DNA of 64,000 nt, taken from assembly GCA_046331705.1 (NCBI GenBank), contig JAXLQJ010000005.1:186001-250000 (forward strand). Reading direction: 5' to 3'. Positions 1 to 64,000 of this stretch are shown piece after piece. Position 1 is the stretch's first letter, and every line of letters starts with the position of its first letter. The stretch comes from a bacterium. GTDB lineage: Bacteria > JADJOY01. Under the pieces are notes generated by a model, which ran no database searches, was not told the origin of the DNA, and saw only the letters and a list, made by a program, of their open reading frames with translations. Position numbers and translations under genes: made by a program.

Positions 1-1176
1 AGGAAAGATCGTGACCGAGGTCGCGCGCCACGCGCGCCCGCTCACGCCGCCGGTGGAGCGGAGCACGAAGCCGAGCGGGCCGACCGCGGGCACGCCGGCG
101 CGCTCGACTCGCTGGTCGCCGCAGCGAAGCCGCGCCTCGAAGGGGGCGGCCGGATCGAGGACCAACACGTTCGCGATCGTCGCTGCGTCGCTGGAAACAC
201 GCCAGCCGGTGAACGGCTCTCCATCGAGCGGCAGAGGAGCGTCCCCGCCGCGACCGTCGAGCACGGCGCGGCCACCGGCGCCCGTCAGCACCCGAAACGG
301 CGCCGCGTCCGCGCGCCACCAGCCGGAGAGCTCGATCGTGAGTCGACTCACCACGTAGTCGACGATCGCGGGCAGCTCGAGGCGCACGGGAAACGTGTAG
401 TGGTACGGGTAGAAACGCGCTTGCTGCGTGCTCTCGGCGGTGGTGCGACCGAAGGGTAACCGGACCCGGTAGCCGATCTCGCGCAGCACGACGATCGGGC
501 CGCCCTCGAGGTCGAGGAGCTCGGATACCAGATCGTCGCGATTGGTCTCGACGTCCACGCCGATCGCGATCAGCCGTGCCTGCGACGCGGACTCGAGACC
601 GGCGAAGACGTTCCGCCCATTCCCTCCGCAGCGGGGCATCACCGCCAGGGTCGCGAAGAGCGCGGGATCGTGCGCCTCGAACGCGATGTCGTAGCAGCGC
701 GCGGTGATGCGACGCGACTCGCGGGCGTAGAGCGTCGGCGCGAAATCGGCGCTCGCGTCCGATCCGACCGCATCCGGCGCCGTGCCGACGTAGAAGAAGC
801 CCCGCGCTTCGTCGAGTGGATCGCGCACGCGCACGGCGCGCAGGCCCGCCGCGCGGGCGGCGGGCGCCTCGCCGCCGATGCTCTCGGCGAGCACGACGGC
901 CGTCGGCACGGCACCCGGCAGCCGTTGCTGCGGCACCGCGATCCAGGCGTCGCCTTGGAACGCGAACACACGTTCTCCCGCACCGACCGGGGCGATCTCG
1001 ACGGGCTCGAAATAGCGCTCGGCGCGGATCGGCTCGAAGGAGGAGGAGGCCTCGCTCGTCGCGGCGCGCACGGACGGCGCGCTCGCGAGGCCGAGCGCGC
1101 CGAGCGCGCCGAGCACAGCGAGCAACGGGACGCCCGCAGCGGACGGCGCGCGCGGGCCACCGGCCCGCTCACTCAT
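1..1176 (-). CDS. Secreted hypothetical protein (partial; runs off the left end of the window)
   Basis: Manual translation from the ATG at 1176 (overlaps the stop of the PAP2 gene): MSERAGGPRAPSAAGVPLLAVLGALGALGLASAPSVRAATSE...; open to position 1 with GC3-rich codons and a signal-peptide-like N-terminus. Not in the ORF track because it has no stop in the window. Confidence 0.75.
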   Translation of the reverse strand, partial: MSERAGGPRAPSAAGVPLLAVLGALGALGLASAPSVRAATSEASSSFEPIRAERYFEPVEIAPVGAGERVFAFQGDAWIAVPQQRLPGAVPTAVVLAESIGGEAPAARAAGLRAVRVRDPLDEARGFFYVGTAPDAVGSDASADFAPTLYARESRRITARCYDIAFEAHDPALFATLAVMPRCGGNGRNVFAGLESASQARLIAIGVDVETNRDDLVSELLDLEGGPIVVLREIGYRVRLPFGRTTAESTQQARFYPYHYTFPVRLELPAIVDYVVSRLTIELSGWWRADAAPFRVLTGAGGRAVLDGRGGDAPLPLDGEPFTGWRVSSDAATIANVLVLDPAAPFEARLRCGDQRVERAGVPAVGPLGFVLRSTGGVSGRAWRATSVTIFP

Positions 1177-1825
1177 CCCAGCTCGCAACTCGCGCCGCCC
1201 GCCAGGCGCGCGCGGACGCGGCGAGCGAACGGCGGTAGACCAGCCACGCGAGCAGCGCGCCCGCCGGCACGTCCACCACGAAATGCCGCTTCACCAGCAC
1301 GGTGGAGACGGCGATCGCCGCCGTCGAGAGCCAGATCGGCGCGCGCCAGCGCGGGCAGGTGTCGTGGATGGAGAGCGCCGACCAGGTCGCGAGCGCCACG
1401 TGCAGGCTCGGAAAGGCGTTGAAGCCGTAGTCGGCGAAGAGCGCGTTCTTGCGGAGGATCCACTCGCCCGCGGCGTCCCCGAGCGGCGGATACGCCATCC
1501 GCGCCGGCAGCAGCACGAAGGTCGCGAAGCTCACGGCCAGCACCCCGGCGACCGCGCGTGTCGCCGTGACGAAGAGCCGCGCGTCGCGCGCCACGAGCGG
1601 TGGCAGCAGGATTTGGAGGTAGCAGAGCGCGTAGGCGTACGCCGCCGCCGGCACGTACGGCAACGCCGCATCGAGCGGCGTCGCGAGGTCGATTCCCGCA
1701 ACGCCGCCGCGCACCAGCAGTCTCGGGATGCCGAAGTAGCCGAGCCCGAAGAAGGTGGCGAGACCGATGCCCGCCGCGAGCGTGCGCGCACGACTGGGGC
1801 GGTCGCGCCGATCCGCGCCGCTCAG
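1169..1825 (-). CDS. PAP2-family membrane protein (PAP2_3 / AUR1-IPC-synthase-like phosphoesterase or phosphotransferase)
   Basis: Several hydrophobic helices; motifs NAFPSLHV and STVLVKRHFVVDV. Start uncertain: CTG at 1825 overlaps the bcp stop, while the ORF track extends to 1891. Confidence 0.75.
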   Translation of the reverse strand: MSGADRRDRPSRARTLAAGIGLATFFGLGYFGIPRLLVRGGVAGIDLATPLDAALPYVPAAAYAYALCYLQILLPPLVARDARLFVTATRAVAGVLAVSFATFVLLPARMAYPPLGDAAGEWILRKNALFADYGFNAFPSLHVALATWSALSIHDTCPRWRAPIWLSTAAIAVSTVLVKRHFVVDVPAGALLAWLVYRRSLAASARAWRAARVASWDE

Positions 1826-2289
1826 CCGCGGAGCTCCTCGAGCTTCGCCAGCACCTCGTCGACGTGGCCCGCGACCTTCACCTTGGGCCACGACGCGCGC
1901 ACGACACCCTTCGGATCGAGCAGCACGGTGCTGCGGATGATTCCCATCATGCTGCGCCCGTACATCTTCTTCTCGCCCCAGGCGCCGTAGGCCTCGATCA
2001 TCTGCTTGTCGGGATCGCTGAGCAGCGGGAACGGCAGCTTCTGCGCCGCCGCGAACTTCTCGTGGGACTTGATCGAGTCCGCGCTCACGCCGTAGACGAG
2101 CGCGCCCGCCTTCTCGACGCGTTTCCAGTTGTCGCGGAAATCACAGGCTTCGGTGGTGCAACCGGGGGTCGAGTCCTTCGGGTAGAAGTAGAGCACGGCC
2201 CACTTGCCGGCGAGATCCTTCTTGCCGACCGTGCCACCGGTGTGCGCTGCGAGCTTGAAGTCGGGTGCGGCCTTGCCCACTTCCACCAT
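1822..2289 (-). CDS. bcp: Peroxiredoxin Bcp/PrxQ (thioredoxin-dependent thiol peroxidase)
   Basis: YFYPKDSTPGCTTEACDFRD (PxxxTxxC with resolving Cys at +5), LPFPLLSD, RSTVLLD. Confidence 0.95.
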   Translation of the reverse strand: MVEVGKAAPDFKLAAHTGGTVGKKDLAGKWAVLYFYPKDSTPGCTTEACDFRDNWKRVEKAGALVYGVSADSIKSHEKFAAAQKLPFPLLSDPDKQMIEAYGAWGEKKMYGRSMMGIIRSTVLLDPKGVVRASWPKVKVAGHVDEVLAKLEELRG

Positions 2290-2382
2290 CGTCGATCCTC
2301 CCGGTTTCTGCGACCTCGATCGCGTCGTCTCTCGGCGGAGCTAAACCCGCCGGCCCGCGCCCCGCAAGCGCGTCGAGCCGCG

Positions 2383-5300
2383 TCAGCGGAACAGGAAGCG
2401 AAAGCGCACCTCGGCGCCGAAGGCCCCGTTCGATTGCGGCGTCGCCACCAGCAGCACGCGATCGAGAAGCTGATACTCGACGGCCACGGCGAGCGGCGCC
2501 TTGCCCTTGCCGCCGATCTCGTTGATGGCCCGCACGGTCATGCGATCGCCGAGCCGCTTGGCCACGCTCACGCGCGCGCCGCCGGTGGCGCTCTCCTCCA
2601 ACCCGAGCTCCTCGAGGCCGAGCGCTTCCTTCACCTTGTCGCCGCCCAGGAGGCTCACGGCCATGAGCGCGGGCCCCGTGATGCTGGTGCCGCCGGTGCC
2701 ACCCGACTGGAGCTCGGCCCGCGTCTTGCCGGTGGCGAGGAGGAAGACGATGTCGTCCTGCGGGTATTCCGGCGACGAGCTGAGCACCAACGCGAAGCCC
2801 TTGCTCACGGTACCGTCCAAGCTGATGAGCACGTCGACGCTGCCGCTGTCGCGGTCGATGGTGCTGCGCGTGACGATGTGGACGTCGGGATCGATCGCGA
2901 GGGGGTTCGAGAAGTCGATGGTCCCGGTGTCGAGGGCGAACGAGCGCCCGAAGAGCTTCACCGTGCCCTCGCCCACCCGCACTTGCCCGAGCACCTGCGG
3001 GCGCGCCGCCGTCCCTTTCACGTTCAGGTCGGCGGTCGCCGCCAGACGCGCGACGTTGTTGCGCACCAGCAGGTCCTCGCCGCTCGTCACCGCCACGTCG
3101 AGATGAATCGCGTCGAGGATCGCCGGAAGCTCGCTCGCCGAGGTGCGCGTCTTGCGACCGGGCGTCGCGATCGGCTTGATGACGTTCTGGAGAACCTCGA
3201 CGTCCCGTTCGTAGAGCGCCTCGTCGATCCGCACCTTGCCGGTCACGCGGAGGTCGTTGCGATCGCCAGCGACCGCGAGCCTACCGCTGGCCGCGGCGCG
3301 CACCGTCTTGGGCATGCGGTACGGCAGCGCGTGGAAGTCGATCTCGGATTCGGCGATCGAGACGTCTTCGAGGCTGCCGCTCGCCGACGCCGTGAGATCG
3401 CCGTCGCCCATTCGAAAGAACGCACGCGACAGGCTCCACGGCCGGCCGTCGAAGCGCGCCTCCACGCTCACGTCGCGCATCGCATCGGGGATGCCGCGGA
3501 TCGTCACCGAATCGACGCCCGCGGTTAGCACGCCGTGCACGTTCAGGTCGTCGCCGGCACGCACGATCCGACCGTCCCTGAGCACGATGCGGCCGCTGCC
3601 GATCTCGACTCCCTTGGCGACCCCATCGGCGAGCTTCGGGTCCAGCTCGAGCGCGACGTCGATCTCCTGCCGCGCGGGCGAGACGCGCCCGCCCACCTCC
3701 ACGAAGCCGTCGCCGAGCACGAGGCGCGCCCGATCGAGATCGAGCGTGCTGCCGTCGACGCGCGCGGTGCACGGCGCCGCCAGCGCGAGCTTCGCGTCCG
3801 CTCCCGCGATCTCGAACGCGTTCAACACCACGGTGCCCGACAGCGCCGCGGGGTCGTCGAGCGGTCCCGCGAGATCGGCATCGAAGGCCAGATAGCCGCT
3901 CGCGTCGCGGAACGGCGGCGGCAGCACGTCCTGGAAGCCCTTGAGCCCGGGGTCGAGCGGCAAGCGTCGCACGCGCGCCTGTGCCGAGAACCGTGATCCC
4001 GCGGCCAATCCGGTCTCCGCCGTGACCACGCCATCGCCAGGCAGCTTCACGCTGAGCGTGGCGTGCTGGCCATCGGCCTCGGCCTCGGCGACGAGATCGC
4101 CGATGGCGCGCTCGCGGAAGTAGAGATCGGTGGCGCTGATGTGCGCCTTGGCGACGGGTGCGCGCAGCGTGCCGCTGCTCGCCACCTGGATGTCGAGGGC
4201 ACCCGAGAGGTCCTGCTTGGTGAGGTCGCTCATCGCCTCGACGCGACCCCCTTCGCTGCGCAGGTTGAGGCCCAAGCGACCGTCGTGCTCGACGCTGCCG
4301 TACGCGACCAACCAGATGCCGTCGGCCGCCATGCGCACGTCGTTCACCCACACGTCGCCGCCGTCGAGCTTGACCAGGCCCGACATGTCCCAGAGCCGCC
4401 GGCCGTACGCGGTGGCCTCGCCACCGTCGATCCACAGCGTGCCGTAGAGCTTGGTGAGATCGCCCGCGGCGCCGAAGTCGAGCACGCGCAGATTCACGTC
4501 GATGGCGTTGCCCGGGGCGGGCGCGGGGGCAGCGGCTGGCGAGGACGCGTCCGCGGCGGCCGCGGCGACGGGCGCCGCCGACGCCCCCGGCACCAGCCGT
4601 ACCGCCAGGTCGCGACCGCTCACGAACGCCTTCGTCGCCGGGTCGCGAAGCGGTCCCTGGAACGACGCGCGAACCTCGAGCGAGCCCGAGCCCTGCGCCA
4701 GCATCGGCACGAACGGCCGCGCCACCGACACCACCTCGCCGAGAGCGAGCTTCCCCTCGACGTTCGCGTCGAGGGTGTGATCCTTGAGCCCCACGATGGC
4801 GCGTGCCGCGATGGTGCGATCGTCCAGGCCGGCGGCGGGCTGGCCGGCCGGCGTCAGCGGGACCAGCGCCAACGAGCCGTGGCCGTTCGCGCGTCCGCCC
4901 GCCAGCTCGATCTCGAACGGGGTGGTCTGGATCAGCGCCGCGCCATGGGCGCTCACCCGCAGCCCGTTCACCGTCGCCGCGCCATCCAGCTTGGTCAGGT
5001 CGGTGACGAGGCCACGCGCGCGGAAGCTCGCGTCCTCGATCGAGCCGTCGGCGTCGCGCGCGCCCACCAGCGCCAGGAACGGCTCGAGGTCGAGCTTGCG
5101 AATCGTGCCCGCCGCGTCCACCCGCAGCGAGTCGGTGTCGAACGTGCCTTTCGCCTCGATCGCGCTGCCGACGCCGAGCGCGACGTCGAGCTTCCCGAGC
5201 GTGCCGCCGGCGGTGAGCCAGCCGCCGCCCAGCGAGACTCCGGGGGCCGCGAGATCGTCGAAGGCGAGGCGCGCCTCGACGGCGTCGCCGTCGAGGCCGC

Positions 5301-6564
5301 CGTCGACGGCGAGCTTGGCGAGGCGCGCGCCGTGCAGCTCGGCCTCGGCGATCCCCGCCTTCGCCTGCAACCGCAGCGCGTCGAACGCGCCGGAAGCTCG
5401 CGCGTCGAGCGTGAGGCCCGCGCCGGTCAGCCCGATCCCGCCCGCCAGTGCGTCGGCGAGCGCGAGCGTTGGCGCCGATGCGCTCACCCGCACATCGGTG
5501 TTCGACCCGATCGCGTCGAAGCGACCCGCGGCATCGAAGGCGAGATCGCCGAAATGCCCCTTCACCGCCAGCTTCTCGTAGTCGGTGAACGAGCCCGAGG
5601 CCTGGCCTTCCAGCCCGAGGTCCTGACCGAGATACGCGCCGGAGAGCGAGGCGATGCCGATCGAGACTGCATCCGGCACCACGCCGTCGAGGGTGAGGTC
5701 GCCGGTGAGCGGCCCCGGCAGCTCGGGAACGTCGGCGAACGCCATCACGATCGGCTCCAGTCGCACGCGATCGAGATGCACCTTGGCGTGTGTCGCGAGG
5801 GTGAGCGGCTCGAAGGTGCCTTCGAGCACGTGCACGCCGCCTTCGGGGGTCGCGACGTCGACCCGCGCGACGCGCAGCACGTCGCCGTCGAGCGCCACGT
5901 CGATGGCGATGGGACCCACCTGGCCGCGCCCGTAGCGGGCCTCCACGATCCCGAGCTTGGCGTGCAGATCGGAGGGCTCGACCACGCCTCCCGCTTCCAG
6001 CGAGATCCCTTCGACCTCCAGATCGTCCCCGCCGCCGTGGTCGGCGAGCTCGAAATAGCCGTCGGCGAGATGGACCTCGCCCACCTCGATCCTGAGCGGT
6101 AGCGGCGGGATGAGATGGTCCTCGCCCGGAGGGATCGGCGGCTCCGGGATCTCCGGCTCGACCGGCGACGGCGCTCCCTTGCCCGGGGTGGGAGGCCACT
6201 GAAAGGTCCCGTCGTCGGCGAGGCCGAGGCGCACCCGCGGTTGCTCGATGGTCAGCGAGCGGACCCGCACGGCGAGCGGCGCGACGCTCGAGACCCGGTA
6301 TTCGAGGGCGAGCCGGCTCACGCGGATCCACGGCTCCTCGCCAGGCGTGCCGAAGGTGGCGTCGCGGATCTCGATGCGCCGCCCCAGATCGTGCGCCAGC
6401 AGGCCAACGTGCAGCTCGAACCCCACCAGCGGCAGCACCCGCGGCGCGAGCCAGGTGAGGAACGCGTCGTTGCCGAGCAGCACCGCGAGCAACGCGAGCA
6501 AGCCCGCGAACCCCAGCAAGAGCCAGGTCACGAGCCGCGCACCGCGGCGGAGCACGTTCTTCAT
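2383..6564 (-). CDS. tamB: Translocation and assembly module TamB-like protein (AsmA-like, DUF490-type C-terminus)
   Basis: About 1393 aa with an N-terminal TM anchor (MKNVLRRGARLVTWLLLGFAGLL), long Gly-rich beta-strand repeats and a C-terminal GT..RPQVLGQV..G.IDF...P.....L.SSP....DI..LL.TG region. TGATG coupling to the upstream Omp85 gene. Confidence 0.88.
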   Translation of the reverse strand: MKNVLRRGARLVTWLLLGFAGLLALLAVLLGNDAFLTWLAPRVLPLVGFELHVGLLAHDLGRRIEIRDATFGTPGEEPWIRVSRLALEYRVSSVAPLAVRVRSLTIEQPRVRLGLADDGTFQWPPTPGKGAPSPVEPEIPEPPIPPGEDHLIPPLPLRIEVGEVHLADGYFELADHGGGDDLEVEGISLEAGGVVEPSDLHAKLGIVEARYGRGQVGPIAIDVALDGDVLRVARVDVATPEGGVHVLEGTFEPLTLATHAKVHLDRVRLEPIVMAFADVPELPGPLTGDLTLDGVVPDAVSIGIASLSGAYLGQDLGLEGQASGSFTDYEKLAVKGHFGDLAFDAAGRFDAIGSNTDVRVSASAPTLALADALAGGIGLTGAGLTLDARASGAFDALRLQAKAGIAEAELHGARLAKLAVDGGLDGDAVEARLAFDDLAAPGVSLGGGWLTAGGTLGKLDVALGVGSAIEAKGTFDTDSLRVDAAGTIRKLDLEPFLALVGARDADGSIEDASFRARGLVTDLTKLDGAATVNGLRVSAHGAALIQTTPFEIELAGGRANGHGSLALVPLTPAGQPAAGLDDRTIAARAIVGLKDHTLDANVEGKLALGEVVSVARPFVPMLAQGSGSLEVRASFQGPLRDPATKAFVSGRDLAVRLVPGASAAPVAAAAADASSPAAAPAPAPGNAIDVNLRVLDFGAAGDLTKLYGTLWIDGGEATAYGRRLWDMSGLVKLDGGDVWVNDVRMAADGIWLVAYGSVEHDGRLGLNLRSEGGRVEAMSDLTKQDLSGALDIQVASSGTLRAPVAKAHISATDLYFRERAIGDLVAEAEADGQHATLSVKLPGDGVVTAETGLAAGSRFSAQARVRRLPLDPGLKGFQDVLPPPFRDASGYLAFDADLAGPLDDPAALSGTVVLNAFEIAGADAKLALAAPCTARVDGSTLDLDRARLVLGDGFVEVGGRVSPARQEIDVALELDPKLADGVAKGVEIGSGRIVLRDGRIVRAGDDLNVHGVLTAGVDSVTIRGIPDAMRDVSVEARFDGRPWSLSRAFFRMGDGDLTASASGSLEDVSIAESEIDFHALPYRMPKTVRAAASGRLAVAGDRNDLRVTGKVRIDEALYERDVEVLQNVIKPIATPGRKTRTSASELPAILDAIHLDVAVTSGEDLLVRNNVARLAATADLNVKGTAARPQVLGQVRVGEGTVKLFGRSFALDTGTIDFSNPLAIDPDVHIVTRSTIDRDSGSVDVLISLDGTVSKGFALVLSSSPEYPQDDIVFLLATGKTRAELQSGGTGGTSITGPALMAVSLLGGDKVKEALGLEELGLEESATGGARVSVAKRLGDRMTVRAINEIGGKGKAPLAVAVEYQLLDRVLLVATPQSNGAFGAEVRFRFLFR

Positions 6565-9506
6565 CAGAACGGGTATCCGAACGAGAAGTGGAAGCCGACG
6601 CCGTCCGGAGCGGCGCCCGCCACCACCGGATAGCCCACGTCGAGACGCAACGGCCCCACCGGCGAGCGCAGCCGAATGCCGGCACCGGCGCCGACCTGGA
6701 ACTTGTCGATCGTCGCAGCGGCGATCGTCCGCGTGATCTCGCCGGCGTCGACGAAGAGCGCGCCCTCGAGCAACCACACCAGCGGGAAACGCAGCTCCAG
6801 GTTCCCCAGCAAGCGCGCGCCGCCGCCGAGTGGCTTGCCGTTCGAGTCGAGTGGCCCGATGCGATCCTCCTCGAAGCCGCGCACGGTGCTCGTGCCACCG
6901 GTGAAGAGCAGCTCGGGAGTCGGCACGACGGTGGTCGAGCCGTAGAGATCCACGTCCGTGAAGCGCACCGAGGCCACCGCGACGATGCCGTCCGCGAGCG
7001 TCTGGTAACGGCGCGCCTGCAGGTCGTAGCGCACGAAGTTGTCGTCGCTGAGGTACGCCCGCGACGAGAGCCCGATGCTCACGGACGCGAACGTGCCGCG
7101 CGTGGGATAGAGCAGATCGTCGCGGGAGTCGTAGGCGAGCGAGGGCGTGAGCAGCAGCTCGCGCGAGGTGCCCGGCTCGGGGGCATCGGGATCGTCGGCG
7201 ACCACGTTGCTGGTGTCGGTGAGCTCGTAGCCCACCTCGAACGCGGCCGTCAGGTCCCAGGGCAACGCGCGGCTCACGCTGCCGCCGACCCGGATCGAGC
7301 GCTGGTCGAAGGCCTCGAGATCCGTGTCCGAGTACGCCCCCGAGAGCGCTCCCTTGAAGCTCGAGCCGAAGAGACGCGGATCGGAGAGCACCACGGTGCT
7401 GCCCTTGTCACGCTGGCCGTAGGTGCCGTTGACCGTGAGCTTCTTGGCGCGGTCGAAGAGATTGAGCTGGCGGAAGGTGAAGCGACCGGAGGCGCCGCGG
7501 TCGGTGTCGTAGCCGAACCCCAGGTCGAGCTCGGTGCGCGGCCGCTCGCGAACCTGGACCTTCACCGGCACGTCGATCGGCTCGACGACGGCATCCGCGT
7601 GAGCGCTCACGTCGAGGCCGACGGGTGCCACCTGGATGGCGTCGAAGACCTCGAGGTCGCGCACGTTCTTCTGGGTATCGGCCAGGCCGCCGGGGGTGAG
7701 CAGGGCGCCCGGCTCGAGGGCGAAGGCGCGTTTCACGACACCCTTGCGTGTCTCGTTCGCGCCCAAGAGCACCAGATCCGTCACGCGGTAGAGCGGCCCC
7801 GGCGCGATCCGAAACGCGACCTCGGCGGCGCCTTCGGTCGGCTCTCCGCCGCCGGCGATCGGAGTGGGGACCAGCTCCACCGAGGCCTCGACCCGTGCCG
7901 CCAGGTAGCCGACGCTCTGCAGCTCCTTCTCGAGCGCGGCGGCGACGGCGTCGACGTCGACGGTGCGATAGAGATCGCCGGTGGCGGCCGTGAGCTTCGC
8001 CGCCACGAGGTCCGCGATGTCGGCGCGGCTCCCTTCGATCGACACGGTGCCGATCCGGTAGAGGGGGCCACGGTCGACGGGAAAGACCGCGACCACTCCC
8101 TCGTCCACCGACTCCATCCGCGCGATGCCGACGGTGGCCTCGGCGAAGCCGACGGACTTGTAGTAGTCGATCAGCGCACCGCGATCTTCTTCCAGCAGCG
8201 CCGACTGCCAACGCGGCGCGAGCAGCAGCCAGCGCGAGCGACCGCTGCCCAGCGCGTCCTGCGGCTTTAGCGCGACGGGCGCAGCGGGCGCGACTCGACT
8301 CGCATCGGCCGGGGCCGCGACCGGGGGCGGCTCGGCGCGCTTGCGGACGAAGCGCCGGCAGTCCTCGGGGTTCGCGTCCTCCTCGGCGCCGATCGCCGGA
8401 TCGTCGATGCACACCGCCGCCAACGACCGCTCCGCGCCCTCGCGAATCGTGTAGCGGACCCGCACGTCGTCGTCGTGCTCGACGCGCTCCTTCGCGACCT
8501 CGACGCTCGGGAAGCCCTTCGACTCGTAGAGCGCGCGGATCGCCTCGGCACCCTCCTCGACGAGGAAGATGCCGTAGCCACCCTCGCGAGCGAATGGCAG
8601 CACCTCGCGGAGGTCGTCCTCGTCGATGCTCTCGTTGCCGCTGAGCTCGACCGAGAGCTTCTTCCCCTGCCGCACGGTCACCGCCAGCGGCACGTGACCG
8701 TCGGCGTCGGCCGGGCCGGGCACGGCGTCGACGTGGACCCGCACGTAGCCGAGCTCGCGGTAGCGCGCTTCCAGCTTCTCGACGCGCTTCGTGAGATCGT
8801 CGCGGGTGAAGAAGATCCACGGACGGAGCGCCGAGCCCACCTCGTCGTCGGAGAGCGCGCTCGAGCCCGTGACGGTGATGGCTCCCACGCGCGTGAGCGA
8901 GCCGCGGCTACAGGGATAACGGATCGAGATCTCGCCGCCGTCGTCCGCGGATTCGGCCGAGCAGGTCGAGCCCTGGAAGCCGTTTTGCTCCATCAGCTTC
9001 GCGACGCGTTCGGCTTCCGCCGGCAACAGGCTCGGGTCGAACGCGTCGCCGGCGCGCATGCGCAGCGCCTTGAGCGCATCGCGCTCGAAGACCGGGAAGA
9101 TCCCCGCGAACTCGATCTCGCGGACCACCGGCTGGCGCGTGAGATCGAGCACCAGCACGTCGCCCGCGGGGCTCGGCTCCACGTGGAGCTCGCTGTGGCC
9201 GATGATCGGCAGCGACGCGAGGAAACGGCGCACCGCCGCCTCGGCCGTCGCGTCGAAGGGCGCGGCCATGCGAACCGGCAGCGAGCGGCGGATCTGCTCG
9301 GTGGGGATGCCGACGTCGGCGTCGATCCGGACGTCGACGATGACCGGAGGCGGCGCGCTCGCCGTCGGCGCGGCGGGAGCCGTCGCCTCCTCGCCGGGCG
9401 GAGCGGGAGCGGGCGGCTCCGCGCGGGCAACGTCCGCGCCGAGGCACGCGAGCGCGAGAACCGCCAGCCCCGCCCAGACGCGGGGTTTCAGCAGCTCGGG
9501 CGCCAC
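6564..9506 (-). CDS. Omp85-family outer membrane protein (TamA/BamA-like) with multiple POTRA domains
   Basis: Signal peptide, repeated POTRA-like units (e.g. YRELGY, YESKGF, YYKSVGF, LQSVGY), barrel motifs YDSRDDLLYPTRG, GGTSTVRGF and SPVGPLRLD, C-terminal FHFSFGYPF. Start (GTG 9506) is approximate. Confidence 0.9.
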   Translation of the reverse strand: MAPELLKPRVWAGLAVLALACLGADVARAEPPAPAPPGEEATAPAAPTASAPPPVIVDVRIDADVGIPTEQIRRSLPVRMAAPFDATAEAAVRRFLASLPIIGHSELHVEPSPAGDVLVLDLTRQPVVREIEFAGIFPVFERDALKALRMRAGDAFDPSLLPAEAERVAKLMEQNGFQGSTCSAESADDGGEISIRYPCSRGSLTRVGAITVTGSSALSDDEVGSALRPWIFFTRDDLTKRVEKLEARYRELGYVRVHVDAVPGPADADGHVPLAVTVRQGKKLSVELSGNESIDEDDLREVLPFAREGGYGIFLVEEGAEAIRALYESKGFPSVEVAKERVEHDDDVRVRYTIREGAERSLAAVCIDDPAIGAEEDANPEDCRRFVRKRAEPPPVAAPADASRVAPAAPVALKPQDALGSGRSRWLLLAPRWQSALLEEDRGALIDYYKSVGFAEATVGIARMESVDEGVVAVFPVDRGPLYRIGTVSIEGSRADIADLVAAKLTAATGDLYRTVDVDAVAAALEKELQSVGYLAARVEASVELVPTPIAGGGEPTEGAAEVAFRIAPGPLYRVTDLVLLGANETRKGVVKRAFALEPGALLTPGGLADTQKNVRDLEVFDAIQVAPVGLDVSAHADAVVEPIDVPVKVQVRERPRTELDLGFGYDTDRGASGRFTFRQLNLFDRAKKLTVNGTYGQRDKGSTVVLSDPRLFGSSFKGALSGAYSDTDLEAFDQRSIRVGGSVSRALPWDLTAAFEVGYELTDTSNVVADDPDAPEPGTSRELLLTPSLAYDSRDDLLYPTRGTFASVSIGLSSRAYLSDDNFVRYDLQARRYQTLADGIVAVASVRFTDVDLYGSTTVVPTPELLFTGGTSTVRGFEEDRIGPLDSNGKPLGGGARLLGNLELRFPLVWLLEGALFVDAGEITRTIAAATIDKFQVGAGAGIRLRSPVGPLRLDVGYPVVAGAAPDGVGFHFSFGYPF

Positions 9507-9537
9507 CGACCGCCGCGTGACGCGCGCAGCGCGGGCA

Positions 9538-10251
9538 TCACTCGAAGCGAAGCTCGGCAAAGTGCTCGGGCTGGTGGATGTCGGGAGTCGGAAGCCGTGC
9601 CCACGTCGCGTGCTCCTCCGGCTCGACCGTGGCGATGTGCCGGCTGAAGTTCGCTCGCCACACCTCACCGGCCTCGGGAGTGCCGCGTCCCAGCGCCTTG
9701 AACGGGACGCGCAGCTCGACCACCCAGCCGCCCATGGCGTCGCGAGCGGCCACCTGGATCCCACCCGCGTTCCACGCCTTGGTCTTCTGGGCATGCTGCG
9801 TGAGCGCCACCGCGCCGCTCGAGGACACCGTGACCTCGTAGTAGGTGCCCTTGGCGTCGCCGGGTGGCTGAAGCTGGACGGTCACGGAATCGTCCTGGCC
9901 GATGGTCTCGACGTCGCGGCCCTTCGCCGTGCGCTTGCGACGCTCGAGGTAAGGCTCACCGCAGCGGAAAGCGACGAACAGGTTCTCGGCGTCGATCGTG
10001 ACGTAGACCTCGGTGGCACGCGACGGCGCGTGCTTGGGCGAGCCGGCCACGTAGAGGTGCTCGACCCCGGCCGAGTTGCCCCAGCCGTCCTCGTTGAGGC
10101 GCCCGTCCACGACCGGCGCCTTGGGAGCGAGCAGTGGCACGAGGAAGAGCGCCGCGTCGTGCTGATCCGTGCTGGTCGGCTCCGGATCGGCCGCGAACGC
10201 GAGCGGCGCGACCAACGAGATCGCCAGCACCCACCCGGCGGTGTTCCGCAT
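9538..10251 (-). CDS. Secreted carbohydrate-binding family 9-like (CBM9/DOMON-like) protein
   Basis: Signal peptide (MRNTAGWVLAISLVAPLAFA); PVVDGRLNE..W, D.ENLFVAF.C, DDSV.V.L.P, W.VELRVPF..L, WRANFSR. Confidence 0.75.
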   Translation of the reverse strand: MRNTAGWVLAISLVAPLAFAADPEPTSTDQHDAALFLVPLLAPKAPVVDGRLNEDGWGNSAGVEHLYVAGSPKHAPSRATEVYVTIDAENLFVAFRCGEPYLERRKRTAKGRDVETIGQDDSVTVQLQPPGDAKGTYYEVTVSSSGAVALTQHAQKTKAWNAGGIQVAARDAMGGWVVELRVPFKALGRGTPEAGEVWRANFSRHIATVEPEEHATWARLPTPDIHQPEHFAELRFE

Positions 10252-10413
10252 CGGACCGAGCCGACGAGCGGACCCGCGAACCCCGACATTCATCGTCAAC
10301 GCCTCCCCGCGCCGTGCTCACCGCGAGGGAAGCAGCGGGCGATCCCTGCCGGAAACCGTCATCCTAGCCCCACCCGGCCGCGCGCGGCGAGATGACGCGT
10401 GTCGTGGGCCCGA

Positions 10414-11319
10414 TCAGCCCTCGCGGATCACGGCGCTGCGGGGCACGGTGGCCGCGAATCGTTCCTCGTAGCGCCGGATGGCCTCCGCGGTCTTCGGATC
10501 CGACCAGTATCCGCTCGCGTAGGGGACCGGCTGGTCGAAGCCGAGCGCGCGATTGAGGCAGAGCATCGTGGCCTCGCGGACGTACTTGCCGACAACGCTC
10601 GCAGCGGCGATGGGCAGGAACTCGCCGTCGCCGTCGCGGAGGAAGCGCATCTCGAGCGGCTCGCCATCGAACAGACAGCGATAGCGACTGCACGCGGGTT
10701 CTTCCTCGAGCGTCTCGACGCCGAAGGCACGCTTGCTCCCGTCGAGCCACGGGCGGTACCGGCGCGTGCCGCCGATCTTGCCGAGCAGCGCGAGCGGCGG
10801 CCGAACCTCGAGCAGCGCGAGCGCCTCCTCGAAGGCACGATAATCGAGGGCCAGCTTGCCGCCCCCCGCGCGCTGCTCACGATTGAGCTCGGCGGGCGAG
10901 ACCACGCGGCACGCGACGTCGACGACGCGGATGGCGCGCGCGGCGAGCTCGCGCGCCACCTGCCCCGGCTCGCCACCCCAGAGCGGCAGCGCGAGCGGAG
11001 CGAGATGGAGGTCGGGCTCGGCAGCGCGGCCGCACCCGGGCTCGGTTCGCGTCAACGCTCCCACCAAGCTCGCCAGGTCCGCGGCAGCGCACGCGGCGGG
11101 CCGCGCTCGCGCGAGCGCCAGCGCCGCCGCTTCTCCCGCGGCGTAGCTCCGCGGCGTGCGACGAAACACCTGCTTGCTGTCGCGGATCTGGGGCAGCGCC
11201 GCGGGGTCGAGCCGCAGCGCCTGCTCGTCGGTTCCCGGAATCTCGAGCGCGATCGCCGTCACCACCAGCGGGCCGAGCCCCGGCCCCAGCCCGTTCTCGT
11301 CGACGCCCGCGACCAGCAT
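10414..11319 (-). CDS. Ribonuclease HII-like protein (divergent)
   Basis: N-terminal AGVDENGLGPGLGPLVV, DSK motif (IRDSKQV), DGD..LPIAAASVVGK and SGY motifs of the RNase HII fold. Confidence 0.8.
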   Translation of the reverse strand: MLVAGVDENGLGPGLGPLVVTAIALEIPGTDEQALRLDPAALPQIRDSKQVFRRTPRSYAAGEAAALALARARPAACAAADLASLVGALTRTEPGCGRAAEPDLHLAPLALPLWGGEPGQVARELAARAIRVVDVACRVVSPAELNREQRAGGGKLALDYRAFEEALALLEVRPPLALLGKIGGTRRYRPWLDGSKRAFGVETLEEEPACSRYRCLFDGEPLEMRFLRDGDGEFLPIAAASVVGKYVREATMLCLNRALGFDQPVPYASGYWSDPKTAEAIRRYEERFAATVPRSAVIREG

Positions 11320-11493
11320 CCGCCGAGTGTAAGGAGCGATCCCGGATTTGGAACGTCGCGACGGGCGCGGAACCGGGTCGGGATCTCCGATCCGCGATCG
11401 AGGTGCGCGCGACGGGGGTCGTGGTAAGGTGACGCCACCTCCGGCGCCGCGACCGCATCACCGACCCATTTCCCTCCCGCGCAACGCCGAGCG

Positions 11494-13044
11494 ATGAACG
11501 CTCGCAAGATCGTCTTGGTGCATCCGTTCTCGGGCGACTGGGAACGGATGCGTTCCGCTCCGTTCTATCCGCTCAACCTGGTGCACGCAGCGGCGTGCGT
11601 CGCGCGCCATCACCCGGTCGAGATCGTCGACCTACGTCGCGAGAGCGACTGGCGCGCACGGCTCCGGCAGGCGTTCGAGGAGCCGGTGCTGTTGGTCGGC
11701 ATCACCTCGATGAGCGGCACGATGCTCGCGTCGGCGCTCGACGTGGCGCGTTTCGTGCGGGGGTTGGCGCCGGTGCCGGTCGTGTGGGGCGGGATGCACC
11801 CGACCCTGCTGCCCGAGCAGACCGCCGCTCATCCGCTGGTGGACGGCGTCGTGGTGGCGGACGGCGAGAACATCCTGACCGACCTCGCGGAGCGTCTCGC
11901 GAGCGGCGCGCCGATCGCGGGTGTCCCCGGAACGGTGTGCCGGGATGGCGAGCGGGTGGTGCGCGGGCCGGAGGCGGCGCTCCCCGATCTCGACGAGCTC
12001 CCGGAGCCCCACTTCGAGATGGTTCCGGTGCGCTCGTACATGCCGCTCTGGGACGGCGCACCCACGCTCTCGCTGGAAAGCGCCCGCGGCTGCCCCCGTC
12101 CGTGCACGTTTTGCTACAACACCGCCCTCAACGCGGGGCGCTTCCGGATGCTCTCCGCCGAGCGCACCATCGCCCGGGTCGAGCGGCTGGTACGCCGGCA
12201 CGCTCCCGGCTGCGTCTACTTCGTGGACGACAACTTCTTCCTCGACGTGCCGCGGGCGCTCGCGATCGGCGAGGGCATCGCGCGCACGGGTGTCGCGTGG
12301 CAGGTCCAAGGCGCCGACATCCCGTCCTTGGCGCGCCTCGACGACGGCCACCTGCGGGCGCTCGCCGCCACCGGGCTCAAGCGCATCTCGATCGGCATCG
12401 AATCGGGCTCGCCGCGCATCCGCAAGCGCATGAAGAAGAGCGCCGCCGTCGATCGCGTGAAGCGCGAGGTGGCGCGCTTCGCTCAGCACCCGATCGTCCT
12501 CTATTGCAGCTTCTTCGTCGGCAGCCCCACCGAGACGGTCGAGGACGTGAAGGACACCATCGCGCTGGTCCTCGAGCTGCAGGAGCTGAACCCGCACTTC
12601 CGCAACTCGCCCTTCTACTCGTATCTGCCGCTGCCCGGGACCGAGATGCTCGAGGACGCGGTGTCGAGCGGGCACACGCCGCCCTCCACCCTCGAGGCGT
12701 GGAGCCACCTGACGTTCGACATGGAGAGCGCCATCGGCGGCGCGACCTCGCCCGGCACGCTGACCCGCGCGCAAGCCAAGGCCCTCTACTTCGTGACGAG
12801 CTGCGTCGACCGCAAGAGCCAGGATTACGGCCTGCCGCGTATGGCCGCGGCGCTGATGGAGCTCTATCGCCCGATCGCGCGCTGGCGGCTCAAGCATTTC
12901 CGGCTCGGCGGCATGATCGAGCTCTTCGGCTACCGGCTCGTGCACGCGGCCTGGATGGCGAGCGAGGCGGTGCGCCGGCGCCGCTCGGGCACGACGCAGG
13001 ACGAGGTCGCGCCGGCGCTCGTCGCCGCCCAGCCGGCGAGCTGA
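11494..13044 (+). CDS. Cobalamin-binding radical SAM protein
   Basis: N-terminal B12-binding-like domain (VVWGGMHPTLLPE), RGCPRPCTFC (CxxxCxxC), FVDDNFF, IGIESGS, PLPGT. Confidence 0.92.
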   Translation: MNARKIVLVHPFSGDWERMRSAPFYPLNLVHAAACVARHHPVEIVDLRRESDWRARLRQAFEEPVLLVGITSMSGTMLASALDVARFVRGLAPVPVVWGGMHPTLLPEQTAAHPLVDGVVVADGENILTDLAERLASGAPIAGVPGTVCRDGERVVRGPEAALPDLDELPEPHFEMVPVRSYMPLWDGAPTLSLESARGCPRPCTFCYNTALNAGRFRMLSAERTIARVERLVRRHAPGCVYFVDDNFFLDVPRALAIGEGIARTGVAWQVQGADIPSLARLDDGHLRALAATGLKRISIGIESGSPRIRKRMKKSAAVDRVKREVARFAQHPIVLYCSFFVGSPTETVEDVKDTIALVLELQELNPHFRNSPFYSYLPLPGTEMLEDAVSSGHTPPSTLEAWSHLTFDMESAIGGATSPGTLTRAQAKALYFVTSCVDRKSQDYGLPRMAAALMELYRPIARWRLKHFRLGGMIELFGYRLVHAAWMASEAVRRRRSGTTQDEVAPALVAAQPAS

Positions 13045-13217
13045 CGAAGCGCTTCTCGTGCGCTAAGAGCGTGGTCGGACCGCGCGCCGCCGGGCGAGCC
13101 CCGCTTCGCGGCGCTCGTCGCGGTGCGTTCGTCGCGCGCGCTTCCGCGCAGGACGAACGACGCCGAGCACGACCCGAGCATCGATTGGACCTCGCCCCAC
13201 CCAGGAGAACGGCGACG

Positions 13218-14054
13218 ATGAACGACGTGATGACGACGGAATCGGTGGAAGTCGGCCCGCTGCGCGTCCAGAAGAACGGGCACGTGACGTGGGTCTTCCT
13301 CGCTCGTCCCGACACTCGCAATGCCATGGGCCCCGATCTGTGGGAGGCGCTGCCCAAGGTGTTCGGTGACATCGACCGCGACGACTCGTGCCGGGTCGTC
13401 GTGCTGGCCGCCGAGGGCAAGCACTTCACCGTCGGCCTCGACCTCAAATCGGTCGGCAGCCTGGTCCAGTTCGAGGGCTCCCAAGCCCAGCAGCGGCGCG
13501 CGCTGCATCAGGAGATCCTGCGCCTGCAGGAGAGCGTGAGCGCCATCGAGCGTGTCCGCAAGCCGGTGATCGCCGCGATCCACGGCTACTGCATCGGCGG
13601 CGGCATCGACGTCATCACCGCGTGCGACGTGCGCGTGGCCTCGAAGGATGCGCTCTTCTCGGTGCGCGAGACGCGGATGGCCATCGTCGCCGACCTGGGC
13701 ACCTTGCAGCGGCTGCCGGGGATCGTGGGGCGAGGTCACGCCGCCGAGCTGGTGTTCACCGGCAAGGACGTCGACGCGGAGCGAGCGCGCGAGATCGGGT
13801 TGGTCAATCACGTGTTCGCGGACCGGGAGGCGGCGCTCGAGGGCGCGCAGGAGCTCGCCGACGAGATCGCGTCCTTGAGCCCGCTTGCGGTACAAGGATC
13901 CAAGCAAGTCATGGCCGCCACCCGCCGGAACGAGATCGCCGAGGGATTGCGTTACGTGGCGCTGTGGAACTCGGCGTTCCTGTTCTCCGACGATCTGGGC
14001 GAGGCGCTCGCATCGTTCATGGAAAAGCGCAAGCCGGACTTCCAAGGCGCGTGA
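13218..14054 (+). CDS. Crotonase-superfamily enoyl-CoA hydratase/isomerase (delta3,5-delta2,4-dienoyl-CoA isomerase-like)
   Basis: FTVGLDL, KPVIAAIHGYCIGGGIDVITACDVR, FSVRE...ADLGTLQRLP; AGGAG upstream of ATG 13218. Confidence 0.92.
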   Translation: MNDVMTTESVEVGPLRVQKNGHVTWVFLARPDTRNAMGPDLWEALPKVFGDIDRDDSCRVVVLAAEGKHFTVGLDLKSVGSLVQFEGSQAQQRRALHQEILRLQESVSAIERVRKPVIAAIHGYCIGGGIDVITACDVRVASKDALFSVRETRMAIVADLGTLQRLPGIVGRGHAAELVFTGKDVDAERAREIGLVNHVFADREAALEGAQELADEIASLSPLAVQGSKQVMAATRRNEIAEGLRYVALWNSAFLFSDDLGEALASFMEKRKPDFQGA

Positions 14055-14074
14055 GCGCGCACGCGAGCACGACG

Positions 14075-15415
14075 ATGAGGCGAGGCGGGTGGCGCGCGGC
14101 TCTGTTGGCGATCGCGATCGCCGCCGGATGCGGCAGTGGCGGCGGCGGCCAGGAGGGCCCGCCCGGCCCGCTGCTCACCCGAGCCCGCGGCTACGACGCG
14201 TGGCACGAAGCGCACCACCAGCCCCTCTACGGCGCCACGGTCGAGGTGCGGTTCACGGACGACTCGCTGACCGAGGTGCTGCGCTACGAGGGACGCGGCG
14301 ACTCGACGATCTGGACCGGCACTTACCTCGCGAGCCAAGCGTTCCGCTACGCGGTGACCCGCGACGAGCAAGCGCGCACCAACGTCCTGGCGATCGTCGA
14401 CACCCTGCACAACCACCTGAAGGTCACGGGGCGCGCGGGGTTCATCGCCCGCTACCGCGCACCCGCGGATGCCCCGGGCGTGTATCCGTGCGATGCCGAC
14501 GACGAGAACTGCCACGTGGTCGCCGACGGCCCGTTCGCCGGCGACCTGTGGACGGGCAACACCAGCCGCGATCAATACACCGGCTGGTTCTTCGGCATGG
14601 CGCTCGCCTACGACTTCGTCGAGGACGAGGGCATGCGCCAGACCATTCGTGACGACGTGAGCGAGGTGATCGACGCCGTCGCCCGCCAGAAGTACCTGAT
14701 CGTGGACGTGGACGGGATCAAGACCACCGCGGGACCGGAAGCGCTGCCGCCGTTCGCGATCAACTGGCACCTGATCGCCTACCACGTGGCGGGGCGCCAG
14801 CAGGACCTCGACGCGGCGCTCGCGATCGCCGCCAACCGCACGCTCTACGAGATCGCCACCGTCAGCTTCAACAATCGCTACGTGCAGTTCTACGGCAACA
14901 ACCTGAGCCACCAGAACTACTACAACGCCGAGCGGCTCAGCCGGGACGTTCCCGCGATCCACGAGCTCATCCAGACCAATTTCCGAGAGCAGATCCACAA
15001 GAGCGTGCACCTGGCCCACAACGCATTCTTCGAGCTCATCCACCGCTCGGTGGAGGGCGAGGACGATGCGACGCTCGACGCTTCGATCCTCGAGGACCTC
15101 GGCGCGTTCCGCGAGCCGCCCAACCGCGGCTACGCCGTCGACCCGCCCCAGGCGCCGCTCGACCCGTACTCGGTGCTGCTGGTGGCGTTGCAGACGGCGA
15201 TTCCCGAGCTCGCCGACATCATCGGCACCGCGCATCTGCAGGCGCTCGCGGCCTATCCCGTTCCGTACCAGTGCAGCACCGACTTCTTGTGGCAGCGCAA
15301 TCCGTTCGTGGTCGAGTGCGATCCCGAGGACCCGGCGCTCGTGAACCCCGGCGTCGATTACCTGGTCGGATACTGGATGGCGCGCTACCACGGCCTGCTC
15401 GGCCCGCAGGATTGA
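14075..15415 (+). CDS. Lipoprotein of unknown function, possibly an (alpha/alpha) toroid glycosidase-like fold
   Basis: Lipobox IAAGC; GDSTIWTGTYLASQAFRYAVT and SRDQYTGWFFG blocks; aromatic-rich helical sequence. Alternative GTG start at 14051. Confidence 0.6.
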   Translation: MRRGGWRAALLAIAIAAGCGSGGGGQEGPPGPLLTRARGYDAWHEAHHQPLYGATVEVRFTDDSLTEVLRYEGRGDSTIWTGTYLASQAFRYAVTRDEQARTNVLAIVDTLHNHLKVTGRAGFIARYRAPADAPGVYPCDADDENCHVVADGPFAGDLWTGNTSRDQYTGWFFGMALAYDFVEDEGMRQTIRDDVSEVIDAVARQKYLIVDVDGIKTTAGPEALPPFAINWHLIAYHVAGRQQDLDAALAIAANRTLYEIATVSFNNRYVQFYGNNLSHQNYYNAERLSRDVPAIHELIQTNFREQIHKSVHLAHNAFFELIHRSVEGEDDATLDASILEDLGAFREPPNRGYAVDPPQAPLDPYSVLLVALQTAIPELADIIGTAHLQALAAYPVPYQCSTDFLWQRNPFVVECDPEDPALVNPGVDYLVGYWMARYHGLLGPQD

Positions 15416-15420
15416 AGCGC

Positions 15421-16287
15421 GTGAGCACACCGCCCGCGACAGCGAACCCCATCGACTGGCGCGCTCCGGTGACGCTCGGGCGAACCGGGCTCGCGGTCGG
15501 CCGCCTGGGCGTGGCCGCGTCCTACGGTGTGACCGCGGACGCACTCGAGATGGCCTTCGAGCGGGGCGTCAACTACCTCTACTGGGGCTCGATGCGGCGC
15601 GAGCGCTTCGCCGCCGGCATCCGCCGCCTGATGCGCAGCGCCGGGCGCGAGAAGCTGGCGGTGGTTCTTCAATCGTACACGCGCATCCCCGCGTTGCTGG
15701 CGCCGAGCGTGCAGCTCGGGCTCTTCCGCCTCGGCACCGACCACGCCGACGTGCTGCTCCTGGGCTGGTTCAACCAGCGCCCGCCGCAAGCCATCCTGGA
15801 CGCGGCCCACGATCTCGTGCGCCGTGGATGGGTTCGCCACGTGGCCATCTCGAGCCATCGGCGGACGCTCTTTCCCGAGCTCGAGCGAGAGCGAATCCTC
15901 GACGTCTACCATCTGCGCTACAACGCGGGCCATCGCGGCGCGGAGCACGAGATCTTCCCCCACGTGCCGGCGACCCCCGACGGCCCGGGCCTGGTGGCGT
16001 ACACGGCCACACGCTGGGCGACGTTGCTCGATCCGCGCCGCACGCCCGCGGGCGAGCCCACCCCGACCGCCGCCGATTGCTATCGTTTCGCGCTCACCCA
16101 CCCCGCCGTGCACGTCTGCATGACGGGTCCGCGCAACCGCGCCGATCTGGAGCACGCGCTCACCGCCCTCGACCGCGGCCCGATGGACGCCGACGAGCTC
16201 GCCTGGATGGGCCGGGTGGGCGATCACGTGAGCCGCCACGTGCTGCCCACCCGCGGCGGCGCGGGCTCGCGCTGGAGAACCGCGTGA
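15421..16287 (+). CDS. Aldo/keto reductase-fold protein (degenerate active site)
   Basis: LGRTGLAVGRLG, L.RLGTDHADVLLL, G.VRHVAISSH, RYNAGHRGAE..IFP, RFALTHPAV...TG are AKR scaffold motifs. Confidence 0.82.
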   Translation: MSTPPATANPIDWRAPVTLGRTGLAVGRLGVAASYGVTADALEMAFERGVNYLYWGSMRRERFAAGIRRLMRSAGREKLAVVLQSYTRIPALLAPSVQLGLFRLGTDHADVLLLGWFNQRPPQAILDAAHDLVRRGWVRHVAISSHRRTLFPELERERILDVYHLRYNAGHRGAEHEIFPHVPATPDGPGLVAYTATRWATLLDPRRTPAGEPTPTAADCYRFALTHPAVHVCMTGPRNRADLEHALTALDRGPMDADELAWMGRVGDHVSRHVLPTRGGAGSRWRTA

Positions 16288-17186
16288 ATCACCACGCTCG
16301 AACCATTCGGCGCGCGCTCTGCGCGTTCGCGCTCGTCACCGCGGGTTGCGCGGGGTCGCGGGTGCCGGTGTCCGGCGAGCCGACCATCGAGGAGGTGCTG
16401 GGCGCCAACGCCCGCGTGCTCTGGGTGGCCGCGCATCCCGACGACGAGGCGCTCGCCGGCTCGGTGCTCGCGCATGCGTGCGTCGGCCTGGCGACCCCGT
16501 GCCACTTCCTCGTCTTCAATCACGGCGACGGCGGCGAATGCCTGCTGCCCGAGGGCTGCCACCCGGATCTGGGAACGGTGCGCGGACGGGAGCTCGAGGA
16601 ATCGGCGGCGCTCTACGGGGCCACGCTCGAGCACTACCGGCTCTTCAACGCGCCGCTGCCGGTCGAGAGCTTTCCAGCCCGCGAGGTGATCGCGGCCAAG
16701 TGGAAAGACGCCCTGGATCCGTCCGGGGCCGTCGCCGCCGCGATCCGGCGCTTCCAGCCCACCGTGGTGCTCACACTCGATGCGTTCCACGGCTTCACCT
16801 GCCATCCCGAGCACCAGCTCGCAGCGCGCTTCGCGATGGAGGGCATTCGGCGCGCCGCCGACGCCGGCGAGGCGTTGGGCGGGCTGGCGCCATGGCGGAC
16901 GCCGCACTACTTCGAGATCCTCAACCGATACTGGTTCCTGGCGGCACTCATGGGGCGCGATCCCGAGCCCTTCACCGACGTTCTCGACCCCGACCAGCGC
17001 TGCGGTCCGGACGAGAGCTGCATCGAGATGGCGAGTCGCTTCTCCTACGCTCACCGCACCCAAGCCGGCGACATGGGCAGCCTCCGGACGCTCAACCACT
17101 TGGTCACGAGCGTTTACCTCCGGCGCATGAACCCCTGGACGCAGATCCTCGATCCTCTCGAGGCGGCACCGAATACCTGCGGCTGA
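16284..17186 (+). CDS. PIG-L/LmbE-family N-deacetylase, lipoprotein
   Basis: AAHPDDE, R..E, HPEH motifs; lipobox VTAGC; GTGA overlap with the upstream gene. Confidence 0.88.
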   Translation: MNHHARTIRRALCAFALVTAGCAGSRVPVSGEPTIEEVLGANARVLWVAAHPDDEALAGSVLAHACVGLATPCHFLVFNHGDGGECLLPEGCHPDLGTVRGRELEESAALYGATLEHYRLFNAPLPVESFPAREVIAAKWKDALDPSGAVAAAIRRFQPTVVLTLDAFHGFTCHPEHQLAARFAMEGIRRAADAGEALGGLAPWRTPHYFEILNRYWFLAALMGRDPEPFTDVLDPDQRCGPDESCIEMASRFSYAHRTQAGDMGSLRTLNHLVTSVYLRRMNPWTQILDPLEAAPNTCG

Positions 17187-17376
17187 GCCGCCGTCCCGCT
17201 TCCCTATTTGGGAATCTGCTCCCGGAGCGATGAATCCGGGACGGCCTACGTACGTCTAACCACCGCGAGGGGATATCCGGCGAGAGCACGGGCCCAGCGT
17301 GCGGGGGTTCGCTCTCGCGCTTGGAATCACTGGGCTTTTCGATCCAATCACGAACCAGGATCCGCCAAGGAGCGTA

Positions 17377-17405
17377 TTGACAGGGCGTGGGTCGAGGCAT
17401 ATAGT
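17377..17405 (+). promoter_or_regulatory. Sigma70-type promoter of the sigma factor gene
   Basis: TTGACA (17377-17382) - 17 bp - TATAGT (17400-17405), followed by an AT-rich leader and a GAGGA RBS before ATG 17472. Confidence 0.85.
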
Positions 17406-17471
17406 ACCAATTCCATCTTCTTTATCCTCATTCCCCCTCCCGGTTCGAGCCGCGAGGCCGAGGAAACAACC

Positions 17472-18752
17472 ATGAAAGACCCACTCGATCTGGACGATGT
17501 CGATCTGGGAGTCTCGGAGAGCTTCAACCTGACGGAGCCCTCGGGCCCGAGCGAGGACGATCTCGCAGCCCTGGGTGCCATGGGAGACGAGGACACCGAC
17601 GCACCGGATACCGCCGAGGAAGCGCCACGCAAGCCTGCGGCCACCAGCAGCGCCGCCTGGACCGCCGGCGACCATGACACCGAGGCCGGCAACCTGGAAG
17701 ACCTCTACTTCCGAGAGATGGGCGCCATCCCGCTCGCTCGACGCGAAGGCGAGATCCGCTTCGCCGAAGGCATCGACAAGGCGCGCGAGGTCTTGCACGC
17801 ACTCCTCGACGAGCCGCCCGCGGTGATCCCGCGCGTGCTCGGCAAGGACTTCGCCAAGCCCCGCGGCCGTTCGATGGAGGAAACCCTGCCCGAACGCGTC
17901 GGCTACGCGGTGCTCGCCGACGTGCGCGCGGTGCTGGACGGCAGCCTCGACCCCAAGCGGCCGTTCCAGGCGCGCCAGCGTCCCGTGCTGAGCCGCTACG
18001 CCGACCAGCTCACCGCAGCGCTGGACGGAATCGAGTACGCCAAGAGCTTCCTGACCGAGGCCAACTTGCGGTTGGTGATCCACATCGCCAAGCGCTACCG
18101 CCGCCACGGCATCCCGATGCTCGACCTGGTCCAGGAAGGAAACATCGGCCTGATGAAGGCGGTGGAGCGCTACCGGGTGGACACCGGCTTCCGCTTCAGC
18201 ACCTATGCCTCGTGGTGGATCCACCAGTACATCCGGCGCTCCATCGACAACCAGGCCGGGCTGGTGCGCGTCCCGCTCTACCTCCAGGAAGAGCGACGCA
18301 AGATCATGCGCACCACCCGCGATCTGGGCCTCGAGCTTGGCCGCAAGCCGCGCACCGAGGAGATCGCCCAGAAGGTGGCGACCGACGAGAAGTGGGTCGA
18401 GGAACGCATGATGATGCGCAGCGAGGCGATCTCGCTCGACACTCCGCTCTCCGCCGACGGGACGCAACGGCTGAGCGACGTGCTGGCCGATCCCGAAGCG
18501 CCATCGCCCTTCGAGGACACCTCGCTGGTCGAGCTTTCCGATCGCGTGAAGGTGGCGCTCGCCAAGCTCACGCCGCGCGAGGAGAAGATCCTGCGGCTTC
18601 GCTTCGGCGTGGGTGAGGTCTCGTCCCACAGCCTGCAGGAGATCAGCACACGCTTCCGCCTCACGCGGGAGCGCATCCGTCAGATCGAGGCGCAGGCCCT
18701 CAAGACGCTGCGCGGCGTGTTCGAGGATGCGGGGATCGCCGGCGCCGCGTAG
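17472..18752 (+). CDS. RNA polymerase sigma70-family factor (RpoD/RpoS-like, probably an alternative group 2-type sigma)
   Basis: Region 1.2 LYFREMG.IPL, region 2 EANLRLVIHIAKRY / DLVQEGNIGLMKAVERY / GFRFSTYASWWI, region 3 ISLDTP, region 4 LTPREEKILRLRFG / TRERIRQIE. Confidence 0.93.
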   Translation: MKDPLDLDDVDLGVSESFNLTEPSGPSEDDLAALGAMGDEDTDAPDTAEEAPRKPAATSSAAWTAGDHDTEAGNLEDLYFREMGAIPLARREGEIRFAEGIDKAREVLHALLDEPPAVIPRVLGKDFAKPRGRSMEETLPERVGYAVLADVRAVLDGSLDPKRPFQARQRPVLSRYADQLTAALDGIEYAKSFLTEANLRLVIHIAKRYRRHGIPMLDLVQEGNIGLMKAVERYRVDTGFRFSTYASWWIHQYIRRSIDNQAGLVRVPLYLQEERRKIMRTTRDLGLELGRKPRTEEIAQKVATDEKWVEERMMMRSEAISLDTPLSADGTQRLSDVLADPEAPSPFEDTSLVELSDRVKVALAKLTPREEKILRLRFGVGEVSSHSLQEISTRFRLTRERIRQIEAQALKTLRGVFEDAGIAGAA

Positions 18753-18783
18753 GGCAGAGGCTCCACCTCCCGGACCCACCACC

Positions 18784-18827
18784 CGAGGGCCCGCTGGCGT
18801 TGCGCCGGCGGGCCTTCGCCTTTGGTT
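18784..18827 (+). terminator. Putative intrinsic terminator after the sigma gene
   Basis: 16-bp stem CGAGGGCCCGCTGGCG / CGCCGGCGGGCCTTCG (two G-U pairs), TTG loop, weak T tract CCTTTGGTT. Confidence 0.55.
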
Positions 18828-18969
18828 CGTGGTCGCCACGCGCCGCCGGCACCCGCCGCTGCGGGACGCCCGTTACCTCGGCGCTACGGGCAGCTTGCCG
18901 CGCGCGGCTGCGAGCGGCGCGATCGTCGTCGGAACAGCCACTTCCACGCGCTTCACCATCGCTCGGCCG

Positions 18970-18985
18970 CGGCGCGGTTCGTGCT
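18970..18985 (+). promoter_or_regulatory. Possible sigma54 (-24/-12) promoter for the DksA-like gene
   Basis: CGGCGCGGTTCGTGCT keeps the GG-N10-GC spacing of TGGCACG-N4-TTGCW, about 45 bp before ATG 19031. A chance match is plausible at this GC content. Confidence 0.3.
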
Positions 18986-19030
18986 CCATGTGAGCTGCTC
19001 GGCACCCCGTTCGACGGCAGGAGGTCGTCC

Positions 19031-19453
19031 ATGAATCCGCGCACACTCCATCAGATCGAGACTTCGCTGGCCCACGCGCGGGAGGAGCTGCTGCGTGAGA
19101 GCCAGGCGGCGGAAGCCGACCTGGCAACGCTCACCGAGATCCGCGTCGAACCCGAGCTGATCGACCGCGCCCAAGACGAAGCGCTCATCAGCGTTCTCGA
19201 CAGGCTCGACGAGCGCGAGCGAGGCGAGATCGCGGCCATCGACGCCGCCCTCGCCCGGATCCGCGCCGGCACCTTCGGCACCTGCCTCGGCTGCGGCGAG
19301 GCGATCGCCGTCGCCCGCCTGCAGGCGCAGCCCACCGCGACGCTCTGCCAGGAGTGCGCGGGTGCCGCGCGCAAGACGCCCCCGGCGCGAGCGTCACGCC
19401 CCGCGCGCGGAGCGCATCATCCCGCGCGTGAGCGGCGCGGCGCAGGTCGATAG
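19031..19453 (+). CDS. TraR/DksA-family C4-type zinc finger protein
   Basis: Coiled coil with ELIDRA tip, IDAALARIRAGTFGTCLGCGEAI..ARL.A.P.ATLCQEC; AGGAGG RBS. Confidence 0.92.
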   Translation: MNPRTLHQIETSLAHAREELLRESQAAEADLATLTEIRVEPELIDRAQDEALISVLDRLDERERGEIAAIDAALARIRAGTFGTCLGCGEAIAVARLQAQPTATLCQECAGAARKTPPARASRPARGAHHPARERRGAGR

Positions 19454-20067
19454 AGGCCGGCGGGATTCGATCCCAGGAAGCCGGCCTCGTACACGTCGCG
19501 ATCGACGCGGCTCAGGCGCGCGATCATGGCGCGCGTGACCAGCGGGCGGTGCTCGCGCCGGTCGAGCGCGTCGACGATCGCGTCGACCGCCCGCGCGTCG
19601 GTCCGCCACCCGTGGGCCTCGAACCGCCGCAGGTCCACCGGCAGCGAATACGAGCGCAGCGTCTTGCGGTACTCCACGTTGTAGTAGAACTCGAAATACG
19701 AGAGGGCGAGCTCGCGCAGATTGCGGAAGATCGGCTCGCGATATCGCAACGTGGTGGTGTTCGACTTGGCGACCGCGCCCAGGTGGCCATCGACCTGGAA
19801 GATGGCGAGCACGTGGTCGTCGTCCCGCACCGCGCGGAGATCGACCAGCAACGGCGGGTGACCGAGGCGTTCCAGCGCCGCCGCGGCGAAGAGCGCCCCA
19901 TCCATGCAATGCGCACGACGGTCGCGAAGCACGTCGCGCGGCGAGCGGTAATCGCTCTCGTCGCTGTAGGCGAGCGCATCCAGGTATTCCTGGATCTTGC
20001 GCGGCGTCACCAGGCGGCGCAGCACCGCACGCTCGTCAGCCGTCCAAGGCTCGACCTTCCGACTCAC
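19417..20067 (-). CDS. Conserved hypothetical protein, transglutaminase/cysteine-protease-like
   Basis: RAHCMDGALFAAAAL, DDDHVLAIF, GAVAKSN, LRYREPIFRNLRELALSYF; candidate Cys/His catalytic residues. Confidence 0.7.
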   Translation of the reverse strand: MSRKVEPWTADERAVLRRLVTPRKIQEYLDALAYSDESDYRSPRDVLRDRRAHCMDGALFAAAALERLGHPPLLVDLRAVRDDDHVLAIFQVDGHLGAVAKSNTTTLRYREPIFRNLRELALSYFEFYYNVEYRKTLRSYSLPVDLRRFEAHGWRTDARAVDAIVDALDRREHRPLVTRAMIARLSRVDRDVYEAGFLGSNPAGLYRPAPRRSRAG

Positions 20068-20229
20068 CGGACCTCCGCTCGTCGATCGCCGGGCGCGCGA
20101 GGCTCGCCCGGCAGCGAGCGCCCCGGTTTGTCACGAGGGTTGCCGTCGCGCAACCGCGCCGGCGGCGGTCGGGCACGACTGGCGCGCGAGTCGAGCGTCG
20201 AGTAAGAGTGGGCGCCCGGCGGCTGCCCC

Positions 20230-22218
20230 ATGACGCCCCTCGACGCCCATCCTTCGCGCTCGCCGTGGCCATGGCCCACGAGCACTCGCGCTTCGACGCG
20301 AGCGCTCACGCTGGCGCTGGCAGTCGCCGTCGTCACGGCCGGCTGCGCCGGTGGGAAGACCACCAGCGCACGCGGCAGCGGCACGCCGCTGCGCGTGGGC
20401 GTCGCCGTGGTCGACGTCACGCCGACGAGCTGGGAACGATTTCACGATGCCAACGGGAACGGGACGTGGGATTTCGCCGACGGCGAGCCGTTCGACGACT
20501 TCGGGCGCGACGGCATCCCTTCACCGGCGGAGCCCGGCTACGACCCGGTCACGAACCCCGATCCCAACCACGACGACTTCGATCCGGTCTCGAACGCGAG
20601 CGGCGGCGAGGGCAACGGCCGCTTCGAGCCGATCTGGATGGCCGGCTTCGCCAACGCGTATCCGGCGGTCGGCGTCCACGACCCGATCACGGTGCGTGCG
20701 CTCGCCCTCGCGCAGGGCGACGTCACGACGGTGCTCGTGGTGCTCGACGTCATCGGTGTGCTGACTCCTTCGCTCGAGCCGGCGCTCGATCGGATCGCCG
20801 CGGAGACCGCCATCGATCCCGCGCGCATCCTGGTGAGCGCGATCCACTCCCACGAGGGACCCGACACCCTGGGGCTGTGGGGTCGAACCGAGTACGAGTC
20901 CGGCATCGACCCCGTGTATCAGGCACGTCTGCTCGACGGCCTCGTGGAGTCCGTGGTCACGGCGCTCGGCTCGCTGCGCGAAGCCGAGCTCGCGGTGGCG
21001 GCAGTGACGCTGGATCTCGGCACGGCGGACCTCGCCCTGGACCACCGCGACATCGATCCCAGCGACCCGCCGCAGCTCGCCAACGACATCCGCCTGCCGA
21101 GTGTTCGCGATCCGCAGCTGCTCGCGATTCGAGCGGTGGCGGGCGACGGCCAGACGATCGCGACGCTGCTCGAGTGGGCGGATCACCCGGAGAGCATCGG
21201 CTCGCGAAACAACCTGATCTCGGCCGACTATCCAGGCTACGCGCGCGCCCGCCTCGAGGCCCGGCTGGGTGGCACCGCGATCTACCTGAGCGGCGCCCTG
21301 GGCGGGCTGATCACGCCCCTCGACGGCGCGCTCGTTCCCTACTGGACCGACGACGGGAAGCGCGGAACGGATCCCGCCACCGGCCTCTCGTGGATCGCCG
21401 ACGATGGTTTCGACAAGGCTCGCTCGCTCGGCTACGAGCTCGCCGAGCGAGCAGCCGACGCGCTTGCTTCCGCGCCCGCGATCGCTCCCGACTACCTGGA
21501 CTTCCGCCGCCGGGAGTCGCGCCTTCCGATGGAGAACCTGAATCTGGTGCTGGGGCTCGTGACCGGCGTGATCCCCGGCAGCTCCTCGTATTTCAGCGAC
21601 GAGGGCGAGGGCCTCTTCGACTTCTCGGATCCCGACCACTGCAGCCATTGCGGCTGCATCCGCACCCCGGTCTTCCGTCTCGATCTCGGCGGGCTGGCGA
21701 CCCTCGTCACCGTCCCCGGCGAGCTCTTCCCGGAAGCGCTCACCGGGCGCGACGAGCGGCGCCACGCGTTCGCGACGCCCGAGCACGACTACGGCGCCAC
21801 GACCTTTCCGGCGATCGAGGGATTGCGTGGCATGAAGGGCGCGCCCGAGACGCTGCTGGTCGCCGGGCTCTCGCCCAACGAGCTCGGCTACCTCATCCCC
21901 CAATCGGACTATCTCGACTTCACCGTGTCGGAGCTGCTCTTCGGCGGAGTGGGCAGCCCGCTCTCGCATCCAAACTTCTACGCGGAGTATTTCTCGCTCG
22001 GCCCGCGCGCCGGCGACACGCTCTACTGCGATCTCGTGAGCATCCTCGAGCTCCACCCGAATCCCGAGACGCGAACGCGCTGCGAGGCCGTGAGGCGCTC
22101 CACGTTCGTGGCGAATGGGTCCGACGCCGTCTGCAAGCTGGCGCGGGCATTGCCGGGGCCACTCGACGATCTCGCCCAGATCCTGCCGAGCGCCGCGGCC
22201 GCGGGGCGTTCGCGATGA
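20230..22218 (+). CDS. Neutral/alkaline ceramidase-like exported hydrolase (lipoprotein)
   Basis: Lipobox VTAGC; LRVGVAVVDVTP, MAGF...A.GVHDPITVRALAL, SAIHSHEGPD (HxH), HPE, ISADYPG, GALGG, VPGELFPE, NELGYLIP. Confidence 0.8.
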   Translation: MTPLDAHPSRSPWPWPTSTRASTRALTLALAVAVVTAGCAGGKTTSARGSGTPLRVGVAVVDVTPTSWERFHDANGNGTWDFADGEPFDDFGRDGIPSPAEPGYDPVTNPDPNHDDFDPVSNASGGEGNGRFEPIWMAGFANAYPAVGVHDPITVRALALAQGDVTTVLVVLDVIGVLTPSLEPALDRIAAETAIDPARILVSAIHSHEGPDTLGLWGRTEYESGIDPVYQARLLDGLVESVVTALGSLREAELAVAAVTLDLGTADLALDHRDIDPSDPPQLANDIRLPSVRDPQLLAIRAVAGDGQTIATLLEWADHPESIGSRNNLISADYPGYARARLEARLGGTAIYLSGALGGLITPLDGALVPYWTDDGKRGTDPATGLSWIADDGFDKARSLGYELAERAADALASAPAIAPDYLDFRRRESRLPMENLNLVLGLVTGVIPGSSSYFSDEGEGLFDFSDPDHCSHCGCIRTPVFRLDLGGLATLVTVPGELFPEALTGRDERRHAFATPEHDYGATTFPAIEGLRGMKGAPETLLVAGLSPNELGYLIPQSDYLDFTVSELLFGGVGSPLSHPNFYAEYFSLGPRAGDTLYCDLVSILELHPNPETRTRCEAVRRSTFVANGSDAVCKLARALPGPLDDLAQILPSAAAAGRSR

Positions 22219-23804
22219 CGAAGGCGACACGCCCCGTCCGCGGTCGCCCGGGGGTCGCCGTACGGACGCTCCTCGCCACCCTGCTCGCGACGGGGCTCGC
22301 CGCGTGCAGCTCCCGCGACGGCGCCGACACGGAACCCGAGCAAGGCTCGTGCGAGCCCAACACCCAGGCGTTCGTCTCCCGCCCCACGCCGTCGCCCGCG
22401 ACGCTGCCTTTCCTGCACGTCTCCGGCACGGACGTCGTCGACGAGAGCGGCCAACGGGTCGCGTTGCGCGGCGTGAACCTCGGGAGCTGGCTCTTGGTCG
22501 AGAGCTGGATTCCCGGCATCGGCATCGAGAACTTGGATTGCTCGGACTGGAACGAGGTGCTCATCCGCAAATGCGAGGAGCTGGGCTGCGAGCGCACCAT
22601 GCGGGTGGGCGTTCCCCTCGCCTATCTCCAGCACTTCGTGGCGCTCGAGCCGTGTGCCCGTGTCGCCGAGTTCCTGCGCGGCTGGAGCACGGCCCACGCG
22701 ATTTCCGGGGAAGCCGAGGCCATCGGCCGGTTCTGGGAGTGGTACGACTCGACTCCCAAGGTCGCGAGCGAGCAAGAGCTGTGGAGATCGGTGGCCGGTC
22801 GCTTCGGCTGGCGGGAGAGCCAACGCCTCCGCGAGACGTACCGCGAGCGCTGGATCACCGAGGATGATCTCGCGCGCATCGCCGCGCTCGGCCTGAGCTT
22901 CGTTCGGCTGCCGTTCTGGTACGACTGGCTGGAATCGGACGATGCCGCCGGCGCGCGCTTCCGTCCCGAGGGCTGGGCGCGACTCCACCAGATCCTGGAA
23001 TGGGCGCGAGCCCACCGTCTGTACGTGCTCCTCGACATGCACGGGGCGCCGGGCGGCCAGAACAACGAGACCCACAGCGGCACCAGCGACGGCAACCGAC
23101 TGTGGTTCGACGAGCGCTGCAGCGCGAAGACCGCGCGCCTATGGCAGGCCATCGCGAGCTACGTCGCCGACGATCCGCACGTGGTCGGCTTCGACCTGCT
23201 GAACGAACCGCTGTCGATCTACGACGCCGGCCGCCACCAAGCGGTGCTGTCGCAGATCTATCAGGCGATCCGCGCCGTCGACGGGCGACACATCGTGATG
23301 AACGAGGACGGCTACCTGCCGCTCTTCCTGGTACCGTCGCCCGTCGAGATGGGCTGGGAGAACTTCATGTTCTCGATCCACTTCTACGGCGGCGGCACGA
23401 GCGCGGACCAGCGGGTCGCGGAGCTCGCGCAGAAGCTCGCCGGGCTCGCGGACGTGTGGGACCGACGCTTCCGCTGCCCGCTTCTCCTCGGCGAGTTCTC
23501 CACCTACGATCCCGGCGCCGAATCCATCGAGGCCATGCGGCGGTCCTTCGCGCTGCTCGATTCCCACGGCATCCACTGGTCACCTTGGACCTACAAGCAG
23601 TGGGACGCGAGCTCGATCTGGGGGCTCTATCACGCGAAGCCGCCCTTCGCGCGCCTCGACCTGGCGAGCGCCAGCCTCGCCGAGACCCGCGACTGGATCG
23701 CCGCGCTCGGCACCGAGCATTTCGAGACCGATCCGGCATTCGAGGCCGCCTACCGCGAGCAGGCGCCCACGCCTGCGCAGCCGTTCTCGCTCGACTTCGA
23801 ATGA
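22215..23804 (+). CDS. Glycoside hydrolase family 5 (clan GH-A) lipoprotein
   Basis: Lipobox LAAC; LRGVNLGSWLLVE, VRLP, LLDMHGAPGGQN, FDLLNEP (acid/base Glu), SIHFY, LLGEFS (nucleophile Glu), WTYK; ATGA overlap. Confidence 0.92.
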   Translation: MTKATRPVRGRPGVAVRTLLATLLATGLAACSSRDGADTEPEQGSCEPNTQAFVSRPTPSPATLPFLHVSGTDVVDESGQRVALRGVNLGSWLLVESWIPGIGIENLDCSDWNEVLIRKCEELGCERTMRVGVPLAYLQHFVALEPCARVAEFLRGWSTAHAISGEAEAIGRFWEWYDSTPKVASEQELWRSVAGRFGWRESQRLRETYRERWITEDDLARIAALGLSFVRLPFWYDWLESDDAAGARFRPEGWARLHQILEWARAHRLYVLLDMHGAPGGQNNETHSGTSDGNRLWFDERCSAKTARLWQAIASYVADDPHVVGFDLLNEPLSIYDAGRHQAVLSQIYQAIRAVDGRHIVMNEDGYLPLFLVPSPVEMGWENFMFSIHFYGGGTSADQRVAELAQKLAGLADVWDRRFRCPLLLGEFSTYDPGAESIEAMRRSFALLDSHGIHWSPWTYKQWDASSIWGLYHAKPPFARLDLASASLAETRDWIAALGTEHFETDPAFEAAYREQAPTPAQPFSLDFE

Positions 23805-25174
23805 GTCGCGGGCTCGCGCCGCTCTTGGCCGCGGTGACGCTCGCCGTGGGCTCGTACGGGCGAGCCGAAGCCGCGAGCGCGGGGCCCGCCGCAGTCGCGC
23901 CACCCGTCGTGATCGTGGTCTTCGACGCGCTGCGCGCCGATCACCTCGGCCTCTACGGCTACCGCGCGCGGCCGACCAGCCCCACCTTCGATCGGCTCGC
24001 GGGCGAATCGATCGTTCTCGACGATGCCCGCGCCGCGGCGCCGTACACCCTCGCCTCGGTGGCGACCTTGCTCACGGGGCGCCCCCCGGACGAGCACACG
24101 CTCACGACGTTCGAGCGCGCCCTTCCGAGAGACGTGCCGACCCTCCCTCACGCGCTCGCGAGCAGCGGCTATCGCTCGCTGGTCGCGAGCCGCTCCGGCA
24201 TCCTGCACGGCTTCGCCCTGGAGGATTCGTTCGAGCTCGAGCTCGTCGACCCCCAGCTCACCGAGGATCCCCGCGCCTTCCGGAGCCGCTGGAAGGAGGG
24301 CATCGGAACACTGGCGGCGGGCCCCCAGCCCTGGTTCGCGTACCTGCATTTCTTCCCACCGCACGCCCCCTATCGCCCTCCCAAGGCATTCACGGTCCCG
24401 TTCGTGCTCCCCAACGTCGAGGGCGTGAGCGGCTCGATCGCGTTTCTGCGGGCCCTCGACAGCGGCGCGACCAAGCTCGGCGCCGCGGCGCTCGACGCGC
24501 TGGTGGCTCGCTACGACGCCAACATCCGCTACGCCGATCACGAGCTCGCGGATCTCCTCGATCATCTGGGGAAGCTCGGGGTCCTCGAGCGCGCGTGGCT
24601 CGTCGTGACCTCCGATCACGGCGAGGCGTTCGGCGAGCACGGCCGCTTCGAGCACAACTCCACGGTCTACGAAGAGATGGTGAAGGTTCCGCTGCTGGTA
24701 CGCCCGCCCGGCGGCGCGCAGCGCGCGACGCGAATCGGCGAGCCCGTGGGCCTCGTGGACCTGGCACCCACGGTGCTCGCGTGGGCGGGCCAGCCGGTGC
24801 CGGCCGAGATGGCGGGCAGGCCGCTACCGCTGGCCCCCGGTGCCCGCTACGCGGCGCGCCCGCGGCCCATCACCCTGCGCAGCGCCTCGCCGCCGGTGCG
24901 GTTCGGCATCACCGACGGCGACTGGAAGTACGTTCGGCCGCTGGACGATTCCGCCGCGTCGAGCATCGCGAGCGAAGAGCTCTACGATCTCGCCGCGGAC
25001 CCCCGCGAACGCACCAACCTCGCGGGCACGCGCGGCGATGTCCTGGCGCGATTCCGCGAGAGCGCCGCCCAGGAGCTCGCCCGCCAGCGGGCACACGCCG
25101 CCGCTCCACGCACGCTCGAGGCGATGCCGTCCGAGACCGGCGACGCGCTCCGGGCACTCGGTTACGTGCAGTGA
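23801..25174 (+). CDS. Exported sulfatase / alkaline-phosphatase-superfamily hydrolase (Thr at the nucleophile position)
   Basis: Signal peptide; FDALRADHL..YGY, PYTLASVATLLTG, HFFPPHAPY, YDANIRYAD, TSDHGEAFGEHG, VPL, ELYDLAADP.E..NL, LRALGYV; ATGA overlap. Confidence 0.88.
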   Translation: MSRGLAPLLAAVTLAVGSYGRAEAASAGPAAVAPPVVIVVFDALRADHLGLYGYRARPTSPTFDRLAGESIVLDDARAAAPYTLASVATLLTGRPPDEHTLTTFERALPRDVPTLPHALASSGYRSLVASRSGILHGFALEDSFELELVDPQLTEDPRAFRSRWKEGIGTLAAGPQPWFAYLHFFPPHAPYRPPKAFTVPFVLPNVEGVSGSIAFLRALDSGATKLGAAALDALVARYDANIRYADHELADLLDHLGKLGVLERAWLVVTSDHGEAFGEHGRFEHNSTVYEEMVKVPLLVRPPGGAQRATRIGEPVGLVDLAPTVLAWAGQPVPAEMAGRPLPLAPGARYAARPRPITLRSASPPVRFGITDGDWKYVRPLDDSAASSIASEELYDLAADPRERTNLAGTRGDVLARFRESAAQELARQRAHAAAPRTLEAMPSETGDALRALGYVQ

Positions 25175-25355
25175 CGGCGGAGGAAACCGGCGGATTCGAG
25201 ACCGTGCTCGTCTCGCGCCGCTTGCCGGTCCGTGCGGCGAGGGTACGCAGGCGAGCGCCACAGCGGGCGGACGGCCCAATGCGATCCGCCCCAACGCGAT
25301 CGAGAACACCCGCGTCTCACCCGCCGCGACGGACCGTGGGCCGCCCGGCGGGCGC

Positions 25356-27425
25356 TCACGGTTCGGGCTCGACCAGGATGGGCGTGGCGACGAACATCGA
25401 CGGCACCGTCACCCGATAGGTGGTCGCGCCGACCTTCGTGAACGCGAGCTCGACGCTCCCTGCGTGGTCGAGCTGGGAAAAGCGCTGCGGCTCGAATCCC
25501 GGCGGCGGCGTCACGTCGACCTGGACGTTCGACCGCGCCTGCCACACCAAGCCCGTGAGCCAGGTCTGCTGGTACGTGTAGTCGGTGAGCGTGAGTACCA
25601 TGGCGCGTGGCCCCACCGTCGCCGTGACGTCGATGAACGGCGTCAGGCTGCGCGCGACCGTGTTGGGCGGCGCCACGTCGCCTTCCAGCAGCGCCGACCG
25701 CATCGGCACCAGCTCCTGCTTCAAGCGGCCGATCTCGTCCAGGGACGAGGCGGGACAGACGTCGTCCAGCTCGGGTCGCCCCAGGAACCACAGCACGGTC
25801 TTCGCGCCGCGCCCCACCACCTGGTACCACTGGGCGCGGATCTCGTCGGCCGACGGACAGCGCACGTCGTCCTCGTAGAGCCCCTGCGTCCACATGTAGC
25901 TGGGGCCGGGCTCGGCGGCGAGCTTGATCTCGGCCGCGTACTTGCCCACGTACTGGATGAGGTCGTTGTAGAAGAGCGGCAGGTTGGTGTTGCACTTGGG
26001 CGCCCAGATCGCGTAGTGGTCCATGCCCCCGACGTCACCGAGCGGCGCCCACTCGGAGAAGTGGTACATGCAGGCGTTGTAGACCCAAAGCGGCGTCGTC
26101 TCGCCCCACAGCGCGCGATTGGACTGCACCTGGGCGAGCGTCAGGGACGACGGATCGCCGAACTCGGGCTCACCCGCGACCGCATCGAAGAGCAGGCGCG
26201 GATGCCCGCGCCACGCCGACACGAACGCAGGATCGGGCTGGCTCTGGTGCATCCAGACGTGGAAGTCGTGCTCCGGAGCGAGCTGATCGAGCACCAGCTC
26301 GGGCGGCGCCGCGTCCGACGGCGTCCACAGGAAGAGATCGATGCCGCGCTCCAAGTACCGCTGGAGCACCGTGGGGTCGTTGTAGGGGCTCGCGGCGCCG
26401 CCACCTTGCGCCTGCGTCCAATCGCCCACGCCGAAATGCGGGCGGAAGAGCCGTAGCGCGCGGGTGTCGCGCGTCGGCATCGCGCCGTCGCTTCCGCGCA
26501 CGGTGAAGGTGAGCCAGCGTCCGAGCGGCACGCCGTCCGGGCGCGGCACCCGGATCATGGCGACACCCTTCGGCGCCAGCGTCGGGTCGTCGACCACCGC
26601 GAACGACGAGACGTCGACGCCGTCGATCTCGAGTCCCAGGACGGTGCGCGCCGACGCCGCGTCGTTGCGGACGTGCACCAGGATCTCGTCGCCGGACTCG
26701 GTCGCGGTCACGTAGCTCGGCGTGAGCCCGGGCGCGGGCAGCACGGCGGTCTTGCTCCACACCGTCGTCGCGCCTGCCCGGACCTCGAGGGTCACGGGGT
26801 TGCCAGCGTCGTACTGGGCCTGCTTCGTGTAGCAGCGCACGATCCCGATCTCGCCCGCCGCCAGCTCGGGATCGACGATCTCGCACCACTGCACCACACC
26901 GAGCCCCGGATCGGCGATCTGCCCGTCGAGCAGCACCTCGGTGACCGTGGCCGGCGCGCTCGCCTGGAAGAAGCCCAGGATGAGTCCGCCGTGCTCGGGT
27001 TTGTCGATGGCCTCGGTGATGACCGGGTCGTAGTGCGGCGGCACCAGCTCGATCTCGTCGAGGGGGCCGGTCCCCGACGGGAAGGCGCCCACCGAGATCA
27101 CGCAGGACGAGGAATCGGCGGCACCCGCCGAGTCGGTGACGGTGAGCACCGCGCGGTACGCACCAGGCGCCGAGAACGCATGCACCGCCGACGCGCCGCC
27201 GGCGCTTGCGCCGTCTCCGAACGCGAACGCGGAGCTCGCGAGCGGCCCCTCGGCGTCCGAGGACCCGGCGGAGTCGAACGACACGCTCTCGCCCACGCCC
27301 GCCACGCGCGGCGAGCACGAGAGCCTCGCGATCGGCTCCTGATTCGGCTGACAGGTCGCGCCGAGCGCCAGCGTCGCCGCGATCGCCGCCAACAGGCCCG
27401 AGATCCCACGACTCATGCGGCTCAT
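25356..27425 (-). CDS. PKD-domain lipoprotein with Ig-like segments and a C-terminal putative glycoside-hydrolase TIM barrel
   Basis: Lipobox-like LGATC; PKD motif VSFDSAGSSD.EG...FGDG...H.F..PG.Y...LTVTD; C-terminal GEP, DHY, WTQG, P..DEIR.Q.Y....RGAK...WF; GAGGAG RBS. Confidence 0.7.
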   Translation of the reverse strand: MSRMSRGISGLLAAIAATLALGATCQPNQEPIARLSCSPRVAGVGESVSFDSAGSSDAEGPLASSAFAFGDGASAGGASAVHAFSAPGAYRAVLTVTDSAGAADSSSCVISVGAFPSGTGPLDEIELVPPHYDPVITEAIDKPEHGGLILGFFQASAPATVTEVLLDGQIADPGLGVVQWCEIVDPELAAGEIGIVRCYTKQAQYDAGNPVTLEVRAGATTVWSKTAVLPAPGLTPSYVTATESGDEILVHVRNDAASARTVLGLEIDGVDVSSFAVVDDPTLAPKGVAMIRVPRPDGVPLGRWLTFTVRGSDGAMPTRDTRALRLFRPHFGVGDWTQAQGGGAASPYNDPTVLQRYLERGIDLFLWTPSDAAPPELVLDQLAPEHDFHVWMHQSQPDPAFVSAWRGHPRLLFDAVAGEPEFGDPSSLTLAQVQSNRALWGETTPLWVYNACMYHFSEWAPLGDVGGMDHYAIWAPKCNTNLPLFYNDLIQYVGKYAAEIKLAAEPGPSYMWTQGLYEDDVRCPSADEIRAQWYQVVGRGAKTVLWFLGRPELDDVCPASSLDEIGRLKQELVPMRSALLEGDVAPPNTVARSLTPFIDVTATVGPRAMVLTLTDYTYQQTWLTGLVWQARSNVQVDVTPPPGFEPQRFSQLDHAGSVELAFTKVGATTYRVTVPSMFVATPILVEPEP

Positions 27426-27583
27426 ACGTGAAGCTCCTCGCACGCCGCGCGCCGTGCCTCGAGCGGCAGGTGACTCCACATGGTAGCGAGCGCCGAGAAG
27501 CCGGCGCAATCGCGCGCCAGCGCCGCGCGCAAGCGCTCGCCGGCACCGGACATGACCGCGACGACGATCGTTTCGAGCGCCGC

Positions 27584-27796
27584 TCAGCGTGCGAGCTGGG
27601 CCCAGATCACCAGCACCAACTCGGCCAGGAAGAGCAGGCCCGCCACCACCAGGATCGTCAACGCGCCCCAACGCTGCACCCGCCGGCTGGGGACGGGGAT
27701 CAGTCCGTTGGACATCGCCCACGAGAAGAGCACGTACGCGGCCACCGCGATGAACACGCCGGTCAGCGCGCCCATCGGCGCGTTGCTCGTGAACAT
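27584..27796 (-). CDS. Small two-TM membrane protein, unknown function
   Basis: 70 aa with two clear hydrophobic helices, directly downstream of the M19 gene. Confidence 0.55.
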   Translation of the reverse strand: MFTSNAPMGALTGVFIAVAAYVLFSWAMSNGLIPVPSRRVQRWGALTILVVAGLLFLAELVLVIWAQLAR

Positions 27797-27814
27797 GGCC
27801 GGATCGCCGCCCGA

Positions 27815-28888
27815 TCAGCGCGGGCGAAGGTGATCGAGGACGCGCAAGAAGTTGCCGCCGAGGATCTTGCGGATGCGCTCGTCCGACCAGCCGCGGCGCA
27901 GCATGGCGTCCACCAGCCGCGGGAACTCCACACAGGTGAGCATGTCGTCGGGCGGGCAGATGCCGCCGTCCCAGTCGCTGCCGAGCGACGCGTGATCCTC
28001 GCCGACGACCTTCACCACGTGGGCGAGGTGATCCACCACCCAGTCGACCTTGGCGTTCAGCCAGGACGGGCCCAGGAAGCTCGACTGATACATGATGCCC
28101 ACGGTGCCGCCGGTATCGGCGACGGCGCGGAGCTGGTCGTCGTCCAGGTTTCGCCAATGGCGATACACGCCGTTGACGCCGGTGTGGGTCACGATCAGCG
28201 GCAACGAGCGATCGTGGACGGCGACGGCGTCGAAGAAGCCCTCTCGATTGATGTGCGCGAGATCCACCAGGATCCGCTTCTCGTCGAGCTTGCGCACGAA
28301 ATCGCGCCCCAGCTCCGAGAGCCCGCGCCCCGCGCCGGTGCGTCCGTACGGGTTGCTGGTCACGCCCAGGCGCGAGGTCGACAAGTGCACCAGCGTCACG
28401 CGGACCAAGAGCCGCTCGGGAATGCGGTCCAGATCCTCGAGGGAGTGATCGAGGGCGTTGCCGCCCTGGACCGAGAGGAACACGGCGTGACGGTCGTCCG
28501 CGCGCGCCGCCCGATACTCGCCGACGTCGCGCGCCAGCGCCACGCGCTCGGGGGCGCTGGCGAAGAGCGCCTGGAAGCGCTCCAGGTTGCGGAAGAAGGT
28601 TCGCGAGCGACCGGCGGCGCTGCGGAACGGATTGGTGGTGATGCTCCACAGCCCGCCGGTGAACCCCGCTTCGACCAGACGCGGTAGATCGGTGTGGCTG
28701 TAGAAGCGGCCGTTCAAGAGGCCGGGTCCGTGACGCTGGAAGATGTCGTAACCGAAGAGCCGGTGCTCGATGAACGCGTCGATGTGCAGATCGATGACGT
28801 CGGCGCCGTGGACGAGATCGAGCGCCGCGCGCGTGACGCCCAGGCGCGCGGCCGCCTCGGTTCGATCGAGCGACGACGGCAAGCTCAC
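27815..28888 (-). CDS. Peptidase M19 (membrane dipeptidase) family amidohydrolase
   Basis: DLHID, DLPRL, GLSELGR, VDLAH, VTHTG, RNLDD.QL.A.A..GG.VG, H.SLGSDWDG, KILGGNFLRV. Confidence 0.9.
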   Translation of the reverse strand: MSLPSSLDRTEAAARLGVTRAALDLVHGADVIDLHIDAFIEHRLFGYDIFQRHGPGLLNGRFYSHTDLPRLVEAGFTGGLWSITTNPFRSAAGRSRTFFRNLERFQALFASAPERVALARDVGEYRAARADDRHAVFLSVQGGNALDHSLEDLDRIPERLLVRVTLVHLSTSRLGVTSNPYGRTGAGRGLSELGRDFVRKLDEKRILVDLAHINREGFFDAVAVHDRSLPLIVTHTGVNGVYRHWRNLDDDQLRAVADTGGTVGIMYQSSFLGPSWLNAKVDWVVDHLAHVVKVVGEDHASLGSDWDGGICPPDDMLTCVEFPRLVDAMLRRGWSDERIRKILGGNFLRVLDHLRPR

Positions 28889-28898
28889 GGGCGCTCCC

Positions 28899-30575
28899 TC
28901 ATTCCTCGCTGGGCGGGTTCGCCGGCGGCGCGCTCACCGAGCCCGCCGCGCGGCGCCCGCGGCGCCGACGCGAGCGTCGGCGTTTCGCAGGAGCACCCGC
29001 CTCGGCCGCGCCTGCGTCCGCCGGGGCCGCGTCCGGGCTCGCCGCCGAGAGCGCTTCCGTGTCCCGCGCCGCCACGATCATCTCGGCCTCGTCGATGGGC
29101 TCGGTGTCCACCAGCGCTTCGAGCTCGGATCCGGTCGGCGGCGCGAGCGTCCCTTCGCCGGCGCGGCCACGCCGCCGACGGCGGCGGCGACGGCGGCGTG
29201 GACCCGGCTCGGCCGGCGCCTCGGCCGCTCCTCCCAGCTCGCCGGCGGTCGTTTCCGTCGCCGACGAGGGGCCCGTCTCGCGCCCGGCGAGGAGCCAGCC
29301 CGGGACCTCGCCGCCGGCAGCACGAGTCACGACGTCGAAATAGCTGATCGCGTCCTCGAAATACGGCCGGTGCACCAATCCCTTGGGCGCGCGCCCGCTG
29401 GCCAGCGCCTGTTCCAGGCGACGGCGTGTGAGGAGCAGGAGCTTCACCCGCTCGGCATCCTTGCGGCCGACACCGAGGGCGCGGGTGAGATGGCGGAAAC
29501 AATCCTCGATGAAGCCGCCGACGTCCGAAGGCGGCTCGTCGCTCGCGAGGGCGGTGGCGAGCCGATGCCAGAGATACGGGCCCGCGAGGATGCTCCACAG
29601 CACTCCCGGCTGCGGCGCGTCGCCGTAGTCGGAGGTTGCGTCGAGCACCTCGACGCTGCGCCAGGTGCGTTCGATCTCCTCGGGTGGGCCGTCGCGCAGG
29701 AAGCGCGCCAGCTCGGGCAGGATCGCGTCCATCAGCTCGAGCTCGAGCATGATCTTGAGCGAGGGCGCCGCGGCGCCGCCGCGCAAGTCGCGGTAGAGCT
29801 CGTCGAGAACCCGCGCCGCCGAGCACTCGAGCAGACGGTGCGCGTGACGCAGGATCGAGTCGCGGGTGGGAGGATCGATCGCGAAGTCGAGGCGCGCCGA
29901 GTGGCGGATGGCGCGGATCATCCGCACCGGGTCCTCCTGGAAGCGCACGTCGGGATCGCCGATGACGCGAATGACCCGTGCCTCGAGATCCGCGAGGCCG
30001 CCCACGTAGTCGATGATCGAGAAGTTGCCGATGTCGTAGAAGAGGCCGTTGATCGTGAGGTCGCGGCGGAACGCGTCTTCCTCGGGGCTGCCGTAGACGT
30101 TGTCGCGGCGGATCAGCAGCGACGCCGGCAGCGCGCCGCCGGCGTCGGCCTCCGCGCCGCCCGCCGGCGCCTCGCCACCGAGATCCCGCACGGCGTCCGC
30201 CGCCGCGGATTCCGCGCCGTCGCCACCGCCGTGCGTCAGCGGGCTCGCGGGCTCGAAGTCGGTGGTGGCGCGGAAGGTCGACACCTGAATGATGGTGCCG
30301 TCCTTGAAATAGACCTGCGTGATCTTGAACCGCCGACCGATGATGCGCGAGTTGCGAAACAGCGACTTGACCTCGTGAGGCCGCGCATCGGTGGCGATGT
30401 CGAAGTCCTTGGGGCGCCGGGCGAGGAGCAGGTCTCGTACCCCGCCACCGCACAAATACCCTTTGAACCCGGCGCGATGCAGCCGGTACATGACCTTGAG
30501 CGCGTTCGGGTCGATGCGCTTGCGGGAGATCGCGTGCGCGGCGCGCGGAACGATGCGAGGTTCGGTCGGTGACAT
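28899..30575 (-). CDS. pcnB: Poly(A) polymerase I
   Basis: GGGVRDLLL...PKDFDIAT, PAP-specific signature IIGRRFKITQV, RDNVYG..EEDA.RRD.TIN, EDPVRMIRA; Arg-rich C-terminal tail. Confidence 0.92.
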   Translation of the reverse strand: MSPTEPRIVPRAAHAISRKRIDPNALKVMYRLHRAGFKGYLCGGGVRDLLLARRPKDFDIATDARPHEVKSLFRNSRIIGRRFKITQVYFKDGTIIQVSTFRATTDFEPASPLTHGGGDGAESAAADAVRDLGGEAPAGGAEADAGGALPASLLIRRDNVYGSPEEDAFRRDLTINGLFYDIGNFSIIDYVGGLADLEARVIRVIGDPDVRFQEDPVRMIRAIRHSARLDFAIDPPTRDSILRHAHRLLECSAARVLDELYRDLRGGAAAPSLKIMLELELMDAILPELARFLRDGPPEEIERTWRSVEVLDATSDYGDAPQPGVLWSILAGPYLWHRLATALASDEPPSDVGGFIEDCFRHLTRALGVGRKDAERVKLLLLTRRRLEQALASGRAPKGLVHRPYFEDAISYFDVVTRAAGGEVPGWLLAGRETGPSSATETTAGELGGAAEAPAEPGPRRRRRRRRRRGRAGEGTLAPPTGSELEALVDTEPIDEAEMIVAARDTEALSAASPDAAPADAGAAEAGAPAKRRRSRRRRGRRAAGSVSAPPANPPSEE

Positions 30576-30733
30576 ACGGTCGCGAGGTCGATCCGGCGCC
30601 ACGGCGCCGGAAGGGGTGGCGAGTATAAACGGGTTCCGCGCCGGCGGCGGGGCAGCCGGCGTGCTCGCACGTCGAAGGGACGCCGCTCCCGCCGGGAACG
30701 CGGCCCCCGCCGTCCGAGCCCGTCCGGGGCGAG

Positions 30734-31666
30734 TCAGCCCGCCGCGGCCAGCTCGGCGAGAATCCGCGCGCCGCCCGCGTCGAGGATGTCCTCGGCGAGC
30801 TCGCGCCCCAGCGCCGCGGCTTCCGCGCTGGGCGCGTCGCGCTCGCGCCGGATGCAGATCGAGCCGTCGGGGCTCGCGATGATGCCGCGCAAGCGCACCC
30901 GATCGCCTTCCAGCGTCGCGTGACCGCCGACGGGAACCAGGCACCCGGCCTCCAGGCGATGCAGGAACGCGCGCTCCGCGGCGACCGCGAGGCGCGACTC
31001 GGCGACGTCGAGGCGCTCCACGACCGCGCGAGTGGCCCGATCGTCGACACGCGTTTCGATGGCGAGCACGCCTTGGCCGACGGCCGGAATCATCTCGTCC
31101 ACGTCGAACGCGTGACCAGCACGCTCGCCGAGCCCGAGCCGCCGGAGCCCCGCCAGCGCGAGCAAGATCGCATCCACCTCGCCTCGATCGACCTTGTCGA
31201 GACGGGTGCCCACGTTGCCGCGCAGCGGCACGATCTCGAGATCGTCGCGACGCGCGAGGAGCTGCGAACGCCGCCGCAGGCTGGTGGTGCCGACCCGGGC
31301 GCCGCGGGCAAGCCCGTCGACGGCGGCCGCCGCGCCGCGCCGCGCCACCAGCACGTCGCGCGGATCCTCGCGGGCCGGATAGGCGGCGAGCAGCAGCGCC
31401 GCGGGCAGCTCCGCGGGCACGTCCTTCAAGCTGTGGACCGCGAGATCCACGCGCTCTTCGAGGAGGGCGTCCTCGATCTCCTTCACGAAGAGCCCCTTGC
31501 CGCCGATCCGCGACAACGGCCCTTCCAGGAACTTGTCGCCCGAGGTCTTGATGACCTCGATCTCCACGTCGCGGTCGGGCGCCAGCTCGCGCAACCGATC
31601 ACGCACCCAATTCGCCTGCCAGAGCGCGAGCGGGCTGCCGCGCGAGCCGATACGCAGCGGCTTCAT
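30734..31666 (-). CDS. hemC: Hydroxymethylbilane synthase (porphobilinogen deaminase)
   Basis: IGSRGSPLALWQA, GGKGLFVKEIE, AVHSLKDVP, GTTSLRR, LRGNV.TRL, ERAFL..L..GC..P. Confidence 0.97.
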   Translation of the reverse strand: MKPLRIGSRGSPLALWQANWVRDRLRELAPDRDVEIEVIKTSGDKFLEGPLSRIGGKGLFVKEIEDALLEERVDLAVHSLKDVPAELPAALLLAAYPAREDPRDVLVARRGAAAAVDGLARGARVGTTSLRRRSQLLARRDDLEIVPLRGNVGTRLDKVDRGEVDAILLALAGLRRLGLGERAGHAFDVDEMIPAVGQGVLAIETRVDDRATRAVVERLDVAESRLAVAAERAFLHRLEAGCLVPVGGHATLEGDRVRLRGIIASPDGSICIRRERDAPSAEAAALGRELAEDILDAGGARILAELAAAG

Positions 31667-33048
31667 CGATCGGTGTCCTCGCGCTCGCCTTCGCCATCCT
31701 CTTCGCCTTCGGACGCAGCGAGCGGTCGCGCCTTCGCACGCGGCTTGCGGCTGCGCCCCTCGTCGTCGAGGTCGAAGAGCACCCGCGCCGCGTCCACGTA
31801 GGCGAGGCTGCCGTTCGAGCGGCACGCCTTGAGCTGGCTGAGCGGCGCGTGCAGCAGCTTGCCCATGAGCGAACGCGTCAGCTCGGCGACCTCGCGGCGG
31901 TCGGTCTCCGAGAGCTGGGCGAGCCAGCTCCGGTGGCGATCGAGCTCGCCCTGCCGGATCGATTCCCAGCGATCCTGGATGTTGCGGATCACCGGATTCG
32001 CATCCAGCTCGTGCAGCCAGTCGAGGAAGCGCTCGACCTCCTCGTCGAGGATGTGCTCGGCGCGCGCCGCTTCCACGCGCCGGATCTGCCAGTTCGCGTC
32101 CACCACCTGCTCCAGGTCGTCGACGTCGTAGAGATAGGCGTTGTCGAGGTGGTTGACCTCGGGGTCCACGTTTCGCGGCACCGAGATGTCGATGAAGAAC
32201 ATCGGGCGGCGCTTGCGACGCTTGAGCGCCGCTTGCACCATCGGCTGGGTGACCACGTAGTGCGGGGCGCCGGTGGAGCACACCACGATGTCCGCGTCCG
32301 CGATGCGGCTCGCCAGCTCGTCGAACGGCACGGCCTCGCCGTGGAATTCCTCGGCCATGCGCGCCGCGCGTGTGTGGGTGCGGTTGGCGAAGAGCAGCTT
32401 GCTCGCTCCCGCCGCCGCGAGGTTGCGGGTGGCGAGCTCGGCCATCTCGCCGGCGCCCAGCACCAGCACCACCTTGCCGTCGAGACTGTCGAAGATCTTG
32501 CGCGCCAGCTCGACGGCGGCGAATCCGACGCTCACCGCGTGATCGCCGATGCGGGTCTCGGTGCGCACCCGCTTCGCCACGCGAAACGCACGGTGGCACA
32601 ACCGATTGAGCACCGTGCCGACCGTGCGCGTGTCGGCCGCCACGCGATACGCCGTCTTGACCTGGCCCAGGATCTGCGGCTCGCCGACGATCAGCGAGTC
32701 CAGGCTCGCCGCGACCCGGAACACGTGCCGCGCGGCGCTGCGCCCCGCGAACCGGAACGAATGGTGGACGAGCTCGTGGGGGGACACCCCGCGCTCGGTC
32801 GCGAGGAAGCTGGCGAGGCCGTCGCTCGCGACCTCGGGCGAATCGCCGACAGCGAGCACCTCGACCCGGTTGCAGGTCGAGACGATCATGGCCTCGCGGA
32901 TGCCGGGCCGCTCCGTGAGTCGCATCAGCACCCGCGGCAGGTCGCCGGCGTCGAACGCGAGCTTCTCGCGCAGCTCGACCGGCGAGGTGTGATGGCTCAC
33001 CCCCAGCACCAGCGGTGTGGCCCAGGCCGGCAGGCTAGCGTCGTCCAT
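31663..33048 (-). CDS. hemA: Glutamyl-tRNA reductase
   Basis: STCNRVE, HVFRVAASLDSL.VGEPQILGQVK, GAGEMA, NRT, DISVPRNVD. Confidence 0.97.
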   Translation of the reverse strand: MDDASLPAWATPLVLGVSHHTSPVELREKLAFDAGDLPRVLMRLTERPGIREAMIVSTCNRVEVLAVGDSPEVASDGLASFLATERGVSPHELVHHSFRFAGRSAARHVFRVAASLDSLIVGEPQILGQVKTAYRVAADTRTVGTVLNRLCHRAFRVAKRVRTETRIGDHAVSVGFAAVELARKIFDSLDGKVVLVLGAGEMAELATRNLAAAGASKLLFANRTHTRAARMAEEFHGEAVPFDELASRIADADIVVCSTGAPHYVVTQPMVQAALKRRKRRPMFFIDISVPRNVDPEVNHLDNAYLYDVDDLEQVVDANWQIRRVEAARAEHILDEEVERFLDWLHELDANPVIRNIQDRWESIRQGELDRHRSWLAQLSETDRREVAELTRSLMGKLLHAPLSQLKACRSNGSLAYVDAARVLFDLDDEGRSRKPRAKARPLAASEGEEDGEGEREDTDR

Positions 33049-33078
33049 GGCGCGTTCGCTCGACCCGTTCTCGGTGGC

Positions 33079-33897
33079 TCACCGAAAGGAGTGGACTCCC
33101 TGACCGAGAACGTTCACGCCCACGAACGTCACCGCCACCATCGCGAACCCCACCACCGAGCCGAGCGCGGCTTTCCGTCCGCGCAGCCCGACGAGCGCGC
33201 GGCCGTTGAGCAGCACCGCGTAGAGCACCCACGTGAGCACCGTGAAGAGGATCTTGGGATCGTGCACCGCGGCCTCGACCTTGGGATCGAGCCGCATCCA
33301 CAAGCCGCCGGTGAGCATGCCGAGCGTGAGCAACGCGAAACCGACGGTGATGAGCCGGTGATTGATCCGATCGAGCATGTCGAGGCTCGGCAGACGGTCG
33401 ACCACGGGCGTGATGTGCTTGGTCTTGAGCGAGCTCTCGCGGATCAAATACATGAGGCCGACGGCTGCCGCGAGGATGAACGCCGCGTCGCCAGCCACGG
33501 CGAGCGTGACGTGGACCGGCAGCCACACGCTCACCAGACTGGACTGGGGTGGGCTCGCGGGCTTCGGCAACGTCAGCGCCATGAGCAGCAACAGACAGAC
33601 CAGCGGGCTCAGGAACGAGCCGACGGTCGGCAGCGGGTAGCGGAACTGGACGGCCAAGAACGCCACCACCAGGACCCACGCGTAGAAGCTCAGCGTATCC
33701 GCGGCCGAGATCGTGGGCGGGAGCCCGTGCGCGCAGCGCACCGCGATGGCGGCGCTGTGGATCACCAGACCCACGGCGAACGCGAGCCGGGCGATGCGTG
33801 CCGTCATCGGCCGCGCGTCCGCGAGCAGGAACCCGAGGTACGCGATGGTGCTGACGAAATAGACCGCCGCCGTGAGCGTGAGCAGGAAGGCGTGCAT
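33079..33897 (-). CDS. ccsA: Cytochrome c assembly / HemX-type membrane protein
   Basis: About 8 TM helices; W..VH, RLPSL..LD, GF.LLT.G..TG..W, DPK...T...W..Y, G.RGRK.A, C-terminal HSF; canonical position upstream of hemA. Confidence 0.88.
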   Translation of the reverse strand: MHAFLLTLTAAVYFVSTIAYLGFLLADARPMTARIARLAFAVGLVIHSAAIAVRCAHGLPPTISAADTLSFYAWVLVVAFLAVQFRYPLPTVGSFLSPLVCLLLLMALTLPKPASPPQSSLVSVWLPVHVTLAVAGDAAFILAAAVGLMYLIRESSLKTKHITPVVDRLPSLDMLDRINHRLITVGFALLTLGMLTGGLWMRLDPKVEAAVHDPKILFTVLTWVLYAVLLNGRALVGLRGRKAALGSVVGFAMVAVTFVGVNVLGQGVHSFR

Positions 33898-34165
33898 CGC
33901 TGGGTTTCCTCGGCCGGCCGAACGAACGTCGAAGCATAATCCCGTCTGCGCCCCAAGGCTCGCGTCAACCGGGATCCGCGCTGCGAGCAGCCGACCCGGA
34001 TCGCGGACCCACCGCTACCCAACGCGGGTCGCACTTCTGGAGCGGCTTGCGCCAGGGCGCGGGGAGTGAGACAAGGACACCTTCCACCCGAGCCCCGCCG
34101 CGTCCGAGCAGCACGCGCGGGGACCAGTACGGGATGCGCGCCAGCCGCGCACCGTCGAGGAAATC

Positions 34166-35422
34166 GTGAGTCGAATCGAGCGCATCGAGCTCTTCCACGT
34201 CGAGATTCCGCTCACCGAGCCGTTCCACCCGTCGTGGATCCCCGGCTACCCGCAGACCCAGAACCGGATGACGCTCATTCGCATCACCACCGACGATGGC
34301 GTCGTCGGCGTGAGCGCGGGCGCGGCCTTCGAGCGCGAGCGACAGGGGCTGGGCTCGCTGCTCGGTCCGTATCTCATCGGCGCGGACGCCACCAATCTCG
34401 CCGAGGTGCGGCAGCGCCTGACCGAGGCGTCGTTCCTGGGATGGCACAACTGGTGGATCGAGCCCGCGCTCTGGGACATTCGCGGCAAGCTCGAAGGCAA
34501 GCCCGTCTATCGGCTGATCAACCCCGAGATCGGCAAGGTGGAGCGGGTGTCGGTCTACGCCTCGACCGGCAGCGTGCTGCCAATCCCCGCGCGGCTCGCC
34601 TACCTCGATCGCATCCGCGACATGGGCATCACCGCCGTCAAGCTACGGGTCCACTCGTTCGACGAGCGCGAAGACCTCGCCATCGTCGAGGCCGCGCGGC
34701 GACATCTCGGCGGCGGCTACACGATCGCGGTCGACGCCAACCAGGGCTGGCGGGTGGCGGTGATCGACGACGCGCCGCTGTGGGATCTGGATCGCGCGAC
34801 TCGCTTCGCTCGAGCCGTCGAGCCGCTCGAGGTGGCGTGGCTCGAGGAACCCCTCGAGATGCACGACTACGCGGGGCTCGCGCAGCTTCGTAAGTCCACC
34901 ACCACGCCCATCGCCGGCGGTGAGCTGCTCTCCGGCTGGCACGACGTCCGCACCGCCTTCGAGCACGGCTCCTTCGACATCTACCAGCCGGACGCCGTCT
35001 TCTGCGGCGGACTCGAGACCAGCCGGCGCGTCCTCGCCCAATGCCGCATCGAGGGGCTCTCGTTCTCGCCGCACACGTGGACCAACGGCATCGGGTTCCT
35101 GGTGAACCTGCACGCGTTCGCCGCCCATCCCGAGCGCCACGTCCTCGAGTTCCCGTTCGAGCCGCCGGGATGGACGCCGGAGGCGCGCGATCGCATCCTC
35201 GCCCGGCCGATTCAGGTGGCGCCGGACGGCACCATCGCCGTGCCGCAGGCACCGGGGCTCGGCATCGAGCTCGATGAGCGGGCGTTGGCGCGCTACGGCA
35301 CGCGCTTCTTCCGCATGACCAAGACCTCGCTGGCGGTGCACACCATTCGCACCAAGGGGCTACGCGCCGCGCTCGACCTGAAGCGCAAGAAGGAGCGGCG
35401 CGCGCCGGTCGACGCGGCCTGA
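34166..35422 (+). CDS. Mandelate racemase / muconate lactonizing enzyme family protein (enolase superfamily)
   Basis: ALWDI.GK..G.PVY.L, KLR, VDANQG, WLEEP, IAGGE, QPD, PHTW, P..PGLGIELD. Confidence 0.92.
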   Translation: MSRIERIELFHVEIPLTEPFHPSWIPGYPQTQNRMTLIRITTDDGVVGVSAGAAFERERQGLGSLLGPYLIGADATNLAEVRQRLTEASFLGWHNWWIEPALWDIRGKLEGKPVYRLINPEIGKVERVSVYASTGSVLPIPARLAYLDRIRDMGITAVKLRVHSFDEREDLAIVEAARRHLGGGYTIAVDANQGWRVAVIDDAPLWDLDRATRFARAVEPLEVAWLEEPLEMHDYAGLAQLRKSTTTPIAGGELLSGWHDVRTAFEHGSFDIYQPDAVFCGGLETSRRVLAQCRIEGLSFSPHTWTNGIGFLVNLHAFAAHPERHVLEFPFEPPGWTPEARDRILARPIQVAPDGTIAVPQAPGLGIELDERALARYGTRFFRMTKTSLAVHTIRTKGLRAALDLKRKKERRAPVDAA

Positions 35423-36573
35423 TGCCGAAGGCGCGATCCCGCGGCCCGTGCCGCTCGTTGGCGGCCTGCGTCACGCTCGTCCTCGCGTGCGCCGCGACCG
35501 CGGCCGCCGCGACTCGCGAGCCGTGCGACCGAATCGAGCTCTGGAGCCGCGCGGGCTGTCCGCATTGCGCGGACGCGCGCAGATTCCTCGACGAGCTGCG
35601 CGCCCGCATCCCGGGGCTCGAGGTCGAGGTCCACGACGTGGTGGGCGACGCCGCCGCGCTCGCGTCGCTGCGCGCCCTCGCCGAGCGCGAGCACCTGGCG
35701 GGACTGAGCGTGCCGACCTTCTCGATCTGCGGCGCGGTCGTGGTCGGCTACCAAGACGACGCGACCAGCGGCAGCGACATCGAGGCCTTGGTGCGCGGCA
35801 CCGCGAACGCCGCCGAGCTCCCGGGCGAGGGACGGGTCGAGCTCCCGTGGCTGGGCGCGGTCCGGCTGGACCGCCTCGGCCTGCCGCTCTTCACGGTCGT
35901 CATCGGCCTGGTGGACGGGTTCAATCCGTGCGCGATGTGGGTGCTGCTCTTCCTGCTCTCGATCCTGGTGAACCTACGCGACCGGCGGAAGATCGCGCTG
36001 ATCGCCGGCACCTTCGTGGTGGTGAGCGGGCTCGCCTACTTCGCGTTCATGGCCGCGTGGCTCAACGTGTTCCTGTGGGTGGGACTCACACGCACGGTGC
36101 AGGTGGTGCTGGGGTTGGTCGCGCTCGTCGTGGGATCGGTCCACGTGAAGGACTTCGTGCGCTTCGGCCGCGGCCCCAGCTTGAGCATTCCGGCATCGGC
36201 GAAGCCGGGGATCTACGCCCGCGTCCGCCGAATCGTGAACGCCGAGAGCACGGCCGCCGCGCTGCTCGGGGCCATCACCCTGGCCGTGCTCGTGAACCTC
36301 GTCGAGCTGCTCTGCACCGCCGGGCTGCCCGCGCTCTACACCCAGATCCTCGGGATGCAGCACCTCACCGCCGCGGCCCACTACGGCTACCTGGCGCTCT
36401 ACAACGTCGCCTACGTGGCCGACGACACGGTGATGCTGGGGGTGGTGGTGGTGACGCTGAGCCGCCGCAAGCTCGAGCAGGGCGGCGGGCGTTGGCTCAA
36501 GCTCCTGAGCGGCGCCGTGATCCTCGTGTTGGGATTGCTGCTGATCGTCGCTCCCCACTGGCTGACGCCGTGA
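35422..36573 (+). CDS. Glutaredoxin-domain (CPHC) protein fused to a CcdA/DsbD-like membrane domain
   Basis: Signal peptide, GCPHC, SVPTF, then TM region with DGFNPCAMWVL and NLVELLCTAGLP. Confidence 0.85.
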   Translation: MPKARSRGPCRSLAACVTLVLACAATAAAATREPCDRIELWSRAGCPHCADARRFLDELRARIPGLEVEVHDVVGDAAALASLRALAEREHLAGLSVPTFSICGAVVVGYQDDATSGSDIEALVRGTANAAELPGEGRVELPWLGAVRLDRLGLPLFTVVIGLVDGFNPCAMWVLLFLLSILVNLRDRRKIALIAGTFVVVSGLAYFAFMAAWLNVFLWVGLTRTVQVVLGLVALVVGSVHVKDFVRFGRGPSLSIPASAKPGIYARVRRIVNAESTAAALLGAITLAVLVNLVELLCTAGLPALYTQILGMQHLTAAAHYGYLALYNVAYVADDTVMLGVVVVTLSRRKLEQGGGRWLKLLSGAVILVLGLLLIVAPHWLTP

Positions 36574-37159
36574 CCCGGCGGATGCCGCTCCACACGGTCC
36601 CCACGACCCGTTCGGGCCAATCCCGCGGGATCGGCTCGCCGACGAGGTAGCGCGCGTAGTAGCAGCCGATCAGCAGGTTCACGACCGCGTCCACGTCGGC
36701 CTCGGCGGCGATCTCACCGCGCTCGCGAGCGGACTCGAGGACGGCTCGCACCATCGCACGCCGCGGCGCCACCAAGCGCTCGCGAAACCGCGCGATGAGC
36801 TCCGGCGTGTCGCGCTCCTCGGCGAGCACCGCCCCGAGCAACGCCATGCCGTTGGGCCGGAGCAGGCCGCGCTGAAAATGACGCAGCACCGCGATCAAGT
36901 CGGCGCGCCCGTCGCCGCTCGACGCGGGCGGCTCCTGGGCCTGGATGGCCGCGACGGCGGCGGTCGCCAGATCGGCCTTGGAGCGGAAACGCAGGTAGAT
37001 CGTGGGCTTGGTCACTCCCGCCGCGGTCGCGACCTCGTCGAGTGACATCCGCGGGTAGCCGCGCTCGGCGAGCAAGCGTTGCGCCGCCGCCAGGATCGCG
37101 TGGTCGGTCGAGGGGTTCCGCGGCCTCCCTCGTGGAGCTGGTCGGCTGGTCGTTTTCAT
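36497..37159 (-). CDS. TetR/AcrR-family transcriptional regulator
   Basis: RGRPR...D.AIL.AA..LLAE.GY..MSLDEVA.AAGVTKPTIY.RF.SK; C-terminal A.ERGEI..D.D. Confidence 0.93.
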   Translation of the reverse strand: MKTTSRPAPRGRPRNPSTDHAILAAAQRLLAERGYPRMSLDEVATAAGVTKPTIYLRFRSKADLATAAVAAIQAQEPPASSGDGRADLIAVLRHFQRGLLRPNGMALLGAVLAEERDTPELIARFRERLVAPRRAMVRAVLESARERGEIAAEADVDAVVNLLIGCYYARYLVGEPIPRDWPERVVGTVWSGIRRVTASASGERRSAAIPTRGSRRRSGA

Positions 37160-37162
37160 TAT

Positions 37163-37181
37163 CTTTACCACTAAGTATAGT
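37163..37181. promoter_or_regulatory. Putative TetR operator overlapping divergent -10 elements
   Basis: AT-rich island; imperfect inverted repeat CTTTAC-N6-GTATAG; TATAGT on + (37176-37181) and TATACT on - (37179-37174). Confidence 0.5.
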
Positions 37182-37237
37182 ATTGTCGCGAAAGGGACGC
37201 GAACACGGTTCGGCGACGAACGAACGAGGAGACTCGC

Positions 37238-37870
37238 ATGAAGATCGGGATTCTGGGCTCGGGAAACGTCGGTGGCACGCTCGGCGCGCGCTGGGCGCGC
37301 GCGGGGCACGACGTGACGTTCGGCAGTCGACGGCCGGATTCTCCCGAGATCCGGGCGCTCGTCGATCGCGCCGGGAGCACCGCGCGTGCCGCCGATCCGG
37401 CGAGCACCGTCGCCGCGAGCCAGGTGCTCTTGCTCGCGACGCCGTGGGATGCCGCGCGCGCGGTGCTCGCGAGCGCGGGCTCCGTCGCGGGCAAGGTGCT
37501 CTTGGACGCGACCAACCCGCTCACCGAGGGGGCCCGTGGCCTCGCCCTCGGCCACACGACCTCCGGCGCCGAGCAGGTGGCCGATTGGGCCGCAGGCGCC
37601 AAGGTGGTCAAGATCTTCAACACCGTCGGCTTCAACGTCATGGCCGATCCCGACTTCGGCGGCCAAGCCGCTTCGATGCTCCACTGCGGCGACGATCCCG
37701 AGGCCAAGACCATCGCCGCTCGACTCGCGAGCGATCTGGGATTCGATCCCATCGATCTCGGCCCGCTCTCGGAAGCACGGCTGCTCGAGCCCATGGCACT
37801 CGCGTGGATCCACCTCGCGCTCTTTCGCGGTCGGGGCCGCGACATCGCGTTTCGGCTGCTCCACCGTTGA
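37238..37870 (+). CDS. NADP oxidoreductase, F420-dependent family (Fno-like Rossmann protein)
   Basis: MKIGILGSGNVGGTL, GSR, LATPW, DATNP, SGAE, VVK.FNT, GDD..AK, GF.PIDLGPL..AR.LE. Confidence 0.9.
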   Translation: MKIGILGSGNVGGTLGARWARAGHDVTFGSRRPDSPEIRALVDRAGSTARAADPASTVAASQVLLLATPWDAARAVLASAGSVAGKVLLDATNPLTEGARGLALGHTTSGAEQVADWAAGAKVVKIFNTVGFNVMADPDFGGQAASMLHCGDDPEAKTIAARLASDLGFDPIDLGPLSEARLLEPMALAWIHLALFRGRGRDIAFRLLHR

Positions 37871-37959
37871 TGGGCGGCTGATCGGGCCGCGATTCGTGGC
37901 AACCTTCCCTGCGTCGCCCCGCCCATGACACCGGAGGCGGCACGGGAGAACGACGAACC

Positions 37960-38763
37960 ATGAAGACGACTCCGATCACCATCGCGCTGCGGACGACACT
38001 CACCCTGGTGCTGACGCTCGCGCTCGGCTGCGCGAGCCAGCGGCCGGCGCCCCACCCCCGCGGTGGGAACGAGTGGGCAGGTCGCATCGCCAGCGCGTAC
38101 GGCGGGCACGCGGCGCTCGATCGCACACGTTCGATCGCGTTCGACTTCGTGAGCTACGAGGACGGCGCCGAGAAGGCCCGTTTCCATCACGTGCTCGCGC
38201 TGCGCGGTGGGCCGTGCCTCTACGAGACCGACGCGGCCACGTTCGCGCGCTCGCCGTTCCTCGACGATCAGACCCACACCTGGAAGCCGATCGGCCTGGA
38301 CGTCCCCGCTGGCCGGCTGGTGGCGCGCGTCGATCGCGCGACGCGCACCGGCGACGTGCGGGTCAATGGCGCCCCCCAACCCGAAGCGCTCGTCCGGCGC
38401 GTGGTGGAGCGGATCAACAACGACGCCTTCTGGCTCATGCTGCCCTTCCAGCTCGACGATCCCGGCGTGCGACTCACGGAGATCGGCCCCGTCACCCTGC
38501 CCGACGGGCGGGCCGCCACCGCGCTCTCGTTGGGCTTCGGAGCCGAGGCTGGCGCGACACCCGGCGATCGCTGGACGCTCTTCGTCGATCGGAGCACAGC
38601 GCGGATCCTCAAGACCCGCGTCGACCTACAGGGAAGCGCGAGCTTCGTCGAGGCCGAGTGGCGCGGATCGGTGAAGACTGGCGGCCTCGACCTCGCCGAC
38701 GAGCGCGTGCTCGGCAAGCGCATCGTCCGCTTCGAGCACCTCCTCGTATCGAACGCCGAGTGA
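37960..38763 (+). CDS. Hypothetical lipoprotein (LolA/LppX-like beta fold possible)
   Basis: Lipobox LALGC; AYGG..A, INNDAFWLMLPFQLDDPGV, GATPGDRW. Confidence 0.7.
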   Translation: MKTTPITIALRTTLTLVLTLALGCASQRPAPHPRGGNEWAGRIASAYGGHAALDRTRSIAFDFVSYEDGAEKARFHHVLALRGGPCLYETDAATFARSPFLDDQTHTWKPIGLDVPAGRLVARVDRATRTGDVRVNGAPQPEALVRRVVERINNDAFWLMLPFQLDDPGVRLTEIGPVTLPDGRAATALSLGFGAEAGATPGDRWTLFVDRSTARILKTRVDLQGSASFVEAEWRGSVKTGGLDLADERVLGKRIVRFEHLLVSNAE

Positions 38764-38780
38764 CTTCGGCCGATGCGTGA

Positions 38781-40538
38781 TCACCGGGCCTGCGGCGCGA
38801 CGAGGCTCGCGCATGTAGGAACCCGATCGTAGGTGTAAACGGTCGCAGCGTTCACGAGCGGCACGGTCACATCCACGAGTTCACTCCCCTCCGGCACGAG
38901 CAGCGTGCAACGTTGCGCCGCAGCGCGCTCGCCCGTCGTCGAGAGATGGAGGTCCCACGTGCCCGCCGGCACGTTCGCGATCACGAACGTGCCGTCCGGA
39001 TTCGTCGTCTGAACGAAGAACCCGTCGTAACCGAGCGACTTGGTGTCGAGCCAATCGGGAGCTTTAAGGGAGCCCGAGGCCGCTGGCATGGGTCTTCCCC
39101 GTGAATCGAGAACGATCCCACGAATGCTCGCTCCGTGTCGCAGTGGCACCGTGCCAACGTCGACGACTGCGGCTTCGTCGAGCCTAAACGGACCTAGATA
39201 CGCGGGCGCGTATCCGGTCGCAGTCACGACGATCCGGCGCGCCTCGCTGGACGAGAAACGGAACTCGAAGCATCCATCGTTGGCGTCGAACCGATCACCG
39301 CCCACCGAGAAACCTCGAACCGGTTCCGTCGTCGTGGCATCGATCACGCAGCCCCGCACCTGCGGCGCTGGCATCAACTGGATCTCGAGCGCTTTCGTCC
39401 CCGCGGGCACGCCCGAAAGCGTTCGCTCGATCCACCCCCGTGCCGTGACTGCCACCAGAACGAGCCCGCTGGGCAAGCCTTCCAGCGAGAACCGGCCTTC
39501 GGCGTTGGTGCCGGTGAACACCATCCCGTCGAAGCCGCGACGTGTCGTCGCGAACGAAACCGGGAAGTCCTCGAAACCCCAGTAGCGCGGGTCCAGCGCT
39601 TCGAATCGAGAGCCCGCCGGCGCCACGCGTACCAGCGCACCCGTGACGAGCTCGCCATTCACGCCGGTCACGCGACCATCGAGCGTTTCTCCTGCGATCA
39701 ACACCAATCGCAAGCCGTCCGCACCGCGATCGGCCGCGAGCACGACCGATCGAAGCTCCGCCGGAGCGAACGACCCAGCTGTGGCGAGGATCCGGAAGCG
39801 CCCCGGTCGCAAGCCGCGCAGCTCGAACTCACCGTCCGCTCGCGACTCCACCGTGCCGGATTCCGCGCCGGGCATGAATTCCTCGCCAGGTTCGCGTTCA
39901 CGATCCGCCTCGACCCGCGCTCCGCCAATCGGGCTGCCGTCGGCCGCGATGACGGTTCCGGCGATCCAGCTTCCCGCGACGAGCAGCACGTCGTACCGCA
40001 GCGCCCTCCCCGAAGCCCCACTGCCGATCTCGAAGGATCGAGTGGCGTAGCCAGGATGCGAAACCTCGAGCTCTTCGCCTTCCGAGAGGTCGTGGAACGC
40101 AAACTCCCCCATGGCGTCCGTCGCGCTCTCGACGGCGCCGCTCCCGTGGTGCGCGCGAACCGAGACGGTCGCGCCCACGATCGCCCGGTTTGCCTCGTCA
40201 TGAACGCGCCCGGTCACGAGAACCCCAGGCGATGACGCGACGTCTCGCGACGGCTCTGCAGTGGATTGCGGTGGGGTCGACGTTGTGGCGACGCGCTCGG
40301 ACGGAGACGGAGACGGAGACGGAGATGCCGTCGCCGCGGCTGAGTCGGCGATGGTCTCGGTCGACGGTTCTCGATCGCGGATGCGCTCGCCGCCGACGGT
40401 CCCAGGCACGGGGGACTGAACCGAGCCAGCGTCGCCGCCGCGGCGCGTCCAGAGCGCCACCGAAACAGCAAGAATCGCAATCAGCGTCGCGGCTCCGGCG
40501 AGGTGCCGGGATCGACCGAGCTGGTGCGACCTGCTCAC
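38781..40538 (-). CDS. Membrane-anchored protein with repeated carboxypeptidase-regulatory-like (CarboxypepD_reg) beta-sandwich domains
   Basis: N-terminal TM, Ser/Pro linker, about five repeats of G.V.D..G.P..GA.V ... T..DG.F....L..G; GTG start overlaps the sixA stop. Confidence 0.8.
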   Translation of the reverse strand: MSRSHQLGRSRHLAGAATLIAILAVSVALWTRRGGDAGSVQSPVPGTVGGERIRDREPSTETIADSAAATASPSPSPSPSERVATTSTPPQSTAEPSRDVASSPGVLVTGRVHDEANRAIVGATVSVRAHHGSGAVESATDAMGEFAFHDLSEGEELEVSHPGYATRSFEIGSGASGRALRYDVLLVAGSWIAGTVIAADGSPIGGARVEADREREPGEEFMPGAESGTVESRADGEFELRGLRPGRFRILATAGSFAPAELRSVVLAADRGADGLRLVLIAGETLDGRVTGVNGELVTGALVRVAPAGSRFEALDPRYWGFEDFPVSFATTRRGFDGMVFTGTNAEGRFSLEGLPSGLVLVAVTARGWIERTLSGVPAGTKALEIQLMPAPQVRGCVIDATTTEPVRGFSVGGDRFDANDGCFEFRFSSSEARRIVVTATGYAPAYLGPFRLDEAAVVDVGTVPLRHGASIRGIVLDSRGRPMPAASGSLKAPDWLDTKSLGYDGFFVQTTNPDGTFVIANVPAGTWDLHLSTTGERAAAQRCTLLVPEGSELVDVTVPLVNAATVYTYDRVPTCASLVAPQAR

Positions 40539-40987
40539 GGATCGTGGCGGGCGACGCGGTGCCAGGCACCGTGCGCGTCGCGTTCCAGGATCAGCACGGT
40601 GCCGGGACGGAACGTGACGTAGGGCGCGGCCGTGGGGTCGCGCAGCAGGCGAGTCGCGAGGCGCGGCAGGCTCGGCAGGTGACCGACCAGCAGCGTGTCC
40701 TCGCTCCACCCGCCGATCCGTGCCAGGACGGGCGCGGGGTCCTCGTCGGGCTCCAGCGCGCGATCGCGCCCGAGCGCCACGCCGGGCGCCACGTGCCGCG
40801 CCCAGATCTCCGCCGTCTCCTCGGCGCGCTTCTTCCCACTGTGGCAGACGCGCGTCACGCGGATTCCGCTGGCGGCCACCGCCGCGGCCACGCGCTCGAC
40901 GTCGCCGCGGCCCGCGGCCGTGAGCGGGCGCAGCGGATCCACTCCCGGCTCGACCGCTTCACCGTGTCGGGCGAGGAGTAATCGCAT
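40535..40987 (-). CDS. sixA: Phosphohistidine phosphatase SixA
   Basis: LARHGEA, RPLT..G, HS.K.RA.ETA, LLVGHLP. Confidence 0.9.
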   Translation of the reverse strand: MRLLLARHGEAVEPGVDPLRPLTAAGRGDVERVAAAVAASGIRVTRVCHSGKKRAEETAEIWARHVAPGVALGRDRALEPDEDPAPVLARIGGWSEDTLLVGHLPSLPRLATRLLRDPTAAPYVTFRPGTVLILERDAHGAWHRVARHDP

Positions 40988-41032
40988 CGCACCCTCGATC
41001 GCGCGCGGAAACGCCGAGCGTCCGCGCGGCGT

Positions 41033-41587
41033 TCAGACCGGCACGTCCGGCAACCGGCTCCTCACGTCCGCCAGGCGCGGCAGATCCAGATCGCGCTTGG
41101 AGAGGATCGGCGCGGGATCCGGCCACGGGATGGCGAGATCGGGATCGTTCCACGCGATTCCCGACTCCGTGACCGGATCGTAGTAGTTGCTGACTCGGTA
41201 GATGAAGTCCGCGACGTCCGATAGCACGCAGAAGCCGTGTGCGAAGCCAACCGGGATGTAGAGCTGCTGGTGTCCTTCGTCGTCGAGGAGCTGGGCCATC
41301 CAGCGCCCGAACGTCGCCGAGCGGGGCCGGATGTCGACCACCACGTCCCACACCGCGCCGCGGGTGCAGCGCACCAGCTTCGCCTGCCCCGGATGGCTCT
41401 GGAAGTGAAGGCCGCGCAGCGTGCCCTTCACCGAGCGCGAGTGATTTCCCTGCACGAACTCGACGGCGACCCCGGCGCTGCGCAACGCGTCCGCGCGGAA
41501 GCTCTCCAGGAAGAACCCGCGCTCGTCGCGGTGCACCTTGGGCTGGATCAACAGGACGCCGGGCAGCTCGGTGGGCACGATTTCCAT
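41033..41587 (-). CDS. rfbC: dTDP-4-dehydrorhamnose 3,5-epimerase
   Basis: DERGFFLE, FVQ.NHS.S.KGTLRGLHFQ, QAKLVRC..G.VWDVVVDIR..S.TFG.W, GFAHGF, I.WNDP.L.I.WP. Confidence 0.96.
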   Translation of the reverse strand: MEIVPTELPGVLLIQPKVHRDERGFFLESFRADALRSAGVAVEFVQGNHSRSVKGTLRGLHFQSHPGQAKLVRCTRGAVWDVVVDIRPRSATFGRWMAQLLDDEGHQQLYIPVGFAHGFCVLSDVADFIYRVSNYYDPVTESGIAWNDPDLAIPWPDPAPILSKRDLDLPRLADVRSRLPDVPV

Positions 41588-41607
41588 GAAGGGCTCCGCG
41601 GGCTGGC

Positions 41608-42762
41608 TCAGAAACCGAGCAGAAAACGGGCGATGGAACGGCGCTGGATCTCGCTCGTTCCCTCGACGATGGTGAGCATTCGCACGTCGCGATAGAAGCG
41701 CTCGATGGGCAGCTCCTTGGTGTAGCCCGCGCCGCCGTGGATCTGCAGCACGCGGTCCGCCACCCGGTTCACCATCTCGGTGGCGAAGAGCTTGGCCATC
41801 GCGCACTCCTTGTCGACGTTCTTCCCCGCGTCCTTGGCGCGCGCGGTGGCGTAGACCAGCGCGCGGCTGGCCTCGAGCTCGGTGGCGCTGTCGGCGAGCA
41901 TCCATTGGATGCCCTGATTGGCGCCGATGGGTGCCCCGAAGGCGTGACGGAGCTTGGCGTACTCGGTACCCATCTCGAGGAGCCGCTCGGCGGCGCCGAC
42001 GGCGCACGCCGCGAGATTGAGCCGCCCGTCGTTGAGGCACGCCTGGATGAGCCGGAAGCCGAAGCCGAGCTCGCCGAGCAGGTTCTCGGCGGGAACCTCG
42101 CAATCCTCGAAGATCACCTCACCGGGATGCGAGCCGCGCCCGCCCATCATCTCCTGCTGCTTGCCGAGCGAGAGCCCCGGCGAGCCCTTGGGCACGAGGA
42201 ACGCCGAGATCCCGCCGCGCGAGCGCTTGTCCTTGTCCGTCACGGCGAAGACCGTGAACAGCTCGGCGCGGTGGGCGTGGCTGATGTAGTGCTTGCGGCC
42301 GTTGAGCACCCACTTGTCGCCGCGCCGCACGGCGCTGGTCTGGATCGCCTGCGCGTCGCTACCGGCGCCGGGCTCGGTGAGCGCGAACGAGACCAGAAAC
42401 TCGCCGCGCGCCATGCGCGGCAGGTACTCGCGTCGCTGCGCCTCGGTGCCTCCCAGCAAGATCGACTTCTGGCCGATCGAATTGTTGACCGTGATGTAGG
42501 TGCGAACCGCGCTGTTCGCCTTCGAGATCTCGCCCGACACCACCGCGTACGCGAGCGAGTCGAGCCCCATGCCGCCGTATTCCTCGGGGATCGTGAGCCC
42601 GAAGAGCCCGAGCTCGCGCATCTGCTGCACGATGTCCGCCGGCACGAGCGCTTGCTCCTCGATCTCGTGCTCGCGGGGGATGACCTCCCGATAGATGAAC
42701 TTCCGGATCGTGTCGCGAATCGCGATCACGTCGTCACCGAGATCGATGAGCGGAGAATCCAC
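41608..42762 (-). CDS. Acyl-CoA dehydrogenase
   Basis: GL.IPEEYGG, FALTEPGAGSD, LNGRK.YIS, NLLG..G.GF, AKLFATE, QIHGG.GY, RD.R...I.EGTSEIQR. Confidence 0.96.
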   Translation of the reverse strand: MDSPLIDLGDDVIAIRDTIRKFIYREVIPREHEIEEQALVPADIVQQMRELGLFGLTIPEEYGGMGLDSLAYAVVSGEISKANSAVRTYITVNNSIGQKSILLGGTEAQRREYLPRMARGEFLVSFALTEPGAGSDAQAIQTSAVRRGDKWVLNGRKHYISHAHRAELFTVFAVTDKDKRSRGGISAFLVPKGSPGLSLGKQQEMMGGRGSHPGEVIFEDCEVPAENLLGELGFGFRLIQACLNDGRLNLAACAVGAAERLLEMGTEYAKLRHAFGAPIGANQGIQWMLADSATELEASRALVYATARAKDAGKNVDKECAMAKLFATEMVNRVADRVLQIHGGAGYTKELPIERFYRDVRMLTIVEGTSEIQRRSIARFLLGF

Positions 42763-42890
42763 GCGCGCCTTCCCCTTCCGACGAGGAACGGGCCATCCTA
42801 TGCACCGAGGGAGAGCGAGGCAACGGCCGAATGCCCGTGCGGCGCCCCCAAACGCCGCCTTTCCCGGCCCGTTCCACGAGGAGCGCCGCG

Positions 42891-44486
42891 ATGCGCGCAC
42901 TGACCGCCGCCGAGAAGGAAGCCGTCCTGATCGAGGTCCAGAGCCGGATCCTCGCGGAGAAGGACGCGCTCACCGAGCGAGACGCGAACTTCGATCTCGC
43001 CGCCGTCGTGAACGACGCGCTCTACCACGAGCGCCGCCGCCTCGACACGCACCGCTCGAGCCCGACCTGGAAGGACGACAACGCCTTCTGGAAGGGCGTG
43101 TCGAAGCGGCTCGCCAAGGCGTCGACGAGGGAGCTGCGCGAGATCCTCGCGAGCGTGATCCACCGCTACCTGGAAGAGATCATCGGCAACTTCGATCCGC
43201 GCGTGTACGGGCTGGCCACCAAGGCAATCCCCTACGCGCTCTCGGGCTTGCTCAACACGCTCTCGCCCACCCGCCTGCTCTCCGGCTTCGACAGCCTGGC
43301 CAAGCTGGACGATCACCTCATCATCCGCGGCGAGCTGGACACGATCTCGAAGCTGATCGAGCTCGGCACCGTGATCTTGGTGCCCACCCACCTGAGCAAC
43401 ATGGACTCGCCGGTGATCGGCTACGCGCTCTACAAGACGGGCCTGCCGCCCTTCACGTACGGCGCGGGCCTCAACCTGTTCAGCAACCCGATCATCGGCT
43501 ACTTCATGCACAACCTGGGCGCCTACAAGGTCGATCGCCTCAAGAAGGACGACCTCTACAAGGACACGCTCAAGGAATACGCGACCTACACGCTGGAGAT
43601 GGGATTTCACAATCTCTTCTTCCCCGGCGGCACGCGAAGTCGCTCCGGCGCCCTCGAGCGCAAGCTCAAGCTCGGTCTGCTCGGGACCGGCGTCCTCGCC
43701 TATCAGAACAACCTGCGGAACCGGAAGGAGAAGCCGAGGATCTTCGTGGTGCCCTGCACGCTCTCGTACTCGCTGGTGCTCGAGGCCGAGACGCTCATCG
43801 AGGACAGCCTCAAGGAAGCGGGCAAGGCGCGCTACATCATCACCGACGACGAGTTCTCGAAGCCCGGTCGCATCCTCAACTTCCTGAAGAGCCTGATCAG
43901 CCTCGACTCGCGAATCTACGTGACGTTCTCCGAGCCGCTCGACCCCTTCGGCAATCGCGTGCTTCCCGACGGCACCAGCGTCGATCACCGCGGGCGCCCC
44001 ATCGACATCGCCGGTTACGTGACCGCGAACGGCGAGGTCCGGCGCGACGACGCGCGCGACGCCGAGTACACCCGCGAGCTGGGCGACGCGGTGATGCGGA
44101 CCTTCGTCAAGGACAACACGCTGCTCGCGACCCACCTGCTCGCGACCGTGCTCTTCCAGATGTGCAAGGACCGCTACCCGCGGCTCGATCTCTACCGGCT
44201 GCTGCGCGAGAGCGCGCTGCAGAGCGAGGGCTTCGCGCTCGTGGACGTCTACGCGCGCACCGAGAAGCTGCTCGCGAAGCTCAAGAAGCTCGTCAAGGAA
44301 GAGAAGGTGCGTTACGGCGAGGAGCGGCTGGGCTGGGACGCCCAGGCCGTGGTGAGCGAGGGGCTCAAGCTCTTCGGCGTCTATCACACGACGCCCGCCG
44401 CCAGCCGCCGCGGCGATCGGGTCTTTCCGACGGATCCGTCGCTGCTGCTCTACTACTCGAACCGCACCACACCGTACGGACTGTGA
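42891..44486 (+). CDS. PlsB-like glycerol-3-phosphate/DHAP acyltransferase
   Basis: PTHLSNMD (HxxxxD), GAG.NLF, LGAY.VDR, FFPGGTRSRSG, K.KLGLL, VVP..LSY..V.E; GAGGAG RBS. Confidence 0.88.
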   Translation: MRALTAAEKEAVLIEVQSRILAEKDALTERDANFDLAAVVNDALYHERRRLDTHRSSPTWKDDNAFWKGVSKRLAKASTRELREILASVIHRYLEEIIGNFDPRVYGLATKAIPYALSGLLNTLSPTRLLSGFDSLAKLDDHLIIRGELDTISKLIELGTVILVPTHLSNMDSPVIGYALYKTGLPPFTYGAGLNLFSNPIIGYFMHNLGAYKVDRLKKDDLYKDTLKEYATYTLEMGFHNLFFPGGTRSRSGALERKLKLGLLGTGVLAYQNNLRNRKEKPRIFVVPCTLSYSLVLEAETLIEDSLKEAGKARYIITDDEFSKPGRILNFLKSLISLDSRIYVTFSEPLDPFGNRVLPDGTSVDHRGRPIDIAGYVTANGEVRRDDARDAEYTRELGDAVMRTFVKDNTLLATHLLATVLFQMCKDRYPRLDLYRLLRESALQSEGFALVDVYARTEKLLAKLKKLVKEEKVRYGEERLGWDAQAVVSEGLKLFGVYHTTPAASRRGDRVFPTDPSLLLYYSNRTTPYGL

Positions 44487-44488
44487 CG

Positions 44489-45619
44489 ATGGCGAAACGC
44501 GCACGCACCAGCACCCCGGCCCCCGCCGCCCCGCGCCGGTCCTCCTCGGCAGCGGCGCCGCTCGCGAGCGGGCGGACACCGCGCCGTCCGCCCGTCGACC
44601 GACCCGCCCACGACACCGTGGCCATCCTCGGCGCAGGCGCGTGGGGCACGACGCTCGCCGCCCACGTGGCCGGCGGCGGCCATTCCACCGTGCTGTGGGA
44701 CTTCGATCCCGCGGTGGTCCGCGAGATCGAGTCCAAGCACGTCAACAGCCGCTCGATGCCCAAGCGCCGCCTCGACAAGAGCATTCGCGCCACCGGCGAC
44801 CTGGCCGAGCTGGCGCGAAGCGCCCACACGCTGGTGCTCGCGATCCCGTCCACGGTCGCGCGCGAGGTGCTGGTGGCGCTCGGCCCCCACGTGCGCGCCG
44901 ACCACCTCGTCATCCACACCATCAAGGGCCTCGAGCGCAACACCGGCGCGCGCATCACCGAGATCATCCGCGACGAGACCTGCTGCAAGCGATTCGGCGT
45001 GCTCTCCGGCCCGAACCTGGCGCCCGAGGTCCTCGCCGAGCAGCCCAGCGCCGCGGTGATCGCGTCGCGCTACCCGGAGGTGATCGCGACCGCCCAGCGC
45101 TTCTTCGTGCGACCGTTCTTCCGCGTCTACGGCAGCGCGGACGTGGTCGGCGTCGAGATGGGCGCGGCCATCAAGAACGTGCTCGCCATCGCGATGGGAT
45201 TCGTCGCAGGCATGGGCCTCGGCCAGAACACGCGCTCGCTGATCGTGACCCGCGGGCTCGCCGAGATGATCCGCATCGGCACGCGCATGGGCGGCGAAGC
45301 CGCGACGTTCAACGGCATCTCCGGGATCGGCGACCTCATCGGCTCCGGGATGAGCCGCGAGAGCGCCAACTACGCGGTGGGGGAGCTGATCGCCCAGGGC
45401 CGAAACCTCGGCCAGGCGATGCGGGAGGTCGAGCATTTCGCGGAGGGAGTGCCAACGACGGAGGCGCTGCACGCATTGCTCGAGCGCGTGCGCGTCGACG
45501 CACCGCTCTCCCAGGCGGTCTACGAGGTGCTCTACGCGGGCGCCGCGCCGTCGGAGCTCCTGAAGCGACTCATGGCGCGCCCGCCCACGATGGAGAACGA
45601 TGCCCACCCGCTCGCGTGA
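44489..45619 (+). CDS. GpsA-like NAD(P)H-dependent glycerol-3-phosphate dehydrogenase (divergent substrate site)
   Basis: GAGAWGT.LA, KGLE, LSGPNLA.E, DVVGVE.G.A.KNV.AI..G, TRGLAE, G..G.GDL, AEGV.T. The canonical TC..SRN motif is altered to SG...SAN. Confidence 0.88.
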   Translation: MAKRARTSTPAPAAPRRSSSAAAPLASGRTPRRPPVDRPAHDTVAILGAGAWGTTLAAHVAGGGHSTVLWDFDPAVVREIESKHVNSRSMPKRRLDKSIRATGDLAELARSAHTLVLAIPSTVAREVLVALGPHVRADHLVIHTIKGLERNTGARITEIIRDETCCKRFGVLSGPNLAPEVLAEQPSAAVIASRYPEVIATAQRFFVRPFFRVYGSADVVGVEMGAAIKNVLAIAMGFVAGMGLGQNTRSLIVTRGLAEMIRIGTRMGGEAATFNGISGIGDLIGSGMSRESANYAVGELIAQGRNLGQAMREVEHFAEGVPTTEALHALLERVRVDAPLSQAVYEVLYAGAAPSELLKRLMARPPTMENDAHPLA

Positions 45620-46694
45620 CGACAGCGCCGGCGAAACGCCTCCCGCAGCACGGGGAGGCGCCGACGCATTCCTGACATCGGGGCCGTCCTTCGACGAGCT
45701 CGGCATCGACCGCGTCAACCACCGCCGGCTACCCGACGACTTCTGCGGCGACGTCTACATCTGGGACGTCGACAAGACCTATCTCGACACTCCGTTCGAC
45801 TCGCTCAAGGGGCTGATGCGCATCCCCTTCGAGGGAGCGATCGACAAGCGCGCGTTCCCCGGAACCGCCCAGCTCCTCAAGGAGCTTCGGCGCGGCCCAC
45901 GCAAGCAGCCGCTCGAAGCCCCGATCTACTTCATCTCGGCGAGCCCGCCGAAGCTGCGCGGCGTGCTCGAGAAGAAGATGCTTCTCGACGGAGTCGAGTT
46001 CGACGGGCTGACCCTCAAGGACCCGGTGCAGAACATGCGTCGCGGCGGGCTGCGCGCGCTCAAGGCGCAGCTCGCGTACAAGCTCGTCGGCCTGCTGCTG
46101 CACCGGCGCGACTTCCCGCGCGGAGCACACGAGACGCTCTTCGGCGACGACGTCGAGAGCGACGCCGTGATCTACGCGCTCTACGCGGACGTGGTCGCCG
46201 GTCGCATCCGCGGCGCCGATCTGCTCCGAATCCTGCAACGCCATCACACCGAGTACCAGCTCGCCGAGTGGATCGTGAGCTTCGCCGACTCGATCCCAAA
46301 GGCGCGCTCCGTCGAGCGCATCTACATCCACCTCGCCCGCGGCAGCGCTCCCGAGAGCTTCGCGTCGTTCGGCCGCACGGTGGTGCCCGTTCGCGATTCG
46401 CTGCAGTCGGCAGCGATCCTCGAGGCCGAGGGCAAGATCTCGAAGGCCGGGCTGCTCCGCGTCGCCGCCCAGATGCGCGAGGCTGGCGCGACCGACATCG
46501 AGCTGCTGGCGAGCCTGATCGACCTCAGCCGGCGCCATCTCGTTGGCGGCCCGCGCTTCGACGCGATCGTGCGCAAGCTCGCGCAAGCGCGCTCGATCCC
46601 GCCAGAGGTCGTGTTCGCCCGCACCAAGCCGGTGCGCCCGCTGCCGCGGCCATCCGCCACCGAGCCCCTGCTCCCCGTCGGCGAGCGCGCCTGA
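45600..46694 (+). CDS. HAD-superfamily phosphatase, App1/lipin-like (putative phosphatidate phosphatase)
   Basis: WDVDKTY (DxDxT), PG...L, YFISASP, K, LFGDD.ESD, IYIH. Confidence 0.72.
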   Translation: MPTRSRDDSAGETPPAARGGADAFLTSGPSFDELGIDRVNHRRLPDDFCGDVYIWDVDKTYLDTPFDSLKGLMRIPFEGAIDKRAFPGTAQLLKELRRGPRKQPLEAPIYFISASPPKLRGVLEKKMLLDGVEFDGLTLKDPVQNMRRGGLRALKAQLAYKLVGLLLHRRDFPRGAHETLFGDDVESDAVIYALYADVVAGRIRGADLLRILQRHHTEYQLAEWIVSFADSIPKARSVERIYIHLARGSAPESFASFGRTVVPVRDSLQSAAILEAEGKISKAGLLRVAAQMREAGATDIELLASLIDLSRRHLVGGPRFDAIVRKLAQARSIPPEVVFARTKPVRPLPRPSATEPLLPVGERA

Positions 46695-46802
46695 CGAGCG
46701 GCCCACACGCGGGCCGGCCGCTGGCCTTCCCCGCGTCCGCGTTTCCGCGTAGGTAAGGTGCGCTGCCGCGCCGGGGCTCCCGCAGCCGCGCGTGCCTTCG
46801 CC

Positions 46803-47801
46803 ATGTCACCTCGCCGCACGCTTCGCCACGCGCTCTTCGCGCTGCTCACGCTGCTGCTGGTGGGCGCCATGGGCTACATGGCGGTGGCGCGGATGTCGTT
46901 CATCGACGCGCTCTACATGACGGTGATCACGCTCACCACCGTCGGTTTCCGCGAGGTCGAGCCACTCGACACCGCGGGCAAGCTCTTCACCATCGGGCTG
47001 CTGGTCGCCGGCTTCGGCATCGTGCTCTTCAGCGCCAGCCTGGTCGCGCGGGAGCTCATCGAAGGCTCGATCCAGCAGGCTCTGGGGAGGCGAAAAGTGC
47101 AACGCCAGATCGCGCACATGGCCAACCACTACATCGTCTGCGGATTCGGGCGCATGGGACGGATCGTGTGCAAGGAGCTCGAGGCGAAGCCGGTCCCGTT
47201 CGTGGTGGTGGAGCGCGATCCGGAGCGGCTCGGCGATCTCGAGAGCGAGCACTACCCGTTCGTCGCCGGCGACGCGACGGAGGACCAAGTCCTCGTGGAG
47301 GCCGGAATCCAGCGCGCGCACGGGCTGGTGGCGGCGCTCTCGAAGGACGCGGACAACGTCTACGTCGTGCTGACCGCGCGCGAGCTCGGACCCGAGCTCT
47401 TGATCGTGGCGCGCGCCGAGGACGAGCGCAGCGAGCGCAAGCTCTTGCACGCGGGCGCCACGCGCGTGGTGTCGCCGTACACGATCGGCGGTCACCGCAT
47501 GGCCCACGCGTTGCTTCGGCCGGCGGTGCTCGACGTGATCGACCTCGCCACCCACTACCGCTCGATCGAGCTCCAGATCGAGGAGGTGACGGTGCCGAAG
47601 GGCGGCTTCTGCGAGGGCCAGACGCTGCTCAAGTCGGGGCTGCGCGATCAGCTCGGCCTGATCGTCATCGCGATCAAGAAGCCGGGCGGCGAGATGCTCT
47701 TCAATCCGAAGGCGGACGTGGCGATCCACGCCGGTGACCGGCTGGTGCTGATGGGGCAGACCGCCAACCTCCGGCAGATCGAGGAGCGTCTGCGCGGCTG
47801 A
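46803..47801 (+). CDS. Potassium channel with RCK (TrkA-N/TrkA-C) domains
   Basis: 2 TM with pore DALYMTVITLTTVGF, HYIVCGFGRMG, GDAT...L..AGI..A, TrkA-C-like end. Confidence 0.93.
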   Translation: MSPRRTLRHALFALLTLLLVGAMGYMAVARMSFIDALYMTVITLTTVGFREVEPLDTAGKLFTIGLLVAGFGIVLFSASLVARELIEGSIQQALGRRKVQRQIAHMANHYIVCGFGRMGRIVCKELEAKPVPFVVVERDPERLGDLESEHYPFVAGDATEDQVLVEAGIQRAHGLVAALSKDADNVYVVLTARELGPELLIVARAEDERSERKLLHAGATRVVSPYTIGGHRMAHALLRPAVLDVIDLATHYRSIELQIEEVTVPKGGFCEGQTLLKSGLRDQLGLIVIAIKKPGGEMLFNPKADVAIHAGDRLVLMGQTANLRQIEERLRG

Positions 47802-47911
47802 GCCACAGGCGGCGCCCGCCGCCGTCCGCGCACCTTCACCCGGTGGTGGTGATTGGCGATGCTGTGAGGATGACGCCGGATCACGCCATCGAGCGGCGCC
47901 CGCGGCCTGCG

Positions 47912-49084
47912 ATGAATCCGCGCATTCCCCATCTCACGGCGCTCGGTCTCGCGTGCATCCTGACACTGCCAGCGACGGCGCGCGCCGGCGATCCGCGCTA
48001 CCTGCAGTACATCGAGAGCCCCTACCGATTCGGCGTGAACCTGCGGCACATCGATCCGCGTGCCATCGGCGCGGCGACCGACCTGCTCGGCGTCCTCGGG
48101 ATGTGGAGTCACGTCTCGTTCCAGAAATACGAGAGCACGGTGTTCCGCTTCGACGTGCACGGCTCTCACCCGCTCGAGATCAAGCCGTCGCCCACCACCA
48201 GCGCCTTCGAGGAGGAGGATCCGATCGACGTCGGCCCGCGGCGCCGCGAGCTCTACGCCGGCAACGTGCGCCTCCGGCTGGCCGACTACCACATGATCGA
48301 CTTCGGCCCGGTGTACTCGCTCACGGGCAACCGCTACGACCACCAGGCGTTCCTCTCGTACGTGCAGCAGAGCTTCTTCGACGACGTCGAGCAGGATCAG
48401 CGCGGCACCGCAGACATGGACCTCGACGGTCGTTCGTTCACCGAGCTCGGACACCGTTTCGATACCGGCGACAGCCCGACGCGCGCCGGCGCGCGGCTCG
48501 GCATGAAGACCCAGTACCGCGACGGCGACGAGTTCCAGGTGCTGCTCGAGGAAGACTTCGACGCGTTCCGCTGGCTCGCGACCTTCGAGCTCTTCTACTA
48601 CCGGGAGCTGTTGCGCGACGGGCAGCGCCCCCACGACCTCCTCGATCCCGAGCCCTATCCGCTCGAATACCCGCCGGTGCTCACGCTTCACGCCCGCATC
48701 CAGGAGCACTTCGCGCGCGCCGGCTACGACGCCCGCGCCAAGGGCGTGCAGGCCGTGGTGACCGCGATCTGGTCACCCGAGATCATGGAGCTGCGCCCGA
48801 TCCCGAGCCTGCACTTGTTTCCGCAGGTGGAGGAAGAGCTGCGCTGCGGGATCGTGGGGGGCGATCTCGACGGGATCTGCACCAACAAGACCGCACCGGG
48901 CTATCGGGTGGTGGCGATCCGGCTGCGCAGCCCGTTCGGCTTCCTGGGGTTCAGCAAGTACATCGAAGGCGTGGAGGGCGACCTCGGCCTCCGGCTCAAG
49001 GTCGAGATCTCCTACGACATCCCGAAGAGCGATTTCTCGTTCGACGTCGGCCCCGAGATCCAGGCCGCGCTGCGCTTCTACTAG
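47912..49084 (+). CDS. Secreted hypothetical protein, possible outer-membrane beta-barrel
   Basis: Signal peptide ending ARA-G; alternating-residue beta strands; C-terminal EIQAALRFY. Confidence 0.65.
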   Translation: MNPRIPHLTALGLACILTLPATARAGDPRYLQYIESPYRFGVNLRHIDPRAIGAATDLLGVLGMWSHVSFQKYESTVFRFDVHGSHPLEIKPSPTTSAFEEEDPIDVGPRRRELYAGNVRLRLADYHMIDFGPVYSLTGNRYDHQAFLSYVQQSFFDDVEQDQRGTADMDLDGRSFTELGHRFDTGDSPTRAGARLGMKTQYRDGDEFQVLLEEDFDAFRWLATFELFYYRELLRDGQRPHDLLDPEPYPLEYPPVLTLHARIQEHFARAGYDARAKGVQAVVTAIWSPEIMELRPIPSLHLFPQVEEELRCGIVGGDLDGICTNKTAPGYRVVAIRLRSPFGFLGFSKYIEGVEGDLGLRLKVEISYDIPKSDFSFDVGPEIQAALRFY

Positions 49085-49132
49085 GGCCTTCCGCTTCCAG
49101 GCTGAGCGCGCCGCGCACTCGGCGGGCGGGAA

Positions 49133-49429
49133 TCAGCGCGCGGACGCGCGTTCCTCGGCGTTCTTGAGCGCGTGGCCGTGGAAGAGCCCGAACAGGACCA
49201 CCTGGACGACGTGACCGGCGAACGAGCCCGGCGCGCGGCGCACGTACGGCATCCACATCGCGGCGAGTTCGATCGCGTGCGCGACGAGCATGCCCCAGAA
49301 CGTCCACTTCCCGACGGTCGCGATCCCGGACGGGAACGCGCTCGGACGGAGCACGCACGCGAACGCGATCGCCCACACCACGGAGAGACCCACCTTGGCT
49401 GGCAGGATCGAGGAATCCGGGATCTTCAT
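49133..49429 (-). CDS. Small membrane protein, DUF1145 (YhhL)-like
   Basis: K....VW, LVAHAIE, H..QV.LFG.FH pattern; GGAGG RBS. Confidence 0.7.
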   Translation of the reverse strand: MKIPDSSILPAKVGLSVVWAIAFACVLRPSAFPSGIATVGKWTFWGMLVAHAIELAAMWMPYVRRAPGSFAGHVVQVVLFGLFHGHALKNAEERASAR

Positions 49430-49482
49430 CCGACCTCCGCGCGCCGCGCCGCGCCGAGCGCGACGGCGCGTCGAGTTGCGGG

Positions 49483-50385
49483 TCACTCTCGTCCAGATCC
49501 GTCGCCGAGCCGAGCGAGAAAGGCGCGAGTCGCCTGCGAGGCGGTATCCGCCGCCAACCCGTAGTACGAGAAGAATTGCACGAGCGACGCCACGCCGTCC
49601 GCGTCGTCGGAGGTGCCGCGGAACGCGATGAACGGAAGGCCGCGAGTGGTGGCCTCGCGGGCGATCATCGCCGTCTCCATCTCGACGACCTCGACCTCGT
49701 CGTCGTCGTGCGCCGACACGCGCGACGCGGCCGTCTGCGCGTCGCAACCAAAGACCCCGCCGCCGCCCTCCACACACGGCAGCGCCGCGCCCCCGAACGG
49801 ATCGCTCGTCCGTCCCACGCCACCCACCACGATCCGGGGCACCGGGTCGGTGCAAACGGGTGCGCCGGCGGTCGCGGGAGGCGCGGTGCTGCAACGCGCG
49901 AGCGCCACGTCCCGAGAATCGGCGAGCTCGCGAACGATCTCCAGCCAGTCGGCGCTGGGCGCGAACGCCGTGCCATCGGGCGCGACCCAGGTCTCCGGCA
50001 CCGCGACATCGCCGACGAGCAACGACGTGTTCGCCACTCCGCACACGACCACGCCTTGCACGGGGAAGCGGTCCAGCACCGCGCGGGTCACCGTCGACGC
50101 GTTGGTCATGCCGATTCCCGTCATGCCGAGCACCACGGGAACACCCGCGAGGGTCCCGACCCGGATCTGCCGATCGGCGAGCTCGACCGTCTCCGCGATC
50201 TCGGCGTGGGTCAGATTCGGCGCCAGCTCGCTCGGCATCGCGCTCAGCACCGCCAGGAACGGCGGCGCGTTGGCCTCGGTGGAATCGGTGCCGCAACCTG
50301 CGGCCACGCCGAACGCGAGCCCCGCGAAGCTGCCCGCGAGCCGCCCGCGCCACGCCGCTCGATGACGCCAATCCACGCTCCACAC
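49483..50385 (-). CDS. MTA/SAH nucleosidase (PNP_UDP_1) family lipoprotein
   Basis: Lipobox VAAGC; SAMPSE, GIG..NA, GVA, GDV.V, VEMETA, FIAFRGTSD.AD. Start is approximate. Confidence 0.82.
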   Translation of the reverse strand: MWSVDWRHRAAWRGRLAGSFAGLAFGVAAGCGTDSTEANAPPFLAVLSAMPSELAPNLTHAEIAETVELADRQIRVGTLAGVPVVLGMTGIGMTNASTVTRAVLDRFPVQGVVVCGVANTSLLVGDVAVPETWVAPDGTAFAPSADWLEIVRELADSRDVALARCSTAPPATAGAPVCTDPVPRIVVGGVGRTSDPFGGAALPCVEGGGGVFGCDAQTAASRVSAHDDDEVEVVEMETAMIAREATTRGLPFIAFRGTSDDADGVASLVQFFSYYGLAADTASQATRAFLARLGDGSGRE

Positions 50386-50511
50386 CCTGCGCGTTTCCTT
50401 ACCACGGCTCCCCACCGCCGCGCAGCGAGGCGGTGCGTGCTTTCGCGTGCCGAATCGCAGACGTACAATTCGCCGCGCGACTCGGTGACATTCCTCGTCG
50501 CCCACCCATCG

Positions 50512-51966
50512 ATGGTCGAGCGCTTACGAATCCTGCGTGGACTGGCGCGCGTCGTCGCGCCGGTCGCGGTGCTCGCGGTGCTCGGCGCGTGCGGCAAGAC
50601 AGGCTCGAGCAGCGACGACGGCGAGCCCGCGGCGTCGCCGGAGTGGGTGCTGCGCTGGAACCGGATCGCCATCGATGCGAGCGGCTTCGATCACGCCCAT
50701 GCCGGCGAACAGCTCGGGCCGGGCAAGTCCTCCCGCGCCATGGCCATCGTTCATCTGGCCATCTTCGACGCGCTCGACGGGATCGAGCCGCGCTACGCGA
50801 GCTATCGCGAGCACCCGCAGCCCGCCGCGAACGCGTCGCCGCGAATCGCGATCGCCCAGGCGGCGCGCGACACGCTCATCGCGCTCTACCCCGCCCAGGC
50901 GAGCCAGCTCGACGCCGAGCTGGTGGCGGACCTGAATCGCGAACCGGACACCCAGGCGCGCAGCGAGGGCGCGAGATTCGGACACGACGTCGCGATGGCG
51001 ATCCTCGCGGAGCGCGCCGAGGACCGCGCGGACCTGAGCACGCCCGAGCACGAGCGCGCCTATCCCATCTCCTCCTCCGCCGGCCATTGGCGCCCCGACC
51101 CCGTGCATCCGACGCAAGCGCCGCTCGGCGCCTATTGGGGCGAAGTGGCGCCGTTCGCGCTCGCGAGCGCCTCGCAGTTCCGCGCGCCACCGCCGCCGAG
51201 CATGGCGAGCGCCGAATACGCGGCGGCGTTCGAGGAGGTGAAGCGGCTGGGTGGTGACGGGGTGGTCACGCCGACGGCGCGCACCGACGAGCAGACGCAG
51301 ATCGGCATCTACTGGGCGTACGACGGCACGCCGTCGCTGTGCGCGCCGCCGCGGCTCTACAACCAGATCACCGCCGCGGTCGCGAGCCAGCAGGGCACGC
51401 GCGACGCGCTCGAGCTGGCGCGGCTGTTCGCGCTCGTGAACGTGGCCATGGCGGATGCCGGCACCGCGATCTGGGAGTCGAAGTATCACTACGACTTCTG
51501 GAGACCGGTCACGGGCATCCGCGAAGCGGACCCGGGGCTCGGCCCGAGCGGCGCAGGCGACGGTAACCCGCTGACCAGCGCGGACCCCTCGTTCACGCCG
51601 CTCGGCGCGCCGGCCAGCAACTCACCGGACGCAGCGAGCTTCACACCGCCCTTTCCCGCGTACCCCTCCGGCCACGCAGGCTTCGGCGGAGCGCTCTTCG
51701 AGACGCTGCGCAACTTCTATGGCACCGACGAGATCGCGTTCTCGTTCGTGTCCGACGAGCTCAACGGCGTCACCGTCGGCGGCGACGGCGCCGTGCGCCC
51801 GCTCGTGGAGCGCCACTTCGACTCGCTGAGCGACGCCGAGGACGAGAACGGCCAGAGCCGCATCTACCTCGGCATCCACTGGCGCTTCGACAAGAGCGCC
51901 GGCATCGCGCAGGGTCGGGCGATCGCCGACCAGGTCTTCGCGACCATTCTGCTGCCGCGTCCTTGA
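50512..51966 (+). CDS. Vanadium-dependent haloperoxidase (chloroperoxidase-like), lipoprotein
   Basis: Lipobox LGAC; WAYDG....PPRLYNQI, W.SKY.Y.FWRP, PPFPAYPSGHAGFG, SRIYLGIHWRFD contain the K/RP, SGH and R..G.H vanadate-binding motifs. Confidence 0.9.
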   Translation: MVERLRILRGLARVVAPVAVLAVLGACGKTGSSSDDGEPAASPEWVLRWNRIAIDASGFDHAHAGEQLGPGKSSRAMAIVHLAIFDALDGIEPRYASYREHPQPAANASPRIAIAQAARDTLIALYPAQASQLDAELVADLNREPDTQARSEGARFGHDVAMAILAERAEDRADLSTPEHERAYPISSSAGHWRPDPVHPTQAPLGAYWGEVAPFALASASQFRAPPPPSMASAEYAAAFEEVKRLGGDGVVTPTARTDEQTQIGIYWAYDGTPSLCAPPRLYNQITAAVASQQGTRDALELARLFALVNVAMADAGTAIWESKYHYDFWRPVTGIREADPGLGPSGAGDGNPLTSADPSFTPLGAPASNSPDAASFTPPFPAYPSGHAGFGGALFETLRNFYGTDEIAFSFVSDELNGVTVGGDGAVRPLVERHFDSLSDAEDENGQSRIYLGIHWRFDKSAGIAQGRAIADQVFATILLPRP

Positions 51967-52105
51967 CCCGAGAGAGCCTCGAGGCGCCATCGGTGGCGCC
52001 CCGCGCTAGGATCTGCGCGCAGCGCCACGGCGTCCGGGCCGGGTGTTGTGTGACGCTCGGCTCGTGACCTCCCGTTGGGGTGTTGCCCAAACCAGGAGGT
52101 GTGGG

Positions 52106-52702
52106 ATGTCGCGCACGACGCATCGTCGGTCGATGTGGGTGCTGGGAGCGAGCCTGCTCGCTGTGGCGTCGGCGGTTCCCGGGATGGCCAAGCAGGTCGC
52201 CGGAGTCGACGTGCCCGAGCGAGCACAGATCGGCGGCGACGCTCGCGAGCTCGCGCTCAACGGTGCCGGCATCCGTACCAAGATCGTGATCAAGGTGTAC
52301 GTGGGCGGGCTCTACGTCACGTCGCCCACCCACGACGCCGCCGCGGTGCTCGCCGATCCCGGACCGCAGCGCGTGCTCATCCACATGGTGCGCGACCTCG
52401 ACTCGAAGACGCTCGCCGACGCCTTGCGCGAAGGCCTCGACGCCAACCACACCCCCGCCGAGCTCGCGCCGCTCGAAGCGCGGATCGGCGAGCTCGTCAC
52501 CCTGCTGACCGCGCGCCCGACCGTCACCAAGGACTCGGAGATCTTCCTCGACTACGTCCCGGACACCGGCACGCGAGTCATCCACGACGGCAAGCTGCTC
52601 GGCACGCTGCCGGGCGCGGACCTCCACCAGGCGCTGCTCAAGATCTGGCTGGGCTCGAAACCCGTCGACAGCGGCCTCAAGAACGCGATGCTCGGGCTCT
52701 GA
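52106..52702 (+). CDS. Chalcone isomerase-like (fatty-acid-binding type) exported protein
   Basis: Signal peptide; LALNGAGIRTK..IKVYVGGLY, ALL.IWLG.KP.D..LK.AMLG; AGGAGG RBS. Confidence 0.88.
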   Translation: MSRTTHRRSMWVLGASLLAVASAVPGMAKQVAGVDVPERAQIGGDARELALNGAGIRTKIVIKVYVGGLYVTSPTHDAAAVLADPGPQRVLIHMVRDLDSKTLADALREGLDANHTPAELAPLEARIGELVTLLTARPTVTKDSEIFLDYVPDTGTRVIHDGKLLGTLPGADLHQALLKIWLGSKPVDSGLKNAMLGL

Positions 52703-52726
52703 GCCGCGGGCGCGCCTCGCTTGGCG

Positions 52727-54493
52727 TCACAGCGGGTAGCCGCCGGCGGCCACGACGGCATCGGCGAGCTTGCGACGCGCGCGCATGACCTTGCACGGCA
52801 GGTCGTATGCGAGGTGCGAGATCGCCTCCAGGTTCGTCGCCAGCGCGTCGCCGTCGAGCATGTCCATGAGGAGATGCCGCGCCGTGTGATAGACGCGGCT
52901 CCAGACCGGCGGGATGAACGCGACCAGCGCCGCCGACACGAACTCCTTGGCGGCGTCGCTGCCGTGCTCGCGGACCACGGCGTTTCGCGCCACCAGGCTG
53001 TCGATCGCGAAGCAATCCTGCATGAGGTCGGCGATCACCCCGAGCACTTCCTGCTCTTCGGCGACGGTGCCGAGGTACTTCTCGATGGCCGCGCGGGTGA
53101 CGAAGAGCGTGGTCCACTTGGCGCGCTCGGCGATGCCGCACGCGATCTCCGCTTGCGAGCCGCCCACCGGCGGCACCTTGCCAGCGGCCGCGTCGGACTT
53201 GATGCGCTCGGTCACGTCCATGAGCGGCAGCTCGCCCTTCATCGCGCGGCGGAAGAGCGTGCCGGGAACGATCAGGCGGTTGATCTCGTTGGTGCCCTCG
53301 AAGATCCGGAAGATCCGCGAATCGCGCAGGATGCGCGCCACCGGGTATTCCTCGATGAAACCGTAGCCGCCCAGGATCTGCACCGCCTCGTCGGCCACGA
53401 AGTCGAGGGCCTCCGAGCCGTAGATCTTGAGGATCGACGCCTCCACCGAGAACTCCTCGATGGCGCGCGCCTTGTCGTCGTCGCTCTCGGCGTGTGCGAG
53501 GTGCTCGTCGATCATGCCGGTGGTGCGATAGCCCAGCGATTCGTTCACCAAGATGCGCAGCGCCATGTCGGCGAGCTTTTCGCGGATGAGGCCGAAGGTC
53601 GCGATGGGCTTACCGAACTGCTTGCGGTCGAGCGCGTAGCGCGTGGCGCTCGCCAGCGCGTCCTTGGAGCCGCCGAGCGTCGCGACGCCGAGCTTGAGCC
53701 TGCCGATGTTGAGGGTGTTGAACGCGATCTTGTGGCCCATGCCGATGGCGCCGAGCACGTTCTCCGCCGGCACGTGCACGTCGTCGAGATTGAGCGTGCA
53801 GGTCGACGAGCCGCGAATCCCCATCTTGTGCTCTTCGGGGCCGACACTCACTCCCCGCGTGCGGCGCTCCACGAGGAAAGCCGTGAATCGTTCGCCGTCG
53901 ATCTTCGCGAAGACCGTGAAGAGATCGGCGAAGCCGGCGTTGGTGATGAATTGCTTGCTGCCATCGAGCCGGTAGTAGGTGCCATCCGCCGAGAGCACCG
54001 CGCGGGTCTGCGCCGCGAGCGCATCGGAGCCCGAGTTCGCCTCGGTGAGCGCGTAGGCCGCGAGCTTGTGCCCGGTCGCGAGGTCCGGCAGGTAGCGCGC
54101 CTTCTGCTCCGGCGTGCCGTAGTAGACGATCGGCAGCGTGCCGATGCCGGTGTGCGCGCCGAGGGACACCGCGAACGAGCCGATGGTCGCGAACTGCTCG
54201 GCGACCAGCATGCTCGTCACCTTCGAAGCCGCGATCCCGCCGTATTCCTCGGGCACGTCCACCATCAAGAGCCCGAGCTCACCGGCCTTGCGGAGCAGGT
54301 CCGGCACCACGCCTGGATCCTTCGCCTCGATCGACGCCAGGCGCGGCAGGATCTCCTTCTGCGTGAATTCCCTTGCGGTGCGCGCGAACTCGCGCTGCTC
54401 GTCGGTGAAGAGCTCGGGCGCCATGATCTTCCGGCTGCCGGCTTCCTCCCACAGGAACGATCCGCCTTGCGGTAGCTCTGCAACGTCGGCCAT
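52727..54493 (-). CDS. Acyl-CoA dehydrogenase, long form (about 588 aa)
   Basis: GGSFL, GAHTGIGTLPI, AYALTE..SGSDA, G.KQFITNAGFAD, EHKMGIRGSST, LNIGRLKLG, GGYGF.EEYP, RIFEGTNEINRL. Confidence 0.96.
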   Translation of the reverse strand: MADVAELPQGGSFLWEEAGSRKIMAPELFTDEQREFARTAREFTQKEILPRLASIEAKDPGVVPDLLRKAGELGLLMVDVPEEYGGIAASKVTSMLVAEQFATIGSFAVSLGAHTGIGTLPIVYYGTPEQKARYLPDLATGHKLAAYALTEANSGSDALAAQTRAVLSADGTYYRLDGSKQFITNAGFADLFTVFAKIDGERFTAFLVERRTRGVSVGPEEHKMGIRGSSTCTLNLDDVHVPAENVLGAIGMGHKIAFNTLNIGRLKLGVATLGGSKDALASATRYALDRKQFGKPIATFGLIREKLADMALRILVNESLGYRTTGMIDEHLAHAESDDDKARAIEEFSVEASILKIYGSEALDFVADEAVQILGGYGFIEEYPVARILRDSRIFRIFEGTNEINRLIVPGTLFRRAMKGELPLMDVTERIKSDAAAGKVPPVGGSQAEIACGIAERAKWTTLFVTRAAIEKYLGTVAEEQEVLGVIADLMQDCFAIDSLVARNAVVREHGSDAAKEFVSAALVAFIPPVWSRVYHTARHLLMDMLDGDALATNLEAISHLAYDLPCKVMRARRKLADAVVAAGGYPL

Positions 54494-54683
54494 GAGCGCC
54501 TCCGGGAACGGGTTCGTCGGGAGTGTACCCCTTGGGTCGAATCGCCTCGCGCCGCAACGGGCCGCGGCGAGCGCTGCCAAACCTCCGCGACGACTCGTCC
54601 CCGCGGGCGCCCGACGCCTCGCTCGGGCGTCGCCGACGCGGCGCGCGACCCGGCGCGCGACGCGGCGCCCGGCCCGACTCGGA

Positions 54684-55763
54684 TCAGCAGCTCGGCGGGC
54701 TGGTGGCCGCGGCCCAGCGGCAGAGATCGCCGTCCTGGAAGTCGTCCTGGAAGATGCACGTGGTGCCGACGAAGCCCGCGGCGCAACCCAGCGCGCGCGT
54801 CGAGGTGACCCCGTTGGTGAAGTCGAGGCTTGGATTGGCGCCCGAGATCGTGCGTGACGGTGACACGTTTCCGTTGGCCCCTGCCGCGTAACCCGTGAGC
54901 GTATCGAGACCAGAGCCGTTGGTTCCGGAATTCGCCACGAGGACCTCGGCGTTGGTCGTGCGCACGATTCCCTCGGCGTAGTCGAGCCCCGTCGCCGCAC
55001 CGTCGATGCCGCGCAGCGGCGCCACGTCGCCGGAAGCGGTGCGCGGAAACGTGAGCACGCGGTCGTCGTTGCTCGCCACGGTCAACTCGTTCGTGGAGAG
55101 GTCGAGGAAGAGTCCCGAGGGTCCGCCGAGCTGAGTGCTCTCACCAGCCAGGGTGCGCGACGGTGGGATGTCGCCGGAGGAATTCGAGTTGAACACCTTC
55201 ACGCCCAGCTGATCGGAGACGAAGAGATTGTGGTGAAGCTTGTCGAGAAAGAGCTGCCCCGGGCCGAACAGCGTCGTGTTCCCGCCGGTGATCGTCCGAA
55301 GCGGTGGCTGGTTGCCGTTGGCGCCACGCCGGAACACCGTGATCGAGTCGCCGTCCCCGTTCGCGACCCAGATCTCGTCGGCGTCGACGTCCACCACGAT
55401 CCCATTCGGCGAGGAGAGCTGCGTCTGGTCACCGCTGATGTCGCGCAGTGGCGCGACGTTCCCCGAATCGCTCATCGCGAAGACCAGCACGTGCGAGTTG
55501 TTCGTCAGCCCCGCCGTCACGAAGACCTCGCGGTGGACGAGATCGAGCGCCAGCGAGTGCGCGACCCCGAGCAGCGTCTCGGCCCCCTGGATCGAGCGCT
55601 TGGGAACGGCATTACCGTCGGCCGTGTCGGCGAACACCCGGACGGACGTGTCGGTGACCACGAACATCTCGCTTCGCCCACGCCCGGGAAAGACCCATTC
55701 GGCGGCGCTGGCCACGAGCACCGCCATGGTCGTGAACGCGAAACGACTCCGCTTCCATCGCAT
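54684..55763 (-). CDS. Secreted beta-propeller repeat protein with a C-terminal IFxDxF..GD..W tail
   Basis: About six repeats of [AS].G[ND]..P.R.I.G..T.L..P.G+.+D; ends ...CAAGFVGTTCIFQDDFQDGDLCRWAAATSPPSC. Confidence 0.8.
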   Translation of the reverse strand: MRWKRSRFAFTTMAVLVASAAEWVFPGRGRSEMFVVTDTSVRVFADTADGNAVPKRSIQGAETLLGVAHSLALDLVHREVFVTAGLTNNSHVLVFAMSDSGNVAPLRDISGDQTQLSSPNGIVVDVDADEIWVANGDGDSITVFRRGANGNQPPLRTITGGNTTLFGPGQLFLDKLHHNLFVSDQLGVKVFNSNSSGDIPPSRTLAGESTQLGGPSGLFLDLSTNELTVASNDDRVLTFPRTASGDVAPLRGIDGAATGLDYAEGIVRTTNAEVLVANSGTNGSGLDTLTGYAAGANGNVSPSRTISGANPSLDFTNGVTSTRALGCAAGFVGTTCIFQDDFQDGDLCRWAAATSPPSC

Positions 55764-55934
55764 GCAACGTCCTCCGTGCCGCGGATCCTACACCGAGTGT
55801 CGCGCAGCGCGACCAGCCCCGGGCGCCGCCTTGCGCGGCAGCCTCGCGAGGCCGTCCCCAACGAAGCGAGGGCGGCCCAACCGGGCCGCCCCCCTCCGAC
55901 ACTCACGTGCGAGCAGCGCTCGCGCGAAGCGATC

Positions 55935-57563
<1,629 letters not shown>

Positions 57564-57609
57564 GTAGCTCTCCTTGGTTGGCTTCGATATTCGTGGGGAC
57601 GAGAGGGTT

Positions 57610-57906
57610 TCAGGCCTCGATCACACCGAGGACATCGTCCTCACGCATGATCAGGATCTCCTGGCCGTCGATCTTGATTTCAGTGCCCGCGTACTTGCTG
57701 AACAGGATCTTGTCGCCCTTCTTCACGTCGAGCGGCACGACCTTGCCATCGTCGCCAACCTTGCCCTTGCCCACGGCGACGACCTCGCCTTCCTGCGGCT
57801 TTTCCTTGGCGGTGTCGGGGATGATGATGCCACCCTTCGACTTCTCGTCCTTCTCGAGTCGCTTGACGAGAAGCCGGTCCTGCAATGGTCGGATGTTCAA
57901 GCCCAT
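57610..57906 (-). CDS. groS: Co-chaperonin GroES
   Basis: [43 protein letters not shown]. Confidence 0.99.
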
Positions 57907-58163
57907 TTCCTTTCCTCCTCCGTGTCCTCGGTGGATGGGTATCGTCGATTTCGAGTGGCAACGTGGGCCGTGCCGCCGCCATGCGCGCGTGCGATTTCGG
58001 CCGAACGCAGGAACCTCGAGGGCCTCACCGGCCCATCGGGCCACCTGACTGGAATTTGGTTGTCGCGTGATGGGCTCGTCGCGGCCACGCTACTGGCCAT
58101 CGACAGCACCCGCGAAGCGGCATTGCGGACCCTCGCCCCGCCCTCCGCTTCGGAACGTCGAGC

Positions 58164-58192
58164 AATCTAAGTTCGCCCCCCAAGGCTGTCAA
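58164..58192 (-). promoter_or_regulatory. Sigma70-type promoter of groESL
   Basis: On the - strand TTGACA (58192-58187) - 17 bp - TAGATT (58169-58164), with an AT-rich tract upstream (about 58204-58240). Confidence 0.8.
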
Positions 58193-58244
58193 GAACGAGG
58201 CCAGAAAAATAAAGCCAATGATGTTAGATGTTTGCGCAATCCGC

Positions 58245-58271
58245 TTAGCAGCCGACCCGGGAGACTGCTAA
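58245..58271. promoter_or_regulatory. CIRCE-like inverted repeat (HrcA operator)
   Basis: TTAGCAGCC-N9-GACTGCTAA versus consensus TTAGCACTC-N9-GAGTGCTAA, upstream of groES. Confidence 0.85.
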
Positions 58272-58392
58272 GAGCGGCCGCGGCGACAGCGCCGACCCGT
58301 CTCGAGCGCGTGAGCTCGACCGCCACTCCAAGACGCGCGGCGGAATCACCGCGGGGCCGGTGCGACCGGTGGCGGGGAGCCGCGGCGGCTCG

Positions 58393-58770
58393 TCACGGAG
58401 CCGGCGACGAGCTCGGGGACGACGCGTCGCCCGTGCGTTCGACGCCGGTCCTCGCGCCGCGAGCGCTCGAGATCGAGCCCACCTGAGCCATTCGGCGCAA
58501 CTCCGAGGTCCAGTCGACGAACCGGTTCGGCCCGCGCCGGGCCAGCCGCGCGAGCGTCTGCCGAGACAGCTGCCGCAGCGCGGGCAGCCGTTCGCTCTTC
58601 CAACGACCCGCCAGCGCCGCCAACGTCGCGTGCTGCAAGTTGCCCACCTCGAACGCGCGAGGGAACCCGTGGCAAAGCGGCACCACCGTCGCGTCCGCTT
58701 CCACCACGATCGGCGCGACCAGCGACGCGAGCGGCGCGCGCGTCTCGGGCCGACCGGGGTGAGCCGTCAG
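58393..58770 (-). pseudogene. Orphan C-terminal (SPASM/twitch-like) fragment of a radical SAM protein
   Basis: Frame reads LVAPIVVEADATVVPLCHGFPRAFEVGNLQHATLAALAGRW, resembling the SPASM pattern (V..DG.V.PC...+GN+....L..+W). No ATG and no CxxxCxxC domain; abuts the stop of the upstream gene. Confidence 0.5.
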
Positions 58771-61145
58771 CTCGCGGCGACCGCGATGGTGGTGGCGCGG
58801 CCAGGTGCGATCGAGAGCGCCGGCAAGGTCACCACGGTGCGCCCGTAGCGGTTCGTGATGCCGCTGGCCGCGACCGGCGACCCATCGACGGAGGCCGAAG
58901 CGAAGGGACCATCGAGCGGCACCGTCAGGTCGACGGTGAACGAGGTGACGGCATCGGTCGTGAGCAGGATCTCGCGACCCGTGCCGGCGACCCGTCGGAT
59001 CGAGAGGTCGAATCGACCGGCACCGAAGGCCAAGCCCCGCCAGGTGTCGTGGTCCCACTCCGGCGGCAGGTGCGGCGCGAGCCGCACCCGTCCGGCCGCG
59101 AGATCCGGCTCGTACCCCGTGAGGTGCGTGAGCAGCGCGTTCCCCACGATCCCCGCCTCCCAGCTTCGATAGCGCGCGGAGGTGTCGCTCACGATCCCGA
59201 TCGGCTCGCGCACCACCTGCAGGTGCGTGTAGTCGTCGACGATCACGGCCTCCTCGGTGAAGCCGGTGGGCGTGGGCAGGTCGCGCCAACGGCGGAACGC
59301 CTCGTCGGCGCTCGGATGGAACATGCGATCGAGGTTCACGAGCCAGTAGGCGTGGCTCATCCCGGTCTGGACACCCACCTGCACCCGCGTGAAGAGCAGC
59401 TTGTAGAGCGCGGGGAGGGGCGTGACGATCGTGCCGTTCGGCCTGCCGAGGGTCGCGAGCACCGACTCGAAGTTGCTCACCGCCTTGGGATCGCCGGGAT
59501 CGAGCACGTCCAGCCAGAGCGGCATGGTGCTCACGTCCTCGTAGGGCCGCGGGTCGGGAACCCGTGTGGCCGTGCTCGCCTCGATGGCGTAGCGGCCGAG
59601 ATCTCCCATCCAGAAGACCTCGTCGAGACAGCGCTCGACGGCGGCGGCGAGCGACGCGAGATCGGCCGCATCCGCGGCCCGACCGCTGCGAGCGGCCACA
59701 CCGGACAGATACCGCGCCGCCCGGATCATCGCGTACGACGAGTACGCCGAGAGCGTCGACTCGTCCGGTTCGGCGAGGGCGTTCTGACCGAAGCTCGCTT
59801 CCTTCACGTCCTCGAAGGTCTCGTCCCCCGAGTAGTACTGGAGGCAACCATCCACGAATTGCTGGCCGTGCAGCGCGTGCCAGAGCATGTCGAAGCGATC
59901 CGCGGCGAGCCCGCCGTCACCGGTGGCGCGCTCGTAGGCCTCGTATTCGAGGACCACGAAGCTCGGGCCCTCGGCGCGGGTGCGCCAGGTGTAGGTGGGC
60001 AGCGAGCGCCAGTCGGGCGGCGGCGGCAGGCGCGACAGATCCTGATCGGCGGGCAACGCGTTCGCGAGATCGCCGTTCAGCAGCGCGGCGCCGTATTGGT
60101 AATCGAGCATGTCGCGGAAATCGTCCGCGAGGCCGATGCGCGGATAGAAGATCGCCGGTCCGTGGGTGTCGCGAAGCCAGGTGTAGGCGTACTGGCTCAT
60201 CTGGCTCAGGGCACCGGTGGCGGCCTGGTTCACCTTGATCGCCAGCACCTGGGCGTCGAAGAGATCGTCGAACGCGCGGTCCGGCGTCTCGACGCGCGTC
60301 ACTCCTCCGAACCAGTCGCGCCACCACGCGAGCGTCGCGTCGAGGAGAGCCTCGACGCCCTCGGCGGCGACCGCCGCGAAGACCGGCTCGGGACCGCCGT
60401 CGCCGCTCGTGAAGGCGAGCGCCACCGGCACGACCCGCTCCTCGCCCGGCGCGAGATCGCCGAGCGCGATCGTGAAGCCGTTGTCACCGGCGGCGGTGGT
60501 CGTGAGGGTGCCGTCGATCGGGCGCGTCACGAGGTGGCGCCCGGTGGTGTCGTTCTCCACCAAGCCGCGTCCGTCGTAGCGCGCCAGCACGCCGCCGATC
60601 TCGAGCCCCACGTTCGCGATCGTCCGCCTGGATTGGTTGCGTACGATCCACACGCTCACCAGCGCGTCCTCGGCGCGCACCGAGGCGGCGCCGCGCGGGG
60701 CGAACGCGACCAGCGTCCACGCGAGCTCCTCGTCGCTCGACTCGGCGATCGCCACCGGCGTTCGACGCACGTACGAGAGCGTCTCGTGGGCCGGGTCGCG
60801 ACGGCCGCCCTCGGCGACCAGGTACGGCGTGTGATCGCTGAACCACTTGACCGGCCGGTGGTACGTGGGCCCGCCGAGGTTGTGCCACGTGGCGAGCGGG
60901 TAGCCGTCGCCCAGGAGCCCGAACACCTTGCCGTTGCCGACGCCCACCGGACCGAGCGCGCGCACGTCGGGCCGCTCGGCGGCATCCACGTCCATCCGCC
61001 AGGTGCTGCGATCGGCAAGCGCGGGCCGGGCCTCGATCCAGCTCGAGACCGCGGCGCTCGTGCCGCCCGTGCCGCCGCAGCCCGTGAGCGCGGCGGCCGC
61101 GCACGCGAGCGCGCAGCAACGCGAGAACGTAGCGAGCCATCGCAT
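58767..61145 (-). CDS. Lipoprotein with an (alpha/alpha)6 glycoside hydrolase-like domain (GH15/GH65-like)
   Basis: Lipobox LTGC; N-terminal beta domain (VGNG), WW..W, TPD, YAYTWLRD (GH15-like YxYxWxRD), ..FW..D.G.Y, C-terminal LAPHLPPEW..L.FG. Confidence 0.7.
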   Translation of the reverse strand: MRWLATFSRCCALACAAAALTGCGGTGGTSAAVSSWIEARPALADRSTWRMDVDAAERPDVRALGPVGVGNGKVFGLLGDGYPLATWHNLGGPTYHRPVKWFSDHTPYLVAEGGRRDPAHETLSYVRRTPVAIAESSDEELAWTLVAFAPRGAASVRAEDALVSVWIVRNQSRRTIANVGLEIGGVLARYDGRGLVENDTTGRHLVTRPIDGTLTTTAAGDNGFTIALGDLAPGEERVVPVALAFTSGDGGPEPVFAAVAAEGVEALLDATLAWWRDWFGGVTRVETPDRAFDDLFDAQVLAIKVNQAATGALSQMSQYAYTWLRDTHGPAIFYPRIGLADDFRDMLDYQYGAALLNGDLANALPADQDLSRLPPPPDWRSLPTYTWRTRAEGPSFVVLEYEAYERATGDGGLAADRFDMLWHALHGQQFVDGCLQYYSGDETFEDVKEASFGQNALAEPDESTLSAYSSYAMIRAARYLSGVAARSGRAADAADLASLAAAVERCLDEVFWMGDLGRYAIEASTATRVPDPRPYEDVSTMPLWLDVLDPGDPKAVSNFESVLATLGRPNGTIVTPLPALYKLLFTRVQVGVQTGMSHAYWLVNLDRMFHPSADEAFRRWRDLPTPTGFTEEAVIVDDYTHLQVVREPIGIVSDTSARYRSWEAGIVGNALLTHLTGYEPDLAAGRVRLAPHLPPEWDHDTWRGLAFGAGRFDLSIRRVAGTGREILLTTDAVTSFTVDLTVPLDGPFASASVDGSPVAASGITNRYGRTVVTLPALSIAPGRATTIAVAAS

Positions 61146-61227
61146 GTGGCCGATCATACCGCTCGCGCGGCGCTCGAAAACGCGCTTGATTTCGATGTCG
61201 TCGTGCGTGTAATCGGGTGCGACTCGC

Positions 61228-62142
61228 GTGAGCCCGATGACCGACTCCGATCGATCCGCCTCCCGCGACGAGCGCTTCGTGCTGCGCCGTCGCGAGCTGC
61301 TCCGCGCCCTCGGCGCCGGCGCGGCGGCGGTGGCCGTCGCGGAGCTGCCTGGCTGCGCTGGGTCGGGAAGGACGGTGCGCCGGCTGCTCGCGGCGGATCA
61401 ACGCGCCACGCTCGAAGCGCTCGCCGCGGCGCTGATCCCCGAGGACGAGACCGTGGGCGCGATCGGCGCCGGCGCGGTCGAGTACATCGACCGGATGCTC
61501 GCGGCTTTCGAGCATCCCGTCCCGGATCTCTACCGAGGCGGCCCGTTCAGCGGGCGCGTGCCGTATCCCGATCCGCGCACCGGCGACGCGAGCAGCGATT
61601 ACCCGACCAACCACTTCCGCGACGTGCTCGCGCCCACGCGCCTCCAGGAGGCGTCGTTTCGGATCGCGTACTTCGGCTCCGCATCGGTGCCGAACGGCGA
61701 CATCAACGCCGGCATCGTGCCGAGCACGCCGGGCTGGATCGCGCTCTACCGGGACGGTCTGGCGCGCCTCGAGGAGCTGGCGCACGGAGCCGGCCTCGCG
61801 AGCCTCGCCGACGCCACCCCCGAGCAATGCCTGGACTTCTTCGGCCAGGCGCCACGCGAATTTCGCGACGCCGTCCTCGACCACCTCTGCGAAGGCTTGT
61901 TCTGCGCGCCCGAGTACGGCGGCAACTCGGGCGGCATCGCCTGGCGCCAGTACCACTACGACGGGGACAGCCAGCCGCTCGGTCACACGCTCTTCGATCC
62001 CGCGACCGGCGAGCCGCGCGACCGGCCCGATCAACCCTGTCAGACCCTCGACCCCAACCTGCCCAACGACGGCTTCGAGCGCGACATCGTGAACGTGCTC
62101 ACGATCATCACCGTGGCGCAGGGCGGGAAGCGATTCTTCTGA
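61228..62142 (+). CDS. Gluconate 2-dehydrogenase subunit 3-family protein (Tat-exported)
   Basis: Tat motif LRRRELLR, L.A.A..LIP.D...GA..AGAV.YIDR.L, EG.F..P.YGGN....W. Confidence 0.88.
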   Translation: MSPMTDSDRSASRDERFVLRRRELLRALGAGAAAVAVAELPGCAGSGRTVRRLLAADQRATLEALAAALIPEDETVGAIGAGAVEYIDRMLAAFEHPVPDLYRGGPFSGRVPYPDPRTGDASSDYPTNHFRDVLAPTRLQEASFRIAYFGSASVPNGDINAGIVPSTPGWIALYRDGLARLEELAHGAGLASLADATPEQCLDFFGQAPREFRDAVLDHLCEGLFCAPEYGGNSGGIAWRQYHYDGDSQPLGHTLFDPATGEPRDRPDQPCQTLDPNLPNDGFERDIVNVLTIITVAQGGKRFF

Positions 62143-62267
62143 GCGATTCCTCGCGGACGAACGGACGCCGATGACTCCGATCTGCTGGAGGGCCAGCGGC
62201 CCATCGGTGGCCAACTCGTTGCCCCAGGCCGCGACGGAAGGCGGCCCCGCGGGCCCCTGGTGCAGCG

Positions 62268-64000
62268 ATGGCTGATCTCCCGTCGCGCGTGCCGAACGTT
62301 CTCGGCAACACGAGCCTCGAGCGCTTCGACGTCGTGATCATCGGCAGCGGGCCCGGCGGCGGCTCCGCCGTGCGCGTGCTCGCCGACGCCGGCCTCACGG
62401 TGTGCATCCTGGAAGCGGGGAACAATTACTTCCTCGGCCTCGACGATCCGCGACCGGGCTTCCCGATCCCGCTCTTCTCGAGCGACGAGATCAAGCTCAG
62501 CACGCGGAGCCTGGTGCAGCAGCAGGCCCGCGTCGAGCCGCGCACCTTCCGCGAATCCGCGAGCGACGGCCCCCGGACGTACGTCGGCGAGGTCAACAAC
62601 CTCCCCAAGGCGGTGGGCGGCGGCCAGATCCACGCCGACGGCAAGACGCCGCGCTTCAACGACTTCGACTTCCGGATGCGTGCCGAGCTGGGCGAGGTCG
62701 CCGACGCCGACTTCGCCGATTGGCCACTCGGCTACGACGAGCTCGAGCCCTTCTACGCCGCCGCCGAGCACGAGGTCGGCGTATCGGGGCTGGCCGGCGC
62801 CAACCCGTTCGAGTCGCCGCGCTCCGGCGACTATCCGCTGCCGCCCGGGCCCGACATGTACGTGGGCGCGCTCCTCGGCGAGGGTGCTCGCAAGCTCGGC
62901 TACACCCCGTTTCCGTATCCGGGCGTGAACCTATCGCGGGCGTACGACGGCCGCCCCGCCTGCAACGACTGTGGCCTCTGCAGCTTCTACGGCTGCCCGA
63001 CCAACGCCAAAGGCACGCCCGCCGTCACCACCATCCGCAAGGCGCTGCTCACGGGCCGGGTGCAGCTTCGCTACAACTGCACCGTCACGCGGATCGTCAC
63101 CAACTCCGCCGGCAACGAGGTCACCCGCCTCGAGTACCTCGATCCCGCCGGTCAGCCCGCGACGGTGAGCGGCGATCGCTACATCCTCGCCGCCGGCGGC
63201 ATCGAGTCGGCGCGGCTTTGCCTGCTGTCCGACCTCGGCGGGCCCGGCGTCGGCAACTCGTCCGACCGCGTCGGCCGCTGCCTCATGTACCACTTCGAGA
63301 CCCTGGGGATCGGCATCTATCGCCAGAGCCTGCACGGCGAGCGCGGCCGCTCGGTGGCCTCGGGCATGGCGGATTTCCGCGGCGTGCCGAACGATCCGGC
63401 GCGACCGCTCGGCGGCGTGATCGAGTTCGGCACCAACTCGGAGAAGATCTCCGAGGCCAAGAACTACGTGCACTCGCTGTTCGCCCGCGGACCGTTCCTG
63501 AAGAAGCTGCTGCGCGCGAGCCCGTTCGGCGCGCACATCGGCGTGATGACCATGCAGGGCGAGGACGCGCCCCAGCTCACCAACCGCGTCGACCTCGACC
63601 CCGACGTCCACGACATCCACGGGCTTCCCGCGGCGCGAATCACCTACCGGCCGCACGCCTTCGAGCTCTCGGCGAGCCGCTTCTACGGCGCCAGGATGAT
63701 CGAGATCCACGGCGCGGCGGGTGCCCAGTTCGCGTTCGTGGCGCCGCGCTACGACGGCAACGCGACGCCCACGACTCGCCACGTGATGGGCGCCATGCGC
63801 ATGGGCAGCGACCCGCGTTCGTCGGTGGTGGACGGGTCGCAGCGCTTCCACGACCTCGGCAACCTGTGGTGCATCGACGGCTCGGTCATGCCCACGGGAT
63901 CGGGCTACAACCCCACGCTCACCATCGAGGCGCTGGCGTTGCGGGCCGCGGGCACGATGGTCGATCCCGCCCGCCCGGAAGCCGTCGTTGCTCGCCTCGC
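62268..64000 (+). CDS. GMC-family FAD oxidoreductase, catalytic subunit (partial; stop beyond the window)
   Basis: Manual translation from ATG 62268: FDVVIIGSGPGGG, LEAG, VGGG, WP.GYDELEPFY, GRPACNDCGLCSFYGCPTNAKG, TRHVMGAMRMG, DGSVMPT..GYNPTLTI.ALA. Not in the ORF track. Confidence 0.93.
   Translation, partial: MADLPSRVPNVLGNTSLERFDVVIIGSGPGGGSAVRVLADAGLTVCILEAGNNYFLGLDDPRPGFPIPLFSSDEIKLSTRSLVQQQARVEPRTFRESASDGPRTYVGEVNNLPKAVGGGQIHADGKTPRFNDFDFRMRAELGEVADADFADWPLGYDELEPFYAAAEHEVGVSGLAGANPFESPRSGDYPLPPGPDMYVGALLGEGARKLGYTPFPYPGVNLSRAYDGRPACNDCGLCSFYGCPTNAKGTPAVTTIRKALLTGRVQLRYNCTVTRIVTNSAGNEVTRLEYLDPAGQPATVSGDRYILAAGGIESARLCLLSDLGGPGVGNSSDRVGRCLMYHFETLGIGIYRQSLHGERGRSVASGMADFRGVPNDPARPLGGVIEFGTNSEKISEAKNYVHSLFARGPFLKKLLRASPFGAHIGVMTMQGEDAPQLTNRVDLDPDVHDIHGLPAARITYRPHAFELSASRFYGARMIEIHGAAGAQFAFVAPRYDGNATPTTRHVMGAMRMGSDPRSSVVDGSQRFHDLGNLWCIDGSVMPTGSGYNPTLTIEALALRAAGTMVDPARPEAVVARL

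Follow-up and report, generated by a model that had tools for sequence, protein, structure and literature searches.

What do three exported hydrolase genes do together when each one overlaps the next? The question comes from a wastewater bacterium. The window, the whole stretch of 64,000 nucleotides analysed here, contains a tight run of such genes, all on the plus strand. A preliminary description of this DNA proposed that their products disassemble glycosphingolipids in three steps. The features of the run are the following:

20230-22218, plus strand: P0001, ceramidase-fold lipoprotein (ORF, 662 aa)
22215-23804, plus strand: P0002, GH5 lipoprotein (ORF, 529 aa)
23801-25174, plus strand: P0003, sulfatase-fold secreted protein (ORF, 457 aa)
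22215-22218, plus strand: ATGA, overlap of the P0001 stop and the P0002 start (direct sequence reading)
23801-23804, plus strand: ATGA, overlap of the P0002 stop and the P0003 start (direct sequence reading)

The sequence confirms the ORF coordinates and both overlaps. A DNA contig of another run spans positions 19000-23318 with 6 differences, and position 23801 is bridged by contigs of two further runs. Since contigs of other runs cover the arrangement, it is no assembly artefact. The export signals, judged by eye from the N-terminal sequences, also match what had been described (two lipoboxes and one signal peptide). P0001 (VVTAG/C) and P0002 (GLAA/C) have lipobox-like N-termini, and the N-terminus of P0003 is hydrophobic and ends in AEA/AS. 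The proposed HMM check was run as well, and PF04734, PF00150 and PF00884 all exceed their curated cut-offs.

By its structural model, P0001 is a lipoprotein with the neutral-ceramidase catalytic-domain fold and a predicted Zn-amidase. In Pfam it matches PF04734 Ceramidase_alk with 41.8 bits (cut-off 32.1; 7.5e-11), the match being confined to residues 135-347 (profile positions 17-231 of 509). The model aligns with residues 2-484 of 2zws (Z 33.9, rmsd 2.8 A, 383 residues) and with 4wgk (Z 31.7), the next unrelated entry having Z 8.1 (VIA). Foldseek retrieved 4wgk, 2zws and 2zxc only, with E between 1e-23 and 1e-25. P0001 thus shares with PaCD (2ZWS, 2ZXC) and human ASAH2 (4WGK) the fold of the catalytic domain (rmsd 2.7-2.8 A, about 380 residues), export, and the aligned, invariant Zn-site positions His-x-His, His, Glu and Tyr. 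More precisely, H206, H208, H319, E498 and Y554 do not vary in alignments of 27 and 9 sequences, and against 4wgk and 2zws the HTH motif is matched by H206/H208 and the HP motif by H319. Following the PaCD structure, we take these residues to be the Zn ligands (His, His, Glu, Tyr) and the second His of H-x-H. The ceramidase-like call in the preliminary description holds for both the fold and the metal site.

Nevertheless, P0001 differs from these ceramidases in several respects. The identity is about 20%. The C-terminal beta-sandwich domain of ceramidases is absent, as Pfam gives PF04734 alone and the structural alignment goes no further than residue 484 of the 630 in 2zws. P0001 has in addition an insert rich in Asp (about residues 70-133) and a tail that is helical and contains Cys, with residues 608-662 of the model at low confidence. 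It is a lipoprotein of a separate, GH5-linked clade, and scores 39.6 bits against the NCBIfam neutral-ceramidase equivalog NF041649, far under the cut-off of 1200.

P0002 belongs to GH5. It matches PF00150 with 83.5 bits (cut-off 23.5; 2.4e-23; Pfam), and N330-E331-P332 and G426-E427 are invariant across 18 sequences. These segments hold the catalytic glutamates, the acid/base in N-E-P and the nucleophile of strand 7. In the model (pLDDT 86.6), helices 109-224 form an insert of about 80-120 residues that is specific to the subfamily. Among solved structures, GE32, the GH5_22 exo-beta-xylosidase 9ku5 (E 1.3e-21, TM 0.61-0.68, 17% identity), comes nearest, followed by GH5_9 exo-1,3-glucanases (E about 1e-15). 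P0002 shares the N-terminal G-x-N-L-G-x-W motif region with GE32 (9KU5) and the fungal GH5_9 exo-beta-1,3-glucanases. However, these enzymes have 17-20% identity to P0002 and do not present the insert (about residues 103-183). None of them is a lipoprotein, nor is a link to an amidase known for any. In the ESM Atlas, the structural neighbours of P0002 frequently come with CBM6/35, ricin or SLH modules, as is usual for enzymes that act on glycans. Judged by these sequence relatives, P0002 looks like a lipoprotein glycosidase of an exo-type lineage, with exo action predicted.

The preliminary description had envisaged for P0002 the activity of the Rhodococcus endoglycoceramidases, which act on glycosphingolipids. 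Endoglycoceramidases I/II and endogalactosylceramidase (2OSW, 5CCU, 6JYZ) do share with P0002 the GH5 (beta/alpha)8 fold and the retaining Glu pair. However, P0002 is a distant relative only, looks exo-acting and has its own helical insert. Endoglycoceramidases occupy ranks 19-37 in the Foldseek fold search. We rejected P0002 as an endoglycoceramidase (GH5_28/29) on its 17.7 bits against the model NF051847 (cut-off 700) and its E of 8e-4 with EGCase II (2osw) in the PDB sequence search. The 36 PDB sequences that P0002 matches at E <= 0.01 include no GH5_12 glucosylceramidase/steryl-glucosidase chain. The family membership stands, whereas the particular closeness to endoglycoceramidases does not, because many other GH5 enzymes are as close.

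P0003 is, by sequence, a secreted sulfatase-fold enzyme of the alkaline-phosphatase superfamily, its activity being predicted. The Pfam matches are PF00884 Sulfatase (144.5 bits, cut-off 25; 5.9e-42), PF16347 (49.5 bits, 6.6e-13) and PF01663 (35.8 bits, cut-off 23; 9.1e-9), the best of two stretches of the latter covering residues 36-103 only. The best PDB match is the choline-sulfatase 7oz8 (3.4e-26). With the S1 sulfatases P0003 shares the fold, including the SGSH_C subdomain, and the metal-site residues; the Asp and the Asp-His are kept in the conserved segments F-D-A-L-R and S-D-H-G-E. On the other hand, it fails their defining feature, C/S-x-P-x-R. The nucleophile position consists of Thr82 in T-L-A-S-V (residues 82-86), which lies opposite S-T-P-A-R of 7oz8 and is kept in five orthologues. 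The Thr-type assignment made earlier is therefore correct, and a formylglycine (S1) sulfatase is ruled out. Without the formylglycine motif, removal of sulfate from sulfatide is unlikely.

Thr-nucleophile members of the alkaline-phosphatase superfamily include NPP/ENPP7, EptA and LtaS. P0003 resembles the NPP-type enzymes in the Thr at the nucleophile position and is far from the EptA, MCR and LtaS models. We think a phospho(di)esterase more likely than a sulfatase, although by sequence the substrate may be a phosphate or a sulfate ester. The genome encodes 22 paralogs, P0003 included, and 21 of them carry Thr. The group is large and uncharacterised, common in Acidobacteriota, Planctomycetota and Myxococcota, and its members are often fused to TPR repeats.

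Do these genes belong together beyond this contig? We scanned metagenome contigs with the GH5 alignment, which gave 80 GH5 loci, and sought ceramidase-like neighbours by tblastn with P0001. Matches occur at 7 loci, six with E of 2e-24 to 2e-62 and a weak one at L105 (9e-11). All seven fall within the closest 17 of the GH5 relatives (37-44% identity), against none among the 63 more distant ones (Fisher p = 6e-6, for a split chosen after the data were seen). The other 10 close loci have no ceramidase-like gene, although three of them are shorter than 3 kb. The paired loci lie on unrelated contigs of 42-72% GC, with varied arrangement, and all GH5-linked partners have lipobox-like N-termini. At L106, a single ORF of 1027 aa encodes a GH5 domain followed by a ceramidase-like domain. 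Six distinct fusion lipoproteins of GH5 and ceramidase-like domains (P0373-P0378) are 64-85% identical to each other.

Two sister genomes of the family show the same association. In G000, the sigma/dksA locus holds both genes of the pair and the FG-GAP/PF12876 locus holds none. G001 is the reverse: the pair lies at the FG-GAP/PF12876 locus, and of it only a relic of the GH5 gene is left at sigma/dksA. Two other family genomes, G004 and G005, speak against the pairing, as they have the ceramidase-like gene but no orthologue of P0002. The recurrence in unrelated contigs, the six fusions and the complementary presence and absence in sister genomes support a functional coupling of the ceramidase-like and GH5 genes. 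Seen from the ceramidase side, the pairing is mostly absent: 75 of 79 sampled ceramidase-like loci have no P0002-type GH5 nearby. In a quick tree, four of five GH5-linked ceramidase-like proteins cluster with the P0001 family (SH-aLRT 89), and the 56 rows without a GH5 neighbour fall apart from this group.

This evidence also bears on the simplest reading, in which three unrelated exported hydrolases share one transcription unit by chance, in a hydrolase-rich genome. The complete trio is found in two of the six family genomes, the genome has many paralogs of each type, and no promoter or terminator signal defines the operon, all of which agree with coincidence. However, coincidence fits poorly with the linkage in unrelated contigs and the six fusion proteins, and the sister genomes gain and lose both genes jointly. 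We consider it very improbable for the trio and disfavoured for the P0001/P0002 pair. The check on triplet conservation thus gives a divided answer: the pair recurs and is even fused, whereas the whole trio is mostly not kept.

The place of P0003 is a separate matter. In the three-step model, all three proteins act serially on a sulfated or phosphorylated glycosphingolipid, P0003 on the head group, the GH5 enzyme on the sugar and P0001 on the ceramide amide. The ATGA overlaps join all three genes, and the ceramidase-like gene lies next to the sulfatase-fold gene in four of six family genomes (G000, G003, G004, G005). Phosphoesterases recur with the ceramidase-like family: P0115 is a purple-acid/metallophosphatase domain fused to a ceramidase-like domain, and at L102 a metallophosphatase and a gene of the sulfatase fold lie no more than 5 kb from the pair. 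There is also a precedent in the intestine, where neutral ceramidase cooperates with ENPP7, an alkaline sphingomyelinase that belongs to the alkaline-phosphatase superfamily and has a Thr nucleophile.

Against this model, P0003 lacks the formylglycine motif and is one of many paralogs. Its gene persists in G001 and G002 despite the loss of the ceramidase-like gene and most of the GH5 gene there. Outside this family, one of the 80 GH5 loci has a relative of P0003 close to the pair, and it is distant (26% identity). The P0003 gene occurs at 3 of the 79 ceramidase-like loci, all of P0001's own family, and no relative of it at the 75 ceramidase-like loci outside the family. Moreover, the neighbours sigma, dksA, PKD and M19 are syntenic too, so the adjacency of P0003 within the family may be inherited gene order only. 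We regard serial action of all three as improbable, and the three-step pathway as a hypothesis. Of the earlier claim, the coupling of the ceramidase-like and GH5 steps stands; the sulfatase-fold step does not, since the P0003 gene is only a lineage-specific neighbour. By position, P0003 would be co-transcribed with the pair, and a role in a shared pathway is only a proposal.

The preliminary description also pointed to a window rich in genes for fatty-acid handling. These are the following:

41608-42900, minus strand: acyl-CoA dehydrogenase
52727-55000, minus strand: acyl-CoA dehydrogenase
52043-52702: chalcone-isomerase-like gene

The two acyl-CoA dehydrogenases and the chalcone-isomerase-like gene are present, but no crotonase was met in the window scans, which covered part of the ORFs. 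These genes lie 16-30 kb from the trio, with haem, poly(A) polymerase and further housekeeping genes in between, and are therefore uninformative about it.

Which substrate would the pair attack? For P0001, the solved relatives found are ceramidases only, and the fusion protein P0216, one of its relatives, carries an SCP2 lipid-transfer domain as well; both hint at a lipid. No serine palmitoyltransferase was found in the genome among the 8 PF00155 matches examined; only two of them were judged alpha-oxoamine synthases, and their scores pass the Kbl and BioF cut-offs but stay under all three for serine palmitoyltransferase. Therefore, any sphingolipid substrate would be exogenous.

A different class of substrate has its own evidence. 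The pair could target an N-acylated glycoconjugate other than a sphingolipid, with the ceramidase-fold enzyme as a general amidase. The candidates are GlcNAc-Asn/N-glycan cores of eukaryotic glycoproteins, lipid A/LPS of Gram-negative neighbours, lipo-chitooligosaccharides and N-acylated exopolysaccharide. GH84 beta-N-acetylglucosaminidase-like genes are present at 4 of the 17 close GH5 loci (L105, L111, L112, L113), and L112 also has a GH47 alpha-mannosidase gene. This indicates GlcNAc-bearing glycans as much as glycolipids. In L113, four GH5 genes surround the ceramidase-like gene, and P0002 itself is nearest to exo-glycosidases of oligosaccharides. Bacteroidota members of the ceramidase-like family adjoin SusC-like receptors, BD-FAE esterases and a BNR/YdjC protein. 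The family comprises 5743 clusters (50% identity clusters, E <= 0.001), and with this size a single substrate is unlikely. However, the solved and characterised members found for the fold are ceramidases throughout, and we know of no N-glycan amidase or lipid A amidase with it. The SCP2 fusion also speaks for lipids, and the lipoprotein nature of both partners suits a membrane-borne substrate. We hold a non-sphingolipid target to be possible but rather unlikely.

The reading that we prefer is a surface two-enzyme module acting on N-acylated glycoconjugates, most likely exogenous glycosylceramide-type lipids, and we give it about an even chance of being right in full. P0001 and P0002 would be anchored as lipoproteins outside the cytoplasmic membrane, presumably at the cell surface. 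The GH5 enzyme would take a beta-linked sugar off the N-acylated glycoconjugate, and the Zn-amidase would then cut the amide-linked fatty acid; this order of steps is a suggestion. The favoured substrates would be glycosylceramide-type lipids from other organisms. In other words, N-acylated glycolipids, for example glycosphingolipids, are probably stripped of their sugar and fatty acid by the pair.

Lysosomal and intestinal glycosphingolipid breakdown uses glucocerebrosidase, ceramidase and sphingomyelinase. The analogy lies in head-group removal followed by amide cleavage. The differences are a GH30 glycosidase there against GH5 here, and the setting at a bacterial envelope, where the steps are predicted. 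In bacteria, sphingolipid and glycosphingolipid breakdown is known from few isolated enzymes, such as the Pseudomonas ceramidase and the Rhodococcus endoglycoceramidases. To our knowledge, no conserved genetic module has been described for it. The ceramidase-like and GH5 pair is a new two-enzyme module, of a familiar kind.

A broader version of the proposal is more tentative, and we think it rather doubtful. The pair might represent a widespread bacterial surface module for stripping glycolipids, to which a candidate-phylum lineage recruited P0003 as a head-group phosphodiesterase. Its GH5 exo-glycosidase would turn the helical insert towards the lipid, and its second enzyme would be the amidase of ceramidase fold, the two being fused in one lineage. 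If true, bacteria that make no sphingolipids would obtain sugar, fatty acid and long-chain base in this way, with eukaryotic glycosphingolipids or those of bacteria that contain sphingolipids as the source. P0003 and P0001 would then be a bacterial counterpart of the alkaline sphingomyelinase and neutral ceramidase pair.

The expansion of the sulfatase fold with Thr in place of formylglycine, seen across the paralogs of this genome, is a second question of enzyme function. Environmental bacteria encode a very large ceramidase-like family, of which almost nothing has been characterised, and pinning the substrate of one of its clades would anchor the annotation of many genomes. Gene order, fusion and joint gain and loss tie the GH5 and amidase steps together, which provides a concrete pair and a ready-made fusion protein. 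Knowing the substrate would also help to understand how sphingolipids, or other N-acylated glycoconjugates, are turned over by the communities of wastewater and sediment.

The genome under study, G000 (70% GC, 8.17 Mb, 118 contigs, 95.67% complete), belongs to a GTDB phylum for which a phylum-scope genome search finds just six species genomes, divided between two genera of a single family. All records seen for this phylum are metagenome-assembled. Related proteins and contigs bear the source names Myxococcales, Polyangia or Deltaproteobacteria. The trio stretch is present in 19 DNA runs from 11 studies, labelled activated sludge, sludge, wastewater or digester; the one exception is an unspecified metagenome. 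The three open reading frames and both ATGA overlaps match exactly the positions proposed in the preliminary description:

20230-22218, + strand: P0001, ceramidase-like protein, 662 aa (PF04734, 7.5e-11)
22215-23804, + strand: P0002, GH5 protein, 529 aa (PF00150, 2.4e-23)
23801-25174, + strand: P0003, sulfatase-fold protein, 457 aa (PF00884, 5.9e-42)
22215-22218 and 23801-23804, + strand: ATGA overlaps at the P0001/P0002 and P0002/P0003 junctions

Third-position GC backs the three frames, and DNA contigs of other sequencing runs span both junctions. Read by eye, P0001 and P0002 carry lipoboxes (VTAG/C and LAA/C) and P0003 a signal peptide, in agreement with the export proposed for all three. 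A scan of 19300-25600 gave no promoters and no terminators; such a scan is uninformative at 70% GC. The metatranscriptome run X20 has three short perfect contigs, at 21527-21789 in the ceramidase-like gene and at 22586-22736 and 22747-22897 in the GH5 gene. All three stay inside one gene each, and carry-over of DNA is possible in this run, so co-transcription of the trio is neither demonstrated nor refuted.

Other genes of the window were also annotated. On the - strand, 2383-9794 contains a pair of genes, one TamB-like (2383-6777) and one for an Omp85/POTRA TamA-like protein (6564-9794); downstream of them are genes for a PAP2 phosphatase and for an AhpC/TSA peroxiredoxin. The long open reading frames at 13388-15415 (+), 58767-61157 (-) and 47843-49084 (+) have a strong coding signal, and none of them matches Pfam at the thresholds applied. 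Next to an acyl-CoA dehydrogenase, 42831-46694 (+) encodes a PF01553 acyltransferase and a phosphatidate phosphatase of APP1-like type. These lipid-metabolism genes are at least 17 kb from the trio.

The model of P0001 (pLDDT 80.4) matches neutral ceramidases only (Foldseek E 1e-23 to 1e-25). Compared with residues 2-484 of the Pseudomonas ceramidase, it gives a VIA Z of 33.9 (rmsd 2.8 A, 383 residues). The human ceramidase gives Z 31.7, and the next entry down Z 8.1. Residues H206, H208, H319, E498 and Y554 are invariant across 27 relatives and align with the solved ceramidases at their H-x-H and H-P motifs. We take them to be the Zn-binding residues plus the catalytic His. P0001 seems comparable to a neutral ceramidase in working and fold, except for two features. 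It lacks the C-terminal domain of neutral ceramidases, and it misses the NCBIfam neutral-ceramidase equivalog (39.6 vs 1200 bits). It also differs in an Asp-rich insert at about residues 70-133 (window 20437-20628). This insert resembles a calcium-binding repeat and has low confidence in the model. It matches many esterases of ~780 aa (PF00756) at 42-60% identity, with 7-19% of the query covered; the few named ones are labelled Kofleriaceae or Polyangia.

At E <= 0.001 the P0001 family numbers 5743 clusters, falling to 1671 at 1e-10 and to 252 at 1e-30. Two members have additional domains. P0115 (1418 aa) is a ceramidase-like domain fused to a purple-acid/metallophosphatase domain. In P0216 (952 aa), an SCP2 lipid-transfer domain comes after three matched ceramidase-like stretches, which we interpret as a domain duplication. 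G000 has further paralogs on contigs C1 and C59. The one on C1 comes after dnaX and ybaB and adjoins a gene of unknown type. On C59 (L181 3255-6347), a ceramidase-like paralog is separated by 3 kb and by unrelated genes from a GH84-like gene, at best a weak linkage.

Conservation of the triplet, which had been proposed as an exported three-step (glyco)sphingolipid disassembly operon, holds in part. Among the relatives of the same family (G001-G005), the order sigma-dksA-hyp-CER-GH5-SULF-PKD-M19 is complete in G003, as in G000. There the ceramidase-like orthologue (G003:C41, L016 8355-10248) is split into two pieces that overlap (residues 21-469 and 468-649), either by a frameshift or by an assembly indel error. 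G004 (74% complete) and G005 (100% complete) have the ceramidase-like and sulfatase-fold genes without a GH5, and a search of G005 at E <= 1e-10 yields no relative of P0002. At this locus, G001 and G002 have the order hyp, a GH5 C-terminal relic, SULF, PKD, M19. The relics (35-77 aa, 40-63% identity) are located as follows:

G001:C19 (L096 7845-7949): GH5 C-terminal remnant, just upstream of the sulfatase-fold gene
G002:C68 (L097 7398-7737): GH5 C-terminal remnant, just upstream of the sulfatase-fold gene

Both are traces of a deletion that removed the ceramidase-like gene and the greater part of the GH5 gene; the sulfatase-fold gene is retained. The flanking PKD-domain gene, on the - strand from 25356 to about 27200, converges on the trio and is present in all five relatives with 77-86% identity. 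The M19 dipeptidase gene (27815-28888) is conserved alongside it in all five.

A set of 79 ceramidase-like loci was also drawn from 185,579 species genomes; 3 of them have a P0003 relative nearby and 2 a P0002 relative, all from the family of G000. No neighbour family is common to more than 15 of the 79. The retention of the sulfatase-fold gene alone in G001 and G002, together with its few, family-restricted occurrences, identifies it as a lineage-specific neighbour inside a generally conserved synteny block. The full three-step model, with P0003 included, has the ATGA overlaps of the three genes in its favour, and we consider it unlikely.

P0003 itself has T-L-A-S-V at the C/S-x-P-x-R site of sulfatases, kept in five orthologues. 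The earlier assignment to a Thr type is therefore sustained, and a formylglycine sulfatase is ruled out by the same replacement. We found 22 sulfatase-fold paralogs in G000, and 21 have Thr at the nucleophile position. Its context is mostly W-T-x-P-S-H-A-S-L-F-T-G, and the single Cys copy is that of C115. These copies form a large expansion within an uncharacterised Thr-type branch. The P0003-type group is frequent in Acidobacteriota, Planctomycetota and Myxococcota, and often TPR-fused. A literature search on Thr-type sulfatase-like enzymes returned choline sulfatase only.

The evidence turns positive for the pair of ceramidase-like and GH5 genes. G001 has a second locus with FG-GAP > CER (66% identical) ... 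< PF12876 < GH5 (56-58% identical). The orthologous FG-GAP and PF12876 genes of G000 abut, 43 bp apart, with neither member of the pair. Hence, at each of the two loci, both genes are jointly present or jointly absent. Scanning metagenome contigs with the GH5 alignment yielded 80 loci. P0001 relatives occur in 7 of them, and all 7 are within the 17 closest GH5 relatives of P0002. The two genes are adjacent in L109 and L115. L111 (42% GC) has the order CER > GH84 > GH5, and in L113 four GH5 genes surround the ceramidase-like gene, with ends that overlap. In L102 the ceramidase-like gene is 1.6 kb downstream of GH5, and genes for a metallophosphatase and a sulfatase-fold protein follow farther on. 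L105 has a weak P0001-type match, and L106 a GH5/ceramidase-like fusion. The other ten close loci have no ceramidase-like gene, and three of these are <3 kb long.

Six distinct lipoproteins of 985-1054 aa (P0373-P0378) consist of a GH5 domain followed by a ceramidase-like domain. They are 38-41% identical to P0002 and about 30% to P0001 in the respective parts, and the metal site is kept. In a quick tree of 68 rows, which omits 16 of 76 usable loci and three orthologue duplicates, the P0001 family groups with four of the five GH5-linked ceramidase-like proteins (SH-aLRT 89). L115 is placed elsewhere on a long branch. Two clades without a GH5 neighbour stand apart from this group, one of 47 rows (Bacteroidota) and one of 9 rows. 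We found no published conserved or fused GH5 and ceramidase-fold module; thin coverage of subscription journals leaves this absence unproven. A literature search on myxobacterial ceramidases gave nothing relevant.

In P0002, the GH5 catalytic pair is kept (N330-E331-P332 and G426-E427, invariant in 18 sequences). Its nearest solved relatives are the GH5_22 exo-beta-xylosidase 9ku5 (E 1.3e-21, TM 0.61-0.68), CelC and GH5_9 exo-1,3-glucanases. Helices between residues 109 and 224 form an insert conserved within the subfamily and, by sequence alignment, absent from 9ku5. The endoglycoceramidase type suggested for this GH5 is not borne out: those enzymes appear at E 8e-4, ranks 19-37, and NF051847 scores 17.7 vs 700 bits. 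As far as could be tested, P0002 is a GH5 beyond the known glycolipid-active subfamilies. GE32, the enzyme of structure 9ku5, was originally chosen as a putative endoglucanase (PMC6020330).

The only characterised members of the P0001 fold are ceramidases. Together with the SCP2 and metallophosphatase fusions and the lipoprotein partners, this would fit, as substrate of the pair, a membrane glycolipid whose acyl chain is attached through an amide bond. In the 95.67% complete genome of G000 we found no serine palmitoyltransferase among two of eight PF00155 matches, picked by eye and scored; these are Kbl and BioF. Any sphingolipid substrate would then be external to the cell, and such a supply in activated sludge is plausible. 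Nevertheless, a GH5 that is not of endoglycoceramidase type counts against a firm glycosphingolipid assignment. GH84-type beta-N-acetylglucosaminidase-like genes are beside the P0002-type GH5 in 4 of the 17 close loci (L105, L111, L112, L113), one GH47 occurs among the 17, and Bacteroidota family members have contexts that resemble polysaccharide utilisation. These neighbours speak for action on another N-acylated glycoconjugate, which we regard as a possible but less likely alternative to glycosylceramide-type lipids. It is very unlikely that the three enzymes share no pathway. Because of the GH5 type, the GH84-like and GH47 neighbours and the Bacteroidota contexts, we give about an even chance to a pair acting on glycosylceramide-type lipids, the leading substrate. 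The natural fusion protein is the strongest asset, and it renders the pair hypothesis directly testable.
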